Part shown: piece by piece, positions 1-64,000 of the stretch
How positions within the stretch are numbered: the first letter of the stretch is position 1
Layout of the letters: each line of letters starts with the position of its first letter
Source of the DNA: Bacteroidota bacterium
GTDB lineage: Bacteria; Bacteroidota; Bacteroidia; Bacteroidales; JAGNHN01
Reading direction: 5' to 3'
Assembly: GCA_022710185.1 (NCBI GenBank)
Contig: JAKLHK010000004.1
Span: forward strand, 3,669 to 67,668
Length of the DNA: 64,000 bases
Notes under the pieces: model-generated
Database searches by the model: none
Told to the model about the DNA's origin: nothing
Seen by the model: only the letters and a program-made list of their open reading frames with translations
Made by a program: the position numbers and the translations under genes

Positions 1-1
1 C

Positions 2-1396
2 GGCAAGGAATACGTTAAGACACGGCAGTTCACAACCTCATCTAAGGGCGCCCAGGAAGCCCACGAGGCCATACGCCCCACCTTCCTGCAGAACACCCAG
101 GTGGAGGGTTCAGCCGATCAGCGTAAGCTCTACGACCTGATCTGGAAAAGGACCATCGCCTCCCAGATGAGCGATGCCACCCTCGAACGGACCATCATCA
201 CCATCGCCGCAGATACCCTCACCACGCCCTTCCAGGCCAGGGGCGAGGTCATCCTGTTCGACGGCTTCCTTAAGGTATATTTCGAAGGAAGGGATGAAGA
301 GGACGAAGAGAACGGCAAGGGCATGCTGCCCGCCCTCAGGGCCGGCGACCGCCTCCACCCCAAAGACATTACCGCCACACAGCGCTTCAGCAAAGCACCC
401 CCGCGCTATACCGAAGCCAGCCTGGTGAAAAAAATGGAGGAGCTCGGCATCGGGCGCCCTTCCACCTACGCCCCTACCATCTCCACCATACTCAAAAGGG
501 AATATGTGGTGAAGGAAGACCGGCCGGGCAGCAAACGGGACTATACGGTGCTCACCCTCAAGGGGCAAAGCATTAAGGAAGACACCCGTCACGAGAACGT
601 AGGCTATGAAAAGGCCAAGCTCTTCCCGACCGATATCGGCACCCTGGTCAACGAATTCCTGATGATGCATTTTGACGACATCATGGACTACAACTTCACT
701 GCCAGTGTGGAAAAGCAGTTCGATGAGATCGCCGAAGGCCAGAAGGAATGGAGTGCCATGATCCGGGATTTTTATACCCCCTTCCATTCGCGCATTGAGA
801 AGACCGGCACCGAATCCTCCCGTTTTAGCGGAGAACGCCTGCTGGGTTTGGACCCCGAATCAGGCAAGAACGTATATGCCAAAGTCGGTCGTTACGGCCC
901 CATGATACAGATTGGCGACAATAACGATGACGATAAGCCCCGCTTCGCCGGATTGCGCAAGAATGGCCCGGGCATGCAGCAGATCACCCTGGAGGAGGCC
1001 CTGGAACTGTTCCGCTTTCCCCGCAGTGTGGGGAATTACGAAGACAAGGAGATCCTGGTGGGCATCGGGCGCTTCGGTCCTTTCGTCCGTCACGGAAGCC
1101 TGTTCTACTCTATCCCCAGGGGCGAAGATCCCGGCATGTACACCGAGGAGGCCGCGATCACGCTCATCCTGGCCAAGCGGAAAGAGGCCAGCGAAAAGCT
1201 CATCCGTGAATTCGCGGAGCGCCCTGATATCAAGGTACTCAACGGTCGCTACGGCCCCTATATCGCCTTTGGTAAGACCAATGTAAAGATCCCCAAGGGC
1301 ACCGATCCTGCCGGGCTCAGCCTGCAGGACTGCGAGCGCCTGGCCGCCGAGGCCGCCGCCCTTCCGCCGAAAAAGAAGCCCGGGAAGAAAAGCTGA
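2..1396 (+). CDS. topA: DNA topoisomerase I, C-terminal part (5' end lies outside the window)
   Basis: The frame of ORF 101..1396 stays open back to nt 2 (GKEYVKTRQFTTSSKGAQEAHEAIRPT...). It shows typical TopA core and C-terminal motifs (RYTEASLVKKMEELGIGRPSTYAPTIS; repeated GRFGPF/GRYGPY elements) and a Lys-rich tail. Confidence 0.93.
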   Translation, partial: GKEYVKTRQFTTSSKGAQEAHEAIRPTFLQNTQVEGSADQRKLYDLIWKRTIASQMSDATLERTIITIAADTLTTPFQARGEVILFDGFLKVYFEGRDEEDEENGKGMLPALRAGDRLHPKDITATQRFSKAPPRYTEASLVKKMEELGIGRPSTYAPTISTILKREYVVKEDRPGSKRDYTVLTLKGQSIKEDTRHENVGYEKAKLFPTDIGTLVNEFLMMHFDDIMDYNFTASVEKQFDEIAEGQKEWSAMIRDFYTPFHSRIEKTGTESSRFSGERLLGLDPESGKNVYAKVGRYGPMIQIGDNNDDDKPRFAGLRKNGPGMQQITLEEALELFRFPRSVGNYEDKEILVGIGRFGPFVRHGSLFYSIPRGEDPGMYTEEAAITLILAKRKEASEKLIREFAERPDIKVLNGRYGPYIAFGKTNVKIPKGTDPAGLSLQDCERLAAEAAALPPKKKPGKKS

Positions 1397-1464
1397 GCAG
1401 GCCCTCCGGAAGGAAAAGGTGAACTTCCGTATCTTTAGCCGCTCAAGCCCAAAATCCGGCTGCG

Positions 1465-2634
1465 ATGGAAATTGCCATGTTCTTCGAACCGGTAGACAAT
1501 GTGCCGGTACTGCTTGACGAGCATCATAAGCGCCTGGGCGATATCCTGAGGATACACACCCGCGAAGGGGGATTCCCGGAACTCGTGGGAATACATGTGG
1601 CAATCCTTGGTGTCAGGGAAGACCGCCGCTCAGTGGACAACGAAGGCTGCGCCTACGCCGCCGAACAAGTGAGGCAGCAGCTGTACCGGCTGTTCCCTTC
1701 CCAGGAAAATGTGCTGCTGGCCGACCTGGGCGACATACGCAAGGGCTATGCCGTGGAAGATACCTACTTCGCCCTGTCGTCGGCCGTGGCCCAGCTTATC
1801 AAAGAAGGCATACTCCCCGTCATCATCGGCGGAAGCCAGGACCTCACCTATGCCAATTATATGGCCTACGAACAACTGGGCCAGATCATCAATATCGTAT
1901 CGGTCGACCCCCGCTTCGACCTGGGCCGAACCGAAAACGAACTCGACGCCTCCTCCTACCTGAGCCGAATCATCCTTCACCAGCCCAATTACCTGTTCAA
2001 CTTCACCAATATCGGGTACCAGTCTTACTACGTGGACCACAAAGCGGTGACCCTGATGAAGAACCTCCTCTTCGACGCCTACCGACTGGGACGGGTAAGG
2101 GCCAACCTCGAAGAAGTGGAGCCCATGGTGCGCAATGCCGACATGATCTCCGTGGATATCTCCTCCGTCAGGCAAAGCGACGCCCCGGGCCATAAGAATG
2201 CCTCCCCCAACGGTTTCTACGGGGAGGAGCTGTGCCAGATCACGCGCTACGCCGGCATGAGCGACAAGCTCACGAGCATCGGGTTCTATGAGTACAACCC
2301 CACCTACGACCCCAACGGCCAGACCGCCCAGCTCATCGCCCAGATGATATGGTATTTCATCGAAGGCTATTACGCCCGGGTCAAGGACTTCCCCATCAAG
2401 AACAAGGAAGACTACCTGAAGTACACTGTGGCTATCCGCAACCATCAGGAGGAGATCGTATTTTACAAAAGCAAACGCACCGACCGCTGGTGGATGGAAG
2501 TGACCTGTCCGGCCAGCGTACGCTCGAAATACTACCGGCACTATCTCGTTCCATGCTCATACACCGACTATCAGACCGCCTGCGAAGACGATGTTCCCGA
2601 CCGCTGGTGGCAGGTCTACCAGAAATTTATGTGA
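1465..2634 (+). CDS. Arginase/formimidoylglutamase-family protein
   Basis: 389-aa ORF whose overall pattern resembles arginase-fold (ureohydrolase) proteins: ILGV..D.R, IIGGSQDLTY, DISSV..SDAPG. It sits directly after topA. Confidence 0.75.
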   Translation: MEIAMFFEPVDNVPVLLDEHHKRLGDILRIHTREGGFPELVGIHVAILGVREDRRSVDNEGCAYAAEQVRQQLYRLFPSQENVLLADLGDIRKGYAVEDTYFALSSAVAQLIKEGILPVIIGGSQDLTYANYMAYEQLGQIINIVSVDPRFDLGRTENELDASSYLSRIILHQPNYLFNFTNIGYQSYYVDHKAVTLMKNLLFDAYRLGRVRANLEEVEPMVRNADMISVDISSVRQSDAPGHKNASPNGFYGEELCQITRYAGMSDKLTSIGFYEYNPTYDPNGQTAQLIAQMIWYFIEGYYARVKDFPIKNKEDYLKYTVAIRNHQEEIVFYKSKRTDRWWMEVTCPASVRSKYYRHYLVPCSYTDYQTACEDDVPDRWWQVYQKFM

Positions 2635-2658
2635 TGAACCAAACTGCTCTTTCCTGAG

Positions 2659-4797
2659 ATGATGCAGGGCTCCCTCATACTCGGCCTTCTGCACAACATA
2701 GCCATACTATTGGCATTCAGTATGTTGTACATCCATTTCTGGAGCAGGAGCGACATCCACCAGGGCCTCAGGGAAAAACTGCTCACCGGTACAGTCATCG
2801 GGACCATAGGGATCATCCTGATGCTTACGCCCTGGACCCTGGTGCCGGGTATAGTGTTCGATACCCGTTCCATCCTGCTTTCGGTGGCCGGACTGTTTTT
2901 TGGGCTCATCCCTACCCTGCTGGCCATGCTGATCACTGCCGCCTTCCGGATCTATCTCGGAGGTGGAGGAGTGTATATGGGCGTTGCCGTGATCCTGGCA
3001 TCCGGGGGCATTGGACTGTACTGGCATTACTATAGATCCAACTGGCAACGGCACGGGTACCTGATGGAACTGTTCCTTCTGGGGATGGCCACCCACATGG
3101 CCATGGCAATGCTCATGACCTTGCTACCCACCGAAACGGTATGGGAAACCCTCCGGCGACTGCTCATTCCTGTCCTCATCATCTATCCGGCCGGAACCGT
3201 ACTGCTCGGTCTGCTGATGGTGGGCGGAACGCGCAACATTTTGACGCGACGGGCCCTCCGGGAGAAAGAAGAGAGCTATAAACGCCTCTATGAAAGCATG
3301 AAGGATGCCTACGCCATGGTGGACATGAGCGGAAGGATCATCGAGTCCAACCCGGCTTTCCGGGAAATGCTGGGGTACACTCAGGAGGAGTTGCTGCAGC
3401 TGACGCACCGCGACATCACCCCGGAACGCTGGCACGCCATGGAGGATAGGCGCATCAGCCTGGAAGTGATCCCCAATGGCAGCAGTGGGGCCTATGAAAA
3501 AGAACTCATCCGCCGCGACGGCAGTCTGCTGCCAGTGGAACTGCGCACCTTTTCCCTGAAGGACGACGAAGGTCAGGTCCGCTCCTTCTGGGCCATCGTC
3601 AGGGACATCTCCGGGCGTAAAAGGGCCGAGAAGGAACTGGTGCAGGCCAAGGAACAAGCCGAAGAGAACAACCGCCGCAAGACGGTCTTCCTGGCCGACA
3701 TGAGCCATGAGATCCGCAATCCCCTGAACACCCTGATGGGATTCTCAGAGATCCTCTCCACCGAAAACCTCGACCAGGAAACCCGGGAAAAGTACCGCCA
3801 GATCGTGGAACTCTCGGGGTCCAAGCTCCTGCGGATCATCAACGATATGGTGGACCTCAGCCGGATGGAATCAGGGCAGCTGGAGATACACCCCAGCGAC
3901 GGACTGCTGTCCCGGACAGTGAATGCCAGTCTGGAATCCTTCCGGCGCAGTGAGCTGCTGTCCGTAAAACCCGAAGTGGATTTGCGGCTCGTTTTCCCCC
4001 CCGACCTCCATGACCTTATGCTGCACACCGATTTCGTGAGGGTGCAGCAGGTCCTCGATAACCTCATCAGCAACGCCCTCAAGAATACCAGGGAGGGCAG
4101 TGTGGAGGTCAGGGTAAGGCTGGGTGGCATAGGAAAGGAAGCCGAACTGGTGTTTGAGGTGGAAGATACGGGCGTGGGCATACCTCCTGAACAACACGAG
4201 GCCATCTTTGAACGATTCCACCAGGTAGGACCCGCAGGATCACGCCAGGGCACCGGACTCGGGCTGAGCATCAGCAAGGGTCTGGTGGAGCTGCTGGGCG
4301 GCCGCCTATGGTTCGAGTCGACCCCGGGCCAGGGCAGTGTGTTCCACTTCACCATCCCTGCGGTGAGTGTGAGCCGAACCCACCTGATACAGCGTGAGAA
4401 GGCTCCTGTCCATGAACTCCTGCATGGGCTTAAGCTTTTCATCGCGGAAGACGACCTATACTCCTATATCTACCTGAAGGAACTGCTATCCCGCCTGGGA
4501 GGTCGGGTGGACCATGCCCGTAACGGGATAGAGCTGATGGCGATGCTGGAGGAGGGCGTGCCCGACCTGCTGTTCCTCGATATCAACATGCCCGGGAAGA
4601 GTGGACTGGAATGCCTGCAGGAGATGCAGGAGAAAGGGATACGGACCCGGGTCATCGCCCAGACCGCTTACGCCATGGCCGAGGAGCGCGAACGCTGCCT
4701 TACGGCCGGATGCCACGGTTACATCGCCAAACCCATTGGCAGGGAGGAGCTCTACGCCTTGATCAGCAAGGTCCTGCAACAGTCTGTCGACGGCTGA
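2659..4797 (+). CDS. Hybrid sensor histidine kinase: LytS-type 5TM N-terminus, PAS, HisKA, HATPase, receiver
   Basis: Multi-TM N-terminus, then a PAS-like region (DMSGRIIESNPAFREMLGY). H-box FLADMSHEIRNPLN, N/G boxes (NLISNALKNT, DTGVGIP, GTGLGLSISK) and a C-terminal receiver (FIAEDD...LDINMPGKSG...AKP). Confidence 0.9.
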   Translation: MMQGSLILGLLHNIAILLAFSMLYIHFWSRSDIHQGLREKLLTGTVIGTIGIILMLTPWTLVPGIVFDTRSILLSVAGLFFGLIPTLLAMLITAAFRIYLGGGGVYMGVAVILASGGIGLYWHYYRSNWQRHGYLMELFLLGMATHMAMAMLMTLLPTETVWETLRRLLIPVLIIYPAGTVLLGLLMVGGTRNILTRRALREKEESYKRLYESMKDAYAMVDMSGRIIESNPAFREMLGYTQEELLQLTHRDITPERWHAMEDRRISLEVIPNGSSGAYEKELIRRDGSLLPVELRTFSLKDDEGQVRSFWAIVRDISGRKRAEKELVQAKEQAEENNRRKTVFLADMSHEIRNPLNTLMGFSEILSTENLDQETREKYRQIVELSGSKLLRIINDMVDLSRMESGQLEIHPSDGLLSRTVNASLESFRRSELLSVKPEVDLRLVFPPDLHDLMLHTDFVRVQQVLDNLISNALKNTREGSVEVRVRLGGIGKEAELVFEVEDTGVGIPPEQHEAIFERFHQVGPAGSRQGTGLGLSISKGLVELLGGRLWFESTPGQGSVFHFTIPAVSVSRTHLIQREKAPVHELLHGLKLFIAEDDLYSYIYLKELLSRLGGRVDHARNGIELMAMLEEGVPDLLFLDINMPGKSGLECLQEMQEKGIRTRVIAQTAYAMAEERERCLTAGCHGYIAKPIGREELYALISKVLQQSVDG

Positions 4798-4843
4798 TCC
4801 TTGTTCCGTAAACCCACATTCCCCCCCGGAATGTCATTAATTA

Positions 4844-5551
4844 ATGTATGAAATGAAAACACGCGTTTGGACCCTTCCCACCCGTCTCTTTCATTGGATG
4901 CTGGCCATCGGATTTATCGGAGCCTATGTGCTCGGGGAAGAAGATGATCTCCGTAACCTGCATTTTGCCTTCGGCGCCCTGGTCGGTGGACTGGCCTTGC
5001 TGAGATTGCTCTTCGGGATCCTGGGGCCCCGGTATTCTCATTTCCGGGACTTCCACATCGGATGGAAGCACCAGCTGGGCTACCTCAAAAACATATCCAG
5101 GCCCTACCCCTTTCCGGGGCATAATCCGGCCGCTGCCCTGGTGATGCTGGCCATCCTGGGGATCGCACTGCTCACCACCCTGACGGGCTATATCACTTAT
5201 GCGGGAAGCGGTACCTTCCCTGGTCTTCCCCTGGGCCCTGAAGGAATGGAAGATGCCCATAAAGCTCTGGCCAACATCTTTCTGGCCCTGGTGATCGTTC
5301 ACCTCGCTGGTATCCTGGTCGACACCCTGCTGCATGCCAGGACCGGGACCCTGGCCTCCATGTTCAGCGGGGACAAGAATGTGGAAGGACAAGCTGTGCA
5401 GCTCAATGGGTTCCAGTGGTTCTTCAGCCTGGTCTGGATTGTTGTCCCTCTGGTCCTGTTCTTCCTGGCACTCCGGCTCGACCCTGCTCAGGGAGGGGCA
5501 CAGGAAAGGGAAGGAACGGAGCAGCACGATCCATCGGAAGAGGAGGACTGA
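4844..5551 (+). CDS. Cytochrome b561 / Ni-Fe-hydrogenase b-type cytochrome-like membrane protein
   Basis: N-terminal RLFHW motif, four hydrophobic helices with conserved His residues (HFAFG, AHKALANIFLALVIVH). Confidence 0.75.
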   Translation: MYEMKTRVWTLPTRLFHWMLAIGFIGAYVLGEEDDLRNLHFAFGALVGGLALLRLLFGILGPRYSHFRDFHIGWKHQLGYLKNISRPYPFPGHNPAAALVMLAILGIALLTTLTGYITYAGSGTFPGLPLGPEGMEDAHKALANIFLALVIVHLAGILVDTLLHARTGTLASMFSGDKNVEGQAVQLNGFQWFFSLVWIVVPLVLFFLALRLDPAQGGAQEREGTEQHDPSEEED

Positions 5552-5585
5552 AAAGGGACCCAGGCCGGCCTGCGGGGCAGAAGGG

Positions 5586-7484
5586 TCAATAGGCCCTTAA
5601 ATTGCGCCCTTCGATGTAATTGATGAAGGCCTGGTTCACCACCTTGTTCCCCCCCGGGGTAGGATAATCCCCGGTGAAATACCAGTCGCCCAGATGTTCC
5701 GGGCAGGACCGGTGCAGGTCTTCGATGGACTGGTAGACGATGACCACCCTGGACTTCACCTCGGGCGGGGTAACGATCTTCGCGATGCGTTCTGAAATCT
5801 CCCTCACGCTGAAGGGCCGGTAGATGTCCTTCACATGATTCACGATCTCTTCCTTGGGCTTGTGTTCCTGGGCCTTGCATTTCTTATATACCTCGTTGAT
5901 CACCCCGGCCCGCCCGGTCTCATGCAGCAGGGCGATGACCGCGTTGAAGGCCACGAAGTCGTGCAGCTTGGCCATGTCGATACCATAACAGTCGGGATAA
6001 CGGATCTGGGGGGCGGAGGAAGCGATCACGATCTGTTTGGGGTTGAGCCGGTCGAGGATGCGGATGATACTTTGCCGCAGCGTAGTGCCACGTACGATGG
6101 AATCGTCGAGCACCACCAGGTTGTCCAGGCCATCCCTCACCACCCCGTAGGTCACATCGTACACATGCGTCACCAGGTCGTCGCGGCGGGTGTCCTGGGT
6201 GATGAAGGTGCGCATTTTCACGTCTTTCACCGCAATCTTTTCTGCCCGCGGCCTCAGCGCAAGGATCTCCTTCAGTGCCGCTTCATCGCACTGCCTGAGC
6301 TGCAGTATGCGCTCCATCTTGATGCGGTCGCAGAAATCGTCCAGGGCTTCCATCATCCCGTAGAACGCCACGGCGGCGGTGTTGGGGATATAGGAGAATA
6401 CGGTGTTCACCAGGTCATGGTCGATGGCCTCCAGCACGGTGGGCGTGAGCGAGCGTCCCAGGGCCTTGCGCTCCTGGTAGATGTCCTGGTCGGTGCCCCG
6501 GGAGAAATAGATCCGTTCGAAGGAACAGGATCTGCGCTCGGCCGGCGGCCGGCAGGGGCAATGCGTCACCGTGCCGTTGCGCCGCATGATGAGGGCATGC
6601 CCCGGCTGAAGCTCCTGCACGGCTGAGGCTTTGACGTTCAGTGCCGTTTGGATGACCGGGCGCTCGGAGGCGGCGACCACCACTTCCTCATCCTGGTAAA
6701 AGAAGGCGGGCCGTATGCCGGCCGGGTCGCGCATAACGAAGGCATCCCCATGCCCGAACAACCCGGCGATCACATAACCCCCATCCCAGTACTTGCTGGA
6801 ATGCTGCAGTATTCCAGGGATATCGATGTTCTGGGCGATCATCCGGGTGATCTCCCGCTTCTCGTAGCCCTGGGCACGGTATTCCTGATACAATCGCTCG
6901 TTCTCCTCGTCGAGGAAATGCCCGATCTTTTCCAGTATGGTCACCGTGTCCGAGGTCTCCGTCGGGAACTGTCCATAGTTTACCAGGCGGCTGAACAGCT
7001 CGTCCACATTGGTCATGTTGAAGTTGCCGGCCAGCACCAGGTTGCGGGTGAGCCAGTTGTTCTCCCTCACGATGGGATGGATGGCGTTGATGCCGTGCCC
7101 CCCGAAGGTGCCATAGCGCAGGTGTCCCAGGAAGAGCTCCCCGCTGAACTCCACATGCCGCTTGAGCCATTGCACATCGTTGAGCACCTCCGGCCGGTCC
7201 TTGGCGGCCTTGTTGAAGCCGTTATGGATGGTACGGAAGATGTCCATGATGGGAGAATCACTGTCGGAGCGCACGCGGTTGATGTACCGCATCCCGGGCT
7301 GGGGGTCGAACTTGATACAGGCAATGCCGGCCCCGTCCTGGCCCCGGTTGTGCTGCTTCTCCATCAGCAGCTGCATCTTATTCAAGGCAAAAAAGGCGGT
7401 ACCGTATTTCCCGAGGTAGTATTCCATTGGCTTTAATAGCCGGATCAGGGCAATACCGCATTCATGCTGTATGAGTTCGCTCAT
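5586..7484 (-). CDS. purF: Amidophosphoribosyltransferase (long, class II glutamine amidotransferase type)
   Basis: N-terminal ...HECGIALIRL (Ntn Cys), GHLRYGTFG, and a PRPP-binding loop VVLDDSIVRGTT. 632 aa, as in the long Bacteroidota-type PurF. Confidence 0.9.
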   Translation of the reverse strand: MSELIQHECGIALIRLLKPMEYYLGKYGTAFFALNKMQLLMEKQHNRGQDGAGIACIKFDPQPGMRYINRVRSDSDSPIMDIFRTIHNGFNKAAKDRPEVLNDVQWLKRHVEFSGELFLGHLRYGTFGGHGINAIHPIVRENNWLTRNLVLAGNFNMTNVDELFSRLVNYGQFPTETSDTVTILEKIGHFLDEENERLYQEYRAQGYEKREITRMIAQNIDIPGILQHSSKYWDGGYVIAGLFGHGDAFVMRDPAGIRPAFFYQDEEVVVAASERPVIQTALNVKASAVQELQPGHALIMRRNGTVTHCPCRPPAERRSCSFERIYFSRGTDQDIYQERKALGRSLTPTVLEAIDHDLVNTVFSYIPNTAAVAFYGMMEALDDFCDRIKMERILQLRQCDEAALKEILALRPRAEKIAVKDVKMRTFITQDTRRDDLVTHVYDVTYGVVRDGLDNLVVLDDSIVRGTTLRQSIIRILDRLNPKQIVIASSAPQIRYPDCYGIDMAKLHDFVAFNAVIALLHETGRAGVINEVYKKCKAQEHKPKEEIVNHVKDIYRPFSVREISERIAKIVTPPEVKSRVVIVYQSIEDLHRSCPEHLGDWYFTGDYPTPGGNKVVNQAFINYIEGRNLRAY

Positions 7485-7570
7485 AGGGCCCTACTAAGTC
7501 GCAAAGGTAAGCCATTTCCCCGACGGGATTCACGGCCATTGCGTATCTTCAGCCTCCCAAACCACACCCA

Positions 7571-8032
7571 ATGGACGCATCCATCCTGGTCATCCGTCCG
7601 GCCCTCAGGGAGGACGCCCCGGCCATCACAGCCTTTCAGCTGGCCATGGCCCAGGAAACCGAAGGCCTGGAGCTCCGCAGCGATACCCTGGCCCAGGGCG
7701 TGTCTGCTGTCTTCGACGACCCCTCCAAAGGCACCTATTTCGTTGCCGAAAACGGGGGCCTCATCCTGTCCAGCCTGATGGTCACCCCGGAATGGAGCGA
7801 CTGGCGCAACGGCTGGGTGTGGTGGATACAATCAGTGTATGTGCTGCCCGAATGGCGCGGCCGAGGCGTCTACAAGGCGATGTACCTTCATATCCAGGAG
7901 CAGGTGCTCGGGCGAACTGACATCCTGGGAATCAGGCTGTACGTTGACCAGCGCAACACCGTCGCCGGTAAGGTATACGCCCGCCTGGGCATGAACGGGG
8001 ATCACTACGCCCTTTATGAATGGATGCCCTGA
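7571..8032 (+). CDS. GNAT-family N-acetyltransferase
   Basis: 153 aa with an acetyl-CoA binding motif region (VYVLPEWRGRGVYKAMY). Confidence 0.8.
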   Translation: MDASILVIRPALREDAPAITAFQLAMAQETEGLELRSDTLAQGVSAVFDDPSKGTYFVAENGGLILSSLMVTPEWSDWRNGWVWWIQSVYVLPEWRGRGVYKAMYLHIQEQVLGRTDILGIRLYVDQRNTVAGKVYARLGMNGDHYALYEWMP

Positions 8033-9657
8033 AACCCCAGCTACGCCTTTTCAATCACTCTTCCGATATGCTGCAGCAAAAGATCCCGCATACCTACGTC
8101 ATCATCTTCGGCCTCATCCTTATCGCGGCATCCTTCACCTGGTTCATCCCCGGGGGTGAATATGTGGATGCTGTCGCACTGGAGAACGGGAAGGAAGTGA
8201 GATCCGTCGTCTTCCAGAATACCGACAGCCAGCCCCAGACCTGGCAGGTGTTCGCTGCCCTGTACAAGGGCTTCGTCCGGCAGTCGGGCATCATCGTGCT
8301 CATTCTCATGATCGGGGGCGCCTTCTGGATCATGAACCACAGCAAGGCCATCGATGTGGGCATCCTCAGCTTCCTTAAGTTCAGCCGTCGGCTGGAACGC
8401 TATCGCCTGATCCGCAGGCTGGGGGTGGAGAACATCATCATCACGCTGGTCATGACCATGTTCAGCATCTTCGGAGCGGTGTTCGGCATGAGCGAGGAAA
8501 CCATCGCCTTCATCGTCATCCTGGTGCCCCTGGCCATCTCCATGGGATATGACTCCATCACCGGGGTATGCATGGTGTTTGTGGCGGCCGGACTGGGTTT
8601 CGCCGGCGCCGTGCTCAACCCCTTCACCATCGGCATTGCCCAGGGCCTGTCTGACCTGCCCCTGTTCAGCGGACTGGAATACCGGGTGTTTTGCTGGTTC
8701 GTCATCACCCTCACCGGCATCGTCTGGGTCCTGCGCTATGCTTCCAGAGTGAAGAAGGACCCTAAAAGGTCGGTGGTTTATGAGGATGATGAATATTGGC
8801 GGAAGAAGGGAGCAACCGATATCGAGACCGTGCAGCTGCACACCCCCCGGGCTGCCTGGATATCCTGGGGGGTGCTGCTGGGCATCATGGCCGCCTTTTC
8901 CTTCGATCAGCCCCTGACCGTGATGAAGATCGGGAATGCCTCAGCAACCCTGCCGATGGTGCCGGTGGCTACCGCCATTTTCGCCCTGGCAGGCTTCCTG
9001 GCCCTCCGCCGTTCGGCCCACTTCTACATCCTGGCTCTGCTCATCCAGACCATCCTTTTCCTCATCATCGGAGTAATGGGCTATGGCTGGTATATCATGG
9101 AGATCGCCACCCTGTTCTTCGCCATGGGCATCTTTTCAGGGATCGCGATGGACTACAGCCCGAACCGGATCACCAAACTCTTCATCGAAGGGGCCGGGGA
9201 TATCCTTTCGGCGGCGATGGTGGTGGGCCTGGCCGGGGGCATCATCGTCATCCTGGAAGACGGCAAGGTCATCGACACCATGCTCTTCGTGCTTTCCCGC
9301 TCCATGGAGGGTGCCGGTCAGTTCGCTGCGGTGAGCCTGATGTATGTGATCCAGACCGCCATCAACATCGTCATCCCCTCCGGCTCGGCCAAAGCGGCCC
9401 TCACCATGCCCATCATGGCCCCCTTTTCCGACCTCATCGGCCTGTCGCGCCAGGCCACCGTGATGGCCTTCCAGCTCGGCGATGGCTTCACCAATATGAT
9501 CACGCCCACCTCGGGTGTACTCATCGGGGTACTGGGTGTCGCCCGCATCCCATACCATAAATGGTTCCGATGGATCGCCCCCTTCATGGCCCTGCTCATC
9601 CTCCTCGGATTCCTGCTGCTCATTCCAACGGTAACCATGGAGCTCAATGGATTCTGA
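8020..9657 (+). CDS. YfcC / C4-dicarboxylate anaerobic carrier-family membrane transporter
   Basis: About 12 TM segments. Conserved blocks of the YfcC family are present (IPSGSAKAALTMPIMAPFSDLIGLSRQ, AFQLGDGFTNMITPTSG). An alternative start lies at 8068 (MLQQKIPH). Confidence 0.85.
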   Translation: MDALKPQLRLFNHSSDMLQQKIPHTYVIIFGLILIAASFTWFIPGGEYVDAVALENGKEVRSVVFQNTDSQPQTWQVFAALYKGFVRQSGIIVLILMIGGAFWIMNHSKAIDVGILSFLKFSRRLERYRLIRRLGVENIIITLVMTMFSIFGAVFGMSEETIAFIVILVPLAISMGYDSITGVCMVFVAAGLGFAGAVLNPFTIGIAQGLSDLPLFSGLEYRVFCWFVITLTGIVWVLRYASRVKKDPKRSVVYEDDEYWRKKGATDIETVQLHTPRAAWISWGVLLGIMAAFSFDQPLTVMKIGNASATLPMVPVATAIFALAGFLALRRSAHFYILALLIQTILFLIIGVMGYGWYIMEIATLFFAMGIFSGIAMDYSPNRITKLFIEGAGDILSAAMVVGLAGGIIVILEDGKVIDTMLFVLSRSMEGAGQFAAVSLMYVIQTAINIVIPSGSAKAALTMPIMAPFSDLIGLSRQATVMAFQLGDGFTNMITPTSGVLIGVLGVARIPYHKWFRWIAPFMALLILLGFLLLIPTVTMELNGF

Positions 9658-9800
9658 TTCCCGACCACAGGGTTGTTTGAGGTGATTGAATCGATAGGGG
9701 GGCACCTCTCTCCAAATGCATATCAGAGAAATCAAATCAGCAAGAGATAAGCGTCCATTCACGTCCATCCCCGGTCTGAAACATTATCAGCCCCTGAACC

Positions 9801-10937
9801 ATGGGAAATCAAGCATCAAGCATCAACCATCAACCGTCGGGCTGCCACCCCTCCTGCCCCGCCTGTCCGCACCGCAGCTGGGCCGAAGAAGACAGCCTGG
9901 CACAGAAGCAGGGGTTCCTCGAAAAGGCCCTGGAACCCTGGAAGGAGGTGCTGAACCCGGTGGTGTCGGTTCAGGGCACGGCCCGCTGGGGCTACCGCAG
10001 GCAGGCGGTGTTGCATACCCAATGGGAGGAGGGATGGAGATACGGCCTCCGGAAAAGGGACGACCTAATCCCCATCCCCGACTGTCCGGTGCATCATCCA
10101 CAACTGAATGAAGCCATACGGCTGATGGCTTCGACACTGCCTCCCCCGCCTTCGTTTCCGTTCGCCTTCTTCGTGGTCTCCGACGCCCAGATGGTGCTGG
10201 TAATCAAGTCAGGCGACCTCCCTTCGTACCCCATGTTCAATGAAAAGCTGATGCAGGACCTCACTGCCTGTGGGATCAAGGGCCTTTGGCTTCACCTGCA
10301 CCCCTCCGCCGGGAAACGGGTGTTCGGCAAAGGGGGCTGGCACCTGGTATGGGGTGAGCCGCGCAGCCGGGACGCGAATGGACTGTGGTATGGCCCCGCC
10401 TCTTTTCAGCAGCTCATCCCTCAGCTTTACCAGGCATCCCTGGACCGGGCGCAGGAATTTCTGGCTCCCGGACCGGATACCGCAGTGACCGACCTGTATT
10501 GCGGTACCGGAACTTCCATGCAGCGTTGGATCCAGGCCGGTGCGGCAGTCGCCGGGGTGGAGTGGAGCGGGGAAGCGGTGGAATGTGCCCGGGAGAACGT
10601 TGGTGGCGCGCTGGTGCTGCGTGGGCTTTGCCGGCAGCGCCTGCCACAGCTTACGCAATGGTGGAGGGAGGCAAAGGAAGAGGGACGTCGTCCCCTGCTC
10701 TACGTCAACCCGCCCCGCACCGGACTGGAGCATGAAGTGACCGCATGGATCACCCGGGAATACCGTCCCCAGCGCATCGCCTACCTCAGCTGCAGCGCCG
10801 GGACCCTCGCCCGCGACATGAAAATGCTTGGTGAAGCGGACTATGAGATCAACTGCCTGCAGCCCTACGATTTCTTTCCCCAGACGAGGCATGTGGAATG
10901 CCTGGCCCTGCTGGAATTGCACACCAGTCCAGGGTAA
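9801..10937 (+). CDS. Class I SAM-dependent RNA (uracil-5) methyltransferase, RlmD/RumA-like
   Basis: N-terminal Cys cluster (CHPSCPACPH), SAM motif I (DLYCGTGT), PPRTG motif (YVNPPRTGL) and a C-terminal catalytic Cys region (YLSCSAGTLARD). Confidence 0.85.
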   Translation: MGNQASSINHQPSGCHPSCPACPHRSWAEEDSLAQKQGFLEKALEPWKEVLNPVVSVQGTARWGYRRQAVLHTQWEEGWRYGLRKRDDLIPIPDCPVHHPQLNEAIRLMASTLPPPPSFPFAFFVVSDAQMVLVIKSGDLPSYPMFNEKLMQDLTACGIKGLWLHLHPSAGKRVFGKGGWHLVWGEPRSRDANGLWYGPASFQQLIPQLYQASLDRAQEFLAPGPDTAVTDLYCGTGTSMQRWIQAGAAVAGVEWSGEAVECARENVGGALVLRGLCRQRLPQLTQWWREAKEEGRRPLLYVNPPRTGLEHEVTAWITREYRPQRIAYLSCSAGTLARDMKMLGEADYEINCLQPYDFFPQTRHVECLALLELHTSPG

Positions 10938-11065
10938 GCTGGGGCTCCACGGCAATGAGGAATAGCATTGATCTGCTCATTGATGCTGTTTGCTTCACTG
11001 TCCGGATATATCCATTACTTTGCAATCTACCTCCGGCTTAAGTTGCGAATCAAACAGACAACGAT

Positions 11066-12112
11066 ATGCCCTCCTTCCAGCTTCATTGGTTCTCAGGTAC
11101 CGGTAACGCCCACAAGGCCGCCCAATGGATTGCAGAAGAGGTGGCTTCCCGGGGTGGCGAGGCCCTGCTTATAAGTATTGCTGATGAGATCAAAATGCCG
11201 GGCAGTCCTGCGGATCCGGAAGCCGTGCTCGGTTTCTGCTACCCTACCCACGGATTCAACGCCCCGCCCCTGGTACTGAAATATCTCTGGAATTTCCCAC
11301 GGGGGCGGAATGCGGTGTTTCTGCTGAACACCCGGGCCGGTCTCAAACTCTCAAAACTGCACGTGCCGGGACTTGGCGGCCTCGCCCTGTGGCTGCCCTT
11401 CCTGCTGCTCTGGCTGAAGGGCTACCGCGTAAGGGGTTTTCGCCCGCTCGATATGCCCTCCAACTGGATCTCCCTCCACCCGGGCGTGCGCGCCAGGGTC
11501 GTGGCCTCTATCCATCGCCATTGCCGCGAAACCCTGCGCAGGTTCAGTACCAGGATACTTGGGGGAAAACGGGTCCTGAACGGCCTGCTCTGGCTGCCCC
11601 TCGACCTCGCGGTCTCTCCCATTGCCGTCCTGTATTATCTCATTGGACGTTTCATGCTGGCCAAGACCTTCATGGCCAGCTACCGATGCAACGACTGCGG
11701 GAAATGCATACGGGAATGCCCTGTACAGGCGGTGGTACGCCGTTATGGCAGGCCCTATTGGAAATTCCGCTGCGAAAGCTGCATGCATTGCATGAACCAC
11801 TGCCCCGAAAGGGCCATAGAAACGGCCCACGGCTTCGTTTTTCTCATGTGGTGGGGCGGGGCCAGCCTGGCCAGCCTGGCCCTGATGGAGTTTTTTCCGT
11901 TTCTGTACCCCGGCTCCACGGAAGTGACCGGACTGGCAGGATATGCCGGCACGGCCCTGCGCATTGGCATACGGTTGCTGGTGGTTTACCTGGCGTACCA
12001 CCTGATGCATTTCCTGCTCCGCTACCGCTGGTTCAACTACCTGGTCACCTATACCTCGCTCACGAAGTTTGGTTTCTGGCGAAGGTACAGGGCAGGCCAG
12101 GTGAAAAGTTGA
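11066..12112 (+). CDS. EFR1-family ferredoxin: flavodoxin-like N-terminus, 2x[4Fe-4S] motif, membrane tail
   Basis: Two CxxCxxCxxxCP motifs (CNDCGKCIRECP, CESCMHCMNHCP). The N-terminus is flavodoxin-like (FSGTGNA) and the C-terminus has hydrophobic helices. Confidence 0.8.
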   Translation: MPSFQLHWFSGTGNAHKAAQWIAEEVASRGGEALLISIADEIKMPGSPADPEAVLGFCYPTHGFNAPPLVLKYLWNFPRGRNAVFLLNTRAGLKLSKLHVPGLGGLALWLPFLLLWLKGYRVRGFRPLDMPSNWISLHPGVRARVVASIHRHCRETLRRFSTRILGGKRVLNGLLWLPLDLAVSPIAVLYYLIGRFMLAKTFMASYRCNDCGKCIRECPVQAVVRRYGRPYWKFRCESCMHCMNHCPERAIETAHGFVFLMWWGGASLASLALMEFFPFLYPGSTEVTGLAGYAGTALRIGIRLLVVYLAYHLMHFLLRYRWFNYLVTYTSLTKFGFWRRYRAGQVKS

Positions 12113-12150
12113 CAGTGAAAAGTTTGGAGTGTATTGGGAGTCTTATCCTA

Positions 12151-14814
12151 TCACTTCCCACTCCCCAGTATTCCCTCCACCGTCCCGATGCGGTAGCCTG
12201 CGCTGTATAGCTGCAGTTCACGCTGAGCGGTAGCCAGGGCTACCACGGGCCAGTGCCCGCGCAGTTCGCGGCCTGCGGCATTCTCCAAAGCTTTCAGCAA
12301 TACAAGGCCCTTGTCCTCTGCACTGAAGCCGGCAGGAAAGGCCGTGGGGGCCAGGCTGGGATCTCCTTCCACACTGACCATATAGACGCGCATGCCGAAG
12401 GACTGCAGGTCCGCGGCCCTGGTCTGCAGGTCCATAAGCAGGTGGCGGGTAGGCTCCGTTCCTGGTGCGATCCAAACGATGAGGGCGGGAACGCGGCCTG
12501 GCTCATCGAGCCGCAGCGGCCCCGATCCTGTGCGGAGCTGCAGGCCCACTGAAGGCAGTACGGCCAGGGGTTCAGCCTTCAGGGTGTTGCGCCTCAGCGT
12601 CACTTCCTGCCTCCGTTCAAGGCCGGCCTCCAGGCTGAAGTGGCTCACGGCAGCCATGACGCTGCCGTCCCCCCTGCGCACGCCCGTGGTAAGCCGGTAC
12701 AGTCCAGGATCCAGCGCCAGCCCTTGCGGTGAGAAATCCTTAAGCGCCTGCTCCCAGGCATAGTCCAGGGTGCGGAAGGAGCTGTCCTGCAACCTGGCCA
12801 GCGTGAAGTGAAGGGAATACAGGGGTTCAATGGAAGCACCCTCTGCTCCAAACAGTACCAGGCGGGCTTTCTCCCCTCCCTGTTCTTCTCCCTCTTCCGC
12901 TTCCTCTCCCTCCAGCTTCACCGTCTGCCACTCCCCGTCCCAGTACTGTGCGTAACGTGTCCCCGGCTCCAGACGGGCGGGGATGCCGAAACTGCGGCAG
13001 AGGGCGACATAGAATATGCGCAGGGACCAGGGGTCGCTGCACCTGAGCCCGTACACCCCGACCGGACTGATGGGTGCACGGTAGAAGTTTTCGTCAGGCA
13101 ACACTTTGATGCTGTCTTTCACCCAATCTGCCAACTCCCCCGGGCTTCGGCCCGAGAGGGGTGCCGCATTTTTTTTGAAGTACTCCCGGTACGGACGGAG
13201 CATCTCATTGGCTACCCTGGGGTTGAGCACGAAAGCCTGGTGGGCCTCACTTCCTGCCGGCATGTCAGGTCGTCCTTTCTGGTCGCGATGGTCGAAATGG
13301 TCGGCCAGGGCCTCCGGACGGATGTCACGCAGGTCCTTCTCGCTGAGCTGCAGCAGCAGGGGGAACCCCCCGGCCCCGGCCCGGACCATGAAATCCTTAA
13401 CCGTAGGCCAATTGCCGCGGCTCTGCCTCAGCAAACGCACCGTCAGCGCAGTGTCCAGGTCATGCCGTACCGCCAGTGCCCGGGATTCCTCATCCCTGAT
13501 AAAGGTAGCCTCATAGGCAGCCCTGAGGCTGTCTTCCCGCTTCCAGCGGATATCATTCAGCGCCTTCCCTTGCTCCGCTATAGGCCTGGGAGCCGGTTCC
13601 AGGGGGGGGACCAGGTCGAGGGAAAGTACCGTATCCATGGGCAGGGAAGACCCCAGCCTCAACACCAGGGTATCGCTCAGGTCGCCCGGGGCCTTCTCCC
13701 AGGCCTGCAGTCCCTGAGCCGAGGCCCAGACCATGAGATCGCCCTTCCCTGTACTGAATGCCGCCCTTCCTTGCGCATCGGTCCGCTGAACAGCGATAGG
13801 GTAGAATTCGGCGTAATTGTATAGCTGGAACTCCACCCGGGCGCCGGGCACCGGACGCCCATCGGGGCCCAGCACCTTCACCAGCAGGTCGCGCACCTCG
13901 GCGTAGACTTCCAAGGTGTTGAGCACCGAAGTATGACGGCGGTGTTCCAATACTCTTCCCGGCCCTTTCCAGGGGCCATAGGTCTGCGTACTTACCAGCA
14001 TGGCGCGGCGGGCCGGCTCGGTGAACCATCCCATGTTGGCCTCAGGGGCCGGTTCGCAGGCCCCCATGAAATACCATTCCCCATCGGCCCAGAACTCCAC
14101 CCAGGCATGGTTGTCGTCGGTATGGGCCCAGCGCGGGGTGTATACCTGTCGTGCCGGGATGCCCACGGCACGCAGGGCGCTCACGGTAAACACTGACTCC
14201 TCACCGCAGCGTCCCAGGGCAGTGCGGACGGTAGCCAGAGGGGAGGAAGTGCGCTCGTCCGAACCCTGGTAGGTCACCTTCTCATGGCACCAGTGGTTCA
14301 CTTCCAGCGCGGCTGACTTCATGTCCAAGTTCTTGACCCTCTCCTTCAACTCGCGGAAGAAGACCCTGCGGGAGCTGTCAAGGTTCTCGTTGTTCACCCG
14401 GCAGGGCAGGACGAAGTGACGGAACAGCTCCTCGGGCACCCGTCGACCCCAGGGGAAGGTGTCGCGGATGGCGAAGGAAGTGCGGACAATATCCAGGTAA
14501 AAGGCCCCGTCGTAATCGGCCAGGTCGCTCAGGGGCATGAAGGCATACAGGAATTTCAGCGCCTGACGCTCTTCCCGCGTGAGGGTGCGGTCGAACACCC
14601 CAAACAGGGCGTCCTCCCGGTGATGTGCCAGCTGCTGCCGGGCATGGAAGCGTTGCTCCACCAAGTCGCGGTAGCCCGCATCGCTGATGAAGTGGGGCTG
14701 GGGTTTGCAGGAGGGAAGCCCTCCGAGAAACAAGGAAAGAAAGAAGAACAGGGCCGGGGGTATCCCTGCCAGCGCCAATTTCCGGTCAAACGGTCGGGAA
14801 AGCATCAGGATCAT
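12151..14814 (-). CDS. Transglutaminase-domain protein, large secreted/lipoprotein-like
   Basis: Transglutaminase core with catalytic Cys/His/Asp context (GRCGEESVFTVSALRAVGIPARQV...HAWVEFWADGEWYFMGACEP). Signal/TM N-terminus. Confidence 0.85.
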   Translation of the reverse strand: MILMLSRPFDRKLALAGIPPALFFFLSLFLGGLPSCKPQPHFISDAGYRDLVEQRFHARQQLAHHREDALFGVFDRTLTREERQALKFLYAFMPLSDLADYDGAFYLDIVRTSFAIRDTFPWGRRVPEELFRHFVLPCRVNNENLDSSRRVFFRELKERVKNLDMKSAALEVNHWCHEKVTYQGSDERTSSPLATVRTALGRCGEESVFTVSALRAVGIPARQVYTPRWAHTDDNHAWVEFWADGEWYFMGACEPAPEANMGWFTEPARRAMLVSTQTYGPWKGPGRVLEHRRHTSVLNTLEVYAEVRDLLVKVLGPDGRPVPGARVEFQLYNYAEFYPIAVQRTDAQGRAAFSTGKGDLMVWASAQGLQAWEKAPGDLSDTLVLRLGSSLPMDTVLSLDLVPPLEPAPRPIAEQGKALNDIRWKREDSLRAAYEATFIRDEESRALAVRHDLDTALTVRLLRQSRGNWPTVKDFMVRAGAGGFPLLLQLSEKDLRDIRPEALADHFDHRDQKGRPDMPAGSEAHQAFVLNPRVANEMLRPYREYFKKNAAPLSGRSPGELADWVKDSIKVLPDENFYRAPISPVGVYGLRCSDPWSLRIFYVALCRSFGIPARLEPGTRYAQYWDGEWQTVKLEGEEAEEGEEQGGEKARLVLFGAEGASIEPLYSLHFTLARLQDSSFRTLDYAWEQALKDFSPQGLALDPGLYRLTTGVRRGDGSVMAAVSHFSLEAGLERRQEVTLRRNTLKAEPLAVLPSVGLQLRTGSGPLRLDEPGRVPALIVWIAPGTEPTRHLLMDLQTRAADLQSFGMRVYMVSVEGDPSLAPTAFPAGFSAEDKGLVLLKALENAAGRELRGHWPVVALATAQRELQLYSAGYRIGTVEGILGSGK

Positions 14815-14944
14815 AATTGCATGATGACGAAGCTCGGAATAATTGGGGAAAGCGCCTCGTCCAAAATCCCAAGATGAAGACCCATCCCATGCCCCGGACC
14901 AGGGTCATGGGACAGGGCACCCATTACCCGCTCTCCGCGTTCCT

Positions 14945-15574
14945 TCAGCGTTCGAGATACGCCCACACAAAGTTCGGGTGATGGCCGTTGGCGCGGACCA
15001 TCCTGACCCAGAGCAGGGTCATATGTTCCAGGTGCAAGGCCTGGTTCAGGCCCCCGGTATCTTTAGCGAAGAATCCCATTTCCCCGAGCAATACCGCGAC
15101 TTGCTCTTTTGCCTCTGGGTCATCGCCGGCAATGAGCATAAGCGGCTTGATCGTGTATCCCGGGAATTCCCCTCCCCCAAGGTTCTCGAAACCATAAATA
15201 TTGAAGGCCTTGACCACCCTGGCGTCCGGGGCCCATTCCTGCACCGCCTCGGCCCCCGATCGCTCGCTCTTCAGCCCGTGCGTGATCCCCGGCCCAACGG
15301 GATTGGTGCAATCCACCAGGGTTTTCCCACCGAAAGCAAGGCCTTGCAGTATGCCCTGATTTGCCTGAAAAGGGGTGGCAAGAACAATGAGGTCTGCCAT
15401 TCCCACCATTTCACGCATCGGAGCTGAAGCAAACAAGGGATTTTTCTCCACAGCTTCCTTTAGGCTTGCAGAATCCTTGTCGCGGAAGCCCAGGATAATA
15501 GTATGACCTTGTTTCTGAAGACTATCGGCAATGGTGAACCCTACCTTGCCGGTACCGATGAATCCGATTTTCAT
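14945..15574 (-). CDS. NADPH-dependent F420 reductase-like / NAD(P)-binding oxidoreductase
   Basis: Rossmann motif right at the inferred start (MKIGFIGTGKVG). The start is moved from 15595 to the internal Met that precedes the GxGxxG motif. Confidence 0.8.
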   Translation of the reverse strand: MKIGFIGTGKVGFTIADSLQKQGHTIILGFRDKDSASLKEAVEKNPLFASAPMREMVGMADLIVLATPFQANQGILQGLAFGGKTLVDCTNPVGPGITHGLKSERSGAEAVQEWAPDARVVKAFNIYGFENLGGGEFPGYTIKPLMLIAGDDPEAKEQVAVLLGEMGFFAKDTGGLNQALHLEHMTLLWVRMVRANGHHPNFVWAYLER

Positions 15575-15600
15575 ACTTATAAAATATTGGATCAAACAAT

Positions 15601-16230
15601 TTAATGATTAACGGAGCTGCTGGTCCTGCTTTGTGAAAAAACAAAATATAGAGGAATGCCCAGAAAGATCCCAAACGCGAAGTATGGATGTATGAAACCC
15701 AGGCCAACGCCTGTCAGGTAAGCCACTGGACCAAACAGCAGCGAATACATCGTTCCGGTCCTGAAAGACATCAGATCAGTAGACTCTTCGAGTAGTCCCT
15801 TTTTTCTGATCAGATAAAGGCGAAGCAGGAAAAAACTCAGCGCCATCAGCGACATCACCGCACCGTACAAGACGATGGATGCAATGTTACCCGGATAGTC
15901 ACCAAGCACCGCCGTAGGAAACGGGATGAAGGATGTCCAGAGCAGCAGCAGGGCATTCAACCAGAAAATTCCCTGATCTATTTGCTTGATTTGCTTGAAG
16001 ATTCTGTGATGATTGACCCAGATCACGGCTACCGTGAAGAAGCTGATCAGCCACCCTATAAATTTTGGGAGCAATCCGGAAAGCGCATAGCTCAGATTCT
16101 GGGCAGAATGGTGTTCAGAGATATGAGGCACTTTGATCTCAAGCACCAGAAGTGTGATGATTATTGCAAAAATTCCGTCGGAGAAAGCCTCCACCCTACT
16201 CTTACTGAAAATGTTGTTCATCGTTTTCAT
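15601..16230 (-). CDS. TMEM175-family (DUF1211) potassium channel
   Basis: Signature RVEAFSDGIFAIIITLLVLE at the N-terminus and 6 TM helices. Confidence 0.85.
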   Translation of the reverse strand: MKTMNNIFSKSRVEAFSDGIFAIIITLLVLEIKVPHISEHHSAQNLSYALSGLLPKFIGWLISFFTVAVIWVNHHRIFKQIKQIDQGIFWLNALLLLWTSFIPFPTAVLGDYPGNIASIVLYGAVMSLMALSFFLLRLYLIRKKGLLEESTDLMSFRTGTMYSLLFGPVAYLTGVGLGFIHPYFAFGIFLGIPLYFVFSQSRTSSSVNH

Positions 16231-16886
16231 TATTTGAAATCATATCTCAAGAAAAGTCCTGTGTTTGAGGAGAAGGGGTCAGGATGACCGGAACGTTCAG
16301 TTAGATCAGATCCTGCACCAAACTGGAAGCCTCTCCATTCCACCCCCAGGCGGATTCTTTGAGTGAATGAATACAGGTCTGAATCTGTTGGGAAGGTGCT
16401 CAAAGATTCGATCTGGGAGAAGAGTTTCAGCTCATTGGTGATTCCCGGGGTGAACCGTAAAAGAAGGTAATGATCAAGGGCAGGCTTCCTTTCTGTTTCA
16501 GAGACCAGCCAGCTGAAAAGGGTGACTTTTTCCCTCAGGAAAGCATATTGAATGCCGGCTTTTGTGTAGGCCCCTGAGTTGAATACCTGCACTACAAATA
16601 CCGGAGCGATACCATTAAGTTTTGGGTGATTGTAGGACAGGGCCTCAGTAAAACCAAACTGCGGCAAATTGCTCGTGGGGCTCATAGCGCGGTCAATACC
16701 CGCCCTGTTCCTATTGAAAAGCAACAGTTTAGATGGTCTTTCCTGTGAATCTTCAAAGAACCTGAAAAACATCACATCCAGGGTGGTCCTGTTCTGTCCC
16801 ACAAAAAGTTCCACTGGGATTTGTGAAAAGACAGCACCCCCGCCAAGGGATGCTGTCATAAACATAATGATCAGATACTTCCACAT
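16230..16886 (-). CDS. Hypothetical secreted / probable outer-membrane beta-barrel protein
   Basis: Signal peptide (MWKYLIIMFMTASLGGGAVFSQ) and alternating beta-like pattern. C-terminal aromatic end (LFLRYDFK). Overlaps both neighbours by 1 nt, so it is in an operon. Confidence 0.6.
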   Translation of the reverse strand: MWKYLIIMFMTASLGGGAVFSQIPVELFVGQNRTTLDVMFFRFFEDSQERPSKLLLFNRNRAGIDRAMSPTSNLPQFGFTEALSYNHPKLNGIAPVFVVQVFNSGAYTKAGIQYAFLREKVTLFSWLVSETERKPALDHYLLLRFTPGITNELKLFSQIESLSTFPTDSDLYSFTQRIRLGVEWRGFQFGAGSDLTERSGHPDPFSSNTGLFLRYDFK

Positions 16887-17725
16887 TATCTGGCCAGTCT
16901 ATCAACCACCATACGAGCTACAGCCTCCCCTGAATTCTGCTGCTGCCCGGTGATCAGGTTGCCATCGGCAATAGCATAGGATACAAAGGCCTCGGCTACC
17001 TTAAAGGTTGTACCCGATAGTTTTCTTGCCTCGTCTTCGATGCGGTAGGGCTGGATCTTCATACCCACGGCCTTATCGGCAAAATCTTCTTCCGAATTGG
17101 CGAATCCTGTCCAGGTCTTCCCTTTGATCAATTGCTCCCCGTTCGACTTTTTTGCAGTAAGCAGTAGCGTTGTGGAGTGGCATACTGCCGCCGATGGCTT
17201 GCCTGTTTCATAGAAATTCACAAAAAGCTTTTCCAGCTCCTTGTTGTTTCTGAACGTATACATCGGGCCTTGTCCGCCCACCAGAAAGATCGCATCGTAT
17301 GCTTCGGGATCCACATCCGTCATTTTTCTGGTATTTGCAAGCATTTCATTGAACCAGGGCAATTGCATATAGCCCAGGGTGATCACATCGTGGGAGGAAT
17401 ACCCGCTGGGGTCGTTCGGGTTGCTATAGGCATCCATCTCGATACTGCCCCCTTCGGTTGATGCCAGTTCCACTTCATATCCTGCTTCAAGGAATACCCG
17501 CATAGGGTGGGTGAGTTCTGCTGCCCAGAAGCCTATCGGCCATCCAGTTTGGGCGGATACCGAAGGGCTGCTGGCTACCATAAGTATCTTCCCTTTGGCA
17601 GGTGCCCCGTGAAAATGTACATACTGTTTCACCTCTGTTACAGCTTTGGTTGGTTTCGCGGTCTGTGCGAATCCTGCGATAGTGGTTGCAGCGATAAGTG
17701 CTGCGCTTAAAATCTGTGATTTCAT
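16886..17725 (-). CDS. DJ-1/PfpI-family type 1 glutamine amidotransferase-like protein (secreted)
   Basis: Signal peptide plus a nucleophile-elbow region (AAVCHSTTLL) and the DAIFLVGGQGPMY block typical of the DJ-1/PfpI superfamily. Confidence 0.8.
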   Translation of the reverse strand: MKSQILSAALIAATTIAGFAQTAKPTKAVTEVKQYVHFHGAPAKGKILMVASSPSVSAQTGWPIGFWAAELTHPMRVFLEAGYEVELASTEGGSIEMDAYSNPNDPSGYSSHDVITLGYMQLPWFNEMLANTRKMTDVDPEAYDAIFLVGGQGPMYTFRNNKELEKLFVNFYETGKPSAAVCHSTTLLLTAKKSNGEQLIKGKTWTGFANSEEDFADKAVGMKIQPYRIEDEARKLSGTTFKVAEAFVSYAIADGNLITGQQQNSGEAVARMVVDRLAR

Positions 17726-17839
17726 CGTTTTTATGTTTGTGGCGACAAAATTATTTCTTTGTACTACCTTTGTACATATATTTACCTAAATGGTAGATAC
17801 TAACAAATGGGAAAGTATACACATAATCAATAATATAGA

Positions 17840-18205
17840 ATGCCAGAGTTCTTGTTCAACAATAAGTTGTATTACAACCCGGTCGAGTTTGTAATGGACA
17901 GGATCGGGGGTACCTGGAAAATGCCTATCCTTTGGCGACTTAGGGATAAGACGTTGCGATACAGTGAGATAAAGAAGACAATGCCCAAAGTGACCCACAA
18001 AATGCTCACGTCTTCATTACGGGAACTGGAAGAGGATGGCTTCATTCACCGGGAGGTCTTTCCTGTAGTCCCGCCAAAAGTCGAGTATTCTCTTACTATG
18101 CGGGGTAAAGGAGCCATACCCGTCGTCAGCGATCTGCGGCAGTATGGTTTTTTGTTAATGAAAGACTTCGGGATCGATACAGGAAAAGAGGATACGATGG
18201 CGTAA
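17840..18205 (+). CDS. HxlR-family winged-helix transcriptional regulator
   Basis: Diagnostic GGTWKMPILWRL...LRYSEIKKTMP.VTHKMLTSSLRELEEDGFI...PPKVEYSLT. Divergent from the DJ-1 operon. Confidence 0.9.
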   Translation: MPEFLFNNKLYYNPVEFVMDRIGGTWKMPILWRLRDKTLRYSEIKKTMPKVTHKMLTSSLRELEEDGFIHREVFPVVPPKVEYSLTMRGKGAIPVVSDLRQYGFLLMKDFGIDTGKEDTMA

Positions 18206-18247
18206 CAGGTAATTGATCCGGTGCTGCGGGTAACCTATAAAGGGATT

Positions 18248-18347
18248 GACCGTTAATGGACGTGAATTAACGTTAATAACTCTTCCTTATTCATCCACGT
18301 CCATCCACGGTCAACCCTTCATTATTTATTCACGTCCATCCACGGTC
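18248..18347. repeat. Imperfect inverted/direct repeat of a 19-nt word between convergent genes
   Basis: GACCGTTAATGGACGTGAA (18248-18266) is the reverse complement, with 2 mismatches, of TTCACGTCCATCCACGGTC (18329-18347). A longer variant lies at 18290-18312 and a further copy at 9758-9776. Confidence 0.7.
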
Positions 18348-19174
18348 TATTCCAGCCGGACCAGCACCGGCAGATGATCCGAAGGCCAGAGGCCGTTTGA
18401 CCTTCGTTCCGGTATATGTTGAAAGACCTTAGGGACCAGATTCTTCACAAAAATGTAATCTATCCTTGATTCAAGGGTGGCATCCTGTTTGAAAGCATTG
18501 AATGTGCCTTCCGGGCCTGAGCGGAGAATACCATTCATCCGCCTGGGGTCTTCGAGGCGTGACGACAATATAGCGACCGGCCTTTCTTCCGGCCCGGCGT
18601 TAAGGTCTCCCATCACCACGATCTTCTTCTCCATTATTCCCATTCCATCGATAATCTGGAGGATGAGTTCTGCCGACCGTTCCCGGGCAACTTGCCCGAT
18701 ATGGTCGAAGTGAGTATTGAAGACATAGAACGTGTCGCCTGTGCTCAGTGCAAAGAATTTCCCGTAGGTTACAATACGTTCAAGCGCCGCATCCCAACCC
18801 ACAGACACGGTATCCGGAGTATCGGAAAGCCACCAGGTACGGGAATCCAGCAGTTGCACCCTCTCCTTGTGATACAAGATCGCGGCAAACTCTCCCTGAC
18901 GGTAGCCATCCTCTCTGCCCACCCCTGTGTAGTCATAGCCTGTCAGCACAGTGTCAAGGAATTCTACCTGAGCATACAAGCCTTCCTGTACTCCCAGAAT
19001 GTCCGGCCGGTAGGTTCTGATAAGGCCCGCCACTTCCTCCCGCCTGAGCTTCCATCGGTTATCCCCATCCTCCGGATTGTCATAACGGATGTTCCAGCTC
19101 ATGAGCGTGGTTTGCCCCACCAGGGAAAGCCTGGCAAGCATCACAAGAAGGCTCAAAACATAATATCTTCCCAT
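18347..19174 (-). CDS. Endonuclease/exonuclease/phosphatase (EEP) family protein, secreted
   Basis: Signal peptide; EEP motifs (LMSWNIRYDN, GVQEGL, NTHFDH, GDLNA, SDHLPV). Confidence 0.88.
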   Translation of the reverse strand: MGRYYVLSLLVMLARLSLVGQTTLMSWNIRYDNPEDGDNRWKLRREEVAGLIRTYRPDILGVQEGLYAQVEFLDTVLTGYDYTGVGREDGYRQGEFAAILYHKERVQLLDSRTWWLSDTPDTVSVGWDAALERIVTYGKFFALSTGDTFYVFNTHFDHIGQVARERSAELILQIIDGMGIMEKKIVVMGDLNAGPEERPVAILSSRLEDPRRMNGILRSGPEGTFNAFKQDATLESRIDYIFVKNLVPKVFQHIPERRSNGLWPSDHLPVLVRLE

Positions 19175-19220
19175 AATTAGCCACTAGCCACCAGCCACTG
19201 TCTGCCGAAGGCAGCCATCA

Positions 19221-20219
19221 TTACTCCTCTTTCCACCCGGCAATAACCTCCGCGATCTGCACGGCATTGGTGGCGGCGCCCTTGCGCAGGTTGTCGGAGA
19301 CGATCCACAGGTTGAGCGTCTTCGGGGCGCTGGGATCCCGGCGGATCCTTCCCACGAAGACCTCGTCCCGTCCCTCGGCCAGCTGAGGGGTGGGATATAC
19401 CGAGGCTACGGGATCGTCGAGCACGAGGAGCCCCGGGGTGGACCTCAGCAGGGCCACCGCTTCTTCCAGCACATATTCCCGGTGAAAGCTCACATTGACC
19501 GACTCAGAATGCCCGCCCTTCACCGGCACCCTGACCACCGTGGGCGACACGCGTATGCTCTCGTCACCCAGTATTTTACGGGTCTCGAACACCAGCTTGT
19601 CCTCTTCCGAGGTATACCCATCCGCCTGAAAATGCCCGCCCTGTGGGATGAGGTTCAGGTCAATGGGGTGGGGGTAGGCCTTAGGTCCATCTACGCCCCG
19701 CCTTTCGTCCATGAGCTGCTGCAGCCCTGCCACCCCCGATCCGGTCACACTTTGGTAGGTGGACACCACGATGCGGTCGAGGCCATAAGCCCGGTGCAGC
19801 GGGGCCAGTGCAGCCACGAGCTGTATGGTAGAGCAGTTGGGATTGGCGATGAGGTAATGGTCGCGGGCCATGCGGTGGGCATTGATCTCGGGCACTACCA
19901 GGGGCACCCCGGCCTCCCGTCTCCAGGCCGAGCTGTTGTCGATGACATAGGTTCCCTTCTCCGCGAAGCGGGGCGCCCAGGTCAGGGAAGTGCTTGCCCC
20001 CGCGCTGAACAGGGCGATGGCCGCACCCGATGCCAGCCCTTCCTCAGGGAGTACGACCTTCAGTTCCCGGCCCAGGAACTGCAAGCGCTGACCGGCCGAC
20101 CGCTCGGAGGCCACCGGGATAAGCTCCAGGGGTGAAGGGAAGTTCATCTGCCGCTCTTCCAGCACGTTGAGCATCGTCCTGCCAACCATGCCGGTGGCGC
20201 CGAACACCAATATCTTCAT
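19221..20219 (-). CDS. asd: Aspartate-semialdehyde dehydrogenase
   Basis: The ORF track gives 19221..20576, but the conserved N-terminus MKILVFGATGMVG (Rossmann motif) starts at 20219. It has the active-site NPNCSTIQ and overall Asd similarity. The upstream 119 codons overlap the divergent gene region. Confidence 0.92.
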   Translation of the reverse strand: MKILVFGATGMVGRTMLNVLEERQMNFPSPLELIPVASERSAGQRLQFLGRELKVVLPEEGLASGAAIALFSAGASTSLTWAPRFAEKGTYVIDNSSAWRREAGVPLVVPEINAHRMARDHYLIANPNCSTIQLVAALAPLHRAYGLDRIVVSTYQSVTGSGVAGLQQLMDERRGVDGPKAYPHPIDLNLIPQGGHFQADGYTSEEDKLVFETRKILGDESIRVSPTVVRVPVKGGHSESVNVSFHREYVLEEAVALLRSTPGLLVLDDPVASVYPTPQLAEGRDEVFVGRIRRDPSAPKTLNLWIVSDNLRKGAATNAVQIAEVIAGWKEE

Positions 20220-20280
20220 TCTTTTTGGGCGTTTGAAGGGGGTCAGAACGTCTAATTTCTGCGAGATAAAGTTAAGGATT

Positions 20281-22857
20281 ATGCAAAGGCTGATGATGTT
20301 GCTCCTGGGACTGCTTTGGTGCAGCCCGGGCGTGGGCCAGGTGGTGGAGCATTTCACCGACGGAGGCCTGGGGTCAGACCCCCAGTGGCTGGGGGATACG
20401 GCGCATTTCACGGTGAACGTCTCCGGCGAACTCCAGCTGGATGCCGGGGGAGCGGGCGTTTCGGCGATACACACCGCCAACACCCTCTGCGACAGTACCG
20501 AGTGGCTGATCCGGCTGAGGCTGGCCTTCTCCCCTTCGTCCAGCAACCTGGCCCGGGTGTGGCTCATGGCGCTCACCCCCCTGCCCGGGGGCTACCAGGA
20601 TGGGTATTACCTGCAATTTGGGGAGAGCGGGAGCGTGGATGCCATCACCCTCGTCCTGGACTCGGCCGGCACCGCACACGAGTTGTGCCGGGGCCCTTCT
20701 GGCCAGGTGGCCGCTCCCTTTGACCTGGAAGTCCGGGTCACCCGCTCCCGATCAGGGGAATGGAAACTCATGGCCAGGGAACCCGGCCAGCTGGCCTACC
20801 TTACCCTGGCCCAGGCCACGGATACCCGCATCACCGGAACAGCCTGGTTCGGATTGCAGTGCATCTACACCCAGAGCAATAGCAAGAACTTCATCTTCGA
20901 CGACCTCATTATCCGGGAGATCTATCGTGACCTCCTTCCTCCTACTCTGGACACCGCCTGGGCCGAATCCAGGGAGGTGGTGGTGATCAGGGCCAGCGAA
21001 GCCCTGTCCGGTGAGGCCCTGGACCCGGAGAACTATCTGATCCCGTTCACCGGCAGGGAACCTGCCCAGGTGAGCTGGCAGGGCACGGATCATAAAGCCG
21101 TTTCCCTCTTCTTTCCCGGGGGGCTGGACAATGGCGACCACCTGCTGCGTATCGGCACCTGGTGCGATGCGGACACCAACTGTAGCGGCGGGCTGAACGC
21201 CCTGTTCACACTACGCTACCCCCTGCCCTGGGACATCGTGATCCACGAGCTGATGTTCGATCCAGATCCGGCCCCGCCTGCTCTTCCGGCTACGGACTAC
21301 CTGGAGTTGCTCAACCGCAGTGCTTATCCCCAACGGCTCTCAGGATGGAAGCTCTGGATCGGCCCAACCCCTGTCCTTCTCCCCACCCTTGAAGTGCCGG
21401 CAGGGGGCCTCATCGTGCTGACCCCCAAGCCCCAGGCCTTCCAGGGCCTGAGCGGGTGCTACGCCCTGCAGGCGCTTACCCTCCCGAATGCCGGGACAAC
21501 ACTGCGCCTGACCGATGCCTGGGGTGTCCTGATCTGCCGGCTGGACTACCGTCCGGAATGGATCGACGACCCTTTCCGGGCCGAAGGCGGATGGTCGCTG
21601 GAGCAGGTGGACGAGGGGCGCCCCTGGGATCCGGAAAACAACTGGAAGGTGAGCCATGCGGCAGCCGGGGGCACGCCCTGCGCCCCCAACAGCAGGGCAG
21701 GCATCCAACCCGACGACCATGCCCCCCGACTGCTGAAGGTCTGGCCTGTGGGCCCGTCCAGCCTGCGCCTGAGCTTCTCCGAGCCCATGGGTGCCCCGGT
21801 GCGCGAACCCGGCCGCTATGCCCTGACGCCCGACAGCCTGAAGATCCTGGGCATCTCCGATGCCTCGGGGGCCGGCATGGAGCTTACCCTGTCCACCTCC
21901 CCCCTGCCGGGGGAAGGCATCCCCTGCAGCCTGCAGACGGGGGACGGGCTTATGGACCTCAGCGGGAACCCCCTGCCATCCACAACCCTCTGCTTCGGAC
22001 AACCCATGGAAAGTCGGGCGGGCGACCTGGTCATCAATGAACTGCTGTTCGATCCCTGGCCCGGAGGAGAGGATTACGTGGAAATATATCACCGATCAGA
22101 TCATGTACTGGACTTGCAATGGCTCAGGTTGTGCTCCCGTGACCCGGAAACGGGGGAGGTACAGCAGATCAGCAGGATCTGCCGGGATACGGCGCTGCTC
22201 TGCCCGGGGGAGTTCCGGGTGCTCTGCCCTGATCAGGAAGCCGTCGCGGCGCAATACCCCCAGGCGTGCGGTGAGGCGTTCCTCGACGATATGGCGGACT
22301 TTCCTTCCTTCTCCGACGGGGAAGGCGGGGTCCTCCTCAGCCGCTACGATGGCCTGTCCATCGACGCATTCGACTATGATGAGTCCCTGCATTCGGCCTT
22401 CCTTTCCGACCCGGAAGGGGTGGCCCTGGAACGCATCGACCCGGACCTGCCGGCGGCGCGTGCCGACAACTGGCAGTCGGCATCCTTGGCCTCGGGCTAT
22501 GCCAGCCCGGGCTGCCCCAATGCCCAGCCGCCTGCGCAGGAAACCAGGGAAAGCGTGGAGGTGGCGCCCCCTTTGCTCAGCCCTGACGGGGACGGCAGGG
22601 ACGAGGTACTTACGATAAGCCTGCGGCCGGGCCGGGCCGGGAGCCTGGCCAACCTCCGCATCTTCACCGAGGGCGGACGGCCCTGCCGCACCCTGGCCCT
22701 GGGGGCCCTGCTCGGGGAAGAAGACCATTTCTACTGGAAAGGGGAAAACGAGGGGGGCCAGCGGGTCGCCCCAGGCCGCTACCTTGTGCTGGTGCAATTC
22801 TTCCATGAGGATGGAAGCACCCAGGCCCTCCGTGAGCTGGTGTGGGTGGCCTACTGA
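20281..22857 (+). CDS. Large secreted protein with two lamin-tail (LTD) domains and a T9SS type-B-like C-terminal domain
   Basis: Start chosen at the signal peptide MQRLMMLLLGLLWCSPGVGQ. LTD signatures are VIHELMFDPDP...DYLELLNRS and LVINELLFDPWPGGEDYVEIYHRS. The C-terminal LSPDGDGRDEVLTISL resembles the gliding-motility-associated CTD. Confidence 0.75.
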   Translation: MQRLMMLLLGLLWCSPGVGQVVEHFTDGGLGSDPQWLGDTAHFTVNVSGELQLDAGGAGVSAIHTANTLCDSTEWLIRLRLAFSPSSSNLARVWLMALTPLPGGYQDGYYLQFGESGSVDAITLVLDSAGTAHELCRGPSGQVAAPFDLEVRVTRSRSGEWKLMAREPGQLAYLTLAQATDTRITGTAWFGLQCIYTQSNSKNFIFDDLIIREIYRDLLPPTLDTAWAESREVVVIRASEALSGEALDPENYLIPFTGREPAQVSWQGTDHKAVSLFFPGGLDNGDHLLRIGTWCDADTNCSGGLNALFTLRYPLPWDIVIHELMFDPDPAPPALPATDYLELLNRSAYPQRLSGWKLWIGPTPVLLPTLEVPAGGLIVLTPKPQAFQGLSGCYALQALTLPNAGTTLRLTDAWGVLICRLDYRPEWIDDPFRAEGGWSLEQVDEGRPWDPENNWKVSHAAAGGTPCAPNSRAGIQPDDHAPRLLKVWPVGPSSLRLSFSEPMGAPVREPGRYALTPDSLKILGISDASGAGMELTLSTSPLPGEGIPCSLQTGDGLMDLSGNPLPSTTLCFGQPMESRAGDLVINELLFDPWPGGEDYVEIYHRSDHVLDLQWLRLCSRDPETGEVQQISRICRDTALLCPGEFRVLCPDQEAVAAQYPQACGEAFLDDMADFPSFSDGEGGVLLSRYDGLSIDAFDYDESLHSAFLSDPEGVALERIDPDLPAARADNWQSASLASGYASPGCPNAQPPAQETRESVEVAPPLLSPDGDGRDEVLTISLRPGRAGSLANLRIFTEGGRPCRTLALGALLGEEDHFYWKGENEGGQRVAPGRYLVLVQFFHEDGSTQALRELVWVAY

Positions 22858-22869
22858 GCCAGGGGCGGC

Positions 22870-23565
22870 CTACTGCAAGGTTGAGGCAAAGGCGGTAACG
22901 CTCACCTCCTCCACCCCCTCCTCCAGCAGGCGCATAGCCGCGGCTTCCAGGGTCGCCCCGGTGGTAATGACGTCATCGATCAGCAGCACCCGCTTCCCTT
23001 TCAGAGGATGTCCGGGGCGGAGACGGAAAGCCTCCGAAACGTTTTCCCAGCGGGCATAGCGGCCCTTGCGCGTCTGGGTGGAGGTGAAGGATGCCCGTAC
23101 CAGGCTCTTGGTATCCAGGGGAAGGCCCAGCGCCTGCGAAAGGCCCCGGGCAATGCATTCGCTCTGGTTGTAGCCACGTTTGCGCAGCTTGCGCGGATGC
23201 AAGGGCACGGGGATCAGGAGCTCCACCCCATGCAGCGCCCCACCCTCCAGCAGGCGCTGGCCCAGCATGCGGCCCATGAACTCGCCCAGGGACTGGTCGT
23301 CGCGGTATTTGAGGCGATGCACCAGCTTCTGCACCTTGTTGCCCTTGCGGAATACATAACCCGCCGTCGCCGAACGCAGCGGCACCCGTCCCCAGAACGC
23401 ACGGGCCACCACATTGTCGGGGTCCTTCTCAAATCCGGTGGCCGGCAGATGGAAACGGCAGCGAAGGCAAAGGACCTCCTCGTCACGGTATAGGCTGTTC
23501 GAACAGCAAACACAGTGACGGGGAAAAAACAGATTGAAAAGATCGGTGAACATAGGCGCTGGCAT
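22870..23565 (-). CDS. ComF-family phosphoribosyltransferase-domain protein
   Basis: N-terminal Zn-finger-like CxxC...CxxC (CVCCSN...CLRC) and a C-terminal PRTase loop (VLLIDDVITTGATL). Confidence 0.85.
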   Translation of the reverse strand: MPAPMFTDLFNLFFPRHCVCCSNSLYRDEEVLCLRCRFHLPATGFEKDPDNVVARAFWGRVPLRSATAGYVFRKGNKVQKLVHRLKYRDDQSLGEFMGRMLGQRLLEGGALHGVELLIPVPLHPRKLRKRGYNQSECIARGLSQALGLPLDTKSLVRASFTSTQTRKGRYARWENVSEAFRLRPGHPLKGKRVLLIDDVITTGATLEAAAMRLLEEGVEEVSVTAFASTLQ

Positions 23566-23686
23566 ATTGGGGTTTGTATTGAATTAGACGTTCTGGGGAG
23601 GGCAGAACGGAAAAAGAACAGTGATTTTTTAGGCTTTCCTAACTTCGTGGCCTCATCCTTCATACATCAAGCCTATATCCACTGAT

Positions 23687-25819
23687 ATGAGAAAGTCCCT
23701 GCTCCTCCTCCTCGCCCTGGCCTCCCTGGGCTTCATCCATGCCCAGGACAAACAGCTCAGCCTGCGCGACGCCACCTTCATGAACCCTGCGCTGCGGCCG
23801 CAGGGCCTGCGCAACCTGGCCTGGATGGGGAATACCGACGCCTATGCCTTCATCGAAAAGGAAGCCCTCGTCCGGGGGAGGATCAATGCCGAGTCCAGGG
23901 ACACCCTGCTGCGGCTGAAGGACATCAACGCCGCCCTGACGAAGCAGGGGGCCGGGGAGCTCAAGCGGTTCCCCGCCCTGGAGTGGATGCAGGCCGACCG
24001 TTTCAGCTTTCACCATGAAGGAAAGGTATGGGGATACCATACCACCGAGCATACGGCCAAGGTCCTGGCCGCCTACCCGGAAGAGGCCGCCGGCCTGGTG
24101 CTGGAACCCCACACCCTCGCCCTGGCCTATACCGTCGACAACAACCTCTTCATCCACAGCAAGGGCAAGGACATCCCCGTGACCACGGATGCCGACCAAG
24201 GCATAGTGAACGGACAGACCGTGCACCGCAACGAATTCGGCATCGAGGGAGGCATCTTCTGGTCGCCCGACGGCCGCAGGCTGGCCTTTTACCGTAAAGA
24301 CGAACGCGCCGTGGCCGAATATCCGCTGGTAGAGATCGGCGGACGCATCGCCGGGGTGAAGACCACCCGCTACCCCATGGCCGGCGAGGCCAGCGAGCAC
24401 GTCACCCTGGGGGTGTACGACATCGAGACCGGCCGCACGGTGTTCATGCAGACCGGGGAGCCCGCCGAACAATACCTCACCAGTGTTACCTGGGCACCCG
24501 ATGGGAACTCCGTGTTCATCGCCCTGCTCAACCGCGGTCAGGACCACCTCCGCCTCCATCGCTATGACGCCCTCACGGGACAACTGTTGAAGGCCCTCTT
24601 CGAGGAGAAAGACCCCAGATACGTGGAACCCGAACATCCCCTCTACTTCCTGCCCAACGATCCGGAAAAGTTCCTCTGGCTGAGCGAAAGGGACGGATAC
24701 CAGCATTTCTACCTGTACAATACCGAAGGAGTGTTGCTGAACCAGGTGACCCGGGGAGAGTGGATGGTGACCTCCTTCGAAGGCTTCGACCCCAAAGGCC
24801 GCATGGTCTATTTCATGTCGACGGCCGCCGGGCCCCTGGAAGAGCAGCTCTATGCCGCCGACCTTAAGAAGGGCCGGCTGCAGCGCCTCACCTACGCCCC
24901 GGGTACCCATAGCGTGGTCTTCCGCGAGGACAAAGCCTATTTCTTCGACGTATACAGCAGCACCACAGTGGCCCGCGAATACCTCCTGCTGAACAATAGC
25001 GGCAGCCTGGTGGAGATGATGCTGGAGAACAAGGACCCGCTGGAGGGCTATGCCCTGGGCGAGATGAAGCTGTTCACTCTCAAGGCCGACGACGGCAGCG
25101 ACCTGCATTGCCGCATGATCCTTCCTCCGGGCTTTGACGCCACCAGGAAATACCCCGCGCTGGTGTATGTGTACGGAGGGCCCCACGCCCAACTCGTTAC
25201 CAACTCCTGGTTGGGGGGCGCGGGCCTGTTCCTCAACTATATGGCCCAGGAAGGTTTTGTGGTGTTCACCCTCGACAACCGGGGTTCGGCCCATCGCGGA
25301 AAGGCCTTTGAGCAGGCCCTTTTCCGCAACTGCGGCAGCGTAGAGGTAGCCGACCAGTTGAAGGGCGTGGAGTACCTGAAGAGCCTCCCCTATGTGGATG
25401 CCGGCCGCATAGGCGTGAACGGCTGGAGCTACGGAGGGTTTATGACCATCAGTATGATGCTGAAGCATCCCGGGCTGTTCAAGGTGGCCTGCGCCGGCGG
25501 ACCGGTGATCGACTGGAAATGGTACGAGGTGATGTATGGGGAGCGTTACATGGACACCCCCCAGGACAACCCCGAGGGGTATAAGGCCAGCAGCCTGCTG
25601 AATTACGTGGACCAGCTCGAGGGCAAGCTGCTGGTGATCCACGGCACCATGGACCCCGTGGTGGTATGGCAGCACAGCCTGGAGTTCCTGAAGAAATGCG
25701 TGGACGAGGGCAAGCAGGTGGACTATTTCGTGTACCCCGGGCACGAGCACAACGTGGGCGGCAAGGACCGCATGCACCTCAACCAGAAGATCGCGGAGTA
25801 TTTCAAGGAGAACCTCTGA
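23687..25819 (+). CDS. S9-family dipeptidyl-peptidase IV
   Basis: Signal peptide, DPP-IV N-terminal beta-propeller region, catalytic GWSYGG serine motif, and a C-terminal D/H (HGTMDP..., YPGHEHN). Confidence 0.92.
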   Translation: MRKSLLLLLALASLGFIHAQDKQLSLRDATFMNPALRPQGLRNLAWMGNTDAYAFIEKEALVRGRINAESRDTLLRLKDINAALTKQGAGELKRFPALEWMQADRFSFHHEGKVWGYHTTEHTAKVLAAYPEEAAGLVLEPHTLALAYTVDNNLFIHSKGKDIPVTTDADQGIVNGQTVHRNEFGIEGGIFWSPDGRRLAFYRKDERAVAEYPLVEIGGRIAGVKTTRYPMAGEASEHVTLGVYDIETGRTVFMQTGEPAEQYLTSVTWAPDGNSVFIALLNRGQDHLRLHRYDALTGQLLKALFEEKDPRYVEPEHPLYFLPNDPEKFLWLSERDGYQHFYLYNTEGVLLNQVTRGEWMVTSFEGFDPKGRMVYFMSTAAGPLEEQLYAADLKKGRLQRLTYAPGTHSVVFREDKAYFFDVYSSTTVAREYLLLNNSGSLVEMMLENKDPLEGYALGEMKLFTLKADDGSDLHCRMILPPGFDATRKYPALVYVYGGPHAQLVTNSWLGGAGLFLNYMAQEGFVVFTLDNRGSAHRGKAFEQALFRNCGSVEVADQLKGVEYLKSLPYVDAGRIGVNGWSYGGFMTISMMLKHPGLFKVACAGGPVIDWKWYEVMYGERYMDTPQDNPEGYKASSLLNYVDQLEGKLLVIHGTMDPVVVWQHSLEFLKKCVDEGKQVDYFVYPGHEHNVGGKDRMHLNQKIAEYFKENL

Positions 25820-28033
25820 TCAGGGAATCTGCGTATCGGCCATACATCGCAGCGAAAAGCCCATGGCCCGCGAGAAGTAGGCCCTGTTGATCTGCGCATT
25901 GGTTGCGGCCAGGATGCGGTAGATCTTGGCCAGATAAACGGAGGAGGTCCAGAAGTACCCCATCGTGTTGAGGTAGGAGAAACTGCCGGCATAGTACCGC
26001 TGTCCACCGCCCAGGGCCGTGAATCCGCTGCTGTTGGTGGCGGTATTTCCCGTGTTCCAGTGGGCCGTTCCCGCTTCCTTCAACTGGGTCCCGATATCGG
26101 TCCCGCTCATCTGGAAGTCGATACAGTTCACGCTGGTATCCAGTAAGGTGGTCATCGTACACCACTCATCATCCGTAGGGATATGCCAGCCCGTGGGGCA
26201 GATGCCCCGGGTGCCGGCCGTGGTAACGTATCCCATCGCTTCGTTCCAGTCGTAGAGCCCGCCATAGATGGCACATTGGCCCGGATCGTTGTTGAAGCAG
26301 TACTTTTCGATGATGCCGTTGTTGCTCACATCCGAGTGGTTGCTTCCCGTATTTACGCTGCTCACCATCGTCCCGATGTTGAGGTTTTTCGCCATCCAGC
26401 ACTGGGTGCCGATCGTCACGGTCGGGTATAGCTGTCCGTCCCGCATGTCCGTCAAGGTATCCCCGCACTGCTGGAAGGTCTGCACCGGGGGGAGGACCAC
26501 GAAGGGGACAGGGACACCGCCGCCATAGGTGGTGGTGAGGGTGGTGGTGCCGGTCAGGGCGATGAGGTTCTGGATGATCATGGAGGGATCGTTGCCCAGG
26601 CCGCTGTATTTCACCAGGCCGTCCATGCGGATATCTTCGGGATAGTATCCGCCCAGGGTCGTGGTCAGGGAGCTGGACCCGGTGGCCTGCATGATGCGCT
26701 GGAACACCAGGGCGCGGTCGTTCCCCTGGCCGCTGTATTTCAGGGAGCCGTCGTGGTTGAGGTCGCCGGCGATCATCGCCTCAGCTCCGGAGGGCATGGT
26801 GATCACGCAGCCGCCGTAGGCCGGCAGGCGGGAGGTATCCGTGAAGTCGTAGAGTATATGGCCGGGTACGGCCACCTTGTCCCGGCTCATCAACGTCAGG
26901 TGGTTGCGGTGCTGGAGGGCGAGGTAATAGTTTCCCGGGGGCGAAGTAAAGCTCAGCCCCGGCAGGCCGTTGGTGTCCAGGAGCATGCCGTCGGTGCGCA
27001 GGACCGCGGCACGCCGTTCGATCACCGTATCGGGGGCCCTGCGCAGCTCCACCAGCACCCAGTCCACCATATCCGTGGGTATAGGGTCTGCGGATTCCGT
27101 GCCCGTATAGGACCAGGGCGCCACATGGTAGGGCTGGGCTACAGGCAGCAGACCGGAAGTATTGAGTATGGGCGCCAGGCTGTCGCCCGTCCTCCAGGCG
27201 GCCTGCAGTAAGGCCCTCAGGTGGAGCAGGGAGTCGGGAAGCTGCTGCGGCGCCTGGTAGAGCGCCGCCACCTCCTGGGGCGAGAGGGGGCGGTTCCAGA
27301 GGCCGATGTCATCCAGGCTTCCCTTGAAAGACCGTTGGAAGCTCAGGCTGTCGATGTTCAGGCCAATCAGGAAGGGGGTGATGCTCTGATAGGCGATGTA
27401 GGAACTGAAGGTCTGGCTGGCCAGCGGACTGCCGTTCAGGTAGAGCTTCGCCAGGGTGTTGTTTCCGCTGGCATGATAATCCAGGGTGAAGGCCACGTGG
27501 TACCATTGCCCGGTATCTATGGTGGCCAGGCCGCTGCCGCTGAGCACCTGGTCGGCGAAGGTGGTATTCCGGAACATCCCGCTCACCTCGGTATTGGGGG
27601 GGTTCCCGGTGATGATCTGAAAGCCCCCGCTGGAGCCGAAGGGTCCGATATTGGCCAGCAGGACATTCTGGTCCCATCCTCCGGGGCGGTGCTCCACCTT
27701 GAACCAGGCCGCCACCGAGAGGCTGCGGGCGTTGGTGAGCGCCGTGTCGTTGGGGCAGACGATCTTTTCGTTGGTCCCGGGGAAGAGGAACGCGGAGGCG
27801 CTTTGGCCGAAGCGGTCGGGGGCGGGCAGGGCGCCCATCACCGTGCCGTGGTTGGCGTGACCGCTGGCATCGGCGGCGTTGCCGTCGAAGGGGTACCAGG
27901 CCACCAGGCCGCTGTCGGGCACATGGGCGGGGATCTGGGCGTTGAGGGGCAGGGTTACCACGCCTATCAAAGGCAGGAAGCCATAGAACATGATACGTGC
28001 ATTCATATAAAGATTATTGTGGTGGGCAGGCAA
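25820..28033 (-). CDS. Secreted LamG-domain protein with a C-terminal FISUMP (Fibrobacter succinogenes major paralogous) domain
   Basis: LamG-like region (LSVAAWFKVEH...GSLDDIGLWNRPLSPQEV). FISUMP signature is CWMAKNLNIG...YGGLYDWNEAM...CPTGWHIPTDDEW...GYFWTSS. An alternative start lies at 28006 (MNARIMFYGF signal peptide). Confidence 0.85.
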   Translation of the reverse strand: MPAHHNNLYMNARIMFYGFLPLIGVVTLPLNAQIPAHVPDSGLVAWYPFDGNAADASGHANHGTVMGALPAPDRFGQSASAFLFPGTNEKIVCPNDTALTNARSLSVAAWFKVEHRPGGWDQNVLLANIGPFGSSGGFQIITGNPPNTEVSGMFRNTTFADQVLSGSGLATIDTGQWYHVAFTLDYHASGNNTLAKLYLNGSPLASQTFSSYIAYQSITPFLIGLNIDSLSFQRSFKGSLDDIGLWNRPLSPQEVAALYQAPQQLPDSLLHLRALLQAAWRTGDSLAPILNTSGLLPVAQPYHVAPWSYTGTESADPIPTDMVDWVLVELRRAPDTVIERRAAVLRTDGMLLDTNGLPGLSFTSPPGNYYLALQHRNHLTLMSRDKVAVPGHILYDFTDTSRLPAYGGCVITMPSGAEAMIAGDLNHDGSLKYSGQGNDRALVFQRIMQATGSSSLTTTLGGYYPEDIRMDGLVKYSGLGNDPSMIIQNLIALTGTTTLTTTYGGGVPVPFVVLPPVQTFQQCGDTLTDMRDGQLYPTVTIGTQCWMAKNLNIGTMVSSVNTGSNHSDVSNNGIIEKYCFNNDPGQCAIYGGLYDWNEAMGYVTTAGTRGICPTGWHIPTDDEWCTMTTLLDTSVNCIDFQMSGTDIGTQLKEAGTAHWNTGNTATNSSGFTALGGGQRYYAGSFSYLNTMGYFWTSSVYLAKIYRILAATNAQINRAYFSRAMGFSLRCMADTQIP

Positions 28034-28095
28034 GGCACGGGGCGGAGGCTTGCGATAAGGCCCTGAAAGATAAGGAATATAGGAGTGAATTGCAA
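27966..28095. repeat. 130-bp direct repeat, copy 1 (covers the 5' end and upstream region of the LamG/FISUMP gene)
   Basis: Aligns base-for-base with 29724..29853, with 4 mismatches in 130 nt by hand alignment. Confidence 0.95.
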
Positions 28096-28211
28096 CGGCA
28101 ATGGATAGCCGAGGTGAATTCTCTCTAATTTTAATCCACCTGCCATCCCAACCATCGGATGCTAATAGTTAATTTACACTTTCTGTAAATAATTAATTTG
28201 TATCTGTAATT

Positions 28212-28559
28212 ATGATCATTACCTTTGCAGACAGAACGCTTATGAAATATGCCAATGATCAAAGTCTGGCGAAGAGGAAGCTTGGAGTCCAACAAGCGGA
28301 GCTTTTTCATAGACGCCTGGAAGACCTCAGAGATTCAGAATCTTTTGCTGACCTGGAACATTTACCGGGAAATCATCATCAACTAAAATTTAACAGAAAG
28401 GATCAATGGTCCTGTGATTTGAATCAGCCATATCGTCTAATCTATATTCCAGCGTATGATCCTGTTCCAAAGGATGAGGATGGAAGACAATTATTAAAGG
28501 AATTAACGGCTGTACGAATTCTTGAAATCAACAACTACCACAAGGAGGGTAAACGATGA
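28212..28559 (+). CDS. higB: HigB-like (plasmid maintenance system killer / RelE superfamily) toxin
   Basis: 115 aa. The pattern ITFADR.L.KYANDQ..A.RKLG...A....RL.DL......DLE.LPGNHHQL...R..QWS..LNQPYRLIY matches the Plasmid_killer/HigB family. There is a 4-nt overlap with the downstream antitoxin-like gene. Confidence 0.8.
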   Translation: MIITFADRTLMKYANDQSLAKRKLGVQQAELFHRRLEDLRDSESFADLEHLPGNHHQLKFNRKDQWSCDLNQPYRLIYIPAYDPVPKDEDGRQLLKELTAVRILEINNYHKEGKR

Positions 28560-29683
28560 CTAACATAAACGAATATTATCCTCAAGAGGTATTGCATCCT
28601 GGTGTCACACTTAATGATAAGTTAGATGAACTTGGTATGACCAGGAAGGAATTTGCAATACGGACGGGTAAGCCAGAAAAGACTGTAATTGCTGTACTCA
28701 AGGGGGAAAGTTCAATTACACCAGAAATGGCTGTCATTTTTGAAAATGTGATAAAGATACCGGCTCATTTCTGGATGAATAAGCAGGCAAGATATAATGA
28801 ATATAAAGCACGTATAAACCGCAATAAGGTCATCAGCGATGCTGAGGATTGGGCAAGGCGGTTTCCGTATCGTGAAATGGCAGGATATGGTTGGGTTCCA
28901 AACGCAAGAAACATTCGCGAGAAAACAATCAACCTGCTGGACTACTTTGGAATTTCAGATGATGAAGCGTGGAAAGATTTGTATATCAATCGTAAGCTTA
29001 AAGTTGCTGCATATGCATCGTTGAAACACACACAAGAGCCTTATGCTATTTCTGCCTGGTTAAGACAGGGTGAGCTTCAGGCCGAATCCATCGAAGTTGG
29101 ATCATACAGCGAAAAGGGATTCAAAGAAGCGCTGAACTCAATCAGATCTTTGATGGTTGCACAGCCTGCGAATTTTTTTTCAGAACTTCAGAAGATATGT
29201 GCAGAAATAGGGGTTAAGGTATTCTACACACCAAAGCTTCCCAAAGTTCCTATTAGCGGATCCACAAGATGGATTAATGACACACCGATCATTCAGTTAA
29301 CGGCCAGGTATAGGCAAAATGATAGATTCTGGTTCACCTTCTTCCATGAAGCAGGGCATATCTTATTGCATAGGAAGAAATATGTCTCTCTTGAAGGGAT
29401 CGACTTCGCAGAGTCAGACAAAGAAAAAGAAGAAGAAGCGCATAGGTTTGCTGAGAATTGGACTTTTTCAGAAGATCAGGAAAAGGAAGTAATTGCATCA
29501 CTTCCCCTGAAAGAAACAGATGTCATATCATTTGCAAAGAAGTTTAACACTCATCCCGCCATGATTATTGGCAGGCTGCAACATAGAGGAGTTATACCGT
29601 ATAATGCTGGACGTGGATTTATGCTACCAATTGATTTGTCAAGCCAGGTTGAGGTGGGTCGGAAAAACTGGACCAGCAACTAA
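28556..29683 (+). CDS. HigA-type XRE HTH antitoxin domain fused to an ImmA/IrrE (M78, COG2856) metallopeptidase domain
   Basis: The N-terminus reads HPGVTLNDKLDELGMTRKEFAIRTGKPEKTVIAVLKGESSITPEMAVIFENV (HigA/VapI HTH). The C-terminal half carries the zinc motif FFHEAGHILLH. Confidence 0.85.
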   Translation: MTNINEYYPQEVLHPGVTLNDKLDELGMTRKEFAIRTGKPEKTVIAVLKGESSITPEMAVIFENVIKIPAHFWMNKQARYNEYKARINRNKVISDAEDWARRFPYREMAGYGWVPNARNIREKTINLLDYFGISDDEAWKDLYINRKLKVAAYASLKHTQEPYAISAWLRQGELQAESIEVGSYSEKGFKEALNSIRSLMVAQPANFFSELQKICAEIGVKVFYTPKLPKVPISGSTRWINDTPIIQLTARYRQNDRFWFTFFHEAGHILLHRKKYVSLEGIDFAESDKEKEEEAHRFAENWTFSEDQEKEVIASLPLKETDVISFAKKFNTHPAMIIGRLQHRGVIPYNAGRGFMLPIDLSSQVEVGRKNWTSN

Positions 29684-29723
29684 GTTGGATCAAATTCATA
29701 AACCGACCCACCTCACCATGCCC

Positions 29724-29853
29724 ATCAAAGGCAGGAAGCCATAGAACATGATACGTGTATTCATATAAAGATTATTGTGGTGGGCAGGCAAGGCACGGGG
29801 CGGAGGCTTGCGATAAGGCCTTGAAAGATATGGAATATGGGAGTGAATTGCAA
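29724..29853. repeat. 130-bp direct repeat, copy 2 (orphan promoter plus 5' fragment of the LamG/FISUMP gene)
   Basis: Matches 27966..28095. On the minus strand it encodes only a truncated MNTRIMFYGFLPLMG... peptide before a stop. Confidence 0.95.
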
Positions 29854-29962
29854 GCCGCATCCGTGGGAGGTGGCGATTACATGGGATATCTGAGAGCCCC
29901 TCCTGGAAGACAGCAAAATGTATGACACTGCAGTTAGGGACCGGACGCCTGACACCATAGCT

Positions 29963-30658
29963 TCAAATCTTCATCTCATTCAACTGAGACCGCAGACTGC
30001 TCCAGTTCGGAAGGTACTTGTCCAGATAGGCACGGAACTGATCGTTGTGTTTACGCTCAAGAAGGTGGACCAGCTCGTGGGCAACCACATACTCGATGCA
30101 TTCCATTGGCTTCTTCGCCATTTCCAGGTTAATGAGGATGTTTCCGGTCTCTGGGTTACAGGAACCCCACTTCGTTTTCATTCCCCGTACGCGTACCTTG
30201 TTGGTTCTGACGCCCAGGATCTTCTCCCATTTCGGAACGAGTTCAGCAAGGATGATCTTAAGCTCCTTCCTGTACCAGTTCTCCAACAAGGCACCCGCAG
30301 CTTCCTGTGGTTCACCTTCGTTCAGGTAGGCTTCTATATACTTTTTCCGGACTATGCGGACACGGGCTTGCCCCGGATGGTGCTCTCCTGTCATCGTCTT
30401 CAGAAGATAGCCACGACCAAGGAAATAATGGGTTTCCCGATCCAGATACTTTCGGGGGGACTGACGATCCTGACGCTCGAACTTCCGTTGCTGCTTCCGT
30501 ATCCAGGAGAGCCTAGAGATTACGAAAAGCTCAAGTGTCTTCTCATTGACATCACGGGGAGCAGCCAGACGTACCCTTCCCTCCGGGGGGTATACCGCCA
30601 AGTGCAGGTTTTTGATGTCCTTGCGGATCATTTCGACTTCTATGCCAGCAATCAGCAT
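29963..30658 (-). CDS. YgjP-like (DUF45/M48-type) zinc metallopeptidase, R-M associated
   Basis: HExxH motif in the context YVVAHELVHLLERKHNDQF. It lies directly downstream of hsdR with a 1-nt gap, the usual position for this family. Confidence 0.85.
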   Translation of the reverse strand: MLIAGIEVEMIRKDIKNLHLAVYPPEGRVRLAAPRDVNEKTLELFVISRLSWIRKQQRKFERQDRQSPRKYLDRETHYFLGRGYLLKTMTGEHHPGQARVRIVRKKYIEAYLNEGEPQEAAGALLENWYRKELKIILAELVPKWEKILGVRTNKVRVRGMKTKWGSCNPETGNILINLEMAKKPMECIEYVVAHELVHLLERKHNDQFRAYLDKYLPNWSSLRSQLNEMKI

Positions 30659-30659
30659 T

Positions 30660-33600
30660 TCAGATGTACTCCTTTTGGTTCTTCACGATCTCGAAAATCT
30701 TGTTCTGTAGGTCACGGTCCCCTACGTGGCGTAAGATGGCATATTTCACAGCCCGCTCCTTAAGGATGTTCCCTATCCAGCTGTCTTCCCTGCTGTTGCG
30801 TATGTCCTCATCAAGGGCAAGGACCAGCTCGATATTCTCACCGAGATTGTCGTAAAGTGCTTGCCTGGCAGCAGTACTGATCTGACTGGGATACTGGTTT
30901 TCCCGTTTGCCTGGCTGTATCTGGCGGGCAAGTTCCTCCACCTGGCGCAGGAACTCCTCATAACTTATCGCTTCTGCCTTCCGCTGGTCGATCAGCTCCT
31001 GCAGCAATATGCTCATCTTTTCATAATGAGCCGGGTTCATCGGCATCTCCTGGATGATCACCTTGCGCATATTGGCTTCGAGTGTTTCCGCCACGGCATT
31101 CTTGTTCCCCCGAATCGCAGAAGGAAGCCTGGTAGTTGCCTCACCTACTCCCAGTTCATTAATCAGCTGGAGAAGGGTAACCTCTCCGAAGTCACTGATG
31201 ACGCGGCTCGGATCAGCGGAAAGGTACATATCCAGCATCGTCCGCATCTGGGGTTCATATTGCTTCAGGTCGATATAATCCCCGCTGGCAACTTTTATCG
31301 TATCCCGAAGCTCCGTGAAATGCCTCACCCGGTTTTTCAACTGTGATGCTTCTGCATCCGTATATCCAAGCTCCTTCATCTCTGCAGCCGCATTGTTGTA
31401 TGCCCGGATGAGCGAGACCACTGCCTTGTAAAAGGTGAGTCGCTGTTCTTCGTGCTCCTTTAGTGCTGAAGGATCAGAGGTGTCGCCACAGAAGAAGCTG
31501 ATGTATTGTGGGGTGTTCCGGGGCGGTTCAACGCCTTCGCATAAACGTTCCACCGTCTCCAGGGCATCCTCCAGCTTTTCTTTTGCTTTCTCCAGCCTGT
31601 CAACGAGCAATCCCTGTATGTCCTCCGCCTGGAAGTTATCGAAGGCTTCAGAAGTATAATCTGCAATGGCAGTCCGCAGGGAATTGAACAGGTCCTTGTA
31701 ATCTACGATGTAGCCGAACTCCTTGTCTTCCTTCTCGGTCCGGTTCACGCGGCAGATCGCCTGAAACAGCCCGTGGTCCTGCATCTGCTTGTCGATATAA
31801 AGATAGGTGCAAGCCGGGGCATCGAAGCCGGTCAGCAGCTTATCCACCACGATCAGCAGCTGCATATTCGCTGGCTCATCAATGAACTGCTTCTTTACAT
31901 CCTTCTCAAACTGTTCGCGGGATTTTTCGCCCAGCATTCGCTGGTATGTCTCATATTGCTCTTCCTTCTCCGTCTCTCCCTCCCCTGTGCTTTCTCCCTT
32001 GATGGTAGCCAGTGAGGGCTCATACGAGGTGATGATGGCGCATTTGCGGAAGCCGATTTCCTGGAATATCTCGTAGTAGCGGCAGGCTTCATAGATACTG
32101 GAGGTTACCAGCAGGGCATTGCCGTGCCCATTGCGCAGACGGGGCTTGGTGTTAAAGTCCAGGAGGATATCCCCGGCAATCTTATATAGTCGGTCGCGGG
32201 TGCTAAGAATCTTCTGCATCGTACCCCACTGCTGTTTCAGCTCAGCCTTTGGCAGGTCATTCATTCCCCGGGTCATACTCTCGAACCATATATCCACTCC
32301 CTTCTGGTCGTTGATGCGCTGATCCACATCCCTGGCTTCATACAACAGATCCAGTACTATCCCGTCCTCCACCGCCTCGTTGAACTTATAGGTATGGATG
32401 TAGCTGCCGAACACTTCCAGGCTGGTCTGGTCGGTCTTGAGCAATGGTGTGCCGGTAAACCCTATGAAGAGGGCATCGGGCAGCAAATCCTTCATCGCTT
32501 GGTGAAGTAACCCACTTTGGGTACGGTGGCATTCATCGATGAATACGAAGAGGTTGCCTTTGGGCTGGAAATTTGCAGGACGGCGAAGTTCGTTCGCAAA
32601 GTCCTTTGCCGCTTCCTCATCGCTCTTCCCAAACTTATGCACCAGGGAACACAGCAGCCAGGGAAGGGTACCATTGAGCTTGTCGATCAGGTCCTGTCCG
32701 CTGGTGGTACGGTATATACTCTCGTCCACTCCCTTGAAAACCTTTTCGATCTGCTCATCCAACTCCGTCCGGTCAGTGATAATCAGCAATCGAGCATTCT
32801 CCTGATGCTCCCGTATCCACTTGGCAAGCCATACCATCGTGAGGCTCTTCCCGCTACCTTGCGAATGCCAGATGATCCCTCCCTCCCTTCTGCGGATATA
32901 CTCCTGAGCTGCTTTTACCCCGAAATACTGGTTGGGTCGGCAGGTCTTTTTTATCCCGGCGTCGAATACAGTGAAATCGTGGATCATCTCCAGCAACCTT
33001 TCCTTGCTGAGCAACTGCTGCAGCTGCTGATCCAGTATGCTGCTGTCCTTGTCGTAGGTATGGTTTTCCTCCTTCCAGCGCAGGAAGTGCTTCTCCGGAG
33101 TTTTAATGGTTCCGTAGGATAATCCCTGGCTATCGTTCCCTGCAAGCACGAACTGTATGGTAGCAAAGAAGGGCTTAATGAAACGATGGAGCTGGTTATC
33201 AAGGTTTTGGCGAATACCTTCCGACACCATTACGCTGGCACGCTTCAGTTCGAGTACCACTAACGCAATGCCGTTGACGTACACTACCACGTCCGGACGT
33301 TTGGTATGCTCTCCGGGCACGGTAACCTCTTCGGCTACGGTAAAACGGTTGTTTTGTGGATGCTCCCAATCGATCAGGTTCACCGTGATGATCGCATCGG
33401 TTCGCTCGTCGCGTACTTTCACCCCATAACGCAGTATGCTGTATACTGCCTTATTCACCGGGTACAGATCATCCTGAGGGTTCACGGCTGCTGCGCGTAC
33501 CAGGTCTTGTACCGCCCTCGTTATTATCGCATCCGTGTACTTTTCCTGGCTTCTTAGCCACGCTTTCAGGTCACCTTCCCGGATGTTGCTGTTCTGCAGG

Positions 33601-33686
33601 TCTTTGAGGTTGCCAAGGTAGGAATAACCCAAGGCGTCAACCATCAGTTGGATCACACGATCCTGTGTCAACCTTTCCTTGATCAT
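30660..33686 (-). CDS. hsdR: Type I restriction endonuclease subunit R
   Basis: 1008 aa. N-terminal nuclease region (RPDVVVYVNGIALVVLELK), helicase motif I (HSQGSGKSLTM), motif II (FIDECHRTQ), later SF2 motifs (DKLLTGFDAP, QAICRVNR). Confidence 0.95.
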   Translation of the reverse strand: MIKERLTQDRVIQLMVDALGYSYLGNLKDLQNSNIREGDLKAWLRSQEKYTDAIITRAVQDLVRAAAVNPQDDLYPVNKAVYSILRYGVKVRDERTDAIITVNLIDWEHPQNNRFTVAEEVTVPGEHTKRPDVVVYVNGIALVVLELKRASVMVSEGIRQNLDNQLHRFIKPFFATIQFVLAGNDSQGLSYGTIKTPEKHFLRWKEENHTYDKDSSILDQQLQQLLSKERLLEMIHDFTVFDAGIKKTCRPNQYFGVKAAQEYIRRREGGIIWHSQGSGKSLTMVWLAKWIREHQENARLLIITDRTELDEQIEKVFKGVDESIYRTTSGQDLIDKLNGTLPWLLCSLVHKFGKSDEEAAKDFANELRRPANFQPKGNLFVFIDECHRTQSGLLHQAMKDLLPDALFIGFTGTPLLKTDQTSLEVFGSYIHTYKFNEAVEDGIVLDLLYEARDVDQRINDQKGVDIWFESMTRGMNDLPKAELKQQWGTMQKILSTRDRLYKIAGDILLDFNTKPRLRNGHGNALLVTSSIYEACRYYEIFQEIGFRKCAIITSYEPSLATIKGESTGEGETEKEEQYETYQRMLGEKSREQFEKDVKKQFIDEPANMQLLIVVDKLLTGFDAPACTYLYIDKQMQDHGLFQAICRVNRTEKEDKEFGYIVDYKDLFNSLRTAIADYTSEAFDNFQAEDIQGLLVDRLEKAKEKLEDALETVERLCEGVEPPRNTPQYISFFCGDTSDPSALKEHEEQRLTFYKAVVSLIRAYNNAAAEMKELGYTDAEASQLKNRVRHFTELRDTIKVASGDYIDLKQYEPQMRTMLDMYLSADPSRVISDFGEVTLLQLINELGVGEATTRLPSAIRGNKNAVAETLEANMRKVIIQEMPMNPAHYEKMSILLQELIDQRKAEAISYEEFLRQVEELARQIQPGKRENQYPSQISTAARQALYDNLGENIELVLALDEDIRNSREDSWIGNILKERAVKYAILRHVGDRDLQNKIFEIVKNQKEYI

Positions 33687-35209
33687 AGGTAGCGTTTTCT
33701 CATTTTGGTCTGCCTGATCTTCCCTTTACGGGTTAGGCGGTACTTCTGATTACTGCTTGTCGCCCTGGAGATGGTCATTTCTATCAAACCTTCCTCCAGC
33801 GCCGGGTTCAGATAATTGTCCCGAAAACTGTTCGTATCTCGTAATTCAAGTACATCCATCAACTCTACCCGGCTCATTTCTCCAGAGATACACCACAGTA
33901 CCCTCTCTACAAGTGATTGAATATCTGCGATATCAACCACAGATTCAGGTTCAGCTTGTGGGGTGACTTGTGGGGTGACTTGTGGGGTGACTTGTGGGGT
34001 GAAAGCCTTTCGGTAGATGATGGTCTTGAACACATCTTCCTGACGGAATCCGGGTTCCGGAAGTCCTGCCTGTCTGCAATCACGTATCATATCTCCGGTA
34101 CCGGTACCCATTCGTTCAATATACCCAAGCTGGTACATTGGTTCTGCCAGCAAAGGATTCGCCGGGAACGAAGCATGAGGCTTACGAAGCTGGTCAATGG
34201 ATAAACTTGGGGGAAGATGCCCTGGATTCCAAACCTCCAGACGGTCTTTAAACAGCATCACCTGAACACTCCCGGTACTCGTATAATCACGGTGGGCGAC
34301 AGCATTCACTATCGCTTCCAGTATGACGGTTCTTGGGATCTCATAGGTCACCGGAACATCATTGGATGCTTTGCGCGTTCCGGTAGCTACATCAATGCGT
34401 GAAAGCACAAAGTCAGCTGCCTGATCGATTAGTTCAAACACATCTCCCCTCAGGTCTTTCTGTGCCAGTATGGGTTTGGCGATCTCGGTTCCATGAAAAT
34501 GGGCACATTTCACCAGCGATGTCACAAACCATCTTTGAGGATCATTGCCGAATAAGAGAAGGGCACTATTGGTAAGATTTCCGGACCTCAACAGGTTAAG
34601 ATGAGTTAATACATCCGGAACAGAAGAGCCTGCGGACAATGGGAACCCGCGCTTCGCCTTCGCGGATTCAATGAATGATCGAACTTTCTCATCAGAAATA
34701 TCGGACAGTTTTGCCTCCCGGTTCGCGGCAGCATCGAAGGGGGCAGTCTGTATCGACTGCCGCTTCATAAGATATTCAACCAGTGCACTGTACACCTGGG
34801 TCTTCAAATCTGACAGGCTATCAAACCTATGGCGGACCAATTCCGATTGTGCCTTCTCCACCAGTGCCTGCATTTTCGGATGGCGGTCATCCTTTTCTCC
34901 ACGAAGCAAGACCACACGATACCGATGTTCCTGCGATGCTGCCAGATATTCCTGCTCTGTAGGCGAGGTCCGGTCGGCATTCTCAAATCCATACTCCGAT
35001 CCCCATAACCCAAGATAGATCTCACATCTGCCTGCCGCTTCAAGGTAAACCTGGTCTGCCCGTTGATCCGATGCCGGCAGCATCTCGAACAGCCAGGGCT
35101 CGAAGAACTGTCCAAGCAGCTTATCTCCCAGGATGTATTCCGCGAGAGCCTGCCGTTCTGCCGCAAACTCACGCTGGACACTACTTATGAACACCCTGGA
35201 TTTACTCAT
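33683..35209 (-). CDS. DUF4062-like N-terminal domain + HATPase_c_4 (RecG-like putative DNA-binding ATPase) + C-terminal winged-helix protein
   Basis: The N-terminus (RVFISSVQREFAAERQAL...CEIYLGLWGSEYG) resembles DUF4062, from memory. The central block EAIVNAVAHRDYTSTGSVQVMLFKDRLEVWNPGHLP is the HATPase_c_4 signature. The C-terminal part is wHTH-like. ATGA overlaps couple it to hsdS upstream and hsdR downstream. Confidence 0.75.
   Translation of the reverse strand: MSKSRVFISSVQREFAAERQALAEYILGDKLLGQFFEPWLFEMLPASDQRADQVYLEAAGRCEIYLGLWGSEYGFENADRTSPTEQEYLAASQEHRYRVVLLRGEKDDRHPKMQALVEKAQSELVRHRFDSLSDLKTQVYSALVEYLMKRQSIQTAPFDAAANREAKLSDISDEKVRSFIESAKAKRGFPLSAGSSVPDVLTHLNLLRSGNLTNSALLLFGNDPQRWFVTSLVKCAHFHGTEIAKPILAQKDLRGDVFELIDQAADFVLSRIDVATGTRKASNDVPVTYEIPRTVILEAIVNAVAHRDYTSTGSVQVMLFKDRLEVWNPGHLPPSLSIDQLRKPHASFPANPLLAEPMYQLGYIERMGTGTGDMIRDCRQAGLPEPGFRQEDVFKTIIYRKAFTPQVTPQVTPQVTPQAEPESVVDIADIQSLVERVLWCISGEMSRVELMDVLELRDTNSFRDNYLNPALEEGLIEMTISRATSSNQKYRLTRKGKIRQTKMRKRYL
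33955..34002. repeat. Perfect 12-bp x 4 in-frame tandem repeat, encoding (TPQV)4
   Basis: CTTGTGGGGTGA is repeated four times without mismatch. It falls in the linker of the DUF4062/HATPase_c_4 protein (FTPQVTPQVTPQVTPQAEP). Confidence 0.95.
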
Positions 35210-36399
35210 ACCAGTCGGATTTTGCCAGTTAGCAGGGCTTGCATCATACCTAGCTTTTGGAGTTTGAGCTTCTGGAGCTTTGTTTCCAACAATTCAGTCT
35301 GTTCATCCAATGCAGAAAGTGAGTTAGCGATGTCTTCCTGTTCCTTAATGGAGCTGGGCTTATACAGGATAACATTCTTTACAATTTCCTTATTAAGATT
35401 TAGTACGCTACTTCCCGCAGCCATATTAAGATATTGATTTAGGACAAACGTGGAGGTAAGTGAATAGTACAAGAATTCACGATTGAAATCAGTCTGATAA
35501 TCTTGAAGTACTAACCACCCGTCATGAATACACCCTCCAATCCTTAGAATATAAGGTCTTCCAAAACTCATTGAATTTGAAAGTAAAAGGTCCCCCTCAA
35601 AGACTACTCTTGAGTTTCTAATCCCTTCAGCAACAATTTTTTCATTTGTTGAATCAATAAACCTGCTTTTGGGTCTTGTATCTCCGATTTTAATCCAATT
35701 TATTCCATTTGGGTCATTGGTCAAGTAGTCTTGAATGGGTCTTGGTGAACCACCTCTGCTTACCTTAATAGTATTTCCTACTTTTACTTTAACCCACCCC
35801 TCCTTCGGTCGCAGCAGCTCCTGCATCACGCCTTTCTTGATGGCTTTCTTCTTCTCGATGAGCTGTTCGGTGTGGGCGATGAGGGCATCCATATCCGTGA
35901 GAGCTTCGGCGATGGCGGCTTGCTCGGAGAGAGGGGGAAGGGGGATTTGAGTCTTTGAAACAACCGTCCATTCAGCACGAGGCATTTTTGTTCCTATACT
36001 GATCATTGCTGATGAAATCACACGTTCGCTTTGCACAGTGTAGTATAGGTAATGTGAAGTTATCGTTTTGCCTTTCTTTAAAACCCAAATTTCCGTTGAA
36101 CAAATGCCATTATCCTTCGGCAATAGGAATTTTCGTAAATATGGTCTTAGCTTTCCAAACAAAACGTCTCCTGGTTCAAAGATTGCCTTCTGACTTATGA
36201 CAGATTTTGCTGGTGTAGAGCCAAGAATCCTGCCGGTCCCAACTGAAATATGTTCTAGTTCTATGCAGGGTGTATCATCATTAAGAGAACTTGCAAATAC
36301 GCGCTTCTTTGAGGGAACACAAAGGTTCCCCAAAAATGAAACCTCCCAGTTCTCAGGTATCAACCCTATTTCCGTCTGTTTATATCCTTCATTCTTCAT
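35206..36399 (-). CDS. hsdS: Type I R-M specificity subunit S (two target-recognition domains)
   Basis: The typical features are present: GLIPENWEV, FGKLRPYL, LPPLSEQAAIAEAL..D..I conserved central repeat, and a C-terminal LQKLK..MMQALLTGKIRL. Confidence 0.93.
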   Translation of the reverse strand: MKNEGYKQTEIGLIPENWEVSFLGNLCVPSKKRVFASSLNDDTPCIELEHISVGTGRILGSTPAKSVISQKAIFEPGDVLFGKLRPYLRKFLLPKDNGICSTEIWVLKKGKTITSHYLYYTVQSERVISSAMISIGTKMPRAEWTVVSKTQIPLPPLSEQAAIAEALTDMDALIAHTEQLIEKKKAIKKGVMQELLRPKEGWVKVKVGNTIKVSRGGSPRPIQDYLTNDPNGINWIKIGDTRPKSRFIDSTNEKIVAEGIRNSRVVFEGDLLLSNSMSFGRPYILRIGGCIHDGWLVLQDYQTDFNREFLYYSLTSTFVLNQYLNMAAGSSVLNLNKEIVKNVILYKPSSIKEQEDIANSLSALDEQTELLETKLQKLKLQKLGMMQALLTGKIRLV

Positions 36400-38612
36400 A
36401 TTTCAACCCGATACGATGCACATTTATCAATAATACGCTTCACAGAGGTGCTTACCTGACCGTGGTGCATCCCTTCCCATAGCACCTTACTACAACCCAC
36501 AACCACCAGTTTAGAGATTGCTCTGCTTAATGCCACATTAACCAGGCGTTCGCCATCCTTGCCATAGTACAGGTTGCCAATGCGTATGGGGCTTTTGTTG
36601 GTATCGAACAAACCATCTACCATATCGAAGATGATAATATCGCATTCGCTACCCTGGAAACTATGTATGGTTCCCACCTTTGCTTCAAAGTTCGGTTTGC
36701 ATTCTTGTACAAACTCTTCAACAGCTTTCTGGTAGTTGAGCACCTGCGCACGATAGGGTGCAATAATGCCAACTGAACCACTAATGCCATCTGCATCGTA
36801 CTCCCCCAGGAGACACATTACATACTCGAGGCTACCTTCGTTATAGCGGGAGTGAGTTCCAGTACGGGCTACGGCATAATCTTCATCTTTACCAAGGTCC
36901 ACAAAAGTGACGTTGCCGGCTCTTGGCGAGACTTCATAACAAAGAGACTGACGGTCATTTTTAAGTGTATCAAGTTGTCCCCCGTAGAATTCAGTATTGA
37001 CCAGCTCGATGATAGGCTTGGCACAGCGCCGCTGAAGTTTCAGCATAGAAACGGCTTCATGACTTGCGATATCACCAGTACCCAGAAGATCGAACAGACT
37101 TGAGTGAAGCCAGCGATCAGACAAGGCAGTGTTGGATAAGGCGATTGGTCCGAGCTGCCGGTGGTCCCCTGCGACGACGATACGCTTCGTAACCTTACTG
37201 GATAATGCCAGCAAGATTGGGGGTGACATCATACTTCCTTCGTCAATCACGAGGTTATCAAAGTTGGCTTCTGAGATAGACTCTTCCATAAGCGCTTTGG
37301 AAGAGGTGGTAAAGATGATCCGGGCATTCTCTATTCTTTCTCGCAGATGATTTGCCAACTGGTGTTTTGCCTGTTCCAGTTCCGATAGCTTTCTTGCATA
37401 GGTTGTCCTATTTTTATCCGCATCAATGGCAGGAATCTCTTCTTCGAGTACCTGTATCCTGCTGCGAAATTCAAGAGTCACATCATCTTCCGGGAACAAT
37501 TCTTCGACTTCCAGTAAATCCTTATCCCCCACATATCCTATCCGCAGTATCTCTCCACGCTTTAGTATTTCTGCATCCTGTTTCTTAATGGCGGCTACAA
37601 GCTTCATTGCAAGTCCATTTACGGCTACGTTGGCTATGGAACAGACCAGGGTTCGCTCACCTTTCATGAACAATGCAAGGAGCAAGGATGCCAACGTATA
37701 GGATTTTCCCGTACCAGGCGGTCCCCATATATATGTAACGGGTTGTGTTATCGATTTCCTTACGGCTTCTTGTTGACTGACATCCAAATTGCCAGCAAGG
37801 GGTGGGATATTCTCATCAGGGAAATAAATGATGTCAGGTGCCGAACGGAACAGATTCCTGAACCGATGACTGCTCAGGTCAATCCTTTCGATACTTTTGA
37901 TCAGGTTACTGATCAGGTACCAGGGGTTATTCTCCAGTCTGGGGCGACCACCTGATGGGAGCTTGCGGCTGGTCTGGAAAATAACCTTGCTTGTTCGACT
38001 ATCAAACTGAAGAATAGTTACATAAGTGATAAAACCATGGTTTTTATACCGAACCTTTAATCCCTCCGGTAGCTGGATCACCTGGTCGTCCGAGTCCGTA
38101 AAACACCTCGCTGAATAGACCTGGATACCCTTTACTGTCGTTAAATAGGTCAAGCCATACAGGTCCACATAATTCTTTCGGGTGGATTCATTGAATGAAC
38201 GTATTTCATCCTTCAGTGCCTGTATGATTTCTTGCTGAATCCCGATATCATCTATTTGTGGCGGGCGAACTGAGAAGATACCTGGGTGATGTTCTCGTAT
38301 TAGGGAAATTGCTGGTCGGAATTTCCTTAGTCGTCCAGTACTGTCGAACTCGAAGAATTCCCTGTACTGTCCAAGCATCCGTGTAATCAGATGTACCCCA
38401 TCCTGACCGTTACCAAAGATCAATGATGCTGCCTGTCCATTGGTAAAATAGAAATAAACCGGCTTTTGATGACGAGGGGCTTGCAGGTAAATAAGTTCAG
38501 ATCCTTTCCTCACCAACTGCCTGATATAATAGTAGAATATCTCTTTAGGATCGTTTTTATCCCTCAGCGAGCGCCGAATCAGCTCATCGTCTATGTGAAT
38601 TAATTCCTGCAT
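36396..38612 (-). CDS. Upf1/DNA2-like SF1 helicase (AAA_11/AAA_12-type) with an uncharacterised ~270-aa N-terminal region
   Basis: Walker A IWGPPGTGKSYT, Walker B VIDEGSMM, GDHRQLGPI, LKLQRRC, IIAPYRAQV, TIHSFQGSECDIIIF, NVALSRA. It lies between hsdM (1-nt gap) and hsdS (ATGA overlap). Confidence 0.88.
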   Translation of the reverse strand: MQELIHIDDELIRRSLRDKNDPKEIFYYYIRQLVRKGSELIYLQAPRHQKPVYFYFTNGQAASLIFGNGQDGVHLITRMLGQYREFFEFDSTGRLRKFRPAISLIREHHPGIFSVRPPQIDDIGIQQEIIQALKDEIRSFNESTRKNYVDLYGLTYLTTVKGIQVYSARCFTDSDDQVIQLPEGLKVRYKNHGFITYVTILQFDSRTSKVIFQTSRKLPSGGRPRLENNPWYLISNLIKSIERIDLSSHRFRNLFRSAPDIIYFPDENIPPLAGNLDVSQQEAVRKSITQPVTYIWGPPGTGKSYTLASLLLALFMKGERTLVCSIANVAVNGLAMKLVAAIKKQDAEILKRGEILRIGYVGDKDLLEVEELFPEDDVTLEFRSRIQVLEEEIPAIDADKNRTTYARKLSELEQAKHQLANHLRERIENARIIFTTSSKALMEESISEANFDNLVIDEGSMMSPPILLALSSKVTKRIVVAGDHRQLGPIALSNTALSDRWLHSSLFDLLGTGDIASHEAVSMLKLQRRCAKPIIELVNTEFYGGQLDTLKNDRQSLCYEVSPRAGNVTFVDLGKDEDYAVARTGTHSRYNEGSLEYVMCLLGEYDADGISGSVGIIAPYRAQVLNYQKAVEEFVQECKPNFEAKVGTIHSFQGSECDIIIFDMVDGLFDTNKSPIRIGNLYYGKDGERLVNVALSRAISKLVVVGCSKVLWEGMHHGQVSTSVKRIIDKCASYRVEI

Positions 38613-38613
38613 G

Positions 38614-41031
38614 TCACAGCATTGTAAAACCCATCTTACGGAGATGCCCCTTTACCTTCTCATCCAGTTCGTTGATCTCCTCTTCGATAAAGGGTAAGGG
38701 AGTCTCATAGCGTTCCATCAGCTCCTTAATCCTTCCAGTCAGTCGTTGACTCACGCGCTCCAGCTCCCTTTCGATGGCAGCCTCCATTGCTTTCATCCAC
38801 TTTGAACCGACCACGATCTCCTTCACCAGGGAGGGTGTAAGGCGCTGATATTGTGCCAATGCCAGTCTATCGATCTCCTTCCCGAGATCGCTGATCCTGG
38901 ACTTAAGTTGGGACTGTTTCTCCGAGAGATCCAAGTAGGTCTTCATAACCCTGACCTCATCCTTTGCTTCCTTGTCGTCCCTGATCTCCTTCAGGCGCCG
39001 GGTGATTGTGCCCTTGTTCACCTTATCGAAATCTGAGAAGTAGCCTTCATCACCATTCTGCTCTTCCACGAGCTCATCCAGCTCAGCAGCAATGGCATCT
39101 GCTTCCGCTTCCAGCTCTTGCAATCTGTTTTGTTGATCAGCAAAGAACTCAGAGATCATCAATGCCGGAGGGATGAGGTCGCTGTTCCAGCCCTTATCCT
39201 TCTGCTTGCCCGACTTGTTGGTATCTGTAACACGGTATGGTTGTGATTCCCAGCCTGCTTCAGCGATCAGATATAGATCATCCTGCATCACCTCTGCCCA
39301 ATAATCCATAAGGTGTTGATAGATATCGTAGTTATTCAGCAGTTTTTCCAAAGCATAGGCTTCCAGCAGGCGCTCACCAATGTGCGCGATAACCTGCCGG
39401 GGATTGCAGCCAATGTCCAGCGACTGCAGATAGTCTTTTGCTTCCTGAGACCAGCTGCCAAAGACCTCCTTCACCTGCTTGCTGTAACTGCGAAATTCAG
39501 GATATTCAAAGATGGCAGCCTTGATTTCCCCCTTATCGATGAGCATTTTGAAGTATCCTGGACGATCTCCTGCCGTGAACAGCTTCGACCTCAATCCTGG
39601 AAAAACGGTCCAATATTCTTGTAGTCCGTCCACATCGCGTTCCGGGATACCCCCGTACAGATGGGCAGCAATATCCTGAATATCTTCTACCTCCTGGCTT
39701 TCGATATATCGCGGGATATTCAGGTTGAAGTCATTCTTTGGATCTGCAATCTCTTCCACAGCTACAAGGCGACTATAACCCGGGATCTCGGTCTGCTTGT
39801 TGAAGACATCCACAATACGGTGGATATCCTGCTCCCGGAGACGGTTTTTGTTTCCGTCCTTGATAAATCCCTTGCTGGCATCGATCATAAAGATCCCCTT
39901 TCGTTCGGGTGCACCTGCCTTATCGATCACGATGATGCAGGCAGGGATACCGGTACCATAGAACAGGTTAGCCGGCAGCCCGATGATCCCTTTGATCAGT
40001 CCCCGGCGGATGATGTTCCTGCGGATCTCCGCTTCGGCATTTCCACGGAACAATACCCCGTGGGGAAGAATGATCGCCCCCTTGCCTGAGCTTTTCAGGG
40101 ATGCGATGATATGTAGCAGGAAGGCATAGTCCCCGTTCTTCTGCGGGGGCATTCCATAGCCCGTAAACCGGTTATGTTCATCGTTCTGGGGATCGAAGCC
40201 CTGCATCCAGTTCTTGCTGGAGAATGGAGGATTGGCTACAGCGAAGTCGAAAGTCTTGAGGTATCCATGATCGTCAAAGAACAGAGGGTTGGAGAGTGTG
40301 CTTTGTCCTTTCACGATCTCGGCTGCATCGTTGCCGTGAAGTATCATATTCATCTTAGCAAGTGATCCTGTAGCATTATCTTTTTCTTGTCCGTATAGGG
40401 AAGACTTCCCATCATGCTCATCGCCGACCTTAAGCAGCAGTGATCCGGAACCACAGGTCGGGTCATAGAATGTTCGGTTCTCCCTCACCCCTTTTGGAAT
40501 CTCCAGCACCATTGCCATTATCCGGCTCACCTCTGCAGGTGTGTAGAACTGTCCCTTTGCCTTTCCAGATTCTGTTGCGAAGTGACGCATAAGATATTCA
40601 TAGGCATCCCCCAGCAGGTCATCGCCACCAGCTTTATTCTTGCTGAAATCAAGGGCAGGGTTCTCGAAGATGGCGATCAACTTACTGAGCGTGTCAACCA
40701 TCTCCTTACCTTTTCCCAGCATTTCCTCATCGTTGAACACCGCAACGTCAATCACGTTCTGGAGTCCATTTGCTCTGGCGATGGCACCGATAGCAGTATC
40801 CATCCGCTCACCGATATCCTTGTGGTGCTTCAGCTTGGCAATCTCTGTGAAGCTGCATCCTGGAGGAACCTCAATCAGAGAATAGGGGTCACTTACTGCC
40901 TTATCGGAAACATACTTCCAGAAGAGCATAACCAGCACATAGTCCTTATACTGTGAGGCGTCCATACCCCCACGCAGCGCGTCGCAGCTTGCCCAGAGCG
41001 AGCTGTATAGTTCAGATTTCTTGAGAGCCAT
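38614..41031 (-). CDS. hsdM: Type I R-M N6-adenine DNA methyltransferase subunit M with a long coiled-coil C-terminal extension
   Basis: Start moved to the conserved MALKKSELYSSLWASCDALRGGMDASQYKDY (HsdM N-terminal domain). SAM motif YDPTCGSGSLL and catalytic NPPFS. About 300 extra C-terminal residues rich in E/K/L heptads. Confidence 0.92.
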   Translation of the reverse strand: MALKKSELYSSLWASCDALRGGMDASQYKDYVLVMLFWKYVSDKAVSDPYSLIEVPPGCSFTEIAKLKHHKDIGERMDTAIGAIARANGLQNVIDVAVFNDEEMLGKGKEMVDTLSKLIAIFENPALDFSKNKAGGDDLLGDAYEYLMRHFATESGKAKGQFYTPAEVSRIMAMVLEIPKGVRENRTFYDPTCGSGSLLLKVGDEHDGKSSLYGQEKDNATGSLAKMNMILHGNDAAEIVKGQSTLSNPLFFDDHGYLKTFDFAVANPPFSSKNWMQGFDPQNDEHNRFTGYGMPPQKNGDYAFLLHIIASLKSSGKGAIILPHGVLFRGNAEAEIRRNIIRRGLIKGIIGLPANLFYGTGIPACIIVIDKAGAPERKGIFMIDASKGFIKDGNKNRLREQDIHRIVDVFNKQTEIPGYSRLVAVEEIADPKNDFNLNIPRYIESQEVEDIQDIAAHLYGGIPERDVDGLQEYWTVFPGLRSKLFTAGDRPGYFKMLIDKGEIKAAIFEYPEFRSYSKQVKEVFGSWSQEAKDYLQSLDIGCNPRQVIAHIGERLLEAYALEKLLNNYDIYQHLMDYWAEVMQDDLYLIAEAGWESQPYRVTDTNKSGKQKDKGWNSDLIPPALMISEFFADQQNRLQELEAEADAIAAELDELVEEQNGDEGYFSDFDKVNKGTITRRLKEIRDDKEAKDEVRVMKTYLDLSEKQSQLKSRISDLGKEIDRLALAQYQRLTPSLVKEIVVGSKWMKAMEAAIERELERVSQRLTGRIKELMERYETPLPFIEEEINELDEKVKGHLRKMGFTML

Positions 41032-41282
41032 AGGCGAAGATCCTTGAAATGGTAGGGGTAAATCTAAGGAATAGTTGCCGTAATCAACGCTATTGGACCG
41101 CAAAAACATATATAGTTGACCTCTATTGCAATTGTTCGATTGATGGAAAGGCATTACCTTTCAGCTCTATAAGCATATCAACAGCCCATAGGTATTGGAG
41201 CCCGCATCAGAGATGCAAAGACGGTGGAGATTGCTATGGGGTTATTGGAGCTGGAGCATTTACTATCCAATCATAAGAATCT

Positions 41283-41894
41283 ATGGCAACGCTAACCAAC
41301 GAAGGCTACCTCACCGAATTATTAGATATAAAGGAAAAACTCGAAGATTTCGTGATCCTTATTAGCCAAGGTAGAGCGACATACTTTAAGGACGTTGCTC
41401 TCAAGCTTCGTATCCTGTATTGTAAGAAAAGACCATTACTGAAGGAGATTGAGCTTCGGTTTTTGGTTCAGTGCATGGTAGCCATCAAATATTCTATTGA
41501 GGAACAAGTAGCACGCGGAATGCTTCCAGCCTCTCTATTAGATGGATTGCATTTCCAAGTTAAATGCAATGCATCAACATGGTTTGAGCGAGGGCATGAA
41601 CTCGTTCCGATATGGATAGCACTTGAGCGTGACGCGGTTATTCTTACTAACGAAAGCTACAGCTTAAGAAGAATAATAGAAGTAATGGCTGACCGAATGG
41701 GTGGGGCTCATATAGATCAATCCGTGCCTGATGCAGACCTGAAGCTATACAATAGTCAAACCCAAATCGGTGGGTTTTCTCTTGCTGAATCGGTGTTATT
41801 TGATGTTGCAAGGTCATCGATTAAATTAATTGAACTTATTGAAGACAAGCTAATTGGTGGTAATGCATCTCGGTTCATAATAGCTAGTTTGTGA
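41283..41894 (+). CDS. Hypothetical protein (orphan, A+T-rich, divergent from hsdM) carrying an Rx4H motif
   Basis: 203-aa ORF with no competing ORF and coherent, helix-like composition. I recognise no family. R138-MGGA-H143 is encoded at 41694-41711. Confidence 0.6.
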   Translation: MATLTNEGYLTELLDIKEKLEDFVILISQGRATYFKDVALKLRILYCKKRPLLKEIELRFLVQCMVAIKYSIEEQVARGMLPASLLDGLHFQVKCNASTWFERGHELVPIWIALERDAVILTNESYSLRRIIEVMADRMGGAHIDQSVPDADLKLYNSQTQIGGFSLAESVLFDVARSSIKLIELIEDKLIGGNASRFIIASL

Positions 41895-42337
41895 AAGTTG
41901 CATAACCCCTCCATCTCAGCTAAATTATTATCTCTGCTGCTCCCCCGCTCCGCAAATATGGACTTGGAGGGTCTTTCGGGTGAGTTAGCATTGTGATTCA
42001 GGGTAGGTACGGTGCAACTACATCCGTATCGCCTGCAATAATAGAGCCTAGTAACGGCAAGCGGTTGTCGATCCTAATCTATTGTGCAAGCAGATATTCG
42101 CCCATATCAATCGAAGTTCATAATGGTGGTGGCGAACTCCTTCCGTGCATCATCATCGAAGCCGGCAAAATGCTGCCCCAGTTTATAGAAATTCTTGGAC
42201 AGAGCACCCCTTTTCCCTACCTTTATCACAACACCCTGTCAGCAGGCAGCTGTTTCCGTGATGATTACCGTGGGCGGTAGTGTAATCCATCCAGAATGAG
42301 TGTGAGAGCGAGAGTGAGAATGCTACACTTTATTTGC

Positions 42338-42592
42338 CCTGGGGATCAGGGTTTGAGGAAGAGGAACAGGAAGAGGAAAAAGGGAGCCCACACTGTTCCT
42401 CCACACTCCAAACTGTTTTTGGGTTTGAGGAAGAGGGAGAGGAAGAGGGTTGAATAGTTTGGAGTTTGAGGAAGAGGGAGAGGAAGAGGGACGCCACACT
42501 CTTCCTCCACACTCCAAACTGTTATTGAGGAAGAGGGACGCCACACTCTTCCTCCACACTCCAAACTGTTTTAACCTTCACACTCCACACTG
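42338..42592. repeat. Hairpin-containing tandem array A (about 47-bp units, 2 good and several degenerate copies)
   Basis: The unit is GAGGAAGAGGGACGCCACACTCTTCCTCCACACTCCAAACTGTTATT. The array begins with CCTGGGGATCAG plus an inverted partial unit (AATAGTTTGGAGT), as array B does. Its last degenerate copy overlaps the final 5 codons of the four-helix-bundle gene. Confidence 0.9.
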
Positions 42593-42925
42593 TTTTATCA
42601 GACTATACAGCATACGCGAAATCTCTTCCCCCATTGCGTAGAATTCCCTGAAGAGATTCCCGTCAATGAGATGCTGGTCCTTCATCAGGCCAAATATTGC
42701 TATGCATTCATACACTGAGCCGCGTGCAATAATATAGAAATACCTCTTGTCGCGCTTTGAGAAGCGTCCAGCCCCCTCTGCAATATTTAAGACAACACTT
42801 AATGAGGCCCGTAACAGCTGATTCCGTTCGGGGTTTTGGATATCATTAATCTGGACAAGGCTTTTTGTTTTCATATGGAATGATTTGGCCTGTCCGTATA
42901 CCTCCAGCTTTTCGAAGTCGAACAT
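42578..42925 (-). CDS. Four-helix-bundle protein (23S rRNA intervening-sequence protein / Avd-like family)
   Basis: 115 aa, starting MFDFEKLEVYGQAKSF. The ...VLNIAEGAGRFSKRDKRYFYIIARGSVYEC... block is the hallmark of this family. The track ORF 42578..43696 is an artefactual read-through. Confidence 0.88.
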   Translation of the reverse strand: MFDFEKLEVYGQAKSFHMKTKSLVQINDIQNPERNQLLRASLSVVLNIAEGAGRFSKRDKRYFYIIARGSVYECIAIFGLMKDQHLIDGNLFREFYAMGEEISRMLYSLIKQCGV

Positions 42926-43009
42926 ACGGTCTGAGTGCTTGGTTACTACGCTAAATAGACGCAACAGGACCCTGGAACGGAAAAAATGAAGTGAAGAATT
43001 GTTGACTGT

Positions 43010-43427
43010 CCTGGGGATCAGTATTGTAGTTTGAGGAAGAGGGAGAGGGTTGAATAGTTTGGAGTTTGAGGAAGAGGGAGAGGGAGAGGAAGAGGGAGAG
43101 GGAAAATCACACTCTTCCTTCACACTCCACTCTGTTATTGAGGGAGAGGGAAAATCACACTCTTCCTTCACACTCCAAACTGCTATTGAGGAAGAGGGAA
43201 AATCACACTCTTCCTCCACACTCCAAACTGTTATTGAGGAAGAGGGAAAATCACACTCTTCCTCCACACTCCAAACTGTTATTGAGGAAGAGGGAAAATC
43301 ACACTCTTCCTCCACACTCCAAACTGTTATTGAGGGAGAGGGAAAATCACACTCTTCCTCCACACTCCAAACTGTTATTGAGGAAGAGGGAAAATCACAC
43401 TCTTCCTTCACACTCCAAACTGTTTTT
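43010..43427. repeat. Hairpin-containing tandem array B (leader plus 7 x 48-bp units at 43092-43427)
   Basis: Units start at 43092, 43140, 43188, 43236, 43284, 43332 and 43380, each exactly 48 bp. Each reads GAGG(A/G)AGAG-GGAAAATCACA-CTCTTCCT(C/T)-CACACTCCAAACTGTTATT, a 9-bp inverted repeat with an 11-nt loop. The array ends 1 nt from the tRNA-Thr 3' end. Confidence 0.95.
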
Positions 43428-43428
43428 G

Positions 43429-43501
43429 AGCCTCTCACCGGACTCGAACCGGCGACCTGCTCATTACGAGTGAGCTGCTCTACCAACTGAGCTAAAGAGG
43501 C
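43429..43501 (-). tRNA. tRNA-Thr (anticodon CGT)
   Basis: The reverse complement folds as a cloverleaf. The acceptor is GCCTCTT/GAGAGGC and the D arm is TAGCTCAGTTGGTAGAGC. The anticodon stem-loop is CTCAC-TCGTAAT-GAGCA and the T arm is GCCGGTTCGAGTCCGGT. No CCA is encoded. Confidence 0.9.
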
Positions 43502-43568
43502 TGGTCTATTACGAGGCGACAAAAGTAATAAAAAGCGGGCAACGGGCAAGGGCCGGGGCAAAAACCCC

Positions 43569-44198
43569 TCAGCGACCCTCGGGCCCCACGCTCTGGGTGA
43601 TGATGACTTCCTGCCCCTCACCCAGGCCCAGCAGCCGGTGCAGGGGCTCCGCGTCGAAATACCCGCGCACCACCGTTGCCAGCCCTGCCGAAGCACAATA
43701 GAGATAGACGTTCTGCACCATCAGCCCGGCGTTGAGGGCGCTGGTGGCCTTGTACTCCGCCGCCGTGGCCCCGATGCGGGCATAGTCGGCCACGTAAACC
43801 AGGTTCACGGCCGCCTTGCCCACGAAATCCTGCTTGCCGGTCTCCGCCCGGTGGTCGCCCTCCAGCACGCGGAGCAGCCCGTGAGTGGTCACATCATAGC
43901 GGTACACGCCCCCCCTCAGGAAGACGTAGAGGTCCATCTCCTGCTTGTTGCGCGAATTGGCCGTGGTACGCTTGCCGCTTTCAGGGCGGTTGATGCCGTT
44001 GGCGGCCCACAACAAGTCAGAGAGCTGCTGCACATTCAGGGGTTCATCAACATACTCCCGCGACGAGCGCCGCTCGTTCAGGCAGTCCATCAGGCCCTTG
44101 CCGCCATGCTTCTGAGGCTCGGGCAAGGGAAGGCCCTCCTGGCCGTAGGCCAGGGAACCCAGCATGATCAAAGGCATCATAAGGAGGATCGGTTTCAT
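43569..44198 (-). CDS. Nitroreductase-family (SagB/ThcOx-like) protein with signal peptide
   Basis: RRSSREY motif near the N-terminus; conserved LLWAANGINR and the nitroreductase-fold C-terminal blocks. Confidence 0.8.
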   Translation of the reverse strand: MKPILLMMPLIMLGSLAYGQEGLPLPEPQKHGGKGLMDCLNERRSSREYVDEPLNVQQLSDLLWAANGINRPESGKRTTANSRNKQEMDLYVFLRGGVYRYDVTTHGLLRVLEGDHRAETGKQDFVGKAAVNLVYVADYARIGATAAEYKATSALNAGLMVQNVYLYCASAGLATVVRGYFDAEPLHRLLGLGEGQEVIITQSVGPEGR

Positions 44199-44486
44199 TG
44201 CCTGGTGTTTTGCCAGGCAATATAGTTTTTCTATCTATATTCTGATAATCATAATGCATTGCCTTCAGGGTCGGCGGGCCTTTTTCATTCATTTCTCATT
44301 TCGCAGTGCTCATAGTCAATGATCAACTATTCATTGATTTGGCAGATCGAACGTGTGTCTTTGCGCTTTGATCGATGATACAATGTCTTTGAGCGATGAG
44401 CACTGAGCAATGAGTTCCTGGCCGCAGACGAACAAAAAAAGGATGACCCACCGGATCATCCTCTCTCATACAGGGTATGAAAAACC

Positions 44487-45086
44487 TTATTCCACAGGGA
44501 ACATACGGTACTCCGCCTTGCTCTCCGGGGACTTCCAGTCGACATTCACCAGGGTCAGCGACTTCTTGAACTTGCCGGTCACTTTCTTGCCCCCCTCGTC
44601 GGTGAGGTCCCAGGTGATGGTGTAGGTGCTGCCGCTCTTGTTCACGGTCACCGTGCCTCCGGTCACCACATGCTGGGTGCCCGTCTGGTTGGCGATGCTG
44701 AAGTTGATGCCGAGGAACCCGATGTCGAAGGTCCCGTTGGCGGTGCTCATCTCATCGAAGGTGTAGGTACGGTTGTCCAGCTTGGTGGAGTCGGAGGTGT
44801 ACATCTCGAAGTAAAGGGCGTTGCCGGTCCCGGTGATCTCGTCGATCTGGCCGTTGGTCATGTTCACGGTGAACCCGGACGACATCAGGGTGAGGTCGAG
44901 GTTGTATACGCCCGGTTCCCATTCCCCATAGTTTTCGATGAATCCCTGGGTCAGTTCGTAGGTCTTGCCGTCGTACATGAAGTAGTTTTCGGGCGAGGAA
45001 TCATCATCGTCATCATCCTTGTTGCAGGAGGTCAGGGCCGCACCGGCGATCATCAGGGCAAACAGGGCACGCAAAGTAAATCTCAT
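44487..45086 (-). CDS. Hypothetical lipoprotein
   Basis: Lipobox (LTSC) followed by a poly-Asp linker (NKDDDDDD). No recognisable family. Confidence 0.65.
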   Translation of the reverse strand: MRFTLRALFALMIAGAALTSCNKDDDDDDSSPENYFMYDGKTYELTQGFIENYGEWEPGVYNLDLTLMSSGFTVNMTNGQIDEITGTGNALYFEMYTSDSTKLDNRTYTFDEMSTANGTFDIGFLGINFSIANQTGTQHVVTGGTVTVNKSGSTYTITWDLTDEGGKKVTGKFKKSLTLVNVDWKSPESKAEYRMFPVE

Positions 45087-45198
45087 GATTAAAGGGTTTA
45101 AAAGGTTGACAATAACGGAAACATCCTTCCGGTGTATTGCGTTTTCCGGGGCTTTCCGCGCGGCAAATGTACTATTTCGTGAAGAACGTGGCTTCGTT

Positions 45199-45906
45199 TT
45201 ATACGCCGAACCATGTTTTCAGGACCATATAGACCCCGGCGAGGAGGAAAAGGATGGCTATGGCCCGGCGAAACCACTGCTCGAAAGCCCGCACCCTCTT
45301 GTACAGCCGGCCGACTTCCCCCACGGCATAGGCCATGAGCCAGGCGAAGAGGACCACTGGCAGCCCGGTGGCCAGGGCAAAGGCCAGGGGCAGGTGCAGC
45401 CCCCCTTCCGGTCCCAGGGTCATGGGGATCAGCAGGGCGAAGTATAGCACCCCGCTGTATGGACAAAAGGCCAGGGCGAAAAGCATGCCCATCAGGAGCA
45501 CAGCCCAGTAACTGTCCCTGGCGCGCTCTTCCAATGCCTTGCCGGCCCCGCTGAACCCGGGGATGCGCAGCGGGATGATATCCAGCATCACCAGGCCAAG
45601 CAAAAGGAGTACCGGGCCGATGATTTTTTCCCCATAGGTCTGAAAGAAACCACTAACATCGATGCTGTCCAGGCTGAAATACAGGATGGCCGCCAATCCT
45701 ACATAGCTGATGCTCCTTCCGAGGGTATAGATCAGGCCGTTGAGGAAAACCCTGCGACGGTTGGCCAGGTCCCTGCTGATGTACCCTATGGCGGTGATAT
45801 TGGTAGCCAGCGGACAGGGACTGATGGCGGTCATGAGCCCCAGGACGAAGGCGGACAGTACAGGAAACTGGCTGGCTTCGAACCAGCGGACGAGAATTTC
45901 TTCCAT
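45199..45906 (-). CDS. CcdA/DsbD_2-type membrane protein, ArsG-family-like
   Basis: 6 TM helices and an ISPCP motif in TM1. It is the last gene of the ars cluster. The ArsG assignment is from memory of the family name only. Confidence 0.7.
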   Translation of the reverse strand: MEEILVRWFEASQFPVLSAFVLGLMTAISPCPLATNITAIGYISRDLANRRRVFLNGLIYTLGRSISYVGLAAILYFSLDSIDVSGFFQTYGEKIIGPVLLLLGLVMLDIIPLRIPGFSGAGKALEERARDSYWAVLLMGMLFALAFCPYSGVLYFALLIPMTLGPEGGLHLPLAFALATGLPVVLFAWLMAYAVGEVGRLYKRVRAFEQWFRRAIAILFLLAGVYMVLKTWFGV

Positions 45907-45913
45907 GTGCGGA

Positions 45914-46321
45914 TCAAAGGTCCCCGATGGCGTCGTGGAGGGCGGCCTTGAGCTTCTCCGGCGATACCTTGCAGTACATGAAGGCCTTGTCGGTCAGGTC
46001 GGTCTTCTTTCCATCCTTCACCACCATCAGGCATTGCCCCTTGATGCCGAGCCCTTCGGCTTCGGCCTTGCCGCTGGACGATTCGCCGTTGATGGCAGTG
46101 AAGCTCACCTTGCCCGCCTTCATCTGGGCCGGGTACAGTTCCTCCAGGGCCGCCCTGGTCTTGCTTTCCACGGCCATGCAGGTGGCACAGCGGTGGTTGT
46201 TGTGGAAGTAATACACCTTCACCGGGCCATTCCCGGCCTTGCCTTGCTTCTTCTGGGCAGAAACACCAACTCCGGCGCCAAGAAGGAGCAGGATACTGAG
46301 AAAGAGGGCTGCATTTTTCAT
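45914..46321 (-). CDS. Secreted thioredoxin-fold-like protein with a CATC motif, ArsF-family-like
   Basis: Signal peptide; YYFHNNHRCATCMAVE motif. It sits between a thioredoxin-like gene and a CcdA-like gene in the ars cluster. Confidence 0.65.
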   Translation of the reverse strand: MKNAALFLSILLLLGAGVGVSAQKKQGKAGNGPVKVYYFHNNHRCATCMAVESKTRAALEELYPAQMKAGKVSFTAINGESSSGKAEAEGLGIKGQCLMVVKDGKKTDLTDKAFMYCKVSPEKLKAALHDAIGDL

Positions 46322-46327
46322 TAGGGT

Positions 46328-46570
46328 CTATGCTTGAGGTTTGAGTAGTTGCATGATCTCCTGAACGGAGGGCACCCTGCCGTTCATCACCACTTTGCCG
46401 TCCACCACCAGCCCCGGCGTACGGGCGATGCCGTAGGCCATGATGTCCATGATGTCGTCCACCTTCTCCACCGTGGCCTCCAGGCCCATTGCGGCCAGGG
46501 CTTCCCGGGTGTGGTGCTCGAGCTGTTTGCATTTGGGACAGCCGGTGCCCAGAACCTTGATCTCCATCAT
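46328..46570 (-). CDS. Small thioredoxin-family protein (redox-active disulfide protein 2 type)
   Basis: 80 aa; MEIKVLGTGCPKCKQLE with a CxxC motif; GLVVDGKVV C-terminal block. Confidence 0.85.
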   Translation of the reverse strand: MMEIKVLGTGCPKCKQLEHHTREALAAMGLEATVEKVDDIMDIMAYGIARTPGLVVDGKVVMNGRVPSVQEIMQLLKPQA

Positions 46571-46665
46571 TGTGCTATCGTTGTTCGCAATATTACGAAC
46601 TTTTTAAGCAAGAATAGCGAGAAAAGCACTCGCTCATATCGGCCATTAAAATGAACCATGGACCA

Positions 46666-47721
46666 TCAACCATCAACCATCGAATTTTTAAAGTATTTTT
46701 TGCGGAACCAGAAGGCGACACTCACCAGGGCGATGAGTACGGGAACCTCAACCAATGGACCGATCACGGCGGCAAAGGCTTCGCCTGAGGAGATGCCGAA
46801 TACGGCCACGGCCACGGCAATGGCCAGCTCGAAATTGTTGCTGGCAGCCGTGAACGAAAGGGCGGTGACCTTGGGGTAGTCCTTGCTCACCTTTCTTCCC
46901 ATATAGAAGGACACGAAGAACATGATCACGAAGTAAAGCACCAGCGGGATGGCGATGCGCAACACATCGAAGGGGATCTGCACTATGCGCTCCCCCTTGA
47001 GGGAGAACATCACGAAGATGGTAAACAACAGGGCGATGAGGGTGAGCGGACTGATGCGGGGCACGAAGGAATGCTGGTACCACTCCTTGTCTTTCCACCG
47101 GATCAGGAGGTATCGGGTGAGAAAGCCCAGGATGAAGGGGATGCCGAGATAGATGAAGACACTTTCGGCCACCTGGCCCATGGTGATGTCCACCGCAAAG
47201 GTCTTCAGACCGAACAGCCCTGGCAGCACGGTAAGGAAGAACCAGGCGTATACGGAGAAGAAGAGCACCTGGAACACGGAATTGAAGGCCACCAGGCCGG
47301 CCACGTATTCGCGGTCGCCACGGGCCAGGTCGTTCCATACGATCACCATGGCGATGCAGCGGGCCAGGCCGATCAGGATGAGGCCGGCCATATACTCGGG
47401 CTGGTCTCTCAGGAAGAGGATGGCCAGGGCAAACATCAACAGAGGACCGATCACCCAGTTCTGTACCAGACTTAGGATAAGTATCTTACGGTCGCGGAAT
47501 ACTTCTCCCATCTCCTCATACTTCACCCTGGCCAGGGGAGGGAACATCATGACAATGAGCCCGATGGCGATGGGGATGTTGGTGGTTCCACGAGTAAAGC
47601 CGTCCCAGAAGCCTGCAATACCGGGAAAAACATATCCTGCGGCCACGCCGGCGAACATAGCCAGGAAGATCCACAGGGTAAGGTAACGGTCGAGGAAGCC
47701 AAGACGTTTTCCTGAAGCCAT
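46666..47721 (-). CDS. acr3: ACR3-family arsenite efflux transporter
   Basis: N-terminal [13 protein letters not shown]; conserved [11 protein letters not shown] (catalytic Cys region); 10 TM helices. Confidence 0.92.
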
Positions 47722-47724
47722 AAC

Positions 47725-48150
<426 letters not shown>

Positions 48151-48208
48151 GTTCGTAATTTTGCGAACAAAGATAGATGTTCAGCAGTTTCGGAAGGTTA
48201 AGGGAATG

Positions 48209-48559
48209 TTAACGAAACAGTTCAGCGAACAGTTTGCGCGCAGCCTCCCAGTTTTCCCGGTTGATGCAGTATTTGATGCGCGGAGGCCGGATGTCGCCCT
48301 GGATGAGGCCGGCATCCTTGAGCTCCTTCAGGTGCTGGGAAAGCGTGGATTTGGCTATGGGAAGCACTTCTGAAAGGTCCTTGCTGTAACAGCAGCTCTG
48401 TTTGGAGAGCAGCTCCAGGATGAACATGCGTACCGGATGCCCCATGGCCCGGGCGAAACGGGCCGTGGCCTCATGGCCGGGAGTAATGACCAGTTCCTGA
48501 GGCTCAGGTGCCGTCACTTCACTGATTCCGGTGAGCGGTGGCTTCTTTATGCTTCCCAT
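48209..48559 (-). CDS. arsR: ArsR/SmtB-family metalloregulator
   Basis: HTH region ILELLSKQSCCYSKDLSEVLPIAKSTLSQHLKELKDAGLI with a Cys pair in the metal-binding position. Confidence 0.9.
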   Translation of the reverse strand: MGSIKKPPLTGISEVTAPEPQELVITPGHEATARFARAMGHPVRMFILELLSKQSCCYSKDLSEVLPIAKSTLSQHLKELKDAGLIQGDIRPPRIKYCINRENWEAARKLFAELFR

Positions 48560-48597
48560 GGCCTGGCAAATCTACACCTTAATCGGCACACCAACGA

Positions 48598-49947
48598 TCA
48601 GGCGATGCCCCCGTAGATCATCCCCGACAGGGTGGCCATAACCACCACCAGAGATACATAAGCAATGGTTTTCTGTGTTCCCAGTACTCCCCTTATCACC
48701 AGCATATTGGGAAGGGATAAAGATGGTCCTGCAAGCAACAACGCCAATGCCGGGCCCTTACCCATGCCCGAGGCGATAAGTCCCTGAAGTATAGGCACCT
48801 CCGTTAAGGTGGCAAAGTACATAAAGGCCCCGACGATGGATGCAAACAAATTGGAGAACACGGAGTTGCCCCCCACCAGCCACTGTATCCATGCGTTGGG
48901 GATGATGCCTGCGATGGCTTGTCCGTCGTGGGTGGAACCCAGCAGGAAGCCTGCGGTGACCACGCCCACAGCCAGCAGGGGCATAATCTGTTTGGCGAAG
49001 CCCCAGCTGGCGAGCGCCCATTCCCGGTTGTCGGTGTCATTATTGTCCTTTAGGGTTATGACGGACAGCGCCGTGATGCCCACCAGCATCGGCACCAGAG
49101 GAGCAAGCTTAGCCTCAGGGAGGAGTTGGAATGCCAGGATTGCCGAGAGCACGGTGGCCACCACCCCAGCGAATACCCAGGTCCAGCGGATCTTCAGGAT
49201 ATGAATAAGGGAATACACCAGGAACAGGGAGAAGAATCCGGTGATATACCACTTGTAGGCCCATAGAAAGTACCAGGCACTGCTGGTGTCCCCGGAAGCC
49301 GGGCTTCCCCAGTTGGCGAATACCAGGATGAGGACCAGGGTAAAGAAGTGGAAGGAGGTTTGCCACATCGGACGCTTTTCCTGCATCAATGGAATGTTCA
49401 TTTGCGCTTCCTGCTTCTTTTTTTCTTCCTTACGGTAGATGAGGGACATAGCTGCTCCGATGATCACACTGAAGGCCACAGCGCCTATAGTCCTGGCCAG
49501 GCCCATTTCGAAACCCAGCACACGGGCCGTAAGGATGATGGCGAGGATATTGATGGCCGGGCCCGAATACAGGAACGCGATGGCCGGGCCCAGACCTGCC
49601 CCGCGTTTGTGGATGCTGGAGAACAGGGGAAGGATAGTACAGCTGCACACCGCCAGGATGGTGCCTGAAACGGAGGCCACGGTGTAGGCCAGCCATTTTT
49701 TTGCGTTGGCCCCGAAGTAACGCAGCACAGAGCCCTGGCTTACGAACACCGAGATCACCCCGGCGATGAAGAAGGCGGGCAGAAGGCAGAGGACCACATG
49801 CTCCCGGGCGTACCAACGGACCAGGTCGAGGGTAGCATCGAGGGCCGTGTTGAATCGCGCACTTTCCAGGGGAAGAAAGAAGGCGGCACCGAAGACGACC
49901 ATGATCCAAAGAAGTATCCTGAGCTCTTTCCGCGTTTCCATGCCCAT
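48598..49947 (-). CDS. PF03773-type permease (ArsP-like, two-domain membrane permease)
   Basis: Many TM helices and a vicinal Cys motif in a TM helix (LAVCSCTILPLF). It is adjacent to arsR and a small thioredoxin-like gene, as is typical for this family. Confidence 0.8.
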   Translation of the reverse strand: MGMETRKELRILLWIMVVFGAAFFLPLESARFNTALDATLDLVRWYAREHVVLCLLPAFFIAGVISVFVSQGSVLRYFGANAKKWLAYTVASVSGTILAVCSCTILPLFSSIHKRGAGLGPAIAFLYSGPAINILAIILTARVLGFEMGLARTIGAVAFSVIIGAAMSLIYRKEEKKKQEAQMNIPLMQEKRPMWQTSFHFFTLVLILVFANWGSPASGDTSSAWYFLWAYKWYITGFFSLFLVYSLIHILKIRWTWVFAGVVATVLSAILAFQLLPEAKLAPLVPMLVGITALSVITLKDNNDTDNREWALASWGFAKQIMPLLAVGVVTAGFLLGSTHDGQAIAGIIPNAWIQWLVGGNSVFSNLFASIVGAFMYFATLTEVPILQGLIASGMGKGPALALLLAGPSLSLPNMLVIRGVLGTQKTIAYVSLVVVMATLSGMIYGGIA

Positions 49948-50043
49948 TAATTTTCTTATTTGTTCGTAAAATTACGAATAAATAAATAGCCGCGGCTGTG
50001 CCGGGCTCATGGGATAAAAATCCCCGCTGTGAACCAGGAGCCT

Positions 50044-51348
50044 TTATGCTTGCTGAGCTTCAGCTGGCCCGTCCTTGTCCCCGGGCGCGGTATCCTCCGG
50101 CTCGTCGAACTGTTCCCTCACCTCCTCCAGGGCAGCACTGGGTTTGGGGGGCAGAGGCTTGCGGTAAAGCAGGATCACGAGCAGGGAACAGATCAGGATA
50201 CTGAAGAAGACCACGGAATAGCCCAGGTCCTGGATTACCTGGCCCTGGGGAAAGCCCCGCTGCAGGGGGATGGAGGCCAGCACAGCGGGCACCATGCCCT
50301 TGGGGGTCATCACCGCCATGATGGAGCGGTCGGGAGGCTGAAGCCCCCTCCTGGAGATGAGCAGCAGGCTGGCTGGAACGCGCAGCATTAGGATGAGCAG
50401 GATGAGTACCAGGGCAGTAGTGAGCACCAGCGAGGATCCGAACTGTATGGAAAGCCCCACATAAACGAAGAAGTAGGTCTGGACGATGAACACCATTTCC
50501 GCGAAGAAGTCTTTCTCTGACGATGTGAATCCTGAAGGCTGATAAAGGGATGAACGGGAGACCCAGGGAATGCTGCGGATCATTCCGGCATTGCCAAGAA
50601 GGATCCCGAAGCTCAGCACGCTGATCCCTCCGTTGAAACCCATCATCTCCACGGCTCCGTATAGGATGAACACGAAGGCCAGGTTGGTGAACATTGAGTT
50701 CTGTATGCTGCGGACATGATGGATGACCCCGGCCCAAATGAACCCACTCGCGAGTCCTATGAGCACGGCGAACAACAGGGCCATCCACATATTGTTGAGC
50801 ATGCTCCCGATGCTGAGCTCACCACGGGAGATCCCTTCCAGTATGGACAGGCCAACCACCAGACATAGTACATCGCTCAGTGCGCTCTCCAGGATGAGCA
50901 CGCTGCGGCTGCGCTCCCCTATCTTCAGCTGCTTTACCATGGGGATGACCACGGCAGAAGAAGTCCCACCGATGATTGCACCCACGAAGGCTGCGCTGAG
51001 GATGTCGAGCGAGAGTAGTGCGGTACCGATGAGCGTGGTGATGACCATGGTCACCAGGAAGTTGACCACGGTAAGCAGGGAGGCGCTGCCGATGGCGTTG
51101 CGCACTGCGCGCAGGTTGAGGTCGGCCCCGCTCTCGAAGAGGATGACGATGAGGGTGAGGGTGGTAAACACCGGGCCCATCTGTCCGAAGAAGTCCGGGC
51201 CGACCAGTCCTGCCACCGGTCCCAGCGCGATGCCGATGAGCAGCAGGAGCAGCACGTTGGGAACCCGGGTCTTGTCGAACAACTGATTGAAGGCGTGCGA
51301 CAGGAAGATCAGCAGGCCGAGGAAGATGATGGACAGCAGGAGGTTCAT
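50044..51348 (-). CDS. Cation:proton (Na+/H+) antiporter
   Basis: 12-13 TM helices; conserved ILFESGADL and ALSDVLCLV blocks of CPA-family exchangers. Confidence 0.85.
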   Translation of the reverse strand: MNLLLSIIFLGLLIFLSHAFNQLFDKTRVPNVLLLLLIGIALGPVAGLVGPDFFGQMGPVFTTLTLIVILFESGADLNLRAVRNAIGSASLLTVVNFLVTMVITTLIGTALLSLDILSAAFVGAIIGGTSSAVVIPMVKQLKIGERSRSVLILESALSDVLCLVVGLSILEGISRGELSIGSMLNNMWMALLFAVLIGLASGFIWAGVIHHVRSIQNSMFTNLAFVFILYGAVEMMGFNGGISVLSFGILLGNAGMIRSIPWVSRSSLYQPSGFTSSEKDFFAEMVFIVQTYFFVYVGLSIQFGSSLVLTTALVLILLILMLRVPASLLLISRRGLQPPDRSIMAVMTPKGMVPAVLASIPLQRGFPQGQVIQDLGYSVVFFSILICSLLVILLYRKPLPPKPSAALEEVREQFDEPEDTAPGDKDGPAEAQQA

Positions 51349-51733
51349 GGATGGTTCGGATGCAGGGTAAAGGTAGGGAAATCAATGCTCAGTGCTCAGT
51401 GCTCAATGTTAATGGACAACGGATTGACGATTGAAGAGGAAGATTGACGATTGACGAGGAAAAGTGAAGGATCAACCGTCGCTCTTCACACTGTTGCTTC
51501 ACACTGCAAACTCACAAAAATTGCATCAGATATCCTGTGGGTTACCCGAGCCGGGCTTGGTGCGCTTTTTTTCCTTAGGGACTTCTCCTGATGCAAAGGT
51601 GTGACGTAAAATTTGTTAACTTGAAACCGGCTTCTGATCTTGATTTACACAGTCAATTAGTTGATAGACATATCACAGTATATAAACGGACTATGTAATA
51701 GACCTCAGGCCTGGTTTTCAAAACACCACCATT

Positions 51734-54700
51734 ATGAAGAACGTTTTATTACTACTTGCTTTGATTATAGTGGGATCAATAGGCTGGGCCCAACAACCCC
51801 AAACAGAGCATTACCTTGACCCCTATAACCCTGAGTTCGTAAAGGGGGAAATCATCATCAAATTCAAGGACAATGTGATGGTGAACATCCCCAAATCTGG
51901 CGCAAACAATAAAACCGGAGTTTTCTCTGTGGATGAGGAGCTGAAAGACAAGTCCGTCATCTCGGTGGGAAAGGTGTTCCGAAACTCCTCGCGTTTGAAA
52001 ACCAGAACTCTTGTGAAGTATCCCAATGGGGAGGAAAAGAAAACTCCAGCCTTATACAACATATACCGGATAAAACTTGACCCAGGCGCAGATATCAAAG
52101 CCTTGGCAGAGGATCTTGCTGAAGATCCCACAGTAGAATTTGCGGAGCCCAATTACCTGGTTTATACGATGAGTACCACCCCCAATGACCCTCTTTACCC
52201 CAATCAGTGGCATTTGGGAGCCGTTAATGCACCCCAGGCCTGGGATAGCACCACGGGGGATAGTACACAAGTCATCGGGATTCTGGATACAGGTGTGGAT
52301 TGGGACCATCCGGACCTCGATGACAACATCTGGCATAATCCCGGCGAAATACCCAATAACAATGCGGATGATGATGGCAATGGATATGTGGATGATGTGC
52401 GGGGTTGGGATTTTGTTAACGATGATAACAACCCTAACGATGACAACTCGCACGGCACGCACGTAGCAGGGATCGCTGCGGCAGAAGGGAACAATGGTAC
52501 AGGTGTTTGTGGTGTAGCCTGGAATGCGCGAATTATGCCGGTTAAGTTGCTCCAAAGCAGCGGCCAGGGGAACTCAAACGACCTGGCGGCTGCCATTGCG
52601 TATGCAGCAGAAAATGGAGCTACGGTCATCAATATGAGTTTAGGGAGCTTTGGGGAATCTCTCACAGTAAAGGCAGCCCTTGAAAACGCCTACTCAACAG
52701 CAGTATTGGTTGCTGCTGCAGGGAACTCAAGAAGATGTATCTGCTACGATTGCTTCCCCTGTGCGAACTTCTACCCCGCAGCATATTCCTTTGTAATAGG
52801 AGTTGAAGCATCAACACCTGCCGGTGATAGGGCAGGCTTTTCTAACTATGATCCCTCAGGGCCAATATCTTATAATAATCCGTATGGACTTAATTATGAA
52901 ATTATGGCTCCGGGAACAGGTGTCCTCAGCACCTTTCCAAATGGAACCTATAGCACCTTAAATGGGACATCTATGGCTGCCCCGGTTGTAGCAGGAGCAG
53001 TTGCTCTGATGAGACAACAAGACCCTGCTCAGTCGATTGAACAGATATTTGCCAGACTCCTACAGTCAGCAAATAATGGTGTTTTAGATATAATTGGAGC
53101 ATTAACGTGCGTGCTTGTACCTAACCTCCAATATATAAGTTATAAAATCGTAGATACATTGCCTGGATGTGATAATGACGGAATTGCTGACGCTGGAGAA
53201 ACTATTGAGCTATTTCTAAATGTAAAAAATTCTGGTGGATGGGCTGATAGTGTTTGGTCTAAAATACGATTTGCACCATATGAAGATACTACAGTGGCCA
53301 CCATTAGAGATAGTATTAGTTATATAGGTGATATTTCCACCTATGCGAGTTTATCCGGTGTGTTGGACCCTTTTAGAATTTCGATTAATTCAAGTGTAAA
53401 AAACAATAGAGATATCGTATTTGAATATGAAGTAGGTGACGGAAACCAAAATGCAATCACTGGTTTGTTGACCATTAATATTCAAAGAGGAACAGAGGTC
53501 TCAGGAGCCATTATTGGAAATACAGTTTGGACAAGTGATAATTTATATATTGCTACTGCAAATATTGGTGTCCCAGCAGGTAGTAAATTAACGATTAAAC
53601 CCGGTACGATTATCTTGCTCAACCCAGGTATCACTTTTACGATAGATGGTCAACTCGTTGCCAAGGGGACAAAGGACAGTTTGATATATTTCACTAAAAA
53701 CAAGAATGATAGATGGGGCCATCTTGAGTTGAGGGATTCTGAGAATAATGCTGTTTATAACAGTAATGGTATGTTTCTTTCAGGCACGTTGATGGAATTC
53801 GTGGTTGTGGAATATGCCGGAGGTCTGAGTGCTGCTTTTGGTGGAATAGTATTAAGAAATTCTTCACCAATGATAAAAAGCTCAATTATAAGATATAATC
53901 AAGGAAATAACAATGGGTCAGGTATTGCGGTGAGGAATGGGTATTATGGAGGCGCAACGGTTACTAATTGTATGATCTATCAAAACAGCAGAAATGGGAT
54001 AAATTCACAAGCCACAAGCAAGATAACTCATAATACAATATTTGATAATACAGAAAGAGGTGTTTTATATTGGAAAGACAACATAGTTGAGTATAATAAC
54101 ATAATTGATAATGATTTCAACATTGAAACAGTTGGCCAGAATTACAACAGCACCTATATGGCAGAGAATTGTTGGTTCGGAACTGATGATTCAATTCTTG
54201 TATCAACGTCGGTTTATGATTATTCCGATGATTTTAACCGTCCTTTACTCGACTATTCTCCATATCTACTAAAGCCGGATTCATTATCTCCACCTGTTGT
54301 TTGGAAAGTACTTCTCAACGGTCAAAATCCGCAAGTGACAACAATTAGTCCTTTTACTTCAGAAGTTGTGCGGTTTGATGTGCACTTTAGTAAAGCGATG
54401 GATATTTCCTATCCCCCACTGTTGTCTTTTGGCGTCAGAGAGCCGTATACCCAAAATATTGTAAGCAACAATTCCTCCTGGAGTGCTGACTCAACTGTCT
54501 GGACTGCATTCACAACTATAGACCAGGGGACAGGAGATGGTATTCAAATAGTTCGGGTTGCTAATGCTCAGGATACAGACCACTTTGAGATTCCAGTCGA
54601 ACAATCCCGATTCGAGTTTGTCATCCAAGCCGCAGCCTCTGCCTCAGTTGCTTTTATGGCAACACCGGGTATAGGAAAGGTAGATTTGGAATGGCCTTCC

Positions 54701-55774
54701 GCAGTAACTGATGATGCACTGGGGTATAACCTTTACCGCTATCAGTTTATCGATTCAGTAAATACAACAGACAGCATCCGGATTAATGACGCATTGATAA
54801 CGGACACAGTTTTCACCGACTTTAATGTTGTACCCGGCGAGACGTATTATTATTTCTATACCATCCTGGGAACGGATATGGCCGAAAGCGACCGTTCGAA
54901 AATCATATATGCCACTCCCTTCAGTGCAGCCAATGGGGATGCCAATGGGGATATGAACGTGAATGTGCTGGATATTACCACTATTGTTTCCTATATGCTC
55001 AACCAGGATCCGGAACCCTTCCTATTCGATGCCGCAGATGTAAATGGGGATGATAACATCAATGTTCTGGATATCATTGGGGTAGTTCAACTTATCTCGG
55101 GAAGCAAGTCGGTCCCGATAAGTAAGTTGATCGGATGGGATCAGCTCGATGCTATGATATTTATGGATTCAACAACCATCCGATTGCTAAGCAGCGGAAA
55201 CATCGCCGCCCTGCAATTTGAGTTGCTCGGTGAGAACCTGGAAAAGATAAATCTGTACAGTAATGTAGAGGGCTTTGAATTTGCCTATGCTGTAAGCGAA
55301 GGAAAACTGATAGGAATACTTTATTCCTTCAAAGAAAAAGTGATCCCGAAGGGTTTAGCAGACCTTTTATCCATTGAGTTGAATGGTGCTGTGGTTGATT
55401 GGGGAAGCATAACTGCCGGAGATCTGGAAGGAGATTATGTGAAGGTTAATCCACAAGGAAATGTTAGTGCTTTGAATGATGACTTCTACGTAAGTGCCAG
55501 GCCTAACCCCTTCAATTATACCACAAGCATCACCTATAAACTGCCGGAAGAGGCAGAGGTGTCTTTAGAAATCTTCAATCTGCACGGTCAGAAGGTACAC
55601 TCCATCCTTTCGAGCCAACAGCCAGGCGGTGGATATATTGTGGAATGGCAAGGTAAGGATGTTACGGGGCAGACTGTGCCTGCAGGAATATATTTCATTA
55701 TGGTCAATGCAAAGGCGAATGTTGACCAAAAAGTGTATTCAAAGTGTATCAAGCTGATTTATTCGAATCAATAA
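51734..55774 (+). CDS. S8 subtilisin-family serine peptidase with an internal dockerin module and a T9SS type-A C-terminal sorting domain
   Basis: Catalytic triad contexts DTGVDWDHPDL, HGTHVAGIAAA, GTSMAAPVVAGA. Right-handed beta-helix-like middle region. Dockerin duplication NGDANGDMNVNVLDITTIVSYML / DVNGDDNINVLDIIGVVQLI (about 54925-55098). The C-terminus ...ARPNPFNYTTSITYKLPEEAEVSLEIFNLHGQKV... is a T9SS CTD. Confidence 0.9.
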   Translation: MKNVLLLLALIIVGSIGWAQQPQTEHYLDPYNPEFVKGEIIIKFKDNVMVNIPKSGANNKTGVFSVDEELKDKSVISVGKVFRNSSRLKTRTLVKYPNGEEKKTPALYNIYRIKLDPGADIKALAEDLAEDPTVEFAEPNYLVYTMSTTPNDPLYPNQWHLGAVNAPQAWDSTTGDSTQVIGILDTGVDWDHPDLDDNIWHNPGEIPNNNADDDGNGYVDDVRGWDFVNDDNNPNDDNSHGTHVAGIAAAEGNNGTGVCGVAWNARIMPVKLLQSSGQGNSNDLAAAIAYAAENGATVINMSLGSFGESLTVKAALENAYSTAVLVAAAGNSRRCICYDCFPCANFYPAAYSFVIGVEASTPAGDRAGFSNYDPSGPISYNNPYGLNYEIMAPGTGVLSTFPNGTYSTLNGTSMAAPVVAGAVALMRQQDPAQSIEQIFARLLQSANNGVLDIIGALTCVLVPNLQYISYKIVDTLPGCDNDGIADAGETIELFLNVKNSGGWADSVWSKIRFAPYEDTTVATIRDSISYIGDISTYASLSGVLDPFRISINSSVKNNRDIVFEYEVGDGNQNAITGLLTINIQRGTEVSGAIIGNTVWTSDNLYIATANIGVPAGSKLTIKPGTIILLNPGITFTIDGQLVAKGTKDSLIYFTKNKNDRWGHLELRDSENNAVYNSNGMFLSGTLMEFVVVEYAGGLSAAFGGIVLRNSSPMIKSSIIRYNQGNNNGSGIAVRNGYYGGATVTNCMIYQNSRNGINSQATSKITHNTIFDNTERGVLYWKDNIVEYNNIIDNDFNIETVGQNYNSTYMAENCWFGTDDSILVSTSVYDYSDDFNRPLLDYSPYLLKPDSLSPPVVWKVLLNGQNPQVTTISPFTSEVVRFDVHFSKAMDISYPPLLSFGVREPYTQNIVSNNSSWSADSTVWTAFTTIDQGTGDGIQIVRVANAQDTDHFEIPVEQSRFEFVIQAAASASVAFMATPGIGKVDLEWPSAVTDDALGYNLYRYQFIDSVNTTDSIRINDALITDTVFTDFNVVPGETYYYFYTILGTDMAESDRSKIIYATPFSAANGDANGDMNVNVLDITTIVSYMLNQDPEPFLFDAADVNGDDNINVLDIIGVVQLISGSKSVPISKLIGWDQLDAMIFMDSTTIRLLSSGNIAALQFELLGENLEKINLYSNVEGFEFAYAVSEGKLIGILYSFKEKVIPKGLADLLSIELNGAVVDWGSITAGDLEGDYVKVNPQGNVSALNDDFYVSARPNPFNYTTSITYKLPEEAEVSLEIFNLHGQKVHSILSSQQPGGGYIVEWQGKDVTGQTVPAGIYFIMVNAKANVDQKVYSKCIKLIYSNQ

Positions 55775-55811
55775 GGGGCTGATTCTCAATCTGAGAGGTC
55801 AGGCTATAGTT

Positions 55812-56600
55812 ATGACTGATATCAAGGGATTTCTGTTGTTCAAGCTGTTTGCTTCGGTATTCTTTATACTCGGGAATGTTGTTGGTGTATATGCACAGAA
55901 TATCATCAGGATATCTGATGGAACAGCAGATCTGAACGATACCATCCTTGTCAGCATTCAAATTGCCAATGACCAGGCATTCATCGCGTTTCAGTTTGAC
56001 ATCGCAATTCCAGAATCCTTTACCTATGTGGAGAATTCTGCACAGTTGTCGAACAGGGAGAGCGGTCACTCCCTTTCAGTAATAAAAGTCTCCGACACTT
56101 TATTCCGGTTTCTGGCATTTTCGATGCAGAACAGCGCTTTCAGCGGAGACTCAGGGGAAGTGATGCGTATTGAGTTACATAGTGGAGATACACCTGGCAT
56201 ATATGAGCTTGAATTAAACAATGCTGTGATTTCAGATCCTTCATCTCATAATATCCTCAACCTGGCAGTTAATGGGGTTTGGACAATCGGGGCAGTAGGT
56301 TTCTGGGAATTTGTCAGTCCGGAAATGGGTTCAGCTTTTCCCAATCCAGGCAGTATTAATGAAATGTCCGTCAAGCTTAACATCAGCAAAGCAGCTTTAT
56401 ATTCTATCCTCCTTACAAATAGTGAAGGAAAGGTGTGCACATCACGCTCCATCCATTTCCATTCAGGAAGAAACTGTGTGCGGGTGGAAGACTTAGCGGG
56501 GTTTAAGGACCTAAGGCCTGGCATTTATTTCCTCAGTATGGCCAGGACAGATATGAACGCTATAGAGAATAAACAGATCAAGCTAATTCTTACTGACTAA
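55812..56600 (+). CDS. Single cohesin-like module protein with a T9SS C-terminal sorting domain
   Basis: Signal peptide. Cohesin-like pattern ILVSIQIANDQAFIAFQFDIAIPESFTYV...FRFLAFS...GEVMRIELHSGDTPGIYELELNNAVISD. The C-terminus FPNPGSINEMSVKLN...GIYFLSM... is CTD-like. Confidence 0.75.
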   Translation: MTDIKGFLLFKLFASVFFILGNVVGVYAQNIIRISDGTADLNDTILVSIQIANDQAFIAFQFDIAIPESFTYVENSAQLSNRESGHSLSVIKVSDTLFRFLAFSMQNSAFSGDSGEVMRIELHSGDTPGIYELELNNAVISDPSSHNILNLAVNGVWTIGAVGFWEFVSPEMGSAFPNPGSINEMSVKLNISKAALYSILLTNSEGKVCTSRSIHFHSGRNCVRVEDLAGFKDLRPGIYFLSMARTDMNAIENKQIKLILTD

Positions 56601-56610
56601 ACATAGCTCA

Positions 56611-59490
56611 ATGGACAAGCTTTATCTCTTAAAAACACTTCTTACCATTGCGCTGCTCCAGACAGTTCTGAGTACGTCCCTTGTCGCATCAAACATCTTG
56701 TCCATAGGGCAGACTCAATGCACTGCAAACCAATTGGTTGTTGTAGACATCAGCATCGACAATGGCAACCAATTCGTTGCCTTCCAGGTTGACATACCCA
56801 TTCCAAATGAATTTGTTTATGTTTCAGGCAGTGCCACATTAAACTCTGTACGAACAAATGGGCACTTGCTAAATGCCACCCTGCTTTCAGGAGGCACACT
56901 AAGGATCTTTGGATATTCTTTTTCTAATGCTCTTTTTCTGGGAAATACCGGAGTGGTTGCCAGTTTTCAGTTAGCCTCAGGATCTAATCCAGGATACTAC
57001 GCACTCAATGCTACGAATGCGGTTATAGGGAATATAAATTCACAGAATATCCTTACAAGCGCCATAAATGGGAGTATCACAGTCAATGCACCTGAAATAA
57101 ACACCAACCTCACTTCGATAGATTTTGGGGACATTCCCCTGGGGGGGTCAGAAGATCGGCCATTAAGGATCTATAACAATGGAAATATCGACCTTCACGT
57201 TCAGGGCATCTTCTTTGATAATCCTAATTTCGTGATAGTTGGAAACAGTTCATACGTAATTTCCCCGGGAAACTATCAAAACCTGACTGTACGGTTTAAT
57301 TCAAACATAAAGGGGAATTACCAAAATCATCTGTATATAGTTTCTGATGATCCGGATGAAGATACTATTGCCGTTACCCTCGCAGCTGTTGCCTTTGCTG
57401 TGAACGAAATTCATACAGGGAATATGAGTACGCGGTCGGGGTATATCGATACCCTGCGGTTTAGCGTAAACAATATGGAGCCCTTTGTGGGTTTCCAGTT
57501 TGATCTGAGGTTGCCACAACCACTGCAATTCATCCAGGGTTCTGCCGTATTATCTTCACGAAAAGCAGATCATTCAGTTGCTTGCAATATTGTCCAGGGG
57601 AATATGCTGCGTGTTGTAGCCTATTCCCCCGGGAACAATCCTTTTTCAGGGAATAGTGGGATAATTGTCTCATTAGCTTTTGAGGTAAATGGTATCGGAG
57701 GATATTATCCGCTTACGATTGAAAATGCGATCATTGGTGATTCGTCCGGAACGGATGTATTGTCTGCATACTATAATGGCTCCCTGCAAATTGCGGCTGG
57801 AGATATTTCGTGCAGTTCCACTGTGGATCTGGGTGATGTTTCCATTTTTGATACAACCCACACTTCCTTATCCCTACATAATGTGGGGAATGATACATTG
57901 AAAGTTCAAGCGCTTGCATTTGCGCATCCTTCATACTATAGCGCGGCAAGTCTTCCAATTTACATTACTCCAACTTCGAGTTATCAATTGCCTATTTCGT
58001 TTCATAATGCTAATCCAGGAACACTCAGCAGCCAATTGATGATCTATTCCAATGATCCTGATGAGTCTCCGAAAAAAGTGAATCTCACGGCCAGTTCATA
58101 TATTCCCAATCAAATGGCCATTGAAAGTGTCCTGGTATGTAATAGGGATTCATTGTTGCCTGACACATTCTGGGTAAGTCTTGGCATTGAGAATTATGAA
58201 GATTTCGTGGCTTTTCAATGTGACATAACTTTCCCCACAGGATTTGTCTGCCTCACGGATTCAACCGTATTAAGTTCCCGGGCACAGGATCACATTGTCT
58301 ATAGTTATTTAGTATCTCCAGGCACTGTCAGATTATTTGCGTATAGTCTTTCCCTGAGTGTATTCTCTGGAGGATCGGGATCTGTCGCTCATCTATGTTT
58401 TGTAAATGTTACATCACCACCTGGAAACTATGCACTGTCACTCCGAAATGCCATTGTTGGGAACCAGCAATCACAGAACATCCTGCATAGCACCCTGGAT
58501 GGCACCGTGGCCATAAATCAGTCACCTGTAGTAACAGTGAGTAGTGACATTACGATCTGTTATGGTGATTCTGTGCCAATTGGTGCTAATGGGGCAGCCG
58601 CTTATACCTGGGATCAGGGACTGGGTTCAGGAAGCAGCCATACAGTTGCCCCGGTAACATCTACCATCTTTTCAGTTACCGGAACCAATGCCAACGGGTG
58701 CACAGGAACTAACGAAGTAAGCGTCCTGATCTATCCTGAGCCAGACCAATCAAGCGCAGGTGCGGACGCTCTCAATATCGCTGACAGTATCTATTTCTTA
58801 CAAGCAAATCTTCCCAATATTGGTGTAGGAGTATGGAAAATTGTTTCTGGACAAGGTGGCTATTTGGCAGACAGTCTAAACCCGAATAGTGCGTTTTCAG
58901 GACTCACCGACACCCTGTACCTACTGGAATGGAAGATATCCGGTATTTGTTCAAGCACCTCAGATAGCGTATTAATCTCATTCGCTGAGCCACCACAATA
59001 TGCGAGAATTGATGTAAGCGTCCGCTATGCAAACAATGCATCAACCCCACTGACAGGCGTAGAGGTTGTCCTTTCTGGCGATAGCCTGACACGAACAGGG
59101 CTAACGGATACGAATGGCAACATTTCTTTTGATAGTTTACCTCTTGGTGATTACTACATTACTGCCTCACATACCGGAGCCTGGATTTCTGGAGCAAGTA
59201 ATTCTGTTGACGCGCTGGCGATTATGCAACATTATGTGCATTTGATTTCACTATCAGGAATATACCTACAATGCGCCGCAGATGTCAATGCTTCGGGTTT
59301 TATCAACGCTACCGATGCGCTGCAGGTAGCGCAGCGTTTCACGGGTTTAGTGCAAGCCTTTGGTGCAGGTGACTGGTGTTTCTCGCCGGGAAATATAGAT
59401 TTACTGAATCCTGAAAATTACTCAGTTGTTATTCAAGGAGTTATGGTAGGTGATGTGAATGGATCTTATGTACCTCCACAAAGTAAGTAG
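56611..59490 (+). CDS. Multi-cohesin scaffold-like protein: 3 cohesin-like modules, Ig-like spacer domains, CarboxypepD_reg-like domain, C-terminal dockerin-like module
   Basis: Three modules share the F(V/I)(A/G)FQ.D(I/L)..P..F core with the preceding gene, at approximately nt 56680-57090, 57400-57810 and 58110-58530. The C-terminus carries DVNASGFINATDALQVAQRF and GDVNGSY (dockerin-like Ca-binding repeats). I see no T9SS CTD. Confidence 0.75.
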   Translation: MDKLYLLKTLLTIALLQTVLSTSLVASNILSIGQTQCTANQLVVVDISIDNGNQFVAFQVDIPIPNEFVYVSGSATLNSVRTNGHLLNATLLSGGTLRIFGYSFSNALFLGNTGVVASFQLASGSNPGYYALNATNAVIGNINSQNILTSAINGSITVNAPEINTNLTSIDFGDIPLGGSEDRPLRIYNNGNIDLHVQGIFFDNPNFVIVGNSSYVISPGNYQNLTVRFNSNIKGNYQNHLYIVSDDPDEDTIAVTLAAVAFAVNEIHTGNMSTRSGYIDTLRFSVNNMEPFVGFQFDLRLPQPLQFIQGSAVLSSRKADHSVACNIVQGNMLRVVAYSPGNNPFSGNSGIIVSLAFEVNGIGGYYPLTIENAIIGDSSGTDVLSAYYNGSLQIAAGDISCSSTVDLGDVSIFDTTHTSLSLHNVGNDTLKVQALAFAHPSYYSAASLPIYITPTSSYQLPISFHNANPGTLSSQLMIYSNDPDESPKKVNLTASSYIPNQMAIESVLVCNRDSLLPDTFWVSLGIENYEDFVAFQCDITFPTGFVCLTDSTVLSSRAQDHIVYSYLVSPGTVRLFAYSLSLSVFSGGSGSVAHLCFVNVTSPPGNYALSLRNAIVGNQQSQNILHSTLDGTVAINQSPVVTVSSDITICYGDSVPIGANGAAAYTWDQGLGSGSSHTVAPVTSTIFSVTGTNANGCTGTNEVSVLIYPEPDQSSAGADALNIADSIYFLQANLPNIGVGVWKIVSGQGGYLADSLNPNSAFSGLTDTLYLLEWKISGICSSTSDSVLISFAEPPQYARIDVSVRYANNASTPLTGVEVVLSGDSLTRTGLTDTNGNISFDSLPLGDYYITASHTGAWISGASNSVDALAIMQHYVHLISLSGIYLQCAADVNASGFINATDALQVAQRFTGLVQAFGAGDWCFSPGNIDLLNPENYSVVIQGVMVGDVNGSYVPPQSK

Positions 59491-59694
59491 GGGTTTTGCA
59501 ATGCTCAGCGCTAAGCGTTCCATACAATGTTCAGTGCCAACGGTCATTGAACATTTATAGGTTGGAGTTCAAGGACTTCGTCCCTCCCCCTCCTTCATCA
59601 TTCCTTGTTTCCCGAATCACTCGCCTGGGGCTCACTCTCGGGGTTGTTCGACATACTCTATCCTTCTGAGATCGTTGATTGATATTCGATATTC

Positions 59695-59937
59695 CCCCGG
59701 AATGCAAGCATTATGGAGGAGGATTACGCTGCGCGTGATCCGTTGGGGGGGGGCTTCAGTCAATGCCCTGCCGGGCTTCGCCCGGCTACGGGCTTTCCCT
59801 TTCCCTGCCCCGGAATGCAAGCATTATGGAGGAGGATTACGCTGCGCGTGATCCGTTGGGGGGGGCTTCAGTCAATGCCCTGCCGGGCTTCGCCCGGCTA
59901 CGGGCTTTCCCTTTCCCTGCCCCGGAATGCAAGCATT
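59695..59937. repeat. 112/113-bp tandem repeat (2 full copies plus a partial third) containing G8/G9 tracts
   Basis: GGAATGCAAGCATT recurs at 59699, 59812 and 59924. The copies differ by one G in a homopolymer (G9 at 59745-59753, G8 at 59858-59865). Each unit holds the GCCGGGC-TTC-GCCCGGC hairpin. Confidence 0.93.
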
Positions 59938-59953
59938 CCAGGCAGGGAAAGGG

Positions 59954-59984
59954 AAAGCCCTGTTTGCTTCGCAAACAGGGCTTT
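59954..59984 (-). terminator. Perfect 14-bp stem / 3-nt loop hairpin immediately 3' of tRNA-Pro
   Basis: AAAGCCCTGTTTGC-TTC-GCAAACAGGGCTTT. On the minus strand it follows the tRNA-Pro CCA end by 3 nt and ends in a short T-rich run (CTTTCCCTTT). Confidence 0.7.
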
Positions 59985-59987
59985 GAC

Positions 59988-60065
59988 TGGTCGGGATGAG
60001 AGGATTCGAACCTCCGGCCTCTTCGTCCCGAACGAAGCGCGCTAACCGGGCTGCGCTACATCCCG
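59988..60065 (-). tRNA. tRNA-Pro (anticodon CGG), CCA encoded
   Basis: The reverse complement has acceptor CGGGATG/CATCCCG and D arm TAGCGCAGCCCGGTTAGCGCG. The anticodon stem-loop is CTTCG-TTCGGGA-CGAAG and the T arm is GGAGGTTCGAATCCTCT. The discriminator is A, followed by CCA. Confidence 0.9.
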
Positions 60066-60131
60066 AGGCCATAAATTGAGAGCGCAAATATACGAATTTA
60101 TCCTGCAATGCAAACCAGCAGGCGCTCAAAA

Positions 60132-63100
60132 TCAAGGCTGGCCAACCATCAGCTTGCGGGTCAGGTTGCGCCCACCAGCCTGCACCCTCACATGATAGCT
60201 TCCAGGAGCCACCCCGTCAAGCGGAAGGGGGAGTATCCGGGTCTGAACCTCGCCCAGGGAACGGGACCAGACCTCCCGCCCCAGGGCATCGTATAGTCCG
60301 ACCTCCACCGACTGGGGACGGGTGAACGACAGGGCCAGGTTCGCCTGTCCGACCGCAGGATTGGGAAACACCTCCAGTGACATGTCCCCGCCCGGTTCAT
60401 CCAGACCTACGGGGTAGCCCACGGTGAAGGCCGTAGAGGTGAAGTTCCCGAAATCAGGCTCGAAACTGTAGAGGTAATACCCCCCCTGCACACTCTTTAT
60501 GCGCGCCGAGCCGATGGTGCCATTCCCATAAGGAGGGTTGATGTACCAGAAATCCAACCCATTGCCCCCGGCATCGGTGATCATCATCTTGTAACAGCCC
60601 TGCGTCAGGGTAATGGTATCATCATAATAGGTGTTCGCGGCCAGGGGTCCATTCTGGAATAATATGTTGCCCATCACATCTTCAATCCACCAGGCCGACT
60701 CCTGAGGGGCGTGATTGGAACGGAAACGGACGATAAAGGGGTTCTCGAAGTCAGGCGGAAGGCTGAACCGGCTGAAGGCGCTGTTGTTGTGGGGATTCTG
60801 GTCCTGTCCCCCATTGGGCTGGTCCACGCTCACCCGGAAGCAGGGGTCGAGGGCAGCGTCCGGCCCGAACAATGGAACCGGGGGCAAGATCACCACATCC
60901 TCCTCAAGGAAGGCCAGGTTGCCGGTCCAGGTATAGCTCTGCTGAGTGCCCCCACAACGTCCGTAGGTAAACACCAAACTGCTCAGGTTGGCGCTGCCGT
61001 TGTTCCTGATCCTCACCTTGGGATTACCGCATACGGGGTTCTCCCTTCCAAAGCGCGTGGCATCGCTGGGACTGATGATCTCCAGAACGGCGGCATCGGT
61101 GGTGAAACTGGGAGGGCCGTAAGAAACCAGGTAGGACTCCACCACATAGTTGCCATACGGGTCGTACTGGCAATTGTAATCGATCACAGGACTGGTCCCG
61201 GGGCTCACCCAGGGGGTGATCTCGATATCGTGCAGGGTGCCCGGAGCACCGGGACACCATCCCGCCCGGTCGAACACCCAGGTGCCGCCCTGGGGGAAGA
61301 CGGGATTGCTGGCGCATTCTTCCATGATCTGCCAGGAATACCGGGTGGTACCATCCACATCGAGGCTGTGGATCTTGTAACAGAACTCGGCGCAGTTGGT
61401 GGCGTTATCGAAACCGTGGCCGGTGGTGGTGATCTTCACCCGGTACATGGAGGAGGCGGGATCCAGGGCCACGGTCCGGGGAGGGACGTTGGCCGCGAAG
61501 GTGCTCAGGTTGTAATTGCCGTTCCAGAGCCTGCCAATCCTATGGACCTCACGGGGCGGGGTACCTTCGATCATCAGGAACTTCATATCCAGCAGCTCCT
61601 GCCAGTTCCCTGCCTTGAGGTGGACGGAGTCGCGGAGCAGGGGGGCAAAATCGGTGACATCGTAGACCCAGGTAAAGCCCTCGCCCAGGTCGAGTCCAAT
61701 GCCGTAGGGAGTGATGAAACGGCCCAGCTCATAGCGTTCCGTAACCGGGAAGGGCGGGCCGTAATACGGGCGGTTCTCCTTGAAGATGACCGTATCCCTG
61801 GGGATCAGGGTGGAATCGATGATCTGCCCGCTGCTGTTGAGGGTGTAGGCATAGGCCAGGGGCCAGGCCGTCAGGGTGTCGGTAGCCACGTTGCCCTGCA
61901 GGGTATCGTCGAACAGGATGACATACACCGGATTGTTCTCCAAGGTGTCAATAGCATAGACCGTATCGGTGACCTGGCTGAAGACCCCCTGCTCCAGGCG
62001 GAGGTCGGGCCTCAGCGCATAGGCATCGAACTCGCGGGTCCGCTCACCCCTGAAGCCCTTCCAGGCCGGGAGCATCAGGTCGGCATGCCTGCCGTTCCCA
62101 CTGGCATCGTGGGCCAGCACTCCGCTCCCCTCGTTCAGGGGATAGTAAAGGATCAGGTCGTTCCAGTAAGGATCGGTAGGGTCGAGGCCACGGTACATGC
62201 GGTGCTGGATCTCGGTCATGCTCAGGGAGCGGTTCCAGAACCTTACCTCATCCATATCGCCGTTCCAGTGGTTGGCAATGGGCCGGCTCAGCTGCAGGGG
62301 GACGCTGGTGGCAGGGGTGTAGGCCGGAATAGTCCCCGTAAAGCTGAGGCTGCTGGGGAGCCCGTCGATGTAGAGCTTGAGCCTTGCGGCATTGTTGCTG
62401 CCGGTTCCGTCATACACCAGGGCCACATGGTGCCATACACCCTTACTCAGGGTCTTGAGCGAACTGCCATAGGTGTTGCTTCCGTTGCCTACCAGACAGA
62501 AAAGGTTGTCGGTAGCCCCCCCGGCGGAACCACTGGTCTCGATGCTGATCCGGTGTTCGTTGTCGAGCTTTTTCGCGAAGAGGGACCCCCAGCTGGTGAA
62601 TGCTTCGGCCCTCACCCAGGCTTCGAAGGTGAAATGCTGGGTGGAATCCAGCGCATCAATATCCCCGGCATCTACGTAATGATAGGGGTCAATCTCGAGG
62701 TAATGCCTGGGATCGGTGGAGGACAGGGTGGATTGGAAGGGCACCGGGCTACCGTACACCTGCAATGGACCGCTGAGTTCATCATATCCGATCTCCACCA
62801 GCAGACTGGAGGTGCCATCCCACACGAAGGGCTGATGGAAGGGAAAAGACTGCCACCCGGTCTGGGGAAGGTAGAGGTCGCGGTCGTAGTGGGTGCTCAA
62901 TACCGGGTTTCCGGGATTGATGCTGTCGAGCTGAGTCAGGGAAGTATGGGCCAGGCGGATGCGCAGATGGCTGAGCCAGGTGCCGGCCGACTGCAGCCGG
63001 AACCCCAGTCCGGTGATGTTTCCGGGGGCCAGGCCTGCGGCCATCAGTTCGGCCGCTGTGTAAAGGAAACGTGAGGTGCCGTCCTGCCCGGGCATTCCTA

Positions 63101-63542
63101 CGGTGAGGGTGTAGGTCCCTCCGCCCAGGCTGGCCTGGCTGAGGGAAGTGGTATCAGTATAGCTGACCAGGAACTGGGGCCGGATCTCGTAACGGTGGCT
63201 GGGCTGCAGCATGCATTCGAAGGAGTCGGGGACCACCGGCCCGGGTACCATATAGCTGGGCTGGTACATGAGCGTGGAGTCAAAGCCCCCGGTATTATGG
63301 AAAAGATAGGTATAGGTCAGGTAGTCCCACTCCCCGCAGGCCGGGTTCTGGGCTGGATTGCATTTCAGGGTGTAGTACATCAGTATCCTCTCCCAGGAAT
63401 GGGTACTGTCGGGAAAAATGAATACAGCATCCTGGGGTGATCCGAAGGTGAAGGTCTGCACGACCGTGGTGTCGCCTGGTCCGGCGAGCCCCCGCAAGGG
63501 AAACAGACAGAGCAGGAGATAGAGGGTGAAACGGGATCTCAT
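60132..63542 (-). CDS. Large secreted LamG-domain / PNGase F-related-domain protein with a T9SS C-terminal sorting domain
   Basis: Signal peptide. LamG block (FTFEAWVRAEAF...WHHVALVYDG...MDEVRFWNRSLS). PNGase-F-like C-terminal-type block (TTGHGFDNATNCAEFC...QGGTWVFDRAGWCPG). CTD (LEVFPNPAVGQANLALSF...GSYHVRV). Confidence 0.8.
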   Translation of the reverse strand: MRSRFTLYLLLCLFPLRGLAGPGDTTVVQTFTFGSPQDAVFIFPDSTHSWERILMYYTLKCNPAQNPACGEWDYLTYTYLFHNTGGFDSTLMYQPSYMVPGPVVPDSFECMLQPSHRYEIRPQFLVSYTDTTSLSQASLGGGTYTLTVGMPGQDGTSRFLYTAAELMAAGLAPGNITGLGFRLQSAGTWLSHLRIRLAHTSLTQLDSINPGNPVLSTHYDRDLYLPQTGWQSFPFHQPFVWDGTSSLLVEIGYDELSGPLQVYGSPVPFQSTLSSTDPRHYLEIDPYHYVDAGDIDALDSTQHFTFEAWVRAEAFTSWGSLFAKKLDNEHRISIETSGSAGGATDNLFCLVGNGSNTYGSSLKTLSKGVWHHVALVYDGTGSNNAARLKLYIDGLPSSLSFTGTIPAYTPATSVPLQLSRPIANHWNGDMDEVRFWNRSLSMTEIQHRMYRGLDPTDPYWNDLILYYPLNEGSGVLAHDASGNGRHADLMLPAWKGFRGERTREFDAYALRPDLRLEQGVFSQVTDTVYAIDTLENNPVYVILFDDTLQGNVATDTLTAWPLAYAYTLNSSGQIIDSTLIPRDTVIFKENRPYYGPPFPVTERYELGRFITPYGIGLDLGEGFTWVYDVTDFAPLLRDSVHLKAGNWQELLDMKFLMIEGTPPREVHRIGRLWNGNYNLSTFAANVPPRTVALDPASSMYRVKITTTGHGFDNATNCAEFCYKIHSLDVDGTTRYSWQIMEECASNPVFPQGGTWVFDRAGWCPGAPGTLHDIEITPWVSPGTSPVIDYNCQYDPYGNYVVESYLVSYGPPSFTTDAAVLEIISPSDATRFGRENPVCGNPKVRIRNNGSANLSSLVFTYGRCGGTQQSYTWTGNLAFLEEDVVILPPVPLFGPDAALDPCFRVSVDQPNGGQDQNPHNNSAFSRFSLPPDFENPFIVRFRSNHAPQESAWWIEDVMGNILFQNGPLAANTYYDDTITLTQGCYKMMITDAGGNGLDFWYINPPYGNGTIGSARIKSVQGGYYLYSFEPDFGNFTSTAFTVGYPVGLDEPGGDMSLEVFPNPAVGQANLALSFTRPQSVEVGLYDALGREVWSRSLGEVQTRILPLPLDGVAPGSYHVRVQAGGRNLTRKLMVGQP

Positions 63543-63569
63543 ATTCGGGGTCTTGGTTATGCATTGTCA

Positions 63570-64000
63570 TCAGGCCAGCCCGCCACCATCCACCAGGAGA
63601 TGGGTGCCGCTGATCCAGGAGGCCATGGGAGAACAAAGAAAAAGGACCGCCCGGGCGATGTCGTCCGCGGTTCCCATCCTTCCCAGGGGCCGGTGGGAGG
63701 CTTCGGCGCGAAACTCGGCCAGGGGCTGTCCCAGCTGCTGCTGCTCGGACCAGAGCAGGGGGGTGTCGGTATCTCCGGGACAAAGGCAGTTCACGCGTAT
63801 CCCCTGGGGGCCATGATCGATCGCCATGGCGCGGGTCATATTCAGCAAGCCTCCCTTGGCGGCGCAATAGGACACGGCCCTGGGGCCCCCCTTCAGCGAC
63901 CAGCCCGACCCGATATGCACAATACTTCCCTTTCCTGCCGTAATCATATGGGGAAGGACGGCCCGGCTGAGCAGCCAGGCTCCCTTGAGGCATACATCCA
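63570..64000 (-). CDS. SDR-family oxidoreductase, C-terminal part (5' end lies outside the window)
   Basis: The frame stays open to the window edge (..DVCLKGAWLLSRAVLPHMITAGKGSIVHIGS). It has the catalytic YxxxK (YCAAKGG) and the PGDTDTPL motif. Confidence 0.88.
   Translation of the reverse strand, partial: DVCLKGAWLLSRAVLPHMITAGKGSIVHIGSGWSLKGGPRAVSYCAAKGGLLNMTRAMAIDHGPQGIRVNCLCPGDTDTPLLWSEQQQLGQPLAEFRAEASHRPLGRMGTADDIARAVLFLCSPMASWISGTHLLVDGGGLA

What the first reader, a model, noticed from the sequence alone, without database searches (positions are those of the whole stretch)
29963..41031. Six-gene translationally coupled type I R-M operon with two extra embedded genes
All six minus-strand genes are joined with essentially no intergenic DNA.

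- hsdM stop at 38614 and helicase start at 38612 leave a 1-nt gap.
- Helicase stop and hsdS start overlap as ATGA at 36396-36399.
- hsdS stop and the DUF4062-like gene start overlap as ATGA at 35206-35209.
- That gene's stop and hsdR start overlap as ATGA at 33683-33686.
- hsdR stop at 30660 and the YgjP-like start at 30658 leave a 1-nt gap.

A 738-aa Upf1-like SF1 helicase and a 508-aa DUF4062-like/HATPase_c_4/wHTH protein are therefore obligately co-transcribed, and probably co-translated, with M, S and R. Known precedents for genes embedded in hsd loci, such as PrrC in the prr locus, are latent second-line defence effectors guarded by the R-M complex. This particular pair and order (M-helicase-S-ATPase-R-peptidase) is not a system I recognise. 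It could be a composite or backup anti-phage system.
Basis: partly seen in the sequence, partly recalled or inferred. Interest (0 to 1): 0.8.

Follow-up and report, generated by a model that had tools for sequence, protein, structure and literature searches.

The report
Restriction operon carrying two extra defence genes
This is a real, tightly packed six-gene type I restriction-modification operon carrying two self-contained candidate anti-phage genes, a predicted NAD-destroying suicide enzyme and a Upf1-like helicase; it is a new example of an already described habit of defence genes nesting inside restriction operons, not a new kind of system.

Summary

- **DUF4062 gene and YgjP-like peptidase:** both belong to a conserved backbone, hsdM-hsdS-DUF4062-hsdR-ygjP, found in at least five other metagenomic operons of the same Hsd lineage.
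- **Helicase:** it is variable cargo in the M|S slot. A sister locus has a HEPN gene there, and others carry UDG, PD-(D/E)xK, TIR, DpnII-like, Zeta-toxin or GmrSD genes.

Neither family depends on hsd. About 26% of DUF4062-family loci are hsd-linked. The rare helicase family lies in or beside type I R-M in 4 of 11 contexts, at varying positions, and otherwise in defence islands.

DUF4062 was shown in 2026 to be a TIR-like NADase anti-phage effector. The validated catalytic Glu of KpSwz aligns with invariant E87 here. The C-terminal half is a COG2865-type GHKL-like/wHTH module. The helicase is a bare Upf1/IGHMBP2-like SF1B core.

Best reading: layered, co-expressed defence by "embedding", a known phenomenon (PrrC, TgvAB, Payne et al. 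2024). Interest is moderate.

The parts
41262..41289 (-). Only sigma-70-like promoter match upstream of hsdM (weak, 9 of 12); candidate operon promoter
   Evidence: Consensus match only. The host may use a non-sigma-70-type promoter.
38614..41031 (-). hsdM, long-form type I methyltransferase (805 aa; alternative upstream ATG at 41154 gives 846 aa)
   Evidence: Pfam HsdM_N + N6_Mtase, 6e-98. PADLOC MTase_I PDLC03027 full length from aa 42. TIGR00497 above its cut-off. NPPF motif.
36396..38612 (-). Embedded cargo gene 1: 738-aa Upf1/IGHMBP2-like SF1B helicase with no nuclease domain. It has a family-specific N-terminal region (aa 1-~145), a 1B beta-barrel (~148-227) and a 1C helical insert (~377-429).
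   Evidence: - AAA_11/AAA_12.
- MkoA helicase part only, 1e-59.
- AF2 model pLDDT 87, pTM 0.85.
- Foldseek top hits Upf1, IGHMBP2, SETX, DNA2, ZNFX1.
- Walker A GPPGTGKS and DEGS intact.
- GC 0.46 against 0.50-0.52 for the backbone genes.
35206..36399 (-). hsdS, specificity subunit with two target-recognition domains (397 aa)
   Evidence: Methylase_S x2. PADLOC Specificity_I full length, 7e-68.
33683..35209 (-). Embedded gene 2 (conserved in this hsd lineage), 508 aa:
- N-terminal DUF4062/NIR TIR-like NADase domain (aa ~3-150; F7, E87-Y88).
- COG2865-type module: partial Schlafen/AlbA_2-like region plus GHKL-like HATPase_c_4, aa ~160-400.
- Disordered repeat linker (403-429).
- Fic-like_C wHTH (434-493).
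   Evidence: - Pfam.
- Alignment A2 invariants.
- AF2 model pLDDT 82.7.
- Foldseek: 3LMM at 1e-12, plus BcmB and TIR-STING for the N-terminal domain.
- The KpSwz chain aligns at E 1.6e-8, with its E97A position on E87.
- 4RGL Fic C-terminal domain, 1.4e-17.
30660..33686 (-). hsdR, restriction/translocase subunit (1008 aa)
   Evidence: HSDR_N + SWI2_SNF2 + T1R_D3-like. TIGR00348, 548 bits. PADLOC REase_I PDLC03044 full length. GSGKS, DECH and D...ExK motifs.
29963..30658 (-). YgjP-like (DUF45) Zn-metallopeptidase, 231 aa; conserved last gene of the backbone and co-diverging with HsdR
   Evidence: - PF01863, 203 bits.
- HELVH motif.
- Found after hsdR in L077, L112, L139, L153 and L163.
- Identity correlates with HsdR at r = 0.87.
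- A good AAGGAG Shine-Dalgarno sequence lies upstream.
28100..43427 (.). Low-GC (0.475 against ~0.56-0.60 in the flanks) genomic island that carries the operon and ends at the 3' end of tRNA-Thr(cgt) (43428-43501, minus strand). No integrase is present.

Best explanation
The locus is a functional-looking type I R-M operon on a ~15-kb low-GC island beside tRNA-Thr.

**Backbone and cargo.**
- The operon belongs to a lineage whose conserved backbone is hsdM-hsdS-(DUF4062/NIR-COG2865 gene)-hsdR-ygjP-like peptidase.
- The junctions of this backbone act as docking slots for swappable defence cargo.
- In this strain the M|S slot holds a rare Upf1-like SF1B helicase.

**How it most likely works (layered defence from one promoter).**
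1. HsdM2S methylates self DNA, and HsdR2M2S translocates and cuts unmethylated incoming DNA. The components are shown by homology; the activity is inferred.
2. The DUF4062 protein is an autonomous abortive-infection module.
   - Its C-terminal wHTH/GHKL-like/Schlafen-like part senses an infection cue, probably a nucleic acid or nucleoprotein, possibly ATP-dependent.
   - Sensing releases the N-terminal TIR-like NADase.
   - The NADase depletes NAD+ and stops the infected cell.
   - The effector chemistry is inferred from the aligned catalytic Glu and from experiments on Swarozyc, Evangelion, Vulcan and Avs2. The trigger is unknown.
3. The helicase is a separately acquired single-gene defence candidate. 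It acts 5'-3' on phage RNA or ssDNA (remodelling or stalling replication or transcription intermediates), alone or with host nucleases. This is the weakest step and is inference only.
4. The YgjP-like Zn-peptidase is a stable HsdR partner, most likely a regulator of R-subunit activity or turnover. This is inferred from co-divergence.

Embedding gives co-regulation and co-transfer. It does not create a new multi-subunit machine.
For: **Anatomy.**

**Conserved backbone with variable cargo.**
- L163: GmrSD-M-S-DUF4062-R-YgjP.
- L077: M-S-UDG-REase_ARP/PDDEXK-DUF4062-R-YgjP.
- L112: M-HEPN-S-DUF4062-R-YgjP.
- L139: M-S-TIR-TPR-DUF6978-DUF1828-DUF4062-DpnII-R-YgjP.
- L151: M-S-Zeta toxin-DUF4062.
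- Sources. HsdM and HsdR in these loci are 52-58% identical to the window's.

**Autonomy of the DUF4062 family.**
- More than 5,600 homologue clusters.
- Only 12 of 47 informative loci are hsd-linked.
- The commonest upstream neighbours are HsdS (8 of 62) and N6_Mtase (5 of 62); the rest are diverse.
- hsd-linked members are scattered across the family tree.
- P4 identity does not track HsdR identity (r = 0.18), whereas YgjP (0.87) and HsdM (0.74) do.

**Effector.**
- The DUF4062 Pfam hit is above its cut-off.
- The KpSwz catalytic position aligns with invariant E87.
- NADase and abortive-infection function of DUF4062 is reported in 10.64898/2026.05.01.722283, 10.64898/2026.06.25.731849 and 10.64898/2026.09.04.749371.

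**Helicase.**
- Upf1-like fold.
- Family contexts in defence islands or next to R-M at variable positions.
- Lower GC than the backbone genes.
- The N-terminal region is found in only 23 representative clusters.

**Concept.** Payne et al. 2024 and TgvAB.
Against: - No experiment: expression, restriction, methylation, NADase activity and phage protection are all inferred.
- The DUF4062 gene is retained immediately upstream of hsdR, often with an ATGA overlap, in operons that have diverged to ~45-58% identity. That could mean a functional tie to the R-M complex rather than mere co-residence.
- A helicase without a nuclease or other effector domain has no obvious way to stop a phage on its own. 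Its recurrent position at the edges of R-M operons (4 of 11 type I, 3 of 11 other R-M) could mean it assists restriction.
- The neighbourhood samples are small (11 helicase loci; 47 informative DUF4062 loci), drawn from metagenome contigs, and annotated with simple ORF calling.
- The NJ tree has no support values.
- The background rate of hsd linkage was not computed genome-wide. The only control is a crude one: 2 of 69 distant-helicase loci.
Confidence: 0.6

Rival explanations
1. Guard or backup model. The DUF4062-COG2865 protein is functionally wired to this lineage's type I enzyme. It is held silent by, or monitors, HsdR/HsdM-S, and fires its NADase when a phage anti-restriction factor disables the enzyme. 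This is PrrC/EcoprrI logic with a new effector. YgjP may act as a processing or reset protease.
For: - The gene is kept directly upstream of hsdR in the window, L163, L077, L112 and L080, with -4 to +6 nt junctions, across operons only ~45-58% identical.
- The commonest neighbour of the family is HsdS or HsdM.
- There is no Shine-Dalgarno sequence before hsdR other than inside the DUF4062 gene, so translation is probably coupled.
Against: - About three quarters of informative family loci have no hsd gene within 5 kb.
- hsd-linked members are scattered in the tree.
- P4 does not co-diverge with HsdR (r = 0.18).
- Other genes can be inserted between it and hsdR (L139, DpnII-like).
- In other Hsd families it lies between M and S (L111, L113, L119).
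- Characterised DUF4062 proteins sense phage proteins or replication intermediates directly and work as single genes.
Confidence: 0.2
2. Accessory-to-restriction model for the helicase. The Upf1-like helicase is not an independent defence. It assists R-M systems, for example by clearing proteins or R-loops ahead of translocating HsdR, processing cleavage products, or countering anti-restriction DNA mimics.
For: - 7 of 11 family contexts are in or directly beside R-M operons on the same strand: window, L153, L160, L004 (type I); L155, L071, L072 (other types).
- It has no effector domain of its own.
Against: - Its position relative to M, S and R is different in every case (inside, 5' flank, 3' flank).
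- Its partners span unrelated R-M types.
- Several members have no R-M neighbour: L070, L154, L161.
- Sister operons of the same Hsd lineage lack it entirely.
Confidence: 0.12
3. Non-defence reading. The 508-aa protein is a transcription regulator of the operon (it was historically annotated 'predicted HTH transcriptional regulator / RecG-like'). The helicase is a leftover replication or mobility gene of the island.
For: - C-terminal wHTH.
- Source annotations 'predicted HTH transcriptional regulator'.
- The island has decayed and lacks an integrase.
Against: - Intact, invariant NADase catalytic residues aligned to a validated active site.
- Cargo in sister operons is uniformly defence-type.
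- Helicase relatives sit among GmrSD, CBASS, Type ISP, MmeI and ApeA-HEPN genes, not among replication or transfer genes.
Confidence: 0.05

Closest known systems
Defence genes embedded in type I R-M operons ('guilt-by-embedding', Payne et al. 2024, 10.1101/2024.01.29.577857; TgvAB in V. cholerae VPI-2, PMC11411939; Campylobacter rlo genes; PrrC)
   Same: - Extra genes are nested between hsd genes in the same orientation.
- The cargo is drawn from defence-type families that also occur elsewhere.
- The proposed benefit is complementary, co-regulated defence.
   Different: - The cargo here (a Upf1-like helicase and a DUF4062-COG2865 protein) matched none of the PADLOC v2 models full length, including the PDC candidates from that study.
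- Two unrelated cargo genes occupy two different slots.
- One of them is a conserved feature of the Hsd lineage rather than sporadic.
PrrC-EcoprrI (anticodon nuclease guarded by a type I R-M enzyme)
   Same: An abortive-infection-type effector gene lies inside an hsd operon. The idea is a second line of defence once restriction is defeated.
   Different: - PrrC is found almost exclusively embedded in type I R-M (Payne et al.). Both families here are mostly outside hsd operons.
- There is no ABC-ATPase/ACNase domain.
- No evidence of physical masking by the R-M enzyme.
DUF4062/NIR TIR-like NADase defence proteins: Swarozyc (KpSwz), Evangelion (Eva01), Vulcan, Vesta, Avs2-NIR (2026 preprints)
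   Same: - N-terminal DUF4062 domain with the conserved N-terminal aromatic residue and catalytic Glu-Tyr (E87-Y88).
- A profile-to-KpSwz alignment (E 1.6e-8) places the E97 position on E87.
- Effector-plus-variable-sensor architecture.
- Enrichment near defence genes.
   Different: - The auxiliary region is a ~350-aa COG2865-type module (Schlafen/AlbA_2-like remnant + GHKL-like HATPase_c_4 + Fic-like_C wHTH). The others have the small wHTH AUX of Swz, the short AUX of Eva01, HEAT repeats (Vulcan), a phosphatase partner (Vesta) or STAND/TPR (Avs2).
- This architecture and its type I R-M embedding are not mentioned in the searchable text of those papers.
COG2865-type proteins (AlbA_2/Schlafen + HATPase_c_4 + wHTH; structure 3LMM, DIP2311)
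   Same: - Residues ~130-500 superpose on 3LMM (Foldseek 1e-12, ~380 columns).
- Same 'EAIVNAVAHRDY ... NPG ... GTGTG' motifs.
- From my own knowledge, not checked here: this COG has long been noted next to R-M genes (Makarova et al. 2011).
   Different: The N-terminal AlbA_2 domain is not detected by Pfam. Its place is taken by the DUF4062 NADase domain.
Mokosh (MkoA/MkoB, MkoC) and other COG1112/Upf1-like defence helicases (CoCoNuT CnuH, PMC11090510)
   Same: Upf1-like SF1B helicase core. The PADLOC MkoA profile matches aa 274-731 at 1e-59. Defence-island context.
   Different: - Only the C-terminal helicase part of MkoA (positions 614-1097 of 1112) is matched.
- There is no PLD nuclease partner or fusion, no McrBC partner, and no RNA-binding or RNase domains.
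- The protein is essentially a bare helicase core with a rare ~145-aa N-terminal region.

Membership tests
Type I restriction-modification system | HsdM with an N6-adenine methyltransferase domain and NPPF catalytic motif | tested here: met
   PF02384 6e-98 and PF12161; TIGR00497 250.6 bits against a 242.75 cut-off. NPPF at aa 267 of the 805-aa form.
Type I restriction-modification system | HsdS with two target-recognition domains | tested here: met
   Two Methylase_S stretches. Full-length PADLOC Specificity_I match.
Type I restriction-modification system | HsdR with an N-terminal PD-(D/E)xK nuclease and SF2 translocase motifs | tested here: met
   HSDR_N, SWI2_SNF2 and T1R_D3-like. TIGR00348 548 bits against a 284.55 cut-off. 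GSGKS, DECH and D132..E146xK148 motifs.
Type I restriction-modification system | Sequence-specific methylation and ATP-dependent restriction of unmodified DNA | not testable with these tools
   Needs a methylome and plasmid or phage restriction assays.
Embedded defence cargo in multi-gene defence systems (Payne et al. 2024) | Gene nested between the genes of a known system, in the same orientation | tested here: met
   Helicase lies between hsdM and hsdS. The DUF4062 gene lies between hsdS and hsdR. All are on the minus strand.
Embedded defence cargo in multi-gene defence systems (Payne et al. 2024) | Homologues also occur outside the host system, typically in defence contexts | tested here: met
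   Helicase. DUF4062 family.
Embedded defence cargo in multi-gene defence systems (Payne et al. 2024) | Demonstrated anti-phage activity of the embedded gene(s) | not testable with these tools
   Needs plaque assays.
PrrC-like guarded effector | Effector family found almost exclusively inside hsd operons | tested here: not met
   12 of 47 DUF4062-family loci and 4 of 11 helicase-family loci are hsd-linked.
PrrC-like guarded effector | ABC-ATPase N-domain plus anticodon-nuclease C-domain | tested here: not met
   No such Pfam, PADLOC or NCBIfam hit for either embedded protein.
DUF4062/NIR NADase defence effectors | DUF4062 (PF13271) domain above the gathering threshold | tested here: met
   61.8 bits against 24.7, aa 5-91 covering profile positions 1-82 of 82.
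DUF4062/NIR NADase defence effectors | Catalytic glutamate (KpSwz E97, Eva01 E87-Y88) and N-terminal aromatic motif conserved | tested here: met
   F7, S9, S10, Q12, E14 and E87 are invariant in 31 family members. The window has E87-Y88. In the profile-KpSwz alignment, E87 falls on the Ala of the E97A construct (chain position 84; construct described).
DUF4062/NIR NADase defence effectors | Infection-triggered NAD+ hydrolysis | not testable with these tools
   Needs enzymology or in-vivo NAD+ measurement.
Swarozyc / Evangelion (specific named systems) | Their own auxiliary region (small wHTH AUX that binds portal in Swz; short AUX in Eva01) | tested here: not met
   Beyond the TIR-like domain, the KpSwz chain gives only a non-significant -2.2-bit stretch. 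The window protein instead carries HATPase_c_4 + Fic-like_C and superposes on 3LMM.
COG2865-type Schlafen/AlbA_2-HATPase_c_4 proteins | HATPase_c_4 domain followed by a wHTH | tested here: met
   PF13749 1.6e-20 and PF21247 2.7e-17. 3LMM and 4RGL matches.
COG2865-type Schlafen/AlbA_2-HATPase_c_4 proteins | N-terminal AlbA_2 (PF04326) domain | tested here: inconclusive
   No PF04326 hit. However, ~380 columns superpose on 3LMM, and aa 150-382 match PADLOC pAgo-associated profiles. A partial or divergent remnant is likely.
Mokosh | COG1112/Upf1-like helicase domain | tested here: met
   MkoA PDLC03920 1.3e-59 over aa 274-731.
Mokosh | Full-length MkoA architecture plus a PLD nuclease (MkoB partner or MkoC fusion) | tested here: not met
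   Only profile positions 614-1097 of 1112 are matched. There is no PLD domain in the protein or the operon.
Nhi (nuclease-helicase immunity) | N-terminal nuclease fused to an SF1 helicase | tested here: not met
   The Nhi profile hits only the Walker A region, E 0.002. The fold shows no nuclease domain.
Upf1-like SF1B helicases | Two RecA domains with a 1B beta-barrel on a stalk and a 1C insertion; helicase motifs intact | tested here: met
   Foldseek hits Upf1 2gjk and IGHMBP2 4b3g, E ~1e-30, TM (target) 0.69-0.74. Secondary-structure map. Invariant motifs.
YgjP-like (DUF45) metallopeptidase | PF01863 domain with the HExxH zinc site | tested here: met
   203.3 bits against a cut-off of 26. 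HELVH at aa 194.

The most novel reading that the evidence does not exclude
In this Hsd lineage the DUF4062-COG2865 protein, with the co-diverging YgjP-like peptidase, is not just a passenger but a built-in alarm on the type I enzyme. It monitors the state of HsdR/HsdM-S, or DNA ends and translocation intermediates that they create. It converts failed or blocked restriction into NAD+ depletion. This would be a PrrC-style guard using a TIR-like NADase, in one of the most abundant uncharacterised DUF4062 architectures (more than 5,600 protein clusters). The Upf1-like helicase would then be a further, independently acting single-gene defence of a new family.
Probability: 0.15. Interest if true: 0.75.

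Novelty: new member of a known kind. Interest (0 to 1): 0.4.

Why it matters
- **A clean natural example of type I R-M operons as modular carriers.** One Hsd lineage keeps a fixed backbone (M-S-NADase-R-peptidase). Its gene junctions accept many different defence cargos: helicase, HEPN, TIR, UDG, nucleases, Zeta toxin, GmrSD.
- **Two concrete, testable candidates.**
  - A very abundant DUF4062(NIR)-COG2865 architecture that extends the newly discovered NADase defence family to a new sensor module, and links the old 'Schlafen-like regulator next to R-M' observation to a defined effector chemistry.
  - A rare bare Upf1-like helicase family that rides with R-M systems and has no model in PADLOC v2 or NCBIfam.
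- **A conserved HsdR partner.** The YgjP-like peptidase co-diverges with HsdR and its role in restriction control is still unknown.

None of this overturns current ideas. It refines them and supplies candidates.

Tried and rejected
1. **Genome-collection scan with the full helicase alignment.** This served only as a crude negative control for hsd linkage.
2. **P0048 look-up (Lacihabitans).** Not on record.
3. **'The pair is a conserved two-gene add-on'.** Rejected: no other locus has both genes. Only L072 has a SLFN/HATPase_c_4 gene near a helicase relative, on the opposite strand and inside an MmeI unit.
4. **Mokosh, Nhi, Hhe, MADS, Hma or PLuB membership for the helicase.** Rejected: only P-loop or helicase-core partial matches.
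5. **A nuclease in the helicase N-terminus.** There is no Pfam hit, and the fold is stalk plus 1B barrel of Upf1-type. The first ~100 residues remain unassigned.
6. **The divergent 203-aa ORF (41283-41894) as part of the system.** Rejected: no family hit, and it is absent from sister operons.
7. **Integrase or att repeat for the island.** None found. The only long direct repeat brackets the neighbouring HigB/M78 cassette.
8. **Literature search for COG1451/COG2865 links with R-M.** Nothing usable was found in the held library. Those links are cited from my own knowledge only.
9. **Supplements of the DUF4062 preprints.** No mention of HATPase, Schlafen or Hsd.

Full report
**1.

Six minus-strand ORFs occupy 29963-41154. 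Reading the junctions gives:
- TGA-C-ATG between hsdM and the helicase.
- ATGA overlaps at 36396-36399, 35206-35209 and 33683-33686.
- TGA-A-ATG between hsdR and the last gene.

Only the last gene has a clear Shine-Dalgarno sequence (AAGGAG). The others start inside or directly after the preceding gene, so translational coupling is plausible.

The hsdM ORF can start at 41154 or 41031. The full-length PADLOC methyltransferase profile starts matching at residue 42, which favours 41031. Public gene calls disagree.

Family scans confirm the following:
- HsdM: HsdM_N + N6_Mtase.
- HsdS: two Methylase_S domains.
- HsdR: HSDR_N + SWI2_SNF2 + T1R_D3; TIGR00348 at 548 bits.
- A YgjP-like metallopeptidase (203 bits).
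- A 738-aa AAA_11/AAA_12 helicase.
- A 508-aa DUF4062 + HATPase_c_4 + Fic-like_C protein.

All catalytic motifs are intact. Promoter-like and terminator-like sites inside the operon are fewer than in shuffled sequence, and one promoter-like site lies upstream of hsdM. This is consistent with one transcription unit but does not prove it.

**2. Context.**

- The operon lies in a low-GC stretch (0.475 against ~0.56-0.60) from about 28.1 to 43.4 kb. The stretch ends at the 3' end of a tRNA-Thr gene. It looks like a genomic island without an integrase.
- The window is part of a 185,821-bp JGI metagenome contig.
- The identical M-helicase-S-DUF4062-R arrangement is present on eight contigs from at least four samples. 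It is therefore a stable feature of one organism, and not an assembly artefact.

**3. The DUF4062 gene is part of a conserved backbone.**

Its family is very large: more than 5,600 clusters, typically 50-55% identical across phyla.

Eighty metagenome loci and the closest relative (P0121, 65% identical) were mapped. In operons whose HsdM and HsdR are 52-58% identical to the window's, the order hsdM-hsdS-DUF4062-hsdR-ygjP recurs, with different extra genes in the junctions:

| Locus | Gene order |
|---|---|
| L163 | GmrSD-M-S-DUF4062-R-YgjP |
| L077 | M-S-UDG-REase_ARP/PD-(D/E)XK-DUF4062-R-YgjP |
| L112 | M-HEPN-S-DUF4062-R-YgjP (same slot as the window's helicase) |
| L139 | M-S-TIR-TPR-DUF6978-DUF1828-DUF4062-DpnII/DUF2321-R-YgjP |
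| L151 | M-S-Zeta toxin-DUF4062 |

Junctions in these operons are as tight as in the window.

**4. The DUF4062 family is nevertheless autonomous.**

- Of 47 loci with at least 3 kb of flank, 12 (26%) have an Hsd gene within 5 kb on the same strand. Of 15 loci with 5 kb on both sides, 4 do.
- A Pfam census of immediate neighbours gives HsdS (8 of 62) and N6_Mtase (5 of 62) as the commonest upstream genes. The rest are diverse, including housekeeping genes.
- In an NJ tree, hsd-linked members are interspersed with unlinked ones.
- Among five complete backbone operons, HsdR identity tracks YgjP (r = 0.87) and HsdM (0.74) but not the DUF4062 protein (0.18).

The association is therefore strong and recurrent but not obligate, and the gene appears to be exchanged between operons. 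This differs from PrrC, which Payne et al. describe as almost exclusively embedded in type I R-M.

**5. What the DUF4062 protein is.**

Three 2026 preprints show that DUF4062 ('NIR') is a TIR-like NADase effector of anti-phage systems: Swarozyc, Evangelion, Vulcan, Vesta and Avs2. Its catalytic Glu is essential for defence and NAD+ depletion.

N-terminal domain:
- The family alignment has invariant F7, S9, S10, Q12, E14 and E87. The window has E87-Y88.
- A profile of the family matches the deposited KpSwz chain (E 1.6e-8).
- That alignment places E87 on the Ala of the E97A construct (construct described). This is a direct test of active-site conservation, and it is met.

Rest of the protein:
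- It superposes on 3LMM, a COG2865-type AlbA_2/HATPase_c_4/wHTH protein (Foldseek 1e-12).
- It carries GHKL-like motifs (E298..N302..D308, NPG, GTGTG).
- It ends in a wHTH that matches the C-terminal domain of a Fic protein (4RGL, 1.4e-17).

The predicted mechanism is a sensor (nucleic acid or nucleoprotein, possibly ATP-dependent) that releases an NADase and causes abortive infection. The effector step is supported by homology. The trigger is unknown. This architecture is not mentioned in the searchable text of the three preprints and has no PADLOC v2 or NCBIfam model.

**6. What the helicase is.**

- The AF2 model is confident (pLDDT 87, pTM 0.85).
- It matches Upf1, IGHMBP2, senataxin, DNA2 and ZNFX1 over ~640 columns (E ~1e-30, TM up to 0.74 on the target). 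The match includes the 1B barrel and the 1C insert.
- No nuclease or other effector domain is present.
- PADLOC matches only the helicase part of Mokosh MkoA.

The family is small. There are about 100 full-length relatives at 30-49% identity. The N-terminal 270 residues find only 23 representative clusters among 1.84 billion proteins.

Eleven contexts were examined:

| Context | Locus and arrangement |
|---|---|
| Inside a type I operon | The window |
| 5' of a type I operon | L153: hel-S-M-x-S-DUF3800-x-R-YgjP |
| 3' of a type I operon | L160: S-Abi_C-x-x-PLD-R-hel |
| 3' of a type I operon | L004: M-S-R-hel |
| Last gene of an SNF2/DUF1016/large-MTase operon | L155 |
| Beside a Type ISP enzyme, UDG, a second helicase and GmrSD | L071 |
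| Beside MmeI + SLFN/HATPase_c_4 and CBASS | L072 |
| In other defence-type islands | L070, L154, L161 |
| Uninformative (contig end) | L162 |

Distant SF1 helicases show no hsd linkage (2 of 69 loci). In the window the helicase has a lower GC (0.46) than M, the DUF4062 gene, R and YgjP (0.50-0.52).

The helicase is therefore mobile defence-island cargo with a marked preference for R-M neighbourhoods. It is not a fixed subunit. How a bare helicase would protect is unknown, and this is the weakest part of any model.

**7. Comparison with what is known.**

Nesting of defence genes inside type I R-M operons is established:
- PrrC.
- The Campylobacter rlo genes.
- TgvAB in V. cholerae (PMC11411939).
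- The systematic 'guilt-by-embedding' study of Payne et al. 2024. It covered type I R-M, found 96.7% of embedded genes co-oriented, and proposed complementary defence and co-regulation.

The present locus is a new member of that kind. New here are the identity of the cargo and the picture of a fixed backbone with swappable slots. The YgjP/COG1451 and COG2865 associations with type I R-M are, to my knowledge, long noted (Makarova et al. 2011), but I could not verify this in the held library.

**8. Verdict.**

- Observation: confirmed.
- Interpretation: partly supported. These are defence-type genes and plausibly backup defence. They are not a specific six-gene system, and not a PrrC-like obligate guard by distribution.
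- Best model (confidence ~0.6): layered, co-expressed but mechanistically independent defences on an R-M chassis.
- Main rival (~0.2): the DUF4062 protein, with YgjP, is functionally wired to this Hsd lineage.
- Novelty: new member of a known kind.
- Interest: moderate (0.4). The value lies mainly in a source of two well-defined candidates for experiment.

Noticed in passing
window 43092-43430 (also 42389-42585): A 48-nt tandem repeat (7.1 copies, 96% matches, purine-rich GAGGAAGAGGGA core) directly abuts, by 3 nt of overlap, the 3' end of tRNA-Thr(cgt) at 43428-43501 (minus strand). A related 47-nt x1.9 block and scattered copies lie ~600 nt away. Function unknown; possibly remnants of an integration site or a satellite-like array.
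   Followed up: partly
window 42578-42925 (-): Between the two repeat blocks lies a small four-helix-bundle '23S rRNA intervening sequence protein' gene (PF05635, according to the public gene call in L156).
   Followed up: no
window 27957-28095 and 29715-29853; genes 28212-28559 (+) and 28556-29683 (+): A 139-nt direct repeat (96% identical) brackets a HigB-like toxin gene and an overlapping HTH + M78 (IrrE-like) peptidase gene, convergent with the operon. The peptidase matches PADLOC PD-Lambda-2_B (1.3e-31). It looks like a separately inserted toxin-antitoxin or defence cassette with a duplicated target.
   Followed up: partly
window 41283-41894 (+): A 203-aa ORF divergent from hsdM has no Pfam or PADLOC hit. 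It is present only next to the same strain's operon (four contigs) and not beside sister operons. Function unknown.
   Followed up: partly
window 33955-34002: A perfect 12-nt x4 tandem repeat (CTTGTGGGGTGA on the + strand) encodes the disordered linker (aa ~403-429, pLDDT below 50) between the HATPase_c_4 and wHTH domains of the DUF4062 protein. Family members also have a repetitive Q/T-rich linker of variable length.
   Followed up: no
window ~15000-18500 and 51734-59490: Two further low-GC islands. The second lies next to tRNA-Pro (59988-60065). It encodes a 1346-aa S8 subtilase with dockerin and a T9SS C-terminal sorting domain, a 262-aa ORF without hits, and a 959-aa Ig-like/dockerin protein.
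   Followed up: no
L071 12024-14414; L160 2284-6619: In L071 the helicase relative is followed directly by a second, paralogous AAA_11/AAA_12 helicase (796 aa; MkoA-like, 8.6e-30). In L160 the type I operon carries embedded genes with weak Azaca ZacA/ZacB similarity (ZacB 5.9e-13) and an Abi_C gene.
   Followed up: no
backbone loci L163, L077, L112, L139 vs window: The YgjP-like peptidase co-diverges with HsdR (r = 0.87 over 10 pairs) much better than the DUF4062 protein does (r = 0.18). This suggests the peptidase is the true long-term partner of HsdR in this lineage.
   Followed up: partly

Follow-up and report, generated by a model that had tools for sequence, protein, structure and literature searches.

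A cassette of about 1.15 kb carrying a gene for a four-helix-bundle (4HB) protein lies at the 3′ boundary of tRNA-Thr(CGU) in the window (the whole 64,000-nucleotide stretch of Bacteroidota DNA analyzed here), at a position where a relative has a plain terminator only. The module at its boundaries is a terminator-like palindrome, made up of a G/A/T-rich 5′ arm, a loop, a 3′ arm and a C/A/T-rich tail resembling the 3′ arm. Copies of it in direct repeat flank the open reading frame (ORF), the one upstream running from the tRNA end and the one downstream overlapping the stop codon. This arrangement is probably that of an integrase-less cassette, akin to the intervening sequences (IVSs) of 23S rRNA, that is nested in a tRNA trailer and in which slippage of the module generated the repeat arrays. 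We infer that the cassette is mobile and is co-transcribed with the tRNA. Its features are as follows:

43428–43501, minus strand: tRNA-Thr(CGU) (ARAGORN; Rfam RF00005, 64.5 bits)
43092–43427, minus strand: array B, seven 48-bp units (TRF, pattern search, sense-strand segmentation)
43010–43091, minus strand: closure of module B (sequence reading, repeat families D3 and D5, segmentation)
42926–43009, minus strand: 5′ region of the 4HB gene, kept in L003, L004 and L007
42578–42925, minus strand: gene for the 4HB protein, 115 aa, PF05635/TIGR02436 (Pfam, NCBIfam, AF2, dN/dS)
42338–42597, minus strand: module A, overlapping the ORF end (TRF, repeat families, segmentation; fold z −4.5)
42279–42337, minus strand: distal end of the inserted block, with a CTC-type tail (TTCTCACTCTCGCTCTCACACTCATTCT, sense strand) (blastn boundary against L093)
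42279–43424, minus strand: whole block, 1,146 bp, filled here and absent in L093/L094

The limits of the block become clear when the window is compared with L093, the locus of a close relative, which aligns by blastn to 44273–43425 and then to 42278–42176; between these aligned parts L093 has a 45-bp plain terminator and the window has 1,146 bp. In L094, as in L093, the same tRNA is followed by a 45-bp plain terminator and the block is missing. Because the tRNA of L093 is identical and is followed by the plain terminator, 42279–43424 represents an indel at the tRNA 3′ boundary; we read it as an insertion, although the difference could in principle be a deletion in L093. Direct reading of the sequences shows the tRNA-Thr genes of L003, L004 and L093 to be 100% identical to that of the window, which does not encode CCA, and that of L005 to differ from it by a few bases. 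In the window the element has a G+C content of ~47% against 56–62% for the host, and L003 has a cassette of 79–80% amino acid identity behind the identical tRNA-Thr (element 45% G+C, host 20–39%). That hosts of such different composition have one and the same cassette behind this tRNA points to horizontal spread. A first-pass annotation of this DNA had offered a small mobile cassette or an att-like hotspot as possible readings, and both fit the pair of filled and empty sites, the cassettes that cross G+C backgrounds and the direct repeats of the module. Within the window we detected no target-site duplication, nor any duplicate of the tRNA-Thr 3′ end (3′ 18–22 nt, ≤3 mismatches); none of the ~37 window ORFs scanned encodes an integrase or recombinase, and the neighboring ORFs contain no reverse transcriptase domain.

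Array B adjoins the tRNA 3′ end, as annotated and as the ARAGORN and Rfam placements agree, starting 5 nt (AAAAA) past it. It had been described as seven exact 48-bp units; the number and the length stand, but the units are not exact (TRF: 43092–43430, period 48, 7.1 copies, 96% matches), three being identical and the rest differing at 1–3 or more positions. On the tRNA/gene strand the unit reads CAGTTTGGAGTGTG-RAGGAAGAG-TGTGATTTTCC-CTCTYCCTC-AATAA, combining the module's long 5′ arm with a short hairpin of 9 bp. Array A lies in the same orientation beyond the 4HB gene. It was given as 47-bp units throughout 42338–42592, of which about two regular ones are found (TRF: 42480–42570, period 47, 1.9 copies, 100%), the rest of 42338–42597 being composite: module A consists of a gene-end pseudo-unit and then the two 47-bp units with loop TGTGGCGTCC, its remainder being a closure of the same design as that of module B, one degenerate unit and CTGATCCCCAGG. 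The closure of module B comprises a polypyrimidine run, the full 3′ arm CTCTTCCTCAAACTCCAAACTATT, a second 3′-arm-like copy (CTCTTCCTCAAACTACAA) and CTGATCCCCAGG, the last being what had been called the plus-strand leader. This shared leader (CCTGGGGATCAG) is indeed exact at 42338 and 43010, but a third exact copy at 61797 means that the 12-mer by itself is not diagnostic. The inverted partial units could be located (42453–42468 and 43053–43068), and the 9-bp stem GAGGAAGAG/CTCTTCCTC, with its two loop versions between the arrays, is as first described.

A search with the unit pattern gives 6 matches at ≤3 mismatches (0 in 100 shuffles), and the 16-mer CACACTCCAAACTGTT is present 14 times (0.38 expected). 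A CRISPR array was rejected here as in the first-pass annotation, the units running head to tail with no spacers between them. With regard to dispersal of the REP/BIME or MITE type, copies of the unit were found at this one locus within the 64 kb and, among 185,579 GTDB species representatives, in a single one, a Lentimicrobiaceae metagenome-assembled genome; IMG/VR yielded none. A match at 12118 is a single 14-of-16 word, close to chance, and the related word reported at 51485–51515 is weak, the region 51370–51530 folding no better than shuffled sequence (z +1.1). The reported match between the unit and the end of the 4HB ORF is real, CAG TGT GGA GTG TGA forming the start of a unit, so that the last codons and stop of the ORF fall in a unit-like 5′ arm. 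The proposal that the arrays are serial duplications of the gene's 3′ end, however, has the polarity reversed: the module also occurs alone directly 3′ of tRNAs, and the ORF just terminates in its 5′ arm.

The encoded protein matches PF05635 (E 3.9e-20, 72.5 bits, cut-off 33.8) and TIGR02436 (NCBIfam; 72.8 bits, cut-off 24). An AF2 monomer model (pLDDT 93.8) has helices at 4–26, 32–51, 57–83 and 89–112 and resembles 2RLD (TM 0.87) and 2GSC (0.83–0.86), as expected of an up-down four-helix bundle; the Avd structures 8UB7 and 4DWL are also among the Foldseek matches. The protein is basic, with a pI of 8.9 (family median 8.96), and a dN/dS of 0.06–0.17 indicates that the ORF is under purifying selection. 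Upstream of it, the region containing ..TTTTTCCGTYYCAGGG..CGTCTATTTAG.. is conserved in L003, L004 and L007 and could serve the gene as a promoter or 5′ UTR of its own; a sigma-70 promoter scan, which does not cover Bacteroidota promoters, found nothing. No 4HB protein was found in phage records, and plasmids gave one weak match.

Placement behind a stable RNA gene recurs among relatives. At 49 of 69 informative loci, whose homologs are 42–56% identical, a same-strand tRNA or tmRNA lies 67–400 nt upstream of the 4HB gene (RNA-gene end to ATG, ≤400 nt), the background tRNA density being 7 per 157 kb. The upstream tRNAs at these 49 loci represent ~20 anticodons, in addition to tmRNA, and some 4HB ORFs lie inside tRNA operons, with the next tRNA only 3 nt (L082) or 9 nt (L080) past the stop. 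Many relatives have spacers of 67–130 nt consisting of hairpin and tail only, which leave no room for a promoter. The module belongs to the cassette, since plain terminators follow most of the other tRNAs at these loci. At 17 of 48 loci the ORF is flanked by a strong direct module repeat, which in most of them starts no more than a few nucleotides from the tRNA end and no more than ~30 nt from the stop. In the window each flanking repeat contains both arms, so that long-range pairing across the ORF is possible. Tandem amplification recurs as well: L005 has a 69-bp unit, L031 an 83-bp unit (×5) adjoining the 3′ end of tRNA-Arg, L056 an 80-bp unit (×3.8) and L057 a 45-bp unit (×3.9), and in L012 the module is amplified together with the ORF (×2.2). 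Co-orientation is not universal, as the 4HB gene of L004 is inverted relative to tRNA-Thr.

Compensatory changes are seen in the hairpin. In a related module family it is 96% paired, 7 of 11 pairs are compensatory, and covariation (0.377) exceeds that of shuffled sequences (0.170), none of 500 shuffles reaching it. Conservation extends to a second helix, mutually exclusive with the hairpin, in which the 5′ arm of the hairpin pairs instead with the tail immediately before the ATG; pairing is 91%, double-change cells number 10, and 2 of 500 shuffles reach this level. Single-copy modules of relatives have an A-run, a stem and a T-run. The units of the window have no T-run after them, and between 42200 and 43650 we found 0 terminator-like sites on either strand, so a terminator role applies to the relatives and not to these units; as intrinsic terminators, requiring a G+C-rich hairpin and a T-run, they were rejected.

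These conserved structures raise the alternative that the arrays, on the tRNA/gene strand, function as a structured RNA. Hairpins and periodic GAG-type triplets would form a multi-site platform for a ring-shaped 4HB pentamer, whose binding, by analogy with Avd and the RNA of diversity-generating retroelements (DGRs), could act in autoregulation, in the formation of an RNP or in regulated read-through. Both helices are consistent with it, as are NAG triplets at 5–7-nt spacing (3.2 vs 1.6 in shuffles) and a basic protein whose nearest structures are S23p-family pentamers and Avd of the DGR ribonucleoprotein. Nevertheless, we consider it unlikely: strand bias is absent from both fold energy and triplet periodicity, palindromes and covariation are equally expected of a site acting at the DNA level, and close relatives keep the gene with the array absent or single-copy, which means that amplification is not required. 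TRAP-like periodic NAG triplets were rejected as a discriminator, being equally enriched on both strands with antisense chains as long or longer. Still less can be said for a structured RNA array on the plus strand, antisense to the tRNA and gene, which the first-pass annotation inferred from variable stem positions (on the plus strand A/G in the 5′ arm and C/T in the 3′ arm) that would pair as G-U on the plus strand; on the minus strand they would stand as A-C. Only two positions vary, representing few independent events, and the sense-strand 'A' variant is the state in all relatives (GTGTGAAGGAAGAG), where it pairs with T in their long hairpins. The two strands have equal fold energies (−148.4 vs −149.9 kcal/mol) and 41 related spacers are without strand bias (19 vs 22, p 0.51), and we give this reading the least credence of all.

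A different origin would be an att-type hotspot, in which the repeats are recombination cores left by integrase-driven integrations and excisions of islands at tRNA-Thr and the 4HB gene is a passenger (CIME-like accretion). Downstream of tRNA-Thr there is in fact a variable low-G+C defense island (type I R-M in the window, PIN/DUF433 and T5orf172 in L093, YefM/YoeB in L004), the modules of L004 border separate gene cassettes, and L061 has a classical duplication, a perfect 40-nt copy of the tRNA-Leu 3′ end 14 nt past the stop. Against this, the scanned window ORFs include no integrase and no tRNA-Thr 3′ fragment is repeated; elsewhere 1 of 20 downstream neighbors is an integrase. At most loci the cassette is alone, with the tRNA on one side and housekeeping genes on the other, and the module follows the 4HB clade rather than tRNA identity, which together make such a hotspot improbable. 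Assembly error, or a neutral microsatellite-like expansion unlinked to the gene, also has to be weighed, as the copy number of seven comes from a metagenome assembly and may be mis-assembled. The organism's other contigs stop within the array or at the tRNA that directly precedes it, which leaves the exact number uncertain, and the three identical central units span ~150 bp that short reads resolve poorly. Independent assemblies of two samples nonetheless recovered no fewer than 5.4 units together with module A and the module B closure, related arrays occupy homologous positions in other organisms, and the 5′ arm of the unit is common to the ORF end in several lineages; artefact or neutral expansion is accordingly very improbable. 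The first-pass annotation had proposed looking for the unit elsewhere and for copy-number variation; it recurs, and the unit number across the window and relatives is 0, 1, at least 3 (69-bp units) or 7.

For the IVS-like cassette that we prefer, the arrays would be tandem amplifications of part of the module (the 5′ arm plus the short hairpin), most likely produced by slipped-strand mispairing or unequal crossing-over, either of which the hexamer-periodic purine/pyrimidine tracts would favor. Transcription of the 4HB gene may read through from the tRNA promoter, its mRNA being released through tRNA 3′ processing, with the hairpins acting as partial terminators, processing sites or stabilizers; in this subclade the conserved 5′ region may supply a promoter of its own. 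Recombination at the tRNA 3′ end or at the module, carried out by host recombinases or by ones supplied in trans, could spread or duplicate the cassette.

The closest parallel appears to be the 4HB (S23p) ORFs in the IVSs of 23S rRNA, beside which the cassette may represent a second ride inside a stable-RNA transcription unit. IVS elements are excised from the precursor by RNase III. Such IVSs with an S23p/4HB ORF are known from Leptospira, Coxiella burnetii, Xanthomonas and Brucella, and the Coxiella ORF, with heptamer repeats upstream, is reported to be decaying and probably untranslated (PMC4990558). The likeness includes a PF05635 protein in a small (~0.4–1.1 kb) element within a stable-RNA transcription unit, terminal complementary sequences able to form long stems, short tandem repeats beside the ORF that vary in copy number, and a sporadic, horizontally acquired distribution without a recombinase of its own. 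However, IVSs sit in helix 25 or 45 of 23S rRNA and have one terminal inverted-repeat pair around the ORF, whereas the cassette sits in the 3′ trailer of a tRNA (or, in relatives, tmRNA), has direct repeats of a palindromic module and, unlike the Coxiella element, has an ORF under strong purifying selection. Location in a 23S rRNA IVS was itself rejected: the element lies 3′ of tRNA-Thr, and Rfam detects just two tRNAs in the window at the gathering threshold and, over the locus at E ≤1, tRNAs and chance miRNA-like matches only.

The DGR RNA bound by Avd takes in the 3′ end of the avd gene. The cassette resembles this system in the four-helix-bundle fold and in a gene 3′ end lying within an adjacent structured nucleic-acid element, but it has no reverse transcriptase or TR/VR pair (locus and ~37 larger window ORFs), and its 4HB protein is nearer in sequence and structure to the non-DGR S23p proteins 2RLD and 2GSC. 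A DGR was rejected, there being no reverse transcriptase domain in the neighboring ORFs and no repeats apart from the arrays. Integrative elements or their remnants at tRNA genes include the NBU elements of Bacteroides and CIME-like elements, and Williams is said to have described tRNA and tmRNA 3′ ends as integration sites in 2002. Integrase-less remnants of the CIME type share with the cassette the tRNA/tmRNA 3′-end site, direct repeats at the ends and the lack of an internal integrase, a perfect tRNA 3′ duplication being seen in L061 only; the cassette is far smaller (0.45–1.15 kb), always carries the same single gene, and repeats mostly its own hairpin module, not a tRNA segment. A tRNA-targeted integrative element was rejected for the window, which has neither a second tRNA-Thr 3′ copy nor, among the ORFs scanned, an integrase. 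Integron cassettes are similar in having a small promoter-less ORF whose stop is overlapped by a following imperfect palindrome, in keeping structure more than sequence and in allowing tandem cassettes, but here a tRNA end takes the place of attI as the anchor, a single gene family is carried and no IntI is found in the scanned ORFs. The module ends AAAACAG..CTGTTTT do not fit RYYYAAC/GTTRRRY, and with no integrase in the ~37 ORFs an integron/attC origin was rejected.

Structures of S23p/IVS proteins were solved in 2006–2007, and their link with 23S rRNA IVSs dates from the 1990s. In the literature on PF05635, TIGR02436 and the S23 protein we found IVS and DGR contexts only, and no description of the tRNA/tmRNA-neighbor pattern. 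A large 4HB clade directly behind tRNA and tmRNA genes would be another niche of this kind, and a far more frequent one, marked by a conserved, covarying hairpin module in direct repeat. It is conceivable, though we consider it doubtful when taken as a whole, that the Bacteroidota 4HB genes are an unrecognized family of non-autonomous mobile cassettes homing to the 3′ ends of stable RNA genes, these being tRNA and tmRNA genes here and 23S rRNA helices in other phyla, and that the 4HB pentamer would bind the periodic hairpin module of its cassette, as RNA or single-stranded DNA and much as Avd binds DGR RNA, for propagation or regulated read-through; were this true, the seven-unit array would be a multivalent binding platform and not debris. 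The tRNA-linked cassettes offer testable filled and empty sites, tandem amplifications and transfers across G+C backgrounds, bringing within reach protein–hairpin binding, the release of mRNA from tRNA precursors in Bacteroidota and the recombination system at the ends of stable RNA genes. On the practical side, the modules break short-read assemblies beside tRNA genes.

The 4HB gene of the window lies in a cassette with a palindromic boundary module, inserted at the 3′ boundary of tRNA-Thr, and this cassette is one member of a large class of 4HB cassettes in tRNA and tmRNA trailers that had gone unremarked. Its components are:

43428-43501, minus: tRNA-Thr(CGU) (ARAGORN, Rfam)
43092-43430: array B, a 48-bp tandem repeat, 7.1 copies, 96% matches (TRF)
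42578-42925, minus: 4HB ORF, between the two arrays (PF05635/TIGR02436)
42480-42570: array A, a 47-bp tandem repeat, 1.9 copies (TRF)

Because the tRNA is placed on the minus strand at 43428-43501, array B adjoins its 3′ end, as the first-pass annotation had proposed. The seven units were described there as exact; three are identical, and the rest differ at 1-3 or more positions. For array A the 47-bp period was recovered, with only ~2 regular units. The copy number of seven is itself insecure, since further contigs from this organism stop within the array or at the tRNA immediately before it. Read on the sense strand (minus, that of tRNA and gene), tRNA-Thr is followed by AAAAA and seven units of the form CAGTTTGGAGTGTG RAGGAAGAG TGTGATTTTCC CTCTYCCTC AATAA, then by a polypyrimidine run, the complete 3′ arm (CTCTTCCTCAAACTCCAAACTATT), another 3′-arm-like copy, CTGATCCCCAGG, a conserved 5′ region of 84 nt upstream of the ORF, the ORF itself and finally module A, of like construction. 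A pattern search gave 6 matches to the repeat unit against 0 expected (14 against 0.38 for its 16-nt non-hairpin half).

The ORF ends ...AAA CAG TGT GGA GTG TGA, which is the start of a unit, and the arrays had been read as duplications of this gene end. A relative's locus, L004, reverses that reading: its 4HB ORF terminates in the 5′ arm of a perfect 23-bp hairpin, with TTTT next, so that the ORF stops within the palindrome and the palindrome is no copy of the gene end. The unit is therefore a truncated long terminator-like palindrome, made up of the 5′ arm and a short inner hairpin, and the arrays would have formed when the module slipped or was exchanged unequally. The four-helix-bundle assignment held, both in the PF05635/TIGR02436 match and in an AlphaFold model with four helices (pLDDT 93.8), which superposes on BT_0352 (2RLD, TM 0.87) and XCC0516 (2GSC); Avd is a more distant structural match. 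With a pI of 8.9 the protein is basic, and a dN/dS of 0.06-0.17 places its ORF under purifying selection.

When relatives are compared at the same locus, two contigs, L093 and L094, carry a nitroreductase orthologue (81% identical) and a tRNA-Thr identical to that of the window, and behind it a plain terminator of 45 bp. Homology of L093 to the window ends at 43425 and restarts at 42278 (88% over 104 nt), so that 1,146 bp in the window (42279-43424) stand against 45 bp in L093. The remaining relatives with nitroreductase/tRNA-Thr synteny each differ: L004 has the tRNA, one long hairpin module, YefM/YoeB and, in inverted orientation, a 4HB gene that carries modules of its own; in L005 (a Lentimicrobiaceae MAG) the long hairpin leads into an array of variant 69-bp units; and L003 has a cassette of 79-80% amino acid identity with a near-identical module behind an identical tRNA-Thr. 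The G+C content of the element is 45% in L003 (host 20-39%) and 47% in the window (host 56-62%). The empty site, the differing layouts and these G+C contrasts point to horizontal movement of the cassette and fast turnover of the tRNA-Thr locus. The cassette may have spread by recombining at either its module or the tRNA end, with enzymes acting in trans.

The stretch directly past the cassette (42176-42278) matches L093 4302-4404 at 88% identity; that L093 segment lies just before the 3′ end of a PIN_10 gene (4433-4843, minus). A 95-aa ORF overlapping this L093-like DNA (41993-42280, plus) has no Pfam match and may be a gene remnant. The arrangement suggests that an older island was overwritten.

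A metagenome scan for 4HB homologues returned 80 loci, 42-56% identical, 69 of which had enough upstream sequence for scoring. A same-strand tRNA or tmRNA ends 67-400 nt before the ATG in 49 of the 69; the tRNAs have ~20 different anticodons, and the background elsewhere in the same loci is 7 tRNAs in 157 kb. A single module family, within one protein clade, is found behind different tRNAs and tmRNA. Most of the remaining tRNAs in these loci end in ordinary terminators, so the module is a property of the cassette. Downstream neighbours are mostly housekeeping genes, with an integrase in only 1 of 20. The spacer typically begins 0-3 nt past the tRNA end and runs through an A-run, a hairpin (5′ arm G/A/T-rich) and a T-run to a C/A/T-rich tail directly before the ATG, often leaving no room for a promoter. 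Expression of the 4HB gene would occur by read-through from the tRNA promoter, with tRNA 3′ processing releasing the message. Some 4HB ORFs lie within tRNA operons (L080 2501-2932, L082 2501-2927, also L073 and L089), where the following tRNA begins 3-54 nt beyond the stop codon (3 nt in L082, 9 nt in L080), implying an mRNA with punctuating tRNAs at either side.

The module flanks the ORF as a direct repeat in 17 of 48 loci, and in most of these it begins no more than a few nt from the tRNA end and ~30 nt from the stop; in one locus, L061, a perfect copy of 40 nt from the tRNA-Leu 3′ end lies 14 nt past the stop. Tandem amplification recurs in five relatives (L005, L031, L056, L057, L012), including an array of 83 bp x5 adjoining the tRNA-Arg 3′ end in L031. 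At L012 2412-3447 the entire module and 4HB ORF are repeated in tandem (x2.2, period 464 bp, 95%), and L068 also has a tandem repeat of the whole. A short palindrome, CCCGATAG(C/T)TATCGGG, occurs near tRNA genes and 4HB modules on several unrelated contigs (L003 about 2640-2665, the L010 spacer within a tRNA-Leu 3′ fragment, and the L028 upstream region); it has the look of an independent miniature insertion.

The inner hairpin, compared across ten modules of the AAAACAGTTTKGAG type, is 96% paired, with compensatory changes in 7 of 11 pairs. It scores 0.377 for covariation where shuffles score 0.170 (none of 500 reaches the observed value), and a partner-sliding control abolishes the signal. 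The same 5′ arm can also pair with the tail that precedes the ATG; this second helix is likewise retained (91% paired), its double-change count being reached by 2 of 500 shuffles. Neither fold energy nor triplet periodicity showed a strand preference, which makes RNA-level and DNA-level roles inseparable by computation.

Several known kinds of element were weighed against a tRNA-trailer cassette. A CRISPR array, already dismissed in the first-pass annotation, is rejected since there are no spacers between the units; a DGR, since the ORFs scanned include no RT and no TR/VR pair; an integron, since no integrase or transposase occurs among ~37 scanned ORFs; and a phage-borne element, since phage records and IMG/VR gave no match. 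The window holds no further copy of the tRNA-Thr 3′ end such as a classical att duplication would leave, and no Rfam family matched the arrays or cassette. Of the systems already described, the 23S rRNA IVS with an S23p ORF comes closest: a selfish element of 428-444 nt, excised by RNase III, that has a 28-bp terminal stem and, upstream of its ORF, tandem repeats that vary (PMC4990558). A literature search of limited coverage found no description of the tRNA-trailer 4HB arrangement.

Elsewhere in the window, a tandem duplication also marks a second tRNA trailer, at 59695-59937 by tRNA-Pro(CGG) (59988-60065, minus), where a terminator hairpin precedes a 112-bp unit (x2.2, 99%) with many nested palindromes; this trailer lacks a 4HB gene. 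This repeat adjoins a 38-45% G+C block at 51.7-59.5 kb encoding an S8 peptidase (with T9SS sorting and dockerin domains) and Ig-like proteins. The related word noted earlier near 51.5 kb proved weak, in a stretch with no significant fold (z +1.1); the intergenic 51420-51515, with a G/A-rich and a C/A-rich half (CTCTTCACACTGTTGCTTCACACTGCAAACTC) in module-like style, may be a decayed solo module. A 139-nt direct repeat (27957-28095 and 29715-29853, 96%), duplicating the 5′ end of a Fib_succ_major gene and its upstream region, brackets a 1.6-kb insert of 40% G+C with an HTH_3 and Peptidase_M78 (ImmA/IrrE-like) gene (28556-29683). Downstream of the cassette, a type I R-M operon (hsdR, hsdS, hsdM; 30660-41154) forms a composite defence island with two embedded genes, one for a DUF4062/HATPase_c_4/Fic-like_C protein (33683-35209) and one for an AAA_11/AAA_12 helicase (36396-38612). 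Within the former, a perfect in-frame 12-bp x4 tandem repeat (33955-34002, CTTGTGGGGTGA) could be a length-variable segment of the protein.

What the first reader, a model, noticed from the sequence alone, without database searches (positions are those of the whole stretch)
51734..59490. Cohesin-dockerin locus built around an S8 protease and linked to T9SS sorting domains
Three adjacent A+T-rich genes look like a miniature cellulosome-type assembly system, but without glycoside hydrolases.

- **Enzyme.** A 1346-aa subtilisin carries a canonical duplicated dockerin (DANGDMNVNVLDIT.. / DVNGDDNINVLDII..) and a T9SS CTD.
- **Candidate cell-surface anchor.** A 262-aa protein is just signal peptide, one cohesin-like module and a T9SS CTD.
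- **Candidate adaptor scaffold.** A 959-aa protein has three cohesin-like modules, interleaved with Ig-like domains, and ends in a dockerin-like module with no CTD.

All four cohesin-like modules share an F(V/I)(A/G)FQxD(I/L)xxPxxF core. Anchoring cohesin-dockerin complexes through T9SS CTDs, rather than SLH or sortase, would be unusual. So would using them to display a protease. Non-cellulosomal cohesin and dockerin modules have been noted in many phyla, but their function is largely untested.
Basis: partly seen in the sequence, partly recalled or inferred. Interest (0 to 1): 0.7.

Follow-up and report, generated by a model that had tools for sequence, protein, structure and literature searches.

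The report
T9SS-linked cohesin–dockerin protease gene cassette
Three adjacent, horizontally acquired genes encode a large secreted subtilisin-type protease and two scaffold proteins built from genuine cohesin and dockerin modules with type IX secretion tails; the same cassette recurs across many phyla of the Bacteroidota-related (FCB) superphylum and has never been tested experimentally.

Summary
ORFs of 1346, 262 and 959 aa sit exactly at the stated coordinates, in a low-GC island (GC3 0.39-0.46; flanks 0.72-0.84).

**Cohesins.** Pfam misses them on the window proteins. A 66-module family profile hits solved cohesins (best E 3.8e-7). An AlphaFold model (pLDDT 97.9) matches only cohesins in its top 50 PDB hits (TM up to 0.87). 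Orthologous modules pass Pfam's Cohesin cutoff.

**Dockerins.** The protease dockerin is canonical. The scaffoldin's has one degenerate Ca loop.

New findings:
- The protease carries a fifth, divergent cohesin-like module between dockerin and T9SS tail (hhalign 96%).
- The cassette (protease, optional small cohesin-CTD protein, Coh-Ig-Coh-Ig-Coh scaffoldin) is conserved in gene order in MAGs labelled as at least eight FCB lineages.
- The three scaffoldin cohesins are ancient position-specific paralogs.
- 23 of 30 complete scaffoldins have their own T9SS tail. The window's tail-less, dockerin-ended form is a minority class, always seen beside a cohesin-CTD anchor (3/3).

A T9SS-anchored cohesin-dockerin complex with S8 and C25 peptidases was already inferred for Cloacimonadota (PMC8542988). 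This is therefore a new variant of a known kind. Binding, pairing and export of the 959-aa protein remain untested.

The parts
51400..59600 (.). Low-GC genomic island holding the three-gene cassette (boundaries approximate)
   Evidence: The 200-nt GC profile drops from 0.58-0.62 to 0.38-0.47 at ~51.4 kb and rises again at ~59.6 kb. GC3 of the island genes is 0.39-0.46 against 0.72-0.84 for the flanks. The context is identical in three other assemblies.
51734..55774 (+). P1: 1346-aa pre-pro S8 protease. Order of parts: leader, fervidolysin-like propeptide, S8, ~600-aa middle region, dockerin A, cohesin-like X, T9SS CTD.
   Evidence: ORF. Pfam and NCBIfam hits. Full-length orthologs at 40-47% identity in genome-collection loci assigned to several FCB lineages.
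52265..53089 (+). P1 S8 catalytic domain (residues 178-452), with D185/H240/S413 motifs intact
   Evidence: Peptidase_S8 E 6.3e-56. DTG, HGTH and GTSMAAP motifs located.
54911..55108 (+). P1 dockerin A (residues 1060-1125), with two intact Ca-binding F-hand loops: DANGDMNVNVLD and DVNGDDNINVLD
   Evidence: Dockerin_1 30.0 bits against a cutoff of 22.9. F-hand regular expression matched. Very strongly conserved across 46 orthologs.
55106..55483 (+).
   Evidence: hhalign of 39 orthologous X regions (A3) against the cohesin alignment A2: probability 96.1%, E 3.6e-9, 92 columns. Five of eight weak PDB profile hits are cohesins. The single-sequence comparison was negative.
55502..55771 (+). P1 T9SS type A C-terminal sorting domain (residues ~1257-1346)
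   Evidence: TIGR04183 24.9 bits (cutoff 23). FlgD_ig 35.9 bits (cutoff 27). Por_Secre_tail 22.4 bits, below its cutoff of 27. PNPF, GIYF and KxIKL motifs present.
55812..56600 (+). P2: 262-aa protein made of a leader, one cohesin (residues 28-161; 55893-56294) and a T9SS CTD (residues ~176-262; 56337-56597). Candidate outer-membrane anchor.
   Evidence: AF2 model of the module: pLDDT 97.9. Foldseek top 50 hits are all cohesins, with TM up to 0.87. The CTD is below cutoff here (16.7 bits), but orthologs pass: L033 42.1 bits, L048 28.9 bits.
56611..59490 (+). P3: 959-aa scaffoldin. Order of parts: leader, Coh1, Ig, Coh2, Ig, Coh3, Ig_7/HYR-like region, prealbumin-like domain, dockerin B. No CTD.
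   Evidence: ORF. Modules located by HMM. Pfam and NCBIfam hits. The architecture is conserved in 123 of ~150 top family representatives.
56686..57090 (+). P3 cohesin 1 (residues 26-160)
   Evidence: hmmsearch E 4.5e-60 against the A1 profile, which was built from the window's own four modules. 41% identity to the P2 module.
57397..57798 (+). P3 cohesin 2 (residues 263-396)
   Evidence: Across other genomes, position-2 modules have another position-2 module as nearest neighbour in 38/39 cases (the window's own P3 was not in that set).
58117..58521 (+). P3 cohesin 3 (residues 503-637)
57091..57396 (+). P3 Ig-like spacer 1 (HYDIN/VesB/choice-of-anchor D). A second copy lies at 57799-58116.
   Evidence: PF22544 E 7.4e-20 with two stretches. 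NF012200 65.2 bits (cutoff 45).
59020..59355 (+). P3 prealbumin/CarboxypepD_reg-like domain (residues 804-856) plus dockerin B (residues 858-915). The first Ca loop is degenerate and the second is intact (DVNASGFINATD).
   Evidence: Dockerin_1 21.9 bits against a cutoff of 22.9. Orthologs of the same module pass the cutoff: P0110 38.3, P0061 29.8, P0040 26.6 bits. Class alignment.
59988..60065 (-). tRNA-Pro(cgg) just outside the island, with its 3' end facing the island
   Evidence: ARAGORN.
51383..51407 (+). Left copy of an imperfect 25-nt direct repeat that brackets the island. The right copy is at 59499-59523 (20/25 identical).
   Evidence: the repeat finder family D9. The statistics are circular because the pattern was derived from these two copies.

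Best explanation
The island encodes a self-contained cell-surface protein-assembly system of the cohesin-dockerin kind, built around one large subtilisin-type protease and exported by the type IX secretion system.

**Shown here: the parts list.**
- P1 is a pre-pro S8 protease with an intact catalytic triad. Its C-terminus is dockerin A, then a divergent cohesin-like module, then a type A CTD.
- P2 is one cohesin plus a type A CTD.
- P3 is three cohesins separated by Ig-like spacers, ending in a prealbumin-like domain and a class B dockerin, with no CTD.
- The cassette is conserved in gene order across FCB lineages.

**Inferred: the mechanism.**
1. All three proteins enter the periplasm through Sec.
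2. P1 and P2 cross the outer membrane through the T9SS. Their CTDs are then removed, and each protein is either attached to the surface or released.
3. Dockerin A on P1 binds, with Ca2+, to cohesins on the scaffoldin and/or on P2. Several protease copies, plus other dockerin-bearing T9SS cargo encoded elsewhere, would then be held together at the cell surface to digest protein substrates.
4. In this CTD-less variant, P3 is tethered through dockerin B to a CTD-anchored cohesin, most simply P2.
5. The three scaffoldin cohesins are position-specific ancient paralogs, so they probably have different partners rather than simply adding valency.

**Origin.** The cassette was acquired horizontally by a high-GC, T9SS-bearing host from a low-GC FCB donor.
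For: **Cohesin identity.**
- Family profile A2 against PDB sequences: 21 of 23 hits are cohesins. The best are 5n5p at 3.8e-7 and 6kgc at 1.3e-4 over the full length.
- AF2 model: pLDDT 97.9, pTM 0.90.
- Foldseek: top 50 hits are all cohesins, E down to 1.4e-9, TM 0.81-0.87.
- Orthologous modules pass Pfam Cohesin at 50-59 bits.

**Dockerins.**
- P1 scores above the Pfam cutoff with two canonical loops.
- DocA is nearly invariant across lineages, which argues for a conserved partner.
- Orthologs of DocB pass the Pfam cutoff.

**cohX.** hhalign probability 96%.

**T9SS.**
- P1's CTD is above the TIGR04183 cutoff.
- CTDs of P2 orthologs are above the Pfam cutoff.
- Native neighbouring genes carry Por_Secre_tail, so the host uses a T9SS.

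**Functional linkage.**
- A full-length P1 ortholog lies directly upstream, on the same strand, of the scaffoldin in 29 of 40 scaffoldin loci. Most of the rest are cut by contig ends.
- The MAGs are labelled Ignavibacteria, Bacteroidales, Marinisomatota, Cloacimonadota, Calditrichaceae, Chlorobiaceae, Hydrothermota and WOR-3.

**Position-specific cohesins.** The nearest neighbour in another genome is the same position in 36/37, 38/39 and 37/38 cases.

**Anchor/adaptor pairing.** All three dockerin-terminal scaffoldins with readable context have a cohesin-CTD gene directly upstream.

**Conserved residues (inference from the model's strand positions).** They fall on strands 3, 5, 6 and 8. From my own knowledge of the 1OHZ-type complexes, this is the dockerin-binding sheet of type I cohesins.

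**Operon-like spacing.** Gaps of 37 and 10 nt.
Against: - No binding was tested, and no complex prediction was available.
- Which cohesin binds which dockerin is unknown.
- Pfam Cohesin does not hit any window protein directly, even at E<=1.
- P1 carries its own CTD, so it does not need a scaffold to reach or stay at the surface.
- P3 has no recognisable CTD, so its route across the outer membrane is unexplained.
- The enrichment of small cohesin-CTD genes beside CTD-less scaffoldins is weak overall: 5/7 against 10/23.
- Only two dockerins are encoded for five cohesin-like modules, and the rest of the genome could not be surveyed.
- Codon composition is far from the host's, so expression in this host is unproven.
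- DocB has only one intact Ca loop.
Confidence: 0.6

Rival explanations
1. The key interaction is within the protease family itself. Dockerin A binds the adjacent cohX module. This could happen in cis, as a folded-back and possibly auto-regulatory unit. It could also happen in trans, so that P1 molecules chain head-to-tail on the surface. The separate scaffoldin would then serve other dockerin-bearing cargo. This can coexist with the main model.
For: - Doc-cohX-CTD is an invariant tri-module in at least 39 P1 orthologs.
- It is also found transplanted onto an adhesin-like protein (L051) and onto a scaffoldin (L007).
- Firmicute ScaO scaffoldins combine an S8-like domain, FN3 repeats and a Coh-Doc bi-domain unit (PMC11557425).
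Against: - cohX is highly divergent from the other cohesins. It lacks their conserved R..H motif and is detectable only by profile-profile comparison.
- This model does not explain why P1 is almost always directly followed by a tri-cohesin scaffoldin.
Confidence: 0.15
2. The cohesin-like modules do not bind dockerins. They would be beta-sandwich spacer or adhesion modules, for example binding a polymer or another cell's surface, on T9SS surface proteins. They would merely be co-regulated with a secreted protease, and the dockerin would be a Ca-binding stabilising element.
For: - Non-cellulosomal cohesin and dockerin modules are widespread and mostly uncharacterised (Peer et al. 2009, as cited in PMC8542988).
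- Sequence identity to proven cohesins is only 10-19%.
- Dockerin carriers next to these cassettes include adhesin-like repeat proteins.
Against: - Strict co-occurrence and conserved gene order of a near-invariant dockerin with the cohesin scaffoldin across phyla.
- Conservation is concentrated on the strands that form the dockerin-binding sheet (inference).
- Every cohesin-dockerin pair characterised so far binds (general knowledge).
Confidence: 0.12
3. In this particular host the cassette is a recently acquired passenger that is poorly functional or non-functional. It would be badly expressed because of codon mismatch, and the CTD-less P3 would stay trapped in the periplasm.
For: - GC3 of 0.39-0.46 against 0.72-0.84 in the host genes.
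- The island abuts a tRNA-Pro gene and is bracketed by an imperfect direct repeat.
- P3 lacks a CTD, whereas 23/30 orthologs have one.
Against: - All three ORFs are intact over 7.7 kb, with the catalytic triad and Ca loops preserved.
- The sequence is essentially identical (99.99-100%) in four independent assemblies.
- CTD-less, dockerin-terminal scaffoldins recur in other lineages and end at the same position: P0110, P0061/L032. This is a natural class, not a truncation.
Confidence: 0.1

Closest known systems
Cellulosome-like complex inferred for Candidatus Stygibacter (Cloacimonadota), Williams et al. 2021, PMC8542988
   Same: - Gram-negative FCB organism.
- Dockerins on a secreted S8/S53 serine peptidase and a C25 peptidase.
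- A scaffoldin with tandem cohesins and a T9SS CTD for surface attachment.
- Proposed use in polypeptide degradation.
- Purely bioinformatic inference.
   Different: - The Stygibacter system is described as one 3,755-aa scaffoldin plus scattered dockerin enzymes that include GH18 and GH57.
- Here there is a compact, gene-order-conserved three-gene cassette.
- The cassette has a dedicated ~1,350-aa protease carrying Doc-cohX-CTD, a small cohesin-CTD protein, and a Coh-Ig-Coh-Ig-Coh scaffoldin.
- The window's scaffoldin ends in a dockerin and lacks a CTD.
- I did not test whether the Stygibacter proteins belong to this same cohesin subfamily. A related genus, Ca. Tenebribacter, does carry the cassette (L028).
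Clostridial and ruminococcal cellulosomes (type I/II/III cohesin-dockerin; e.g. 1OHZ, 6KGC, 5N5P)
   Same: - Same cohesin fold, with TM 0.8-0.87 to type I cohesins.
- Duplicated F-hand dockerin.
- Scaffoldin with several cohesins.
- An adaptor-type scaffoldin that itself ends in a dockerin.
- A single-cohesin anchoring protein.
   Different: - No glycoside hydrolases or CBMs in the cassette.
- The cargo is a protease.
- Anchoring signals are T9SS CTDs of a diderm organism, not SLH or sortase motifs.
- The docked enzyme itself carries an anchoring or secretion signal.
- Ig-like (choice-of-anchor D) spacers lie between the cohesins.
- Sequence identity is only 10-19%.
ScaO-type scaffoldins of Acetivibrio cellulolyticus and A. 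mesophilus (PMC11557425)
   Same: One polypeptide combines an S8-peptidase-like domain, FN3-type repeats, and both a cohesin and a dockerin at the C-terminus.
   Different: - Firmicute protein.
- Module order is Coh-Doc rather than Doc-Coh.
- No T9SS CTD.
- Part of a true cellulosome.
- Homology of the S8 parts was not tested here.
Non-cellulosomal cohesins (Archaeoglobus fulgidus 2XDH; Clostridium perfringens NagJ/GH84C 2JH2)
   Same: - Cohesin fold used outside plant cell-wall degradation.
- 2XDH is the fourth-best structural match (TM 0.81), and its profile E-value is 2.9e-4.
- The NagJ cohesin is the best cohesin match for cohX.
   Different: Different phyla, no T9SS, and different partners. 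In C. perfringens these modules assemble toxin and glycosidase complexes.

Membership tests
Cohesin (Pfam PF00963) | Sequence-profile match to the curated family model above its cutoff | tested here: inconclusive
   Pfam gives no Cohesin hit on P1, P2 or P3, even at E<=1. Orthologous modules at the same positions pass the 24.1-bit cutoff: P0019 58.7, P0026 56.8, P0110 52.3, P0040 50.1 and L033 25.5 bits. The 66-module family profile hits solved cohesins at E 3.8e-7 to 3e-4.
Cohesin (Pfam PF00963) | Nine-stranded beta-sandwich (jelly-roll) fold superposable on solved cohesins | tested here: met
   AF2 model of the P2 module: pLDDT 97.9, pTM 0.90. Foldseek against the PDB: the top 50 hits are all cohesins, with E down to 1.4e-9 and TM 0.81-0.87 to 6KGC, 2XDH, 3UL4 and 2VN5. 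Only the P2 module was modelled. The P3 modules are its paralogs.
Cohesin (Pfam PF00963) | Ca-dependent, specific binding of a dockerin | not testable with these tools
   No complex prediction or experiment was available. Support is indirect only: conserved gene order with a near-invariant dockerin.
Dockerin type I (Pfam PF00404) | Profile match above cutoff | tested here: met
   P1 scores 30.0 bits against the 22.9 cutoff. P3 scores 21.9 bits, just below. Orthologs of the P3 module pass, up to 38.3 bits.
Dockerin type I (Pfam PF00404) | Two tandem F-hand Ca-binding loops (D-x-[DN]-x-[DNS]-x3-[DN]-x2-D), each followed by a helix | tested here: met
   P1 has both loops: DANGDMNVNVLD and DVNGDDNINVLD. 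P3 has only the second (DVNASGFINATD). The first loop is degenerate in the whole DocB class. The feature is therefore met for P1 and only half met for P3.
T9SS type A C-terminal sorting domain (TIGR04183 / PF18962) | C-terminal ~80-aa domain matching the model above cutoff | tested here: met
   P1: TIGR04183 24.9 bits against 23. P2 is below cutoff (16.6-16.7 bits), but it is C-terminal, carries PNP/GIYF/KxIKL motifs, and orthologs pass: L033 42.1, L048 28.9 bits. P3: no match, so not a member.
T9SS type A C-terminal sorting domain (TIGR04183 / PF18962) | Host encodes a T9SS translocon (SprA, PorV, PorU and others) | not tested
   No T9SS component gene was seen in the annotated parts of the 64-kb window. 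Support is indirect: native high-GC neighbours carry Por_Secre_tail above cutoff. The host taxonomy could not be determined.
Subtilase S8 (PF00082) | Profile match and an intact Asp-His-Ser triad | tested here: met
   E 6.3e-56. D185, H240 and S413 lie in DTG, HGTH and GTSMAAP motifs.
Cellulosome (sensu stricto) | Dockerin-bearing glycoside hydrolases and a CBM-bearing scaffoldin for plant cell-wall degradation | tested here: not met
   There are no GH or CBM domains in P1-P3. No other dockerin or cohesin occurs in the window. The system works like a cellulosome in its assembly logic but is not one.
Cellulosome (sensu stricto) | Anchoring by SLH domains or a sortase motif in a monoderm | tested here: not met
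   The anchoring or secretion signals are T9SS CTDs.

The most novel reading that the evidence does not exclude
The cassette is an ancient, dedicated T9SS-coupled 'proteolysome' of the FCB superphylum.
- Its three position-specific cohesins each recruit a different partner.
- The Doc-cohX-CTD tri-module is a portable surface-docking tag.
- CTD-less scaffoldins such as P3 cross the outer membrane by hitch-hiking: they pre-assemble in the periplasm with a CTD-bearing partner through a cohesin-dockerin bond and pass through the T9SS as a complex.
Probability: 0.15. Interest if true: 0.8.

Novelty: new variant of a known kind. Interest (0 to 1): 0.6.

Why it matters
- **Scale.** Cohesin-dockerin assembly is studied almost entirely in Firmicute cellulosomes. 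This subfamily has thousands of clusters (5,626 at 50% identity) in diderm FCB bacteria, wired to the type IX secretion system and to a protease rather than to glycosidases.
- **Ecology.** These lineages (Bacteroidales, Ignavibacteria, Marinisomatota, Cloacimonadota, Calditrichota) are regarded as major degraders of protein and biopolymers in sediments, digesters and guts. A conserved surface protease-assembly machine would bear on how they feed.
- **Open T9SS questions it makes testable.** How cargo is kept at the surface after CTD removal, and whether proteins without a CTD can be co-exported.
- **Tools.** It offers new orthogonal cohesin-dockerin pairs for surface display in Gram-negative bacteria.
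- **Annotation.** Public annotation currently labels these proteins only as 'dockerin type I domain-containing' or 'T9SS type A sorting domain-containing'.

Tried and rejected
1. **Direct Pfam and NCBIfam scans.** They gave no Cohesin hit for the window proteins. Single-sequence phmmer of P2 against PDB sequences also gave nothing.
2. **Single-sequence AlphaFold of P2.** It failed (pLDDT 40), which cost one of the two prediction jobs.
3. **Word-indexed homolog searches.** Searches with P2 and with the four-module alignment returned only 3 and 1 proteins. The exhaustive representative search was needed.
4. **Genome-collection searches.** A search with P3 found nothing, and the 66-module alignment was too diverse to search with. 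The four-module alignment worked.
5. **P1 residues 1125-1250 as a single sequence against the cohesin profile.** This was negative, at probability 0.6%. Only the 39-ortholog profile revealed the relationship. My first iterated HMM for this region jumped into the cohesin family at iteration 2. I treated that as a lead, not as evidence.
6. **The last large protein search, with the Doc-cohX alignment.** It returned only fragments of 349 aa or less. It could not show which catalytic domains carry the bi-module.
7. **Sigma-70 promoter and terminator scans of the island.** Neither differed from shuffled controls.
8. **Host taxonomy.** It could not be resolved.
9. **Truncation of P3's CTD by the island boundary.** Rejected, because independent orthologs (P0110, P0061/L032) end at the same position.
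10. **A statistical link between CTD-less scaffoldins and small cohesin-CTD genes.** It is weak (5/7 against 10/23), and I do not rely on it.


Full report
**1. What is in the sequence**

Three ORFs lie head-to-tail on the + strand, separated by 37 and 10 nt:
- P1: 51734-55774, 1346 aa.
- P2: 55812-56600, 262 aa.
- P3: 56611-59490, 959 aa.

They form a compositional island.
- GC is 42-48%, against 54-61% in the neighbouring windows.
- GC3 is 0.39-0.46, against 0.72-0.84 for flanking genes.
- The transitions lie at about 51.4 kb and 59.6 kb.
- A tRNA-Pro(cgg) gene lies just beyond the right edge, at 59988-60065 on the minus strand, with its 3' end facing the island.
- An imperfect 25-nt direct repeat (20/25 identical) brackets the island.
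- No integrase is present.

The same sequence in the same context occurs in NCBI MAG GCA_035453825.1 and in two ENA assemblies. It is therefore not an assembly artefact. The flanking genes are unrelated transporters: a Na/H exchanger, an ArsP permease and an SBF-family protein. A native T9SS cargo protein also lies next to the island.

**2. Module identities**

*P1.*
- Peptidase_S8, E 6e-56.
- A fervidolysin-type N-terminal propeptide.
- Dockerin_1 at 30.0 bits (cutoff 22.9).
- A C-terminal T9SS sorting domain: TIGR04183 24.9 bits (cutoff 23) and FlgD_ig 35.9 bits.
- The catalytic motifs DTG (D185), HGTH (H240) and GTSMAAP (S413) are intact.
- Both F-hand Ca loops are canonical.

*The four repeated modules.* The single module in P2 and the three in P3 are true paralogs: BLASTP E 1e-20 to 1e-29, 34-41% identity. 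Pfam's Cohesin model does not detect them. Four independent lines show they are cohesins.
- A four-module profile retrieved only cohesins from PDB sequences, though weakly.
- A 66-module profile built from family members retrieved 23 PDB sequences, 21 of them cohesins. The best were 5N5P at 3.8e-7, 6KGC at 1.3e-4 over the full length, and the non-cellulosomal Archaeoglobus cohesin 2XDH at 2.9e-4.
- An AlphaFold2 model of the P2 module using that alignment reached pLDDT 97.9 and pTM 0.90. Its top 50 Foldseek matches in the PDB are all cohesins, with E down to 1.4e-9 and TM 0.81-0.87.
- Orthologous modules at the same positions in other scaffoldins pass Pfam's Cohesin cutoff at 50-59 bits.

*P3's C-terminus.* It has a prealbumin/CarboxypepD_reg-like domain followed by a dockerin. 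The dockerin scores 21.9 bits, just under the 22.9 cutoff. Orthologs of that module pass, up to 38.3 bits.

*P2's C-terminal domain.* It is below cutoff on its own (16.7 bits). It has the PNP, GIYF and KxIKL motifs that I know as typical of type A CTDs. Orthologous small cohesin proteins pass Por_Secre_tail: L033 at 42.1 bits and L048 at 28.9 bits.

*P3 and the CTD.* P3 has no CTD by any model.

*Leaders.* All three proteins have N-terminal hydrophobic leaders and no internal transmembrane segments.

**3.

The 125 residues between P1's dockerin and its CTD are a fifth, highly divergent cohesin-like module.
- A single-sequence comparison was negative.
- A profile of the same region from 39 P1 orthologs aligns to the cohesin profile at 96.1% probability, E 3.6e-9, over 92 columns.
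- Five of its eight weak PDB hits are cohesins.

One correction: the quoted core motif fits three of the four modules exactly. P3 module 2 deviates at the last position.

**4. The cassette is conserved and widespread**

An exhaustive HMMER search with the four-module profile found 5,626 clusters at 50% identity with E<=1e-3.
- 2,541 of these have E<=1e-10.
- Of the top 150 proteins, 125 have exactly three modules.
- One protein has 14 modules.
- The Coh-Ig-Coh-Ig-Coh architecture recurs in 123 of these proteins.

In the species-representative genome collection, 48 loci were recovered. All but one are from MAGs.
- MAG labels: Ignavibacteria, Bacteroidales, Lentimicrobiaceae, Paludibacter, Prolixibacteraceae, Draconibacterium, Prevotella, Marinisomatota, Cloacimonadota (including Ca. 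Tenebribacter), Calditrichaceae, Chlorobiaceae, Hydrothermota and WOR-3.
- The single isolate is Polaribacter sp. HL-MS24.

I called ORFs on these loci and annotated them with profiles built here.
- A full-length P1 ortholog of 1,320-1,450 aa lies directly upstream, on the same strand, of the scaffoldin in 29 of 40 scaffoldin loci. Its parts are in the same order: propeptide, S8, middle region, DocA, cohX, CTD.
- Most of the remaining loci are cut by contig ends.
- Often a small cohesin-CTD or Coh-Coh-CTD gene sits between protease and scaffoldin, as in the window.
- Tandem P1 paralogs occur in several loci.
- The window's proteins are only 40-47% identical to their best orthologs, regardless of phylum.

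**5. Anatomy that bears on mechanism**

*Dockerin classes.*
- Dockerin A is almost invariant across lineages: GDANGDxxVNVLDITTIV...DVNxDxxINVLDIIGVVN. This argues for a conserved partner.
- Dockerin B has a degenerate first loop throughout the class and different helices (TDALKVxRH). This suggests a different specificity.

*Scaffoldin cohesins.*
- The three are position-specific orthologs. The nearest neighbour in another genome is the same position in 36/37, 38/39 and 37/38 cases.
- Same-position identity across genomes (0.37-0.48) exceeds between-position identity within one protein (0.32-0.34).
- The tri-cohesin platform is therefore old, and each position is separately constrained.
- The small anchor cohesin is closest to position 1.

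*Conserved residues.* N26, F30, F33, Q34, D36, R55, H59, R72, S77, G102, Y104 and N110 (P2-module numbering) fall on or next to strands 3, 5, 6 and 8 of the model. In type I cohesins that is the dockerin-binding sheet. That last statement is my own knowledge, and the mapping is inference.

*CTDs on scaffoldins.*
- Of 30 complete scaffoldins, 23 carry their own CTD.
- The window's CTD-less, dockerin-terminal form is a minority class.
- It is a natural class, because independent orthologs (P0110, P0061/L032) end at the same position.
- All three dockerin-terminal scaffoldins with readable context (window, L032, L038) have a cohesin-CTD gene directly upstream.

*Other dockerin carriers beside these cassettes.*
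- A second S8 protease and a C39-like peptidase carry dockerin B and a CTD.
- Adhesin-like repeat proteins carry dockerin A. One of these (L051) also has a CTD.

In this system the docked proteins are usually T9SS cargo themselves. That is the main difference from classical cellulosomes.

**6. Most likely mechanism**

*Shown.* The parts list and its conservation.

*Inferred.*
1. Sec export of all three proteins.
2. T9SS export of P1 and P2, followed by CTD removal.
3. Ca-dependent binding of dockerin A to scaffoldin and/or anchor cohesins, so that the protease and other cargo are held together at the cell surface.
4. Tethering of the CTD-less P3 through dockerin B to a CTD-anchored cohesin, most simply P2.

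*Unresolved.*
- Which pairs bind.
- What cohX does. Candidates are self-association, regulation, or acting as a membrane-proximal docking site.
- How P3 crosses the outer membrane.

I put 0.6 on the surface-assembly model as a whole.

*Rivals.*
- Doc-cohX self-association is the key interaction (0.15; compatible with the main model).
- The cohesin-like modules have a function other than binding dockerins (0.12).
- The cassette is a poorly functional passenger in this host (0.10).

**7. Comparison with what is known**

- **Ca. Stygibacter.** The closest published description is the bioinformatic proposal for this Cloacimonadota genus. It has dockerins on S8/S53 and C25 peptidases and on GH18 and GH57, plus a 3,755-aa cohesin scaffoldin with a T9SS CTD (PMC8542988). 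The idea of 'cohesin-dockerin plus T9SS plus protease' is therefore not new.
- **ScaO.** These Firmicute scaffoldins combine an S8-like domain, FN3 repeats and a Coh-Doc unit (PMC11557425). They are an analogue of P1's C-terminus.
- **Rumen Bacteroidetes.** Dockerins, including some on peptidases, have been noted there (PMC6487960).
- **What I did not find in the searchable literature.** No paper describes:
  - the conserved three-gene cassette;
  - the Doc-cohX-CTD tri-module;
  - the position-specific tri-cohesin scaffoldin.
- **Public annotation.** It names the C-terminal pieces only as dockerin-containing or T9SS-sorting-domain proteins.

The system is not a cellulosome in the strict sense: it has no GH or CBM, and no SLH or sortase anchoring. 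It works like one in its assembly logic.

**8. Verdict**

The module identities are right. The rarity claim is overstated. The simple three-tier hierarchy is incomplete.
- Novelty: new variant of a known kind.
- Interest: 0.6. This is a large, conserved, entirely uncharacterised system that offers concrete experiments, but the concept has a published precedent and no binding evidence exists.

Noticed in passing
window 28556-41154: A lower-GC, defence-type gene cluster. It holds a type I restriction-modification system: HsdR 30660-33686, HsdS 35206-36399 and HsdM 38614-41154, all on the minus strand. Two genes are interleaved with it: a DUF4062/HATPase_c_4/Fic-like_C protein (33683-35209) and an AAA_11/AAA_12 helicase (36396-38612). 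An IrrE/M78-like protein lies at 28556-29683 on the + strand. A tRNA-Thr(cgt) gene is nearby at 43428-43501.
   Followed up: partly
window 59695-59937: A perfect 112/113-nt tandem duplication lies between the island and tRNA-Pro. A 20-bp perfect hairpin follows it (59902-59921 pairing with 59941-59960). The region's length differs between assemblies: L002 is 113 nt shorter than the window and L001 is 79 nt longer. Its function is unknown.
   Followed up: partly
window 51383-51407 and 59499-59523: An imperfect direct repeat (CAATGCTCAG[T/C]GCT..., 20/25 identical) brackets the low-GC island. It could be a remnant of an insertion site. A related string occurs at 44394-44411. There is no integrase in the island.
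   Followed up: partly
L007 (JAUXAU010000027.1, 'Thermoplasmatota archaeon') and L018 ('uncultured archaeon'): Contigs binned as archaeal carry the same cohesin scaffoldins with bacterial T9SS CTDs. In L007 the scaffoldin also carries a DocA-cohX-CTD tri-module. These are probably mis-binned bacterial contigs rather than archaeal T9SS cargo.
   Followed up: no
window 60132-63542 (-), and L001 13877-17338 (beyond the window): Two native high-GC T9SS cargo genes lie next to the island. One is a 1136-aa Laminin_G_3 + PNGase F C-terminal + Por_Secre_tail protein. The other, further on, is a 1153-aa C25 gingipain-like peptidase with Por_Secre_tail. The host therefore already secretes proteases through the T9SS.
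   Followed up: partly
window 25820-28033 (-): A 737-aa protein with Laminin_G_3 and a Fibrobacter succinogenes major paralogous domain (Fib_succ_major, 120 bits). A similar domain appears weakly in a dockerin B carrier of L017.
   Followed up: no
L017 56-5551 (+) and 13922-18619 (-): In one Bacteroidota MAG the cassette is flanked by two more dockerin B carriers, both with CTDs. One is a second S8 protease (1832 aa). The other is a 1566-aa protein with weak C39-like peptidase and FN3 matches. This hints at a larger cargo set for the scaffoldin.
   Followed up: partly
L049 and L050 (Prevotella MAGs): Variant proteins carry dockerin A immediately followed by a standard cohesin (Doc-Coh) next to single-cohesin proteins. 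There is no P1-type protease. These may be a gut-specific derivative of the system.
   Followed up: no
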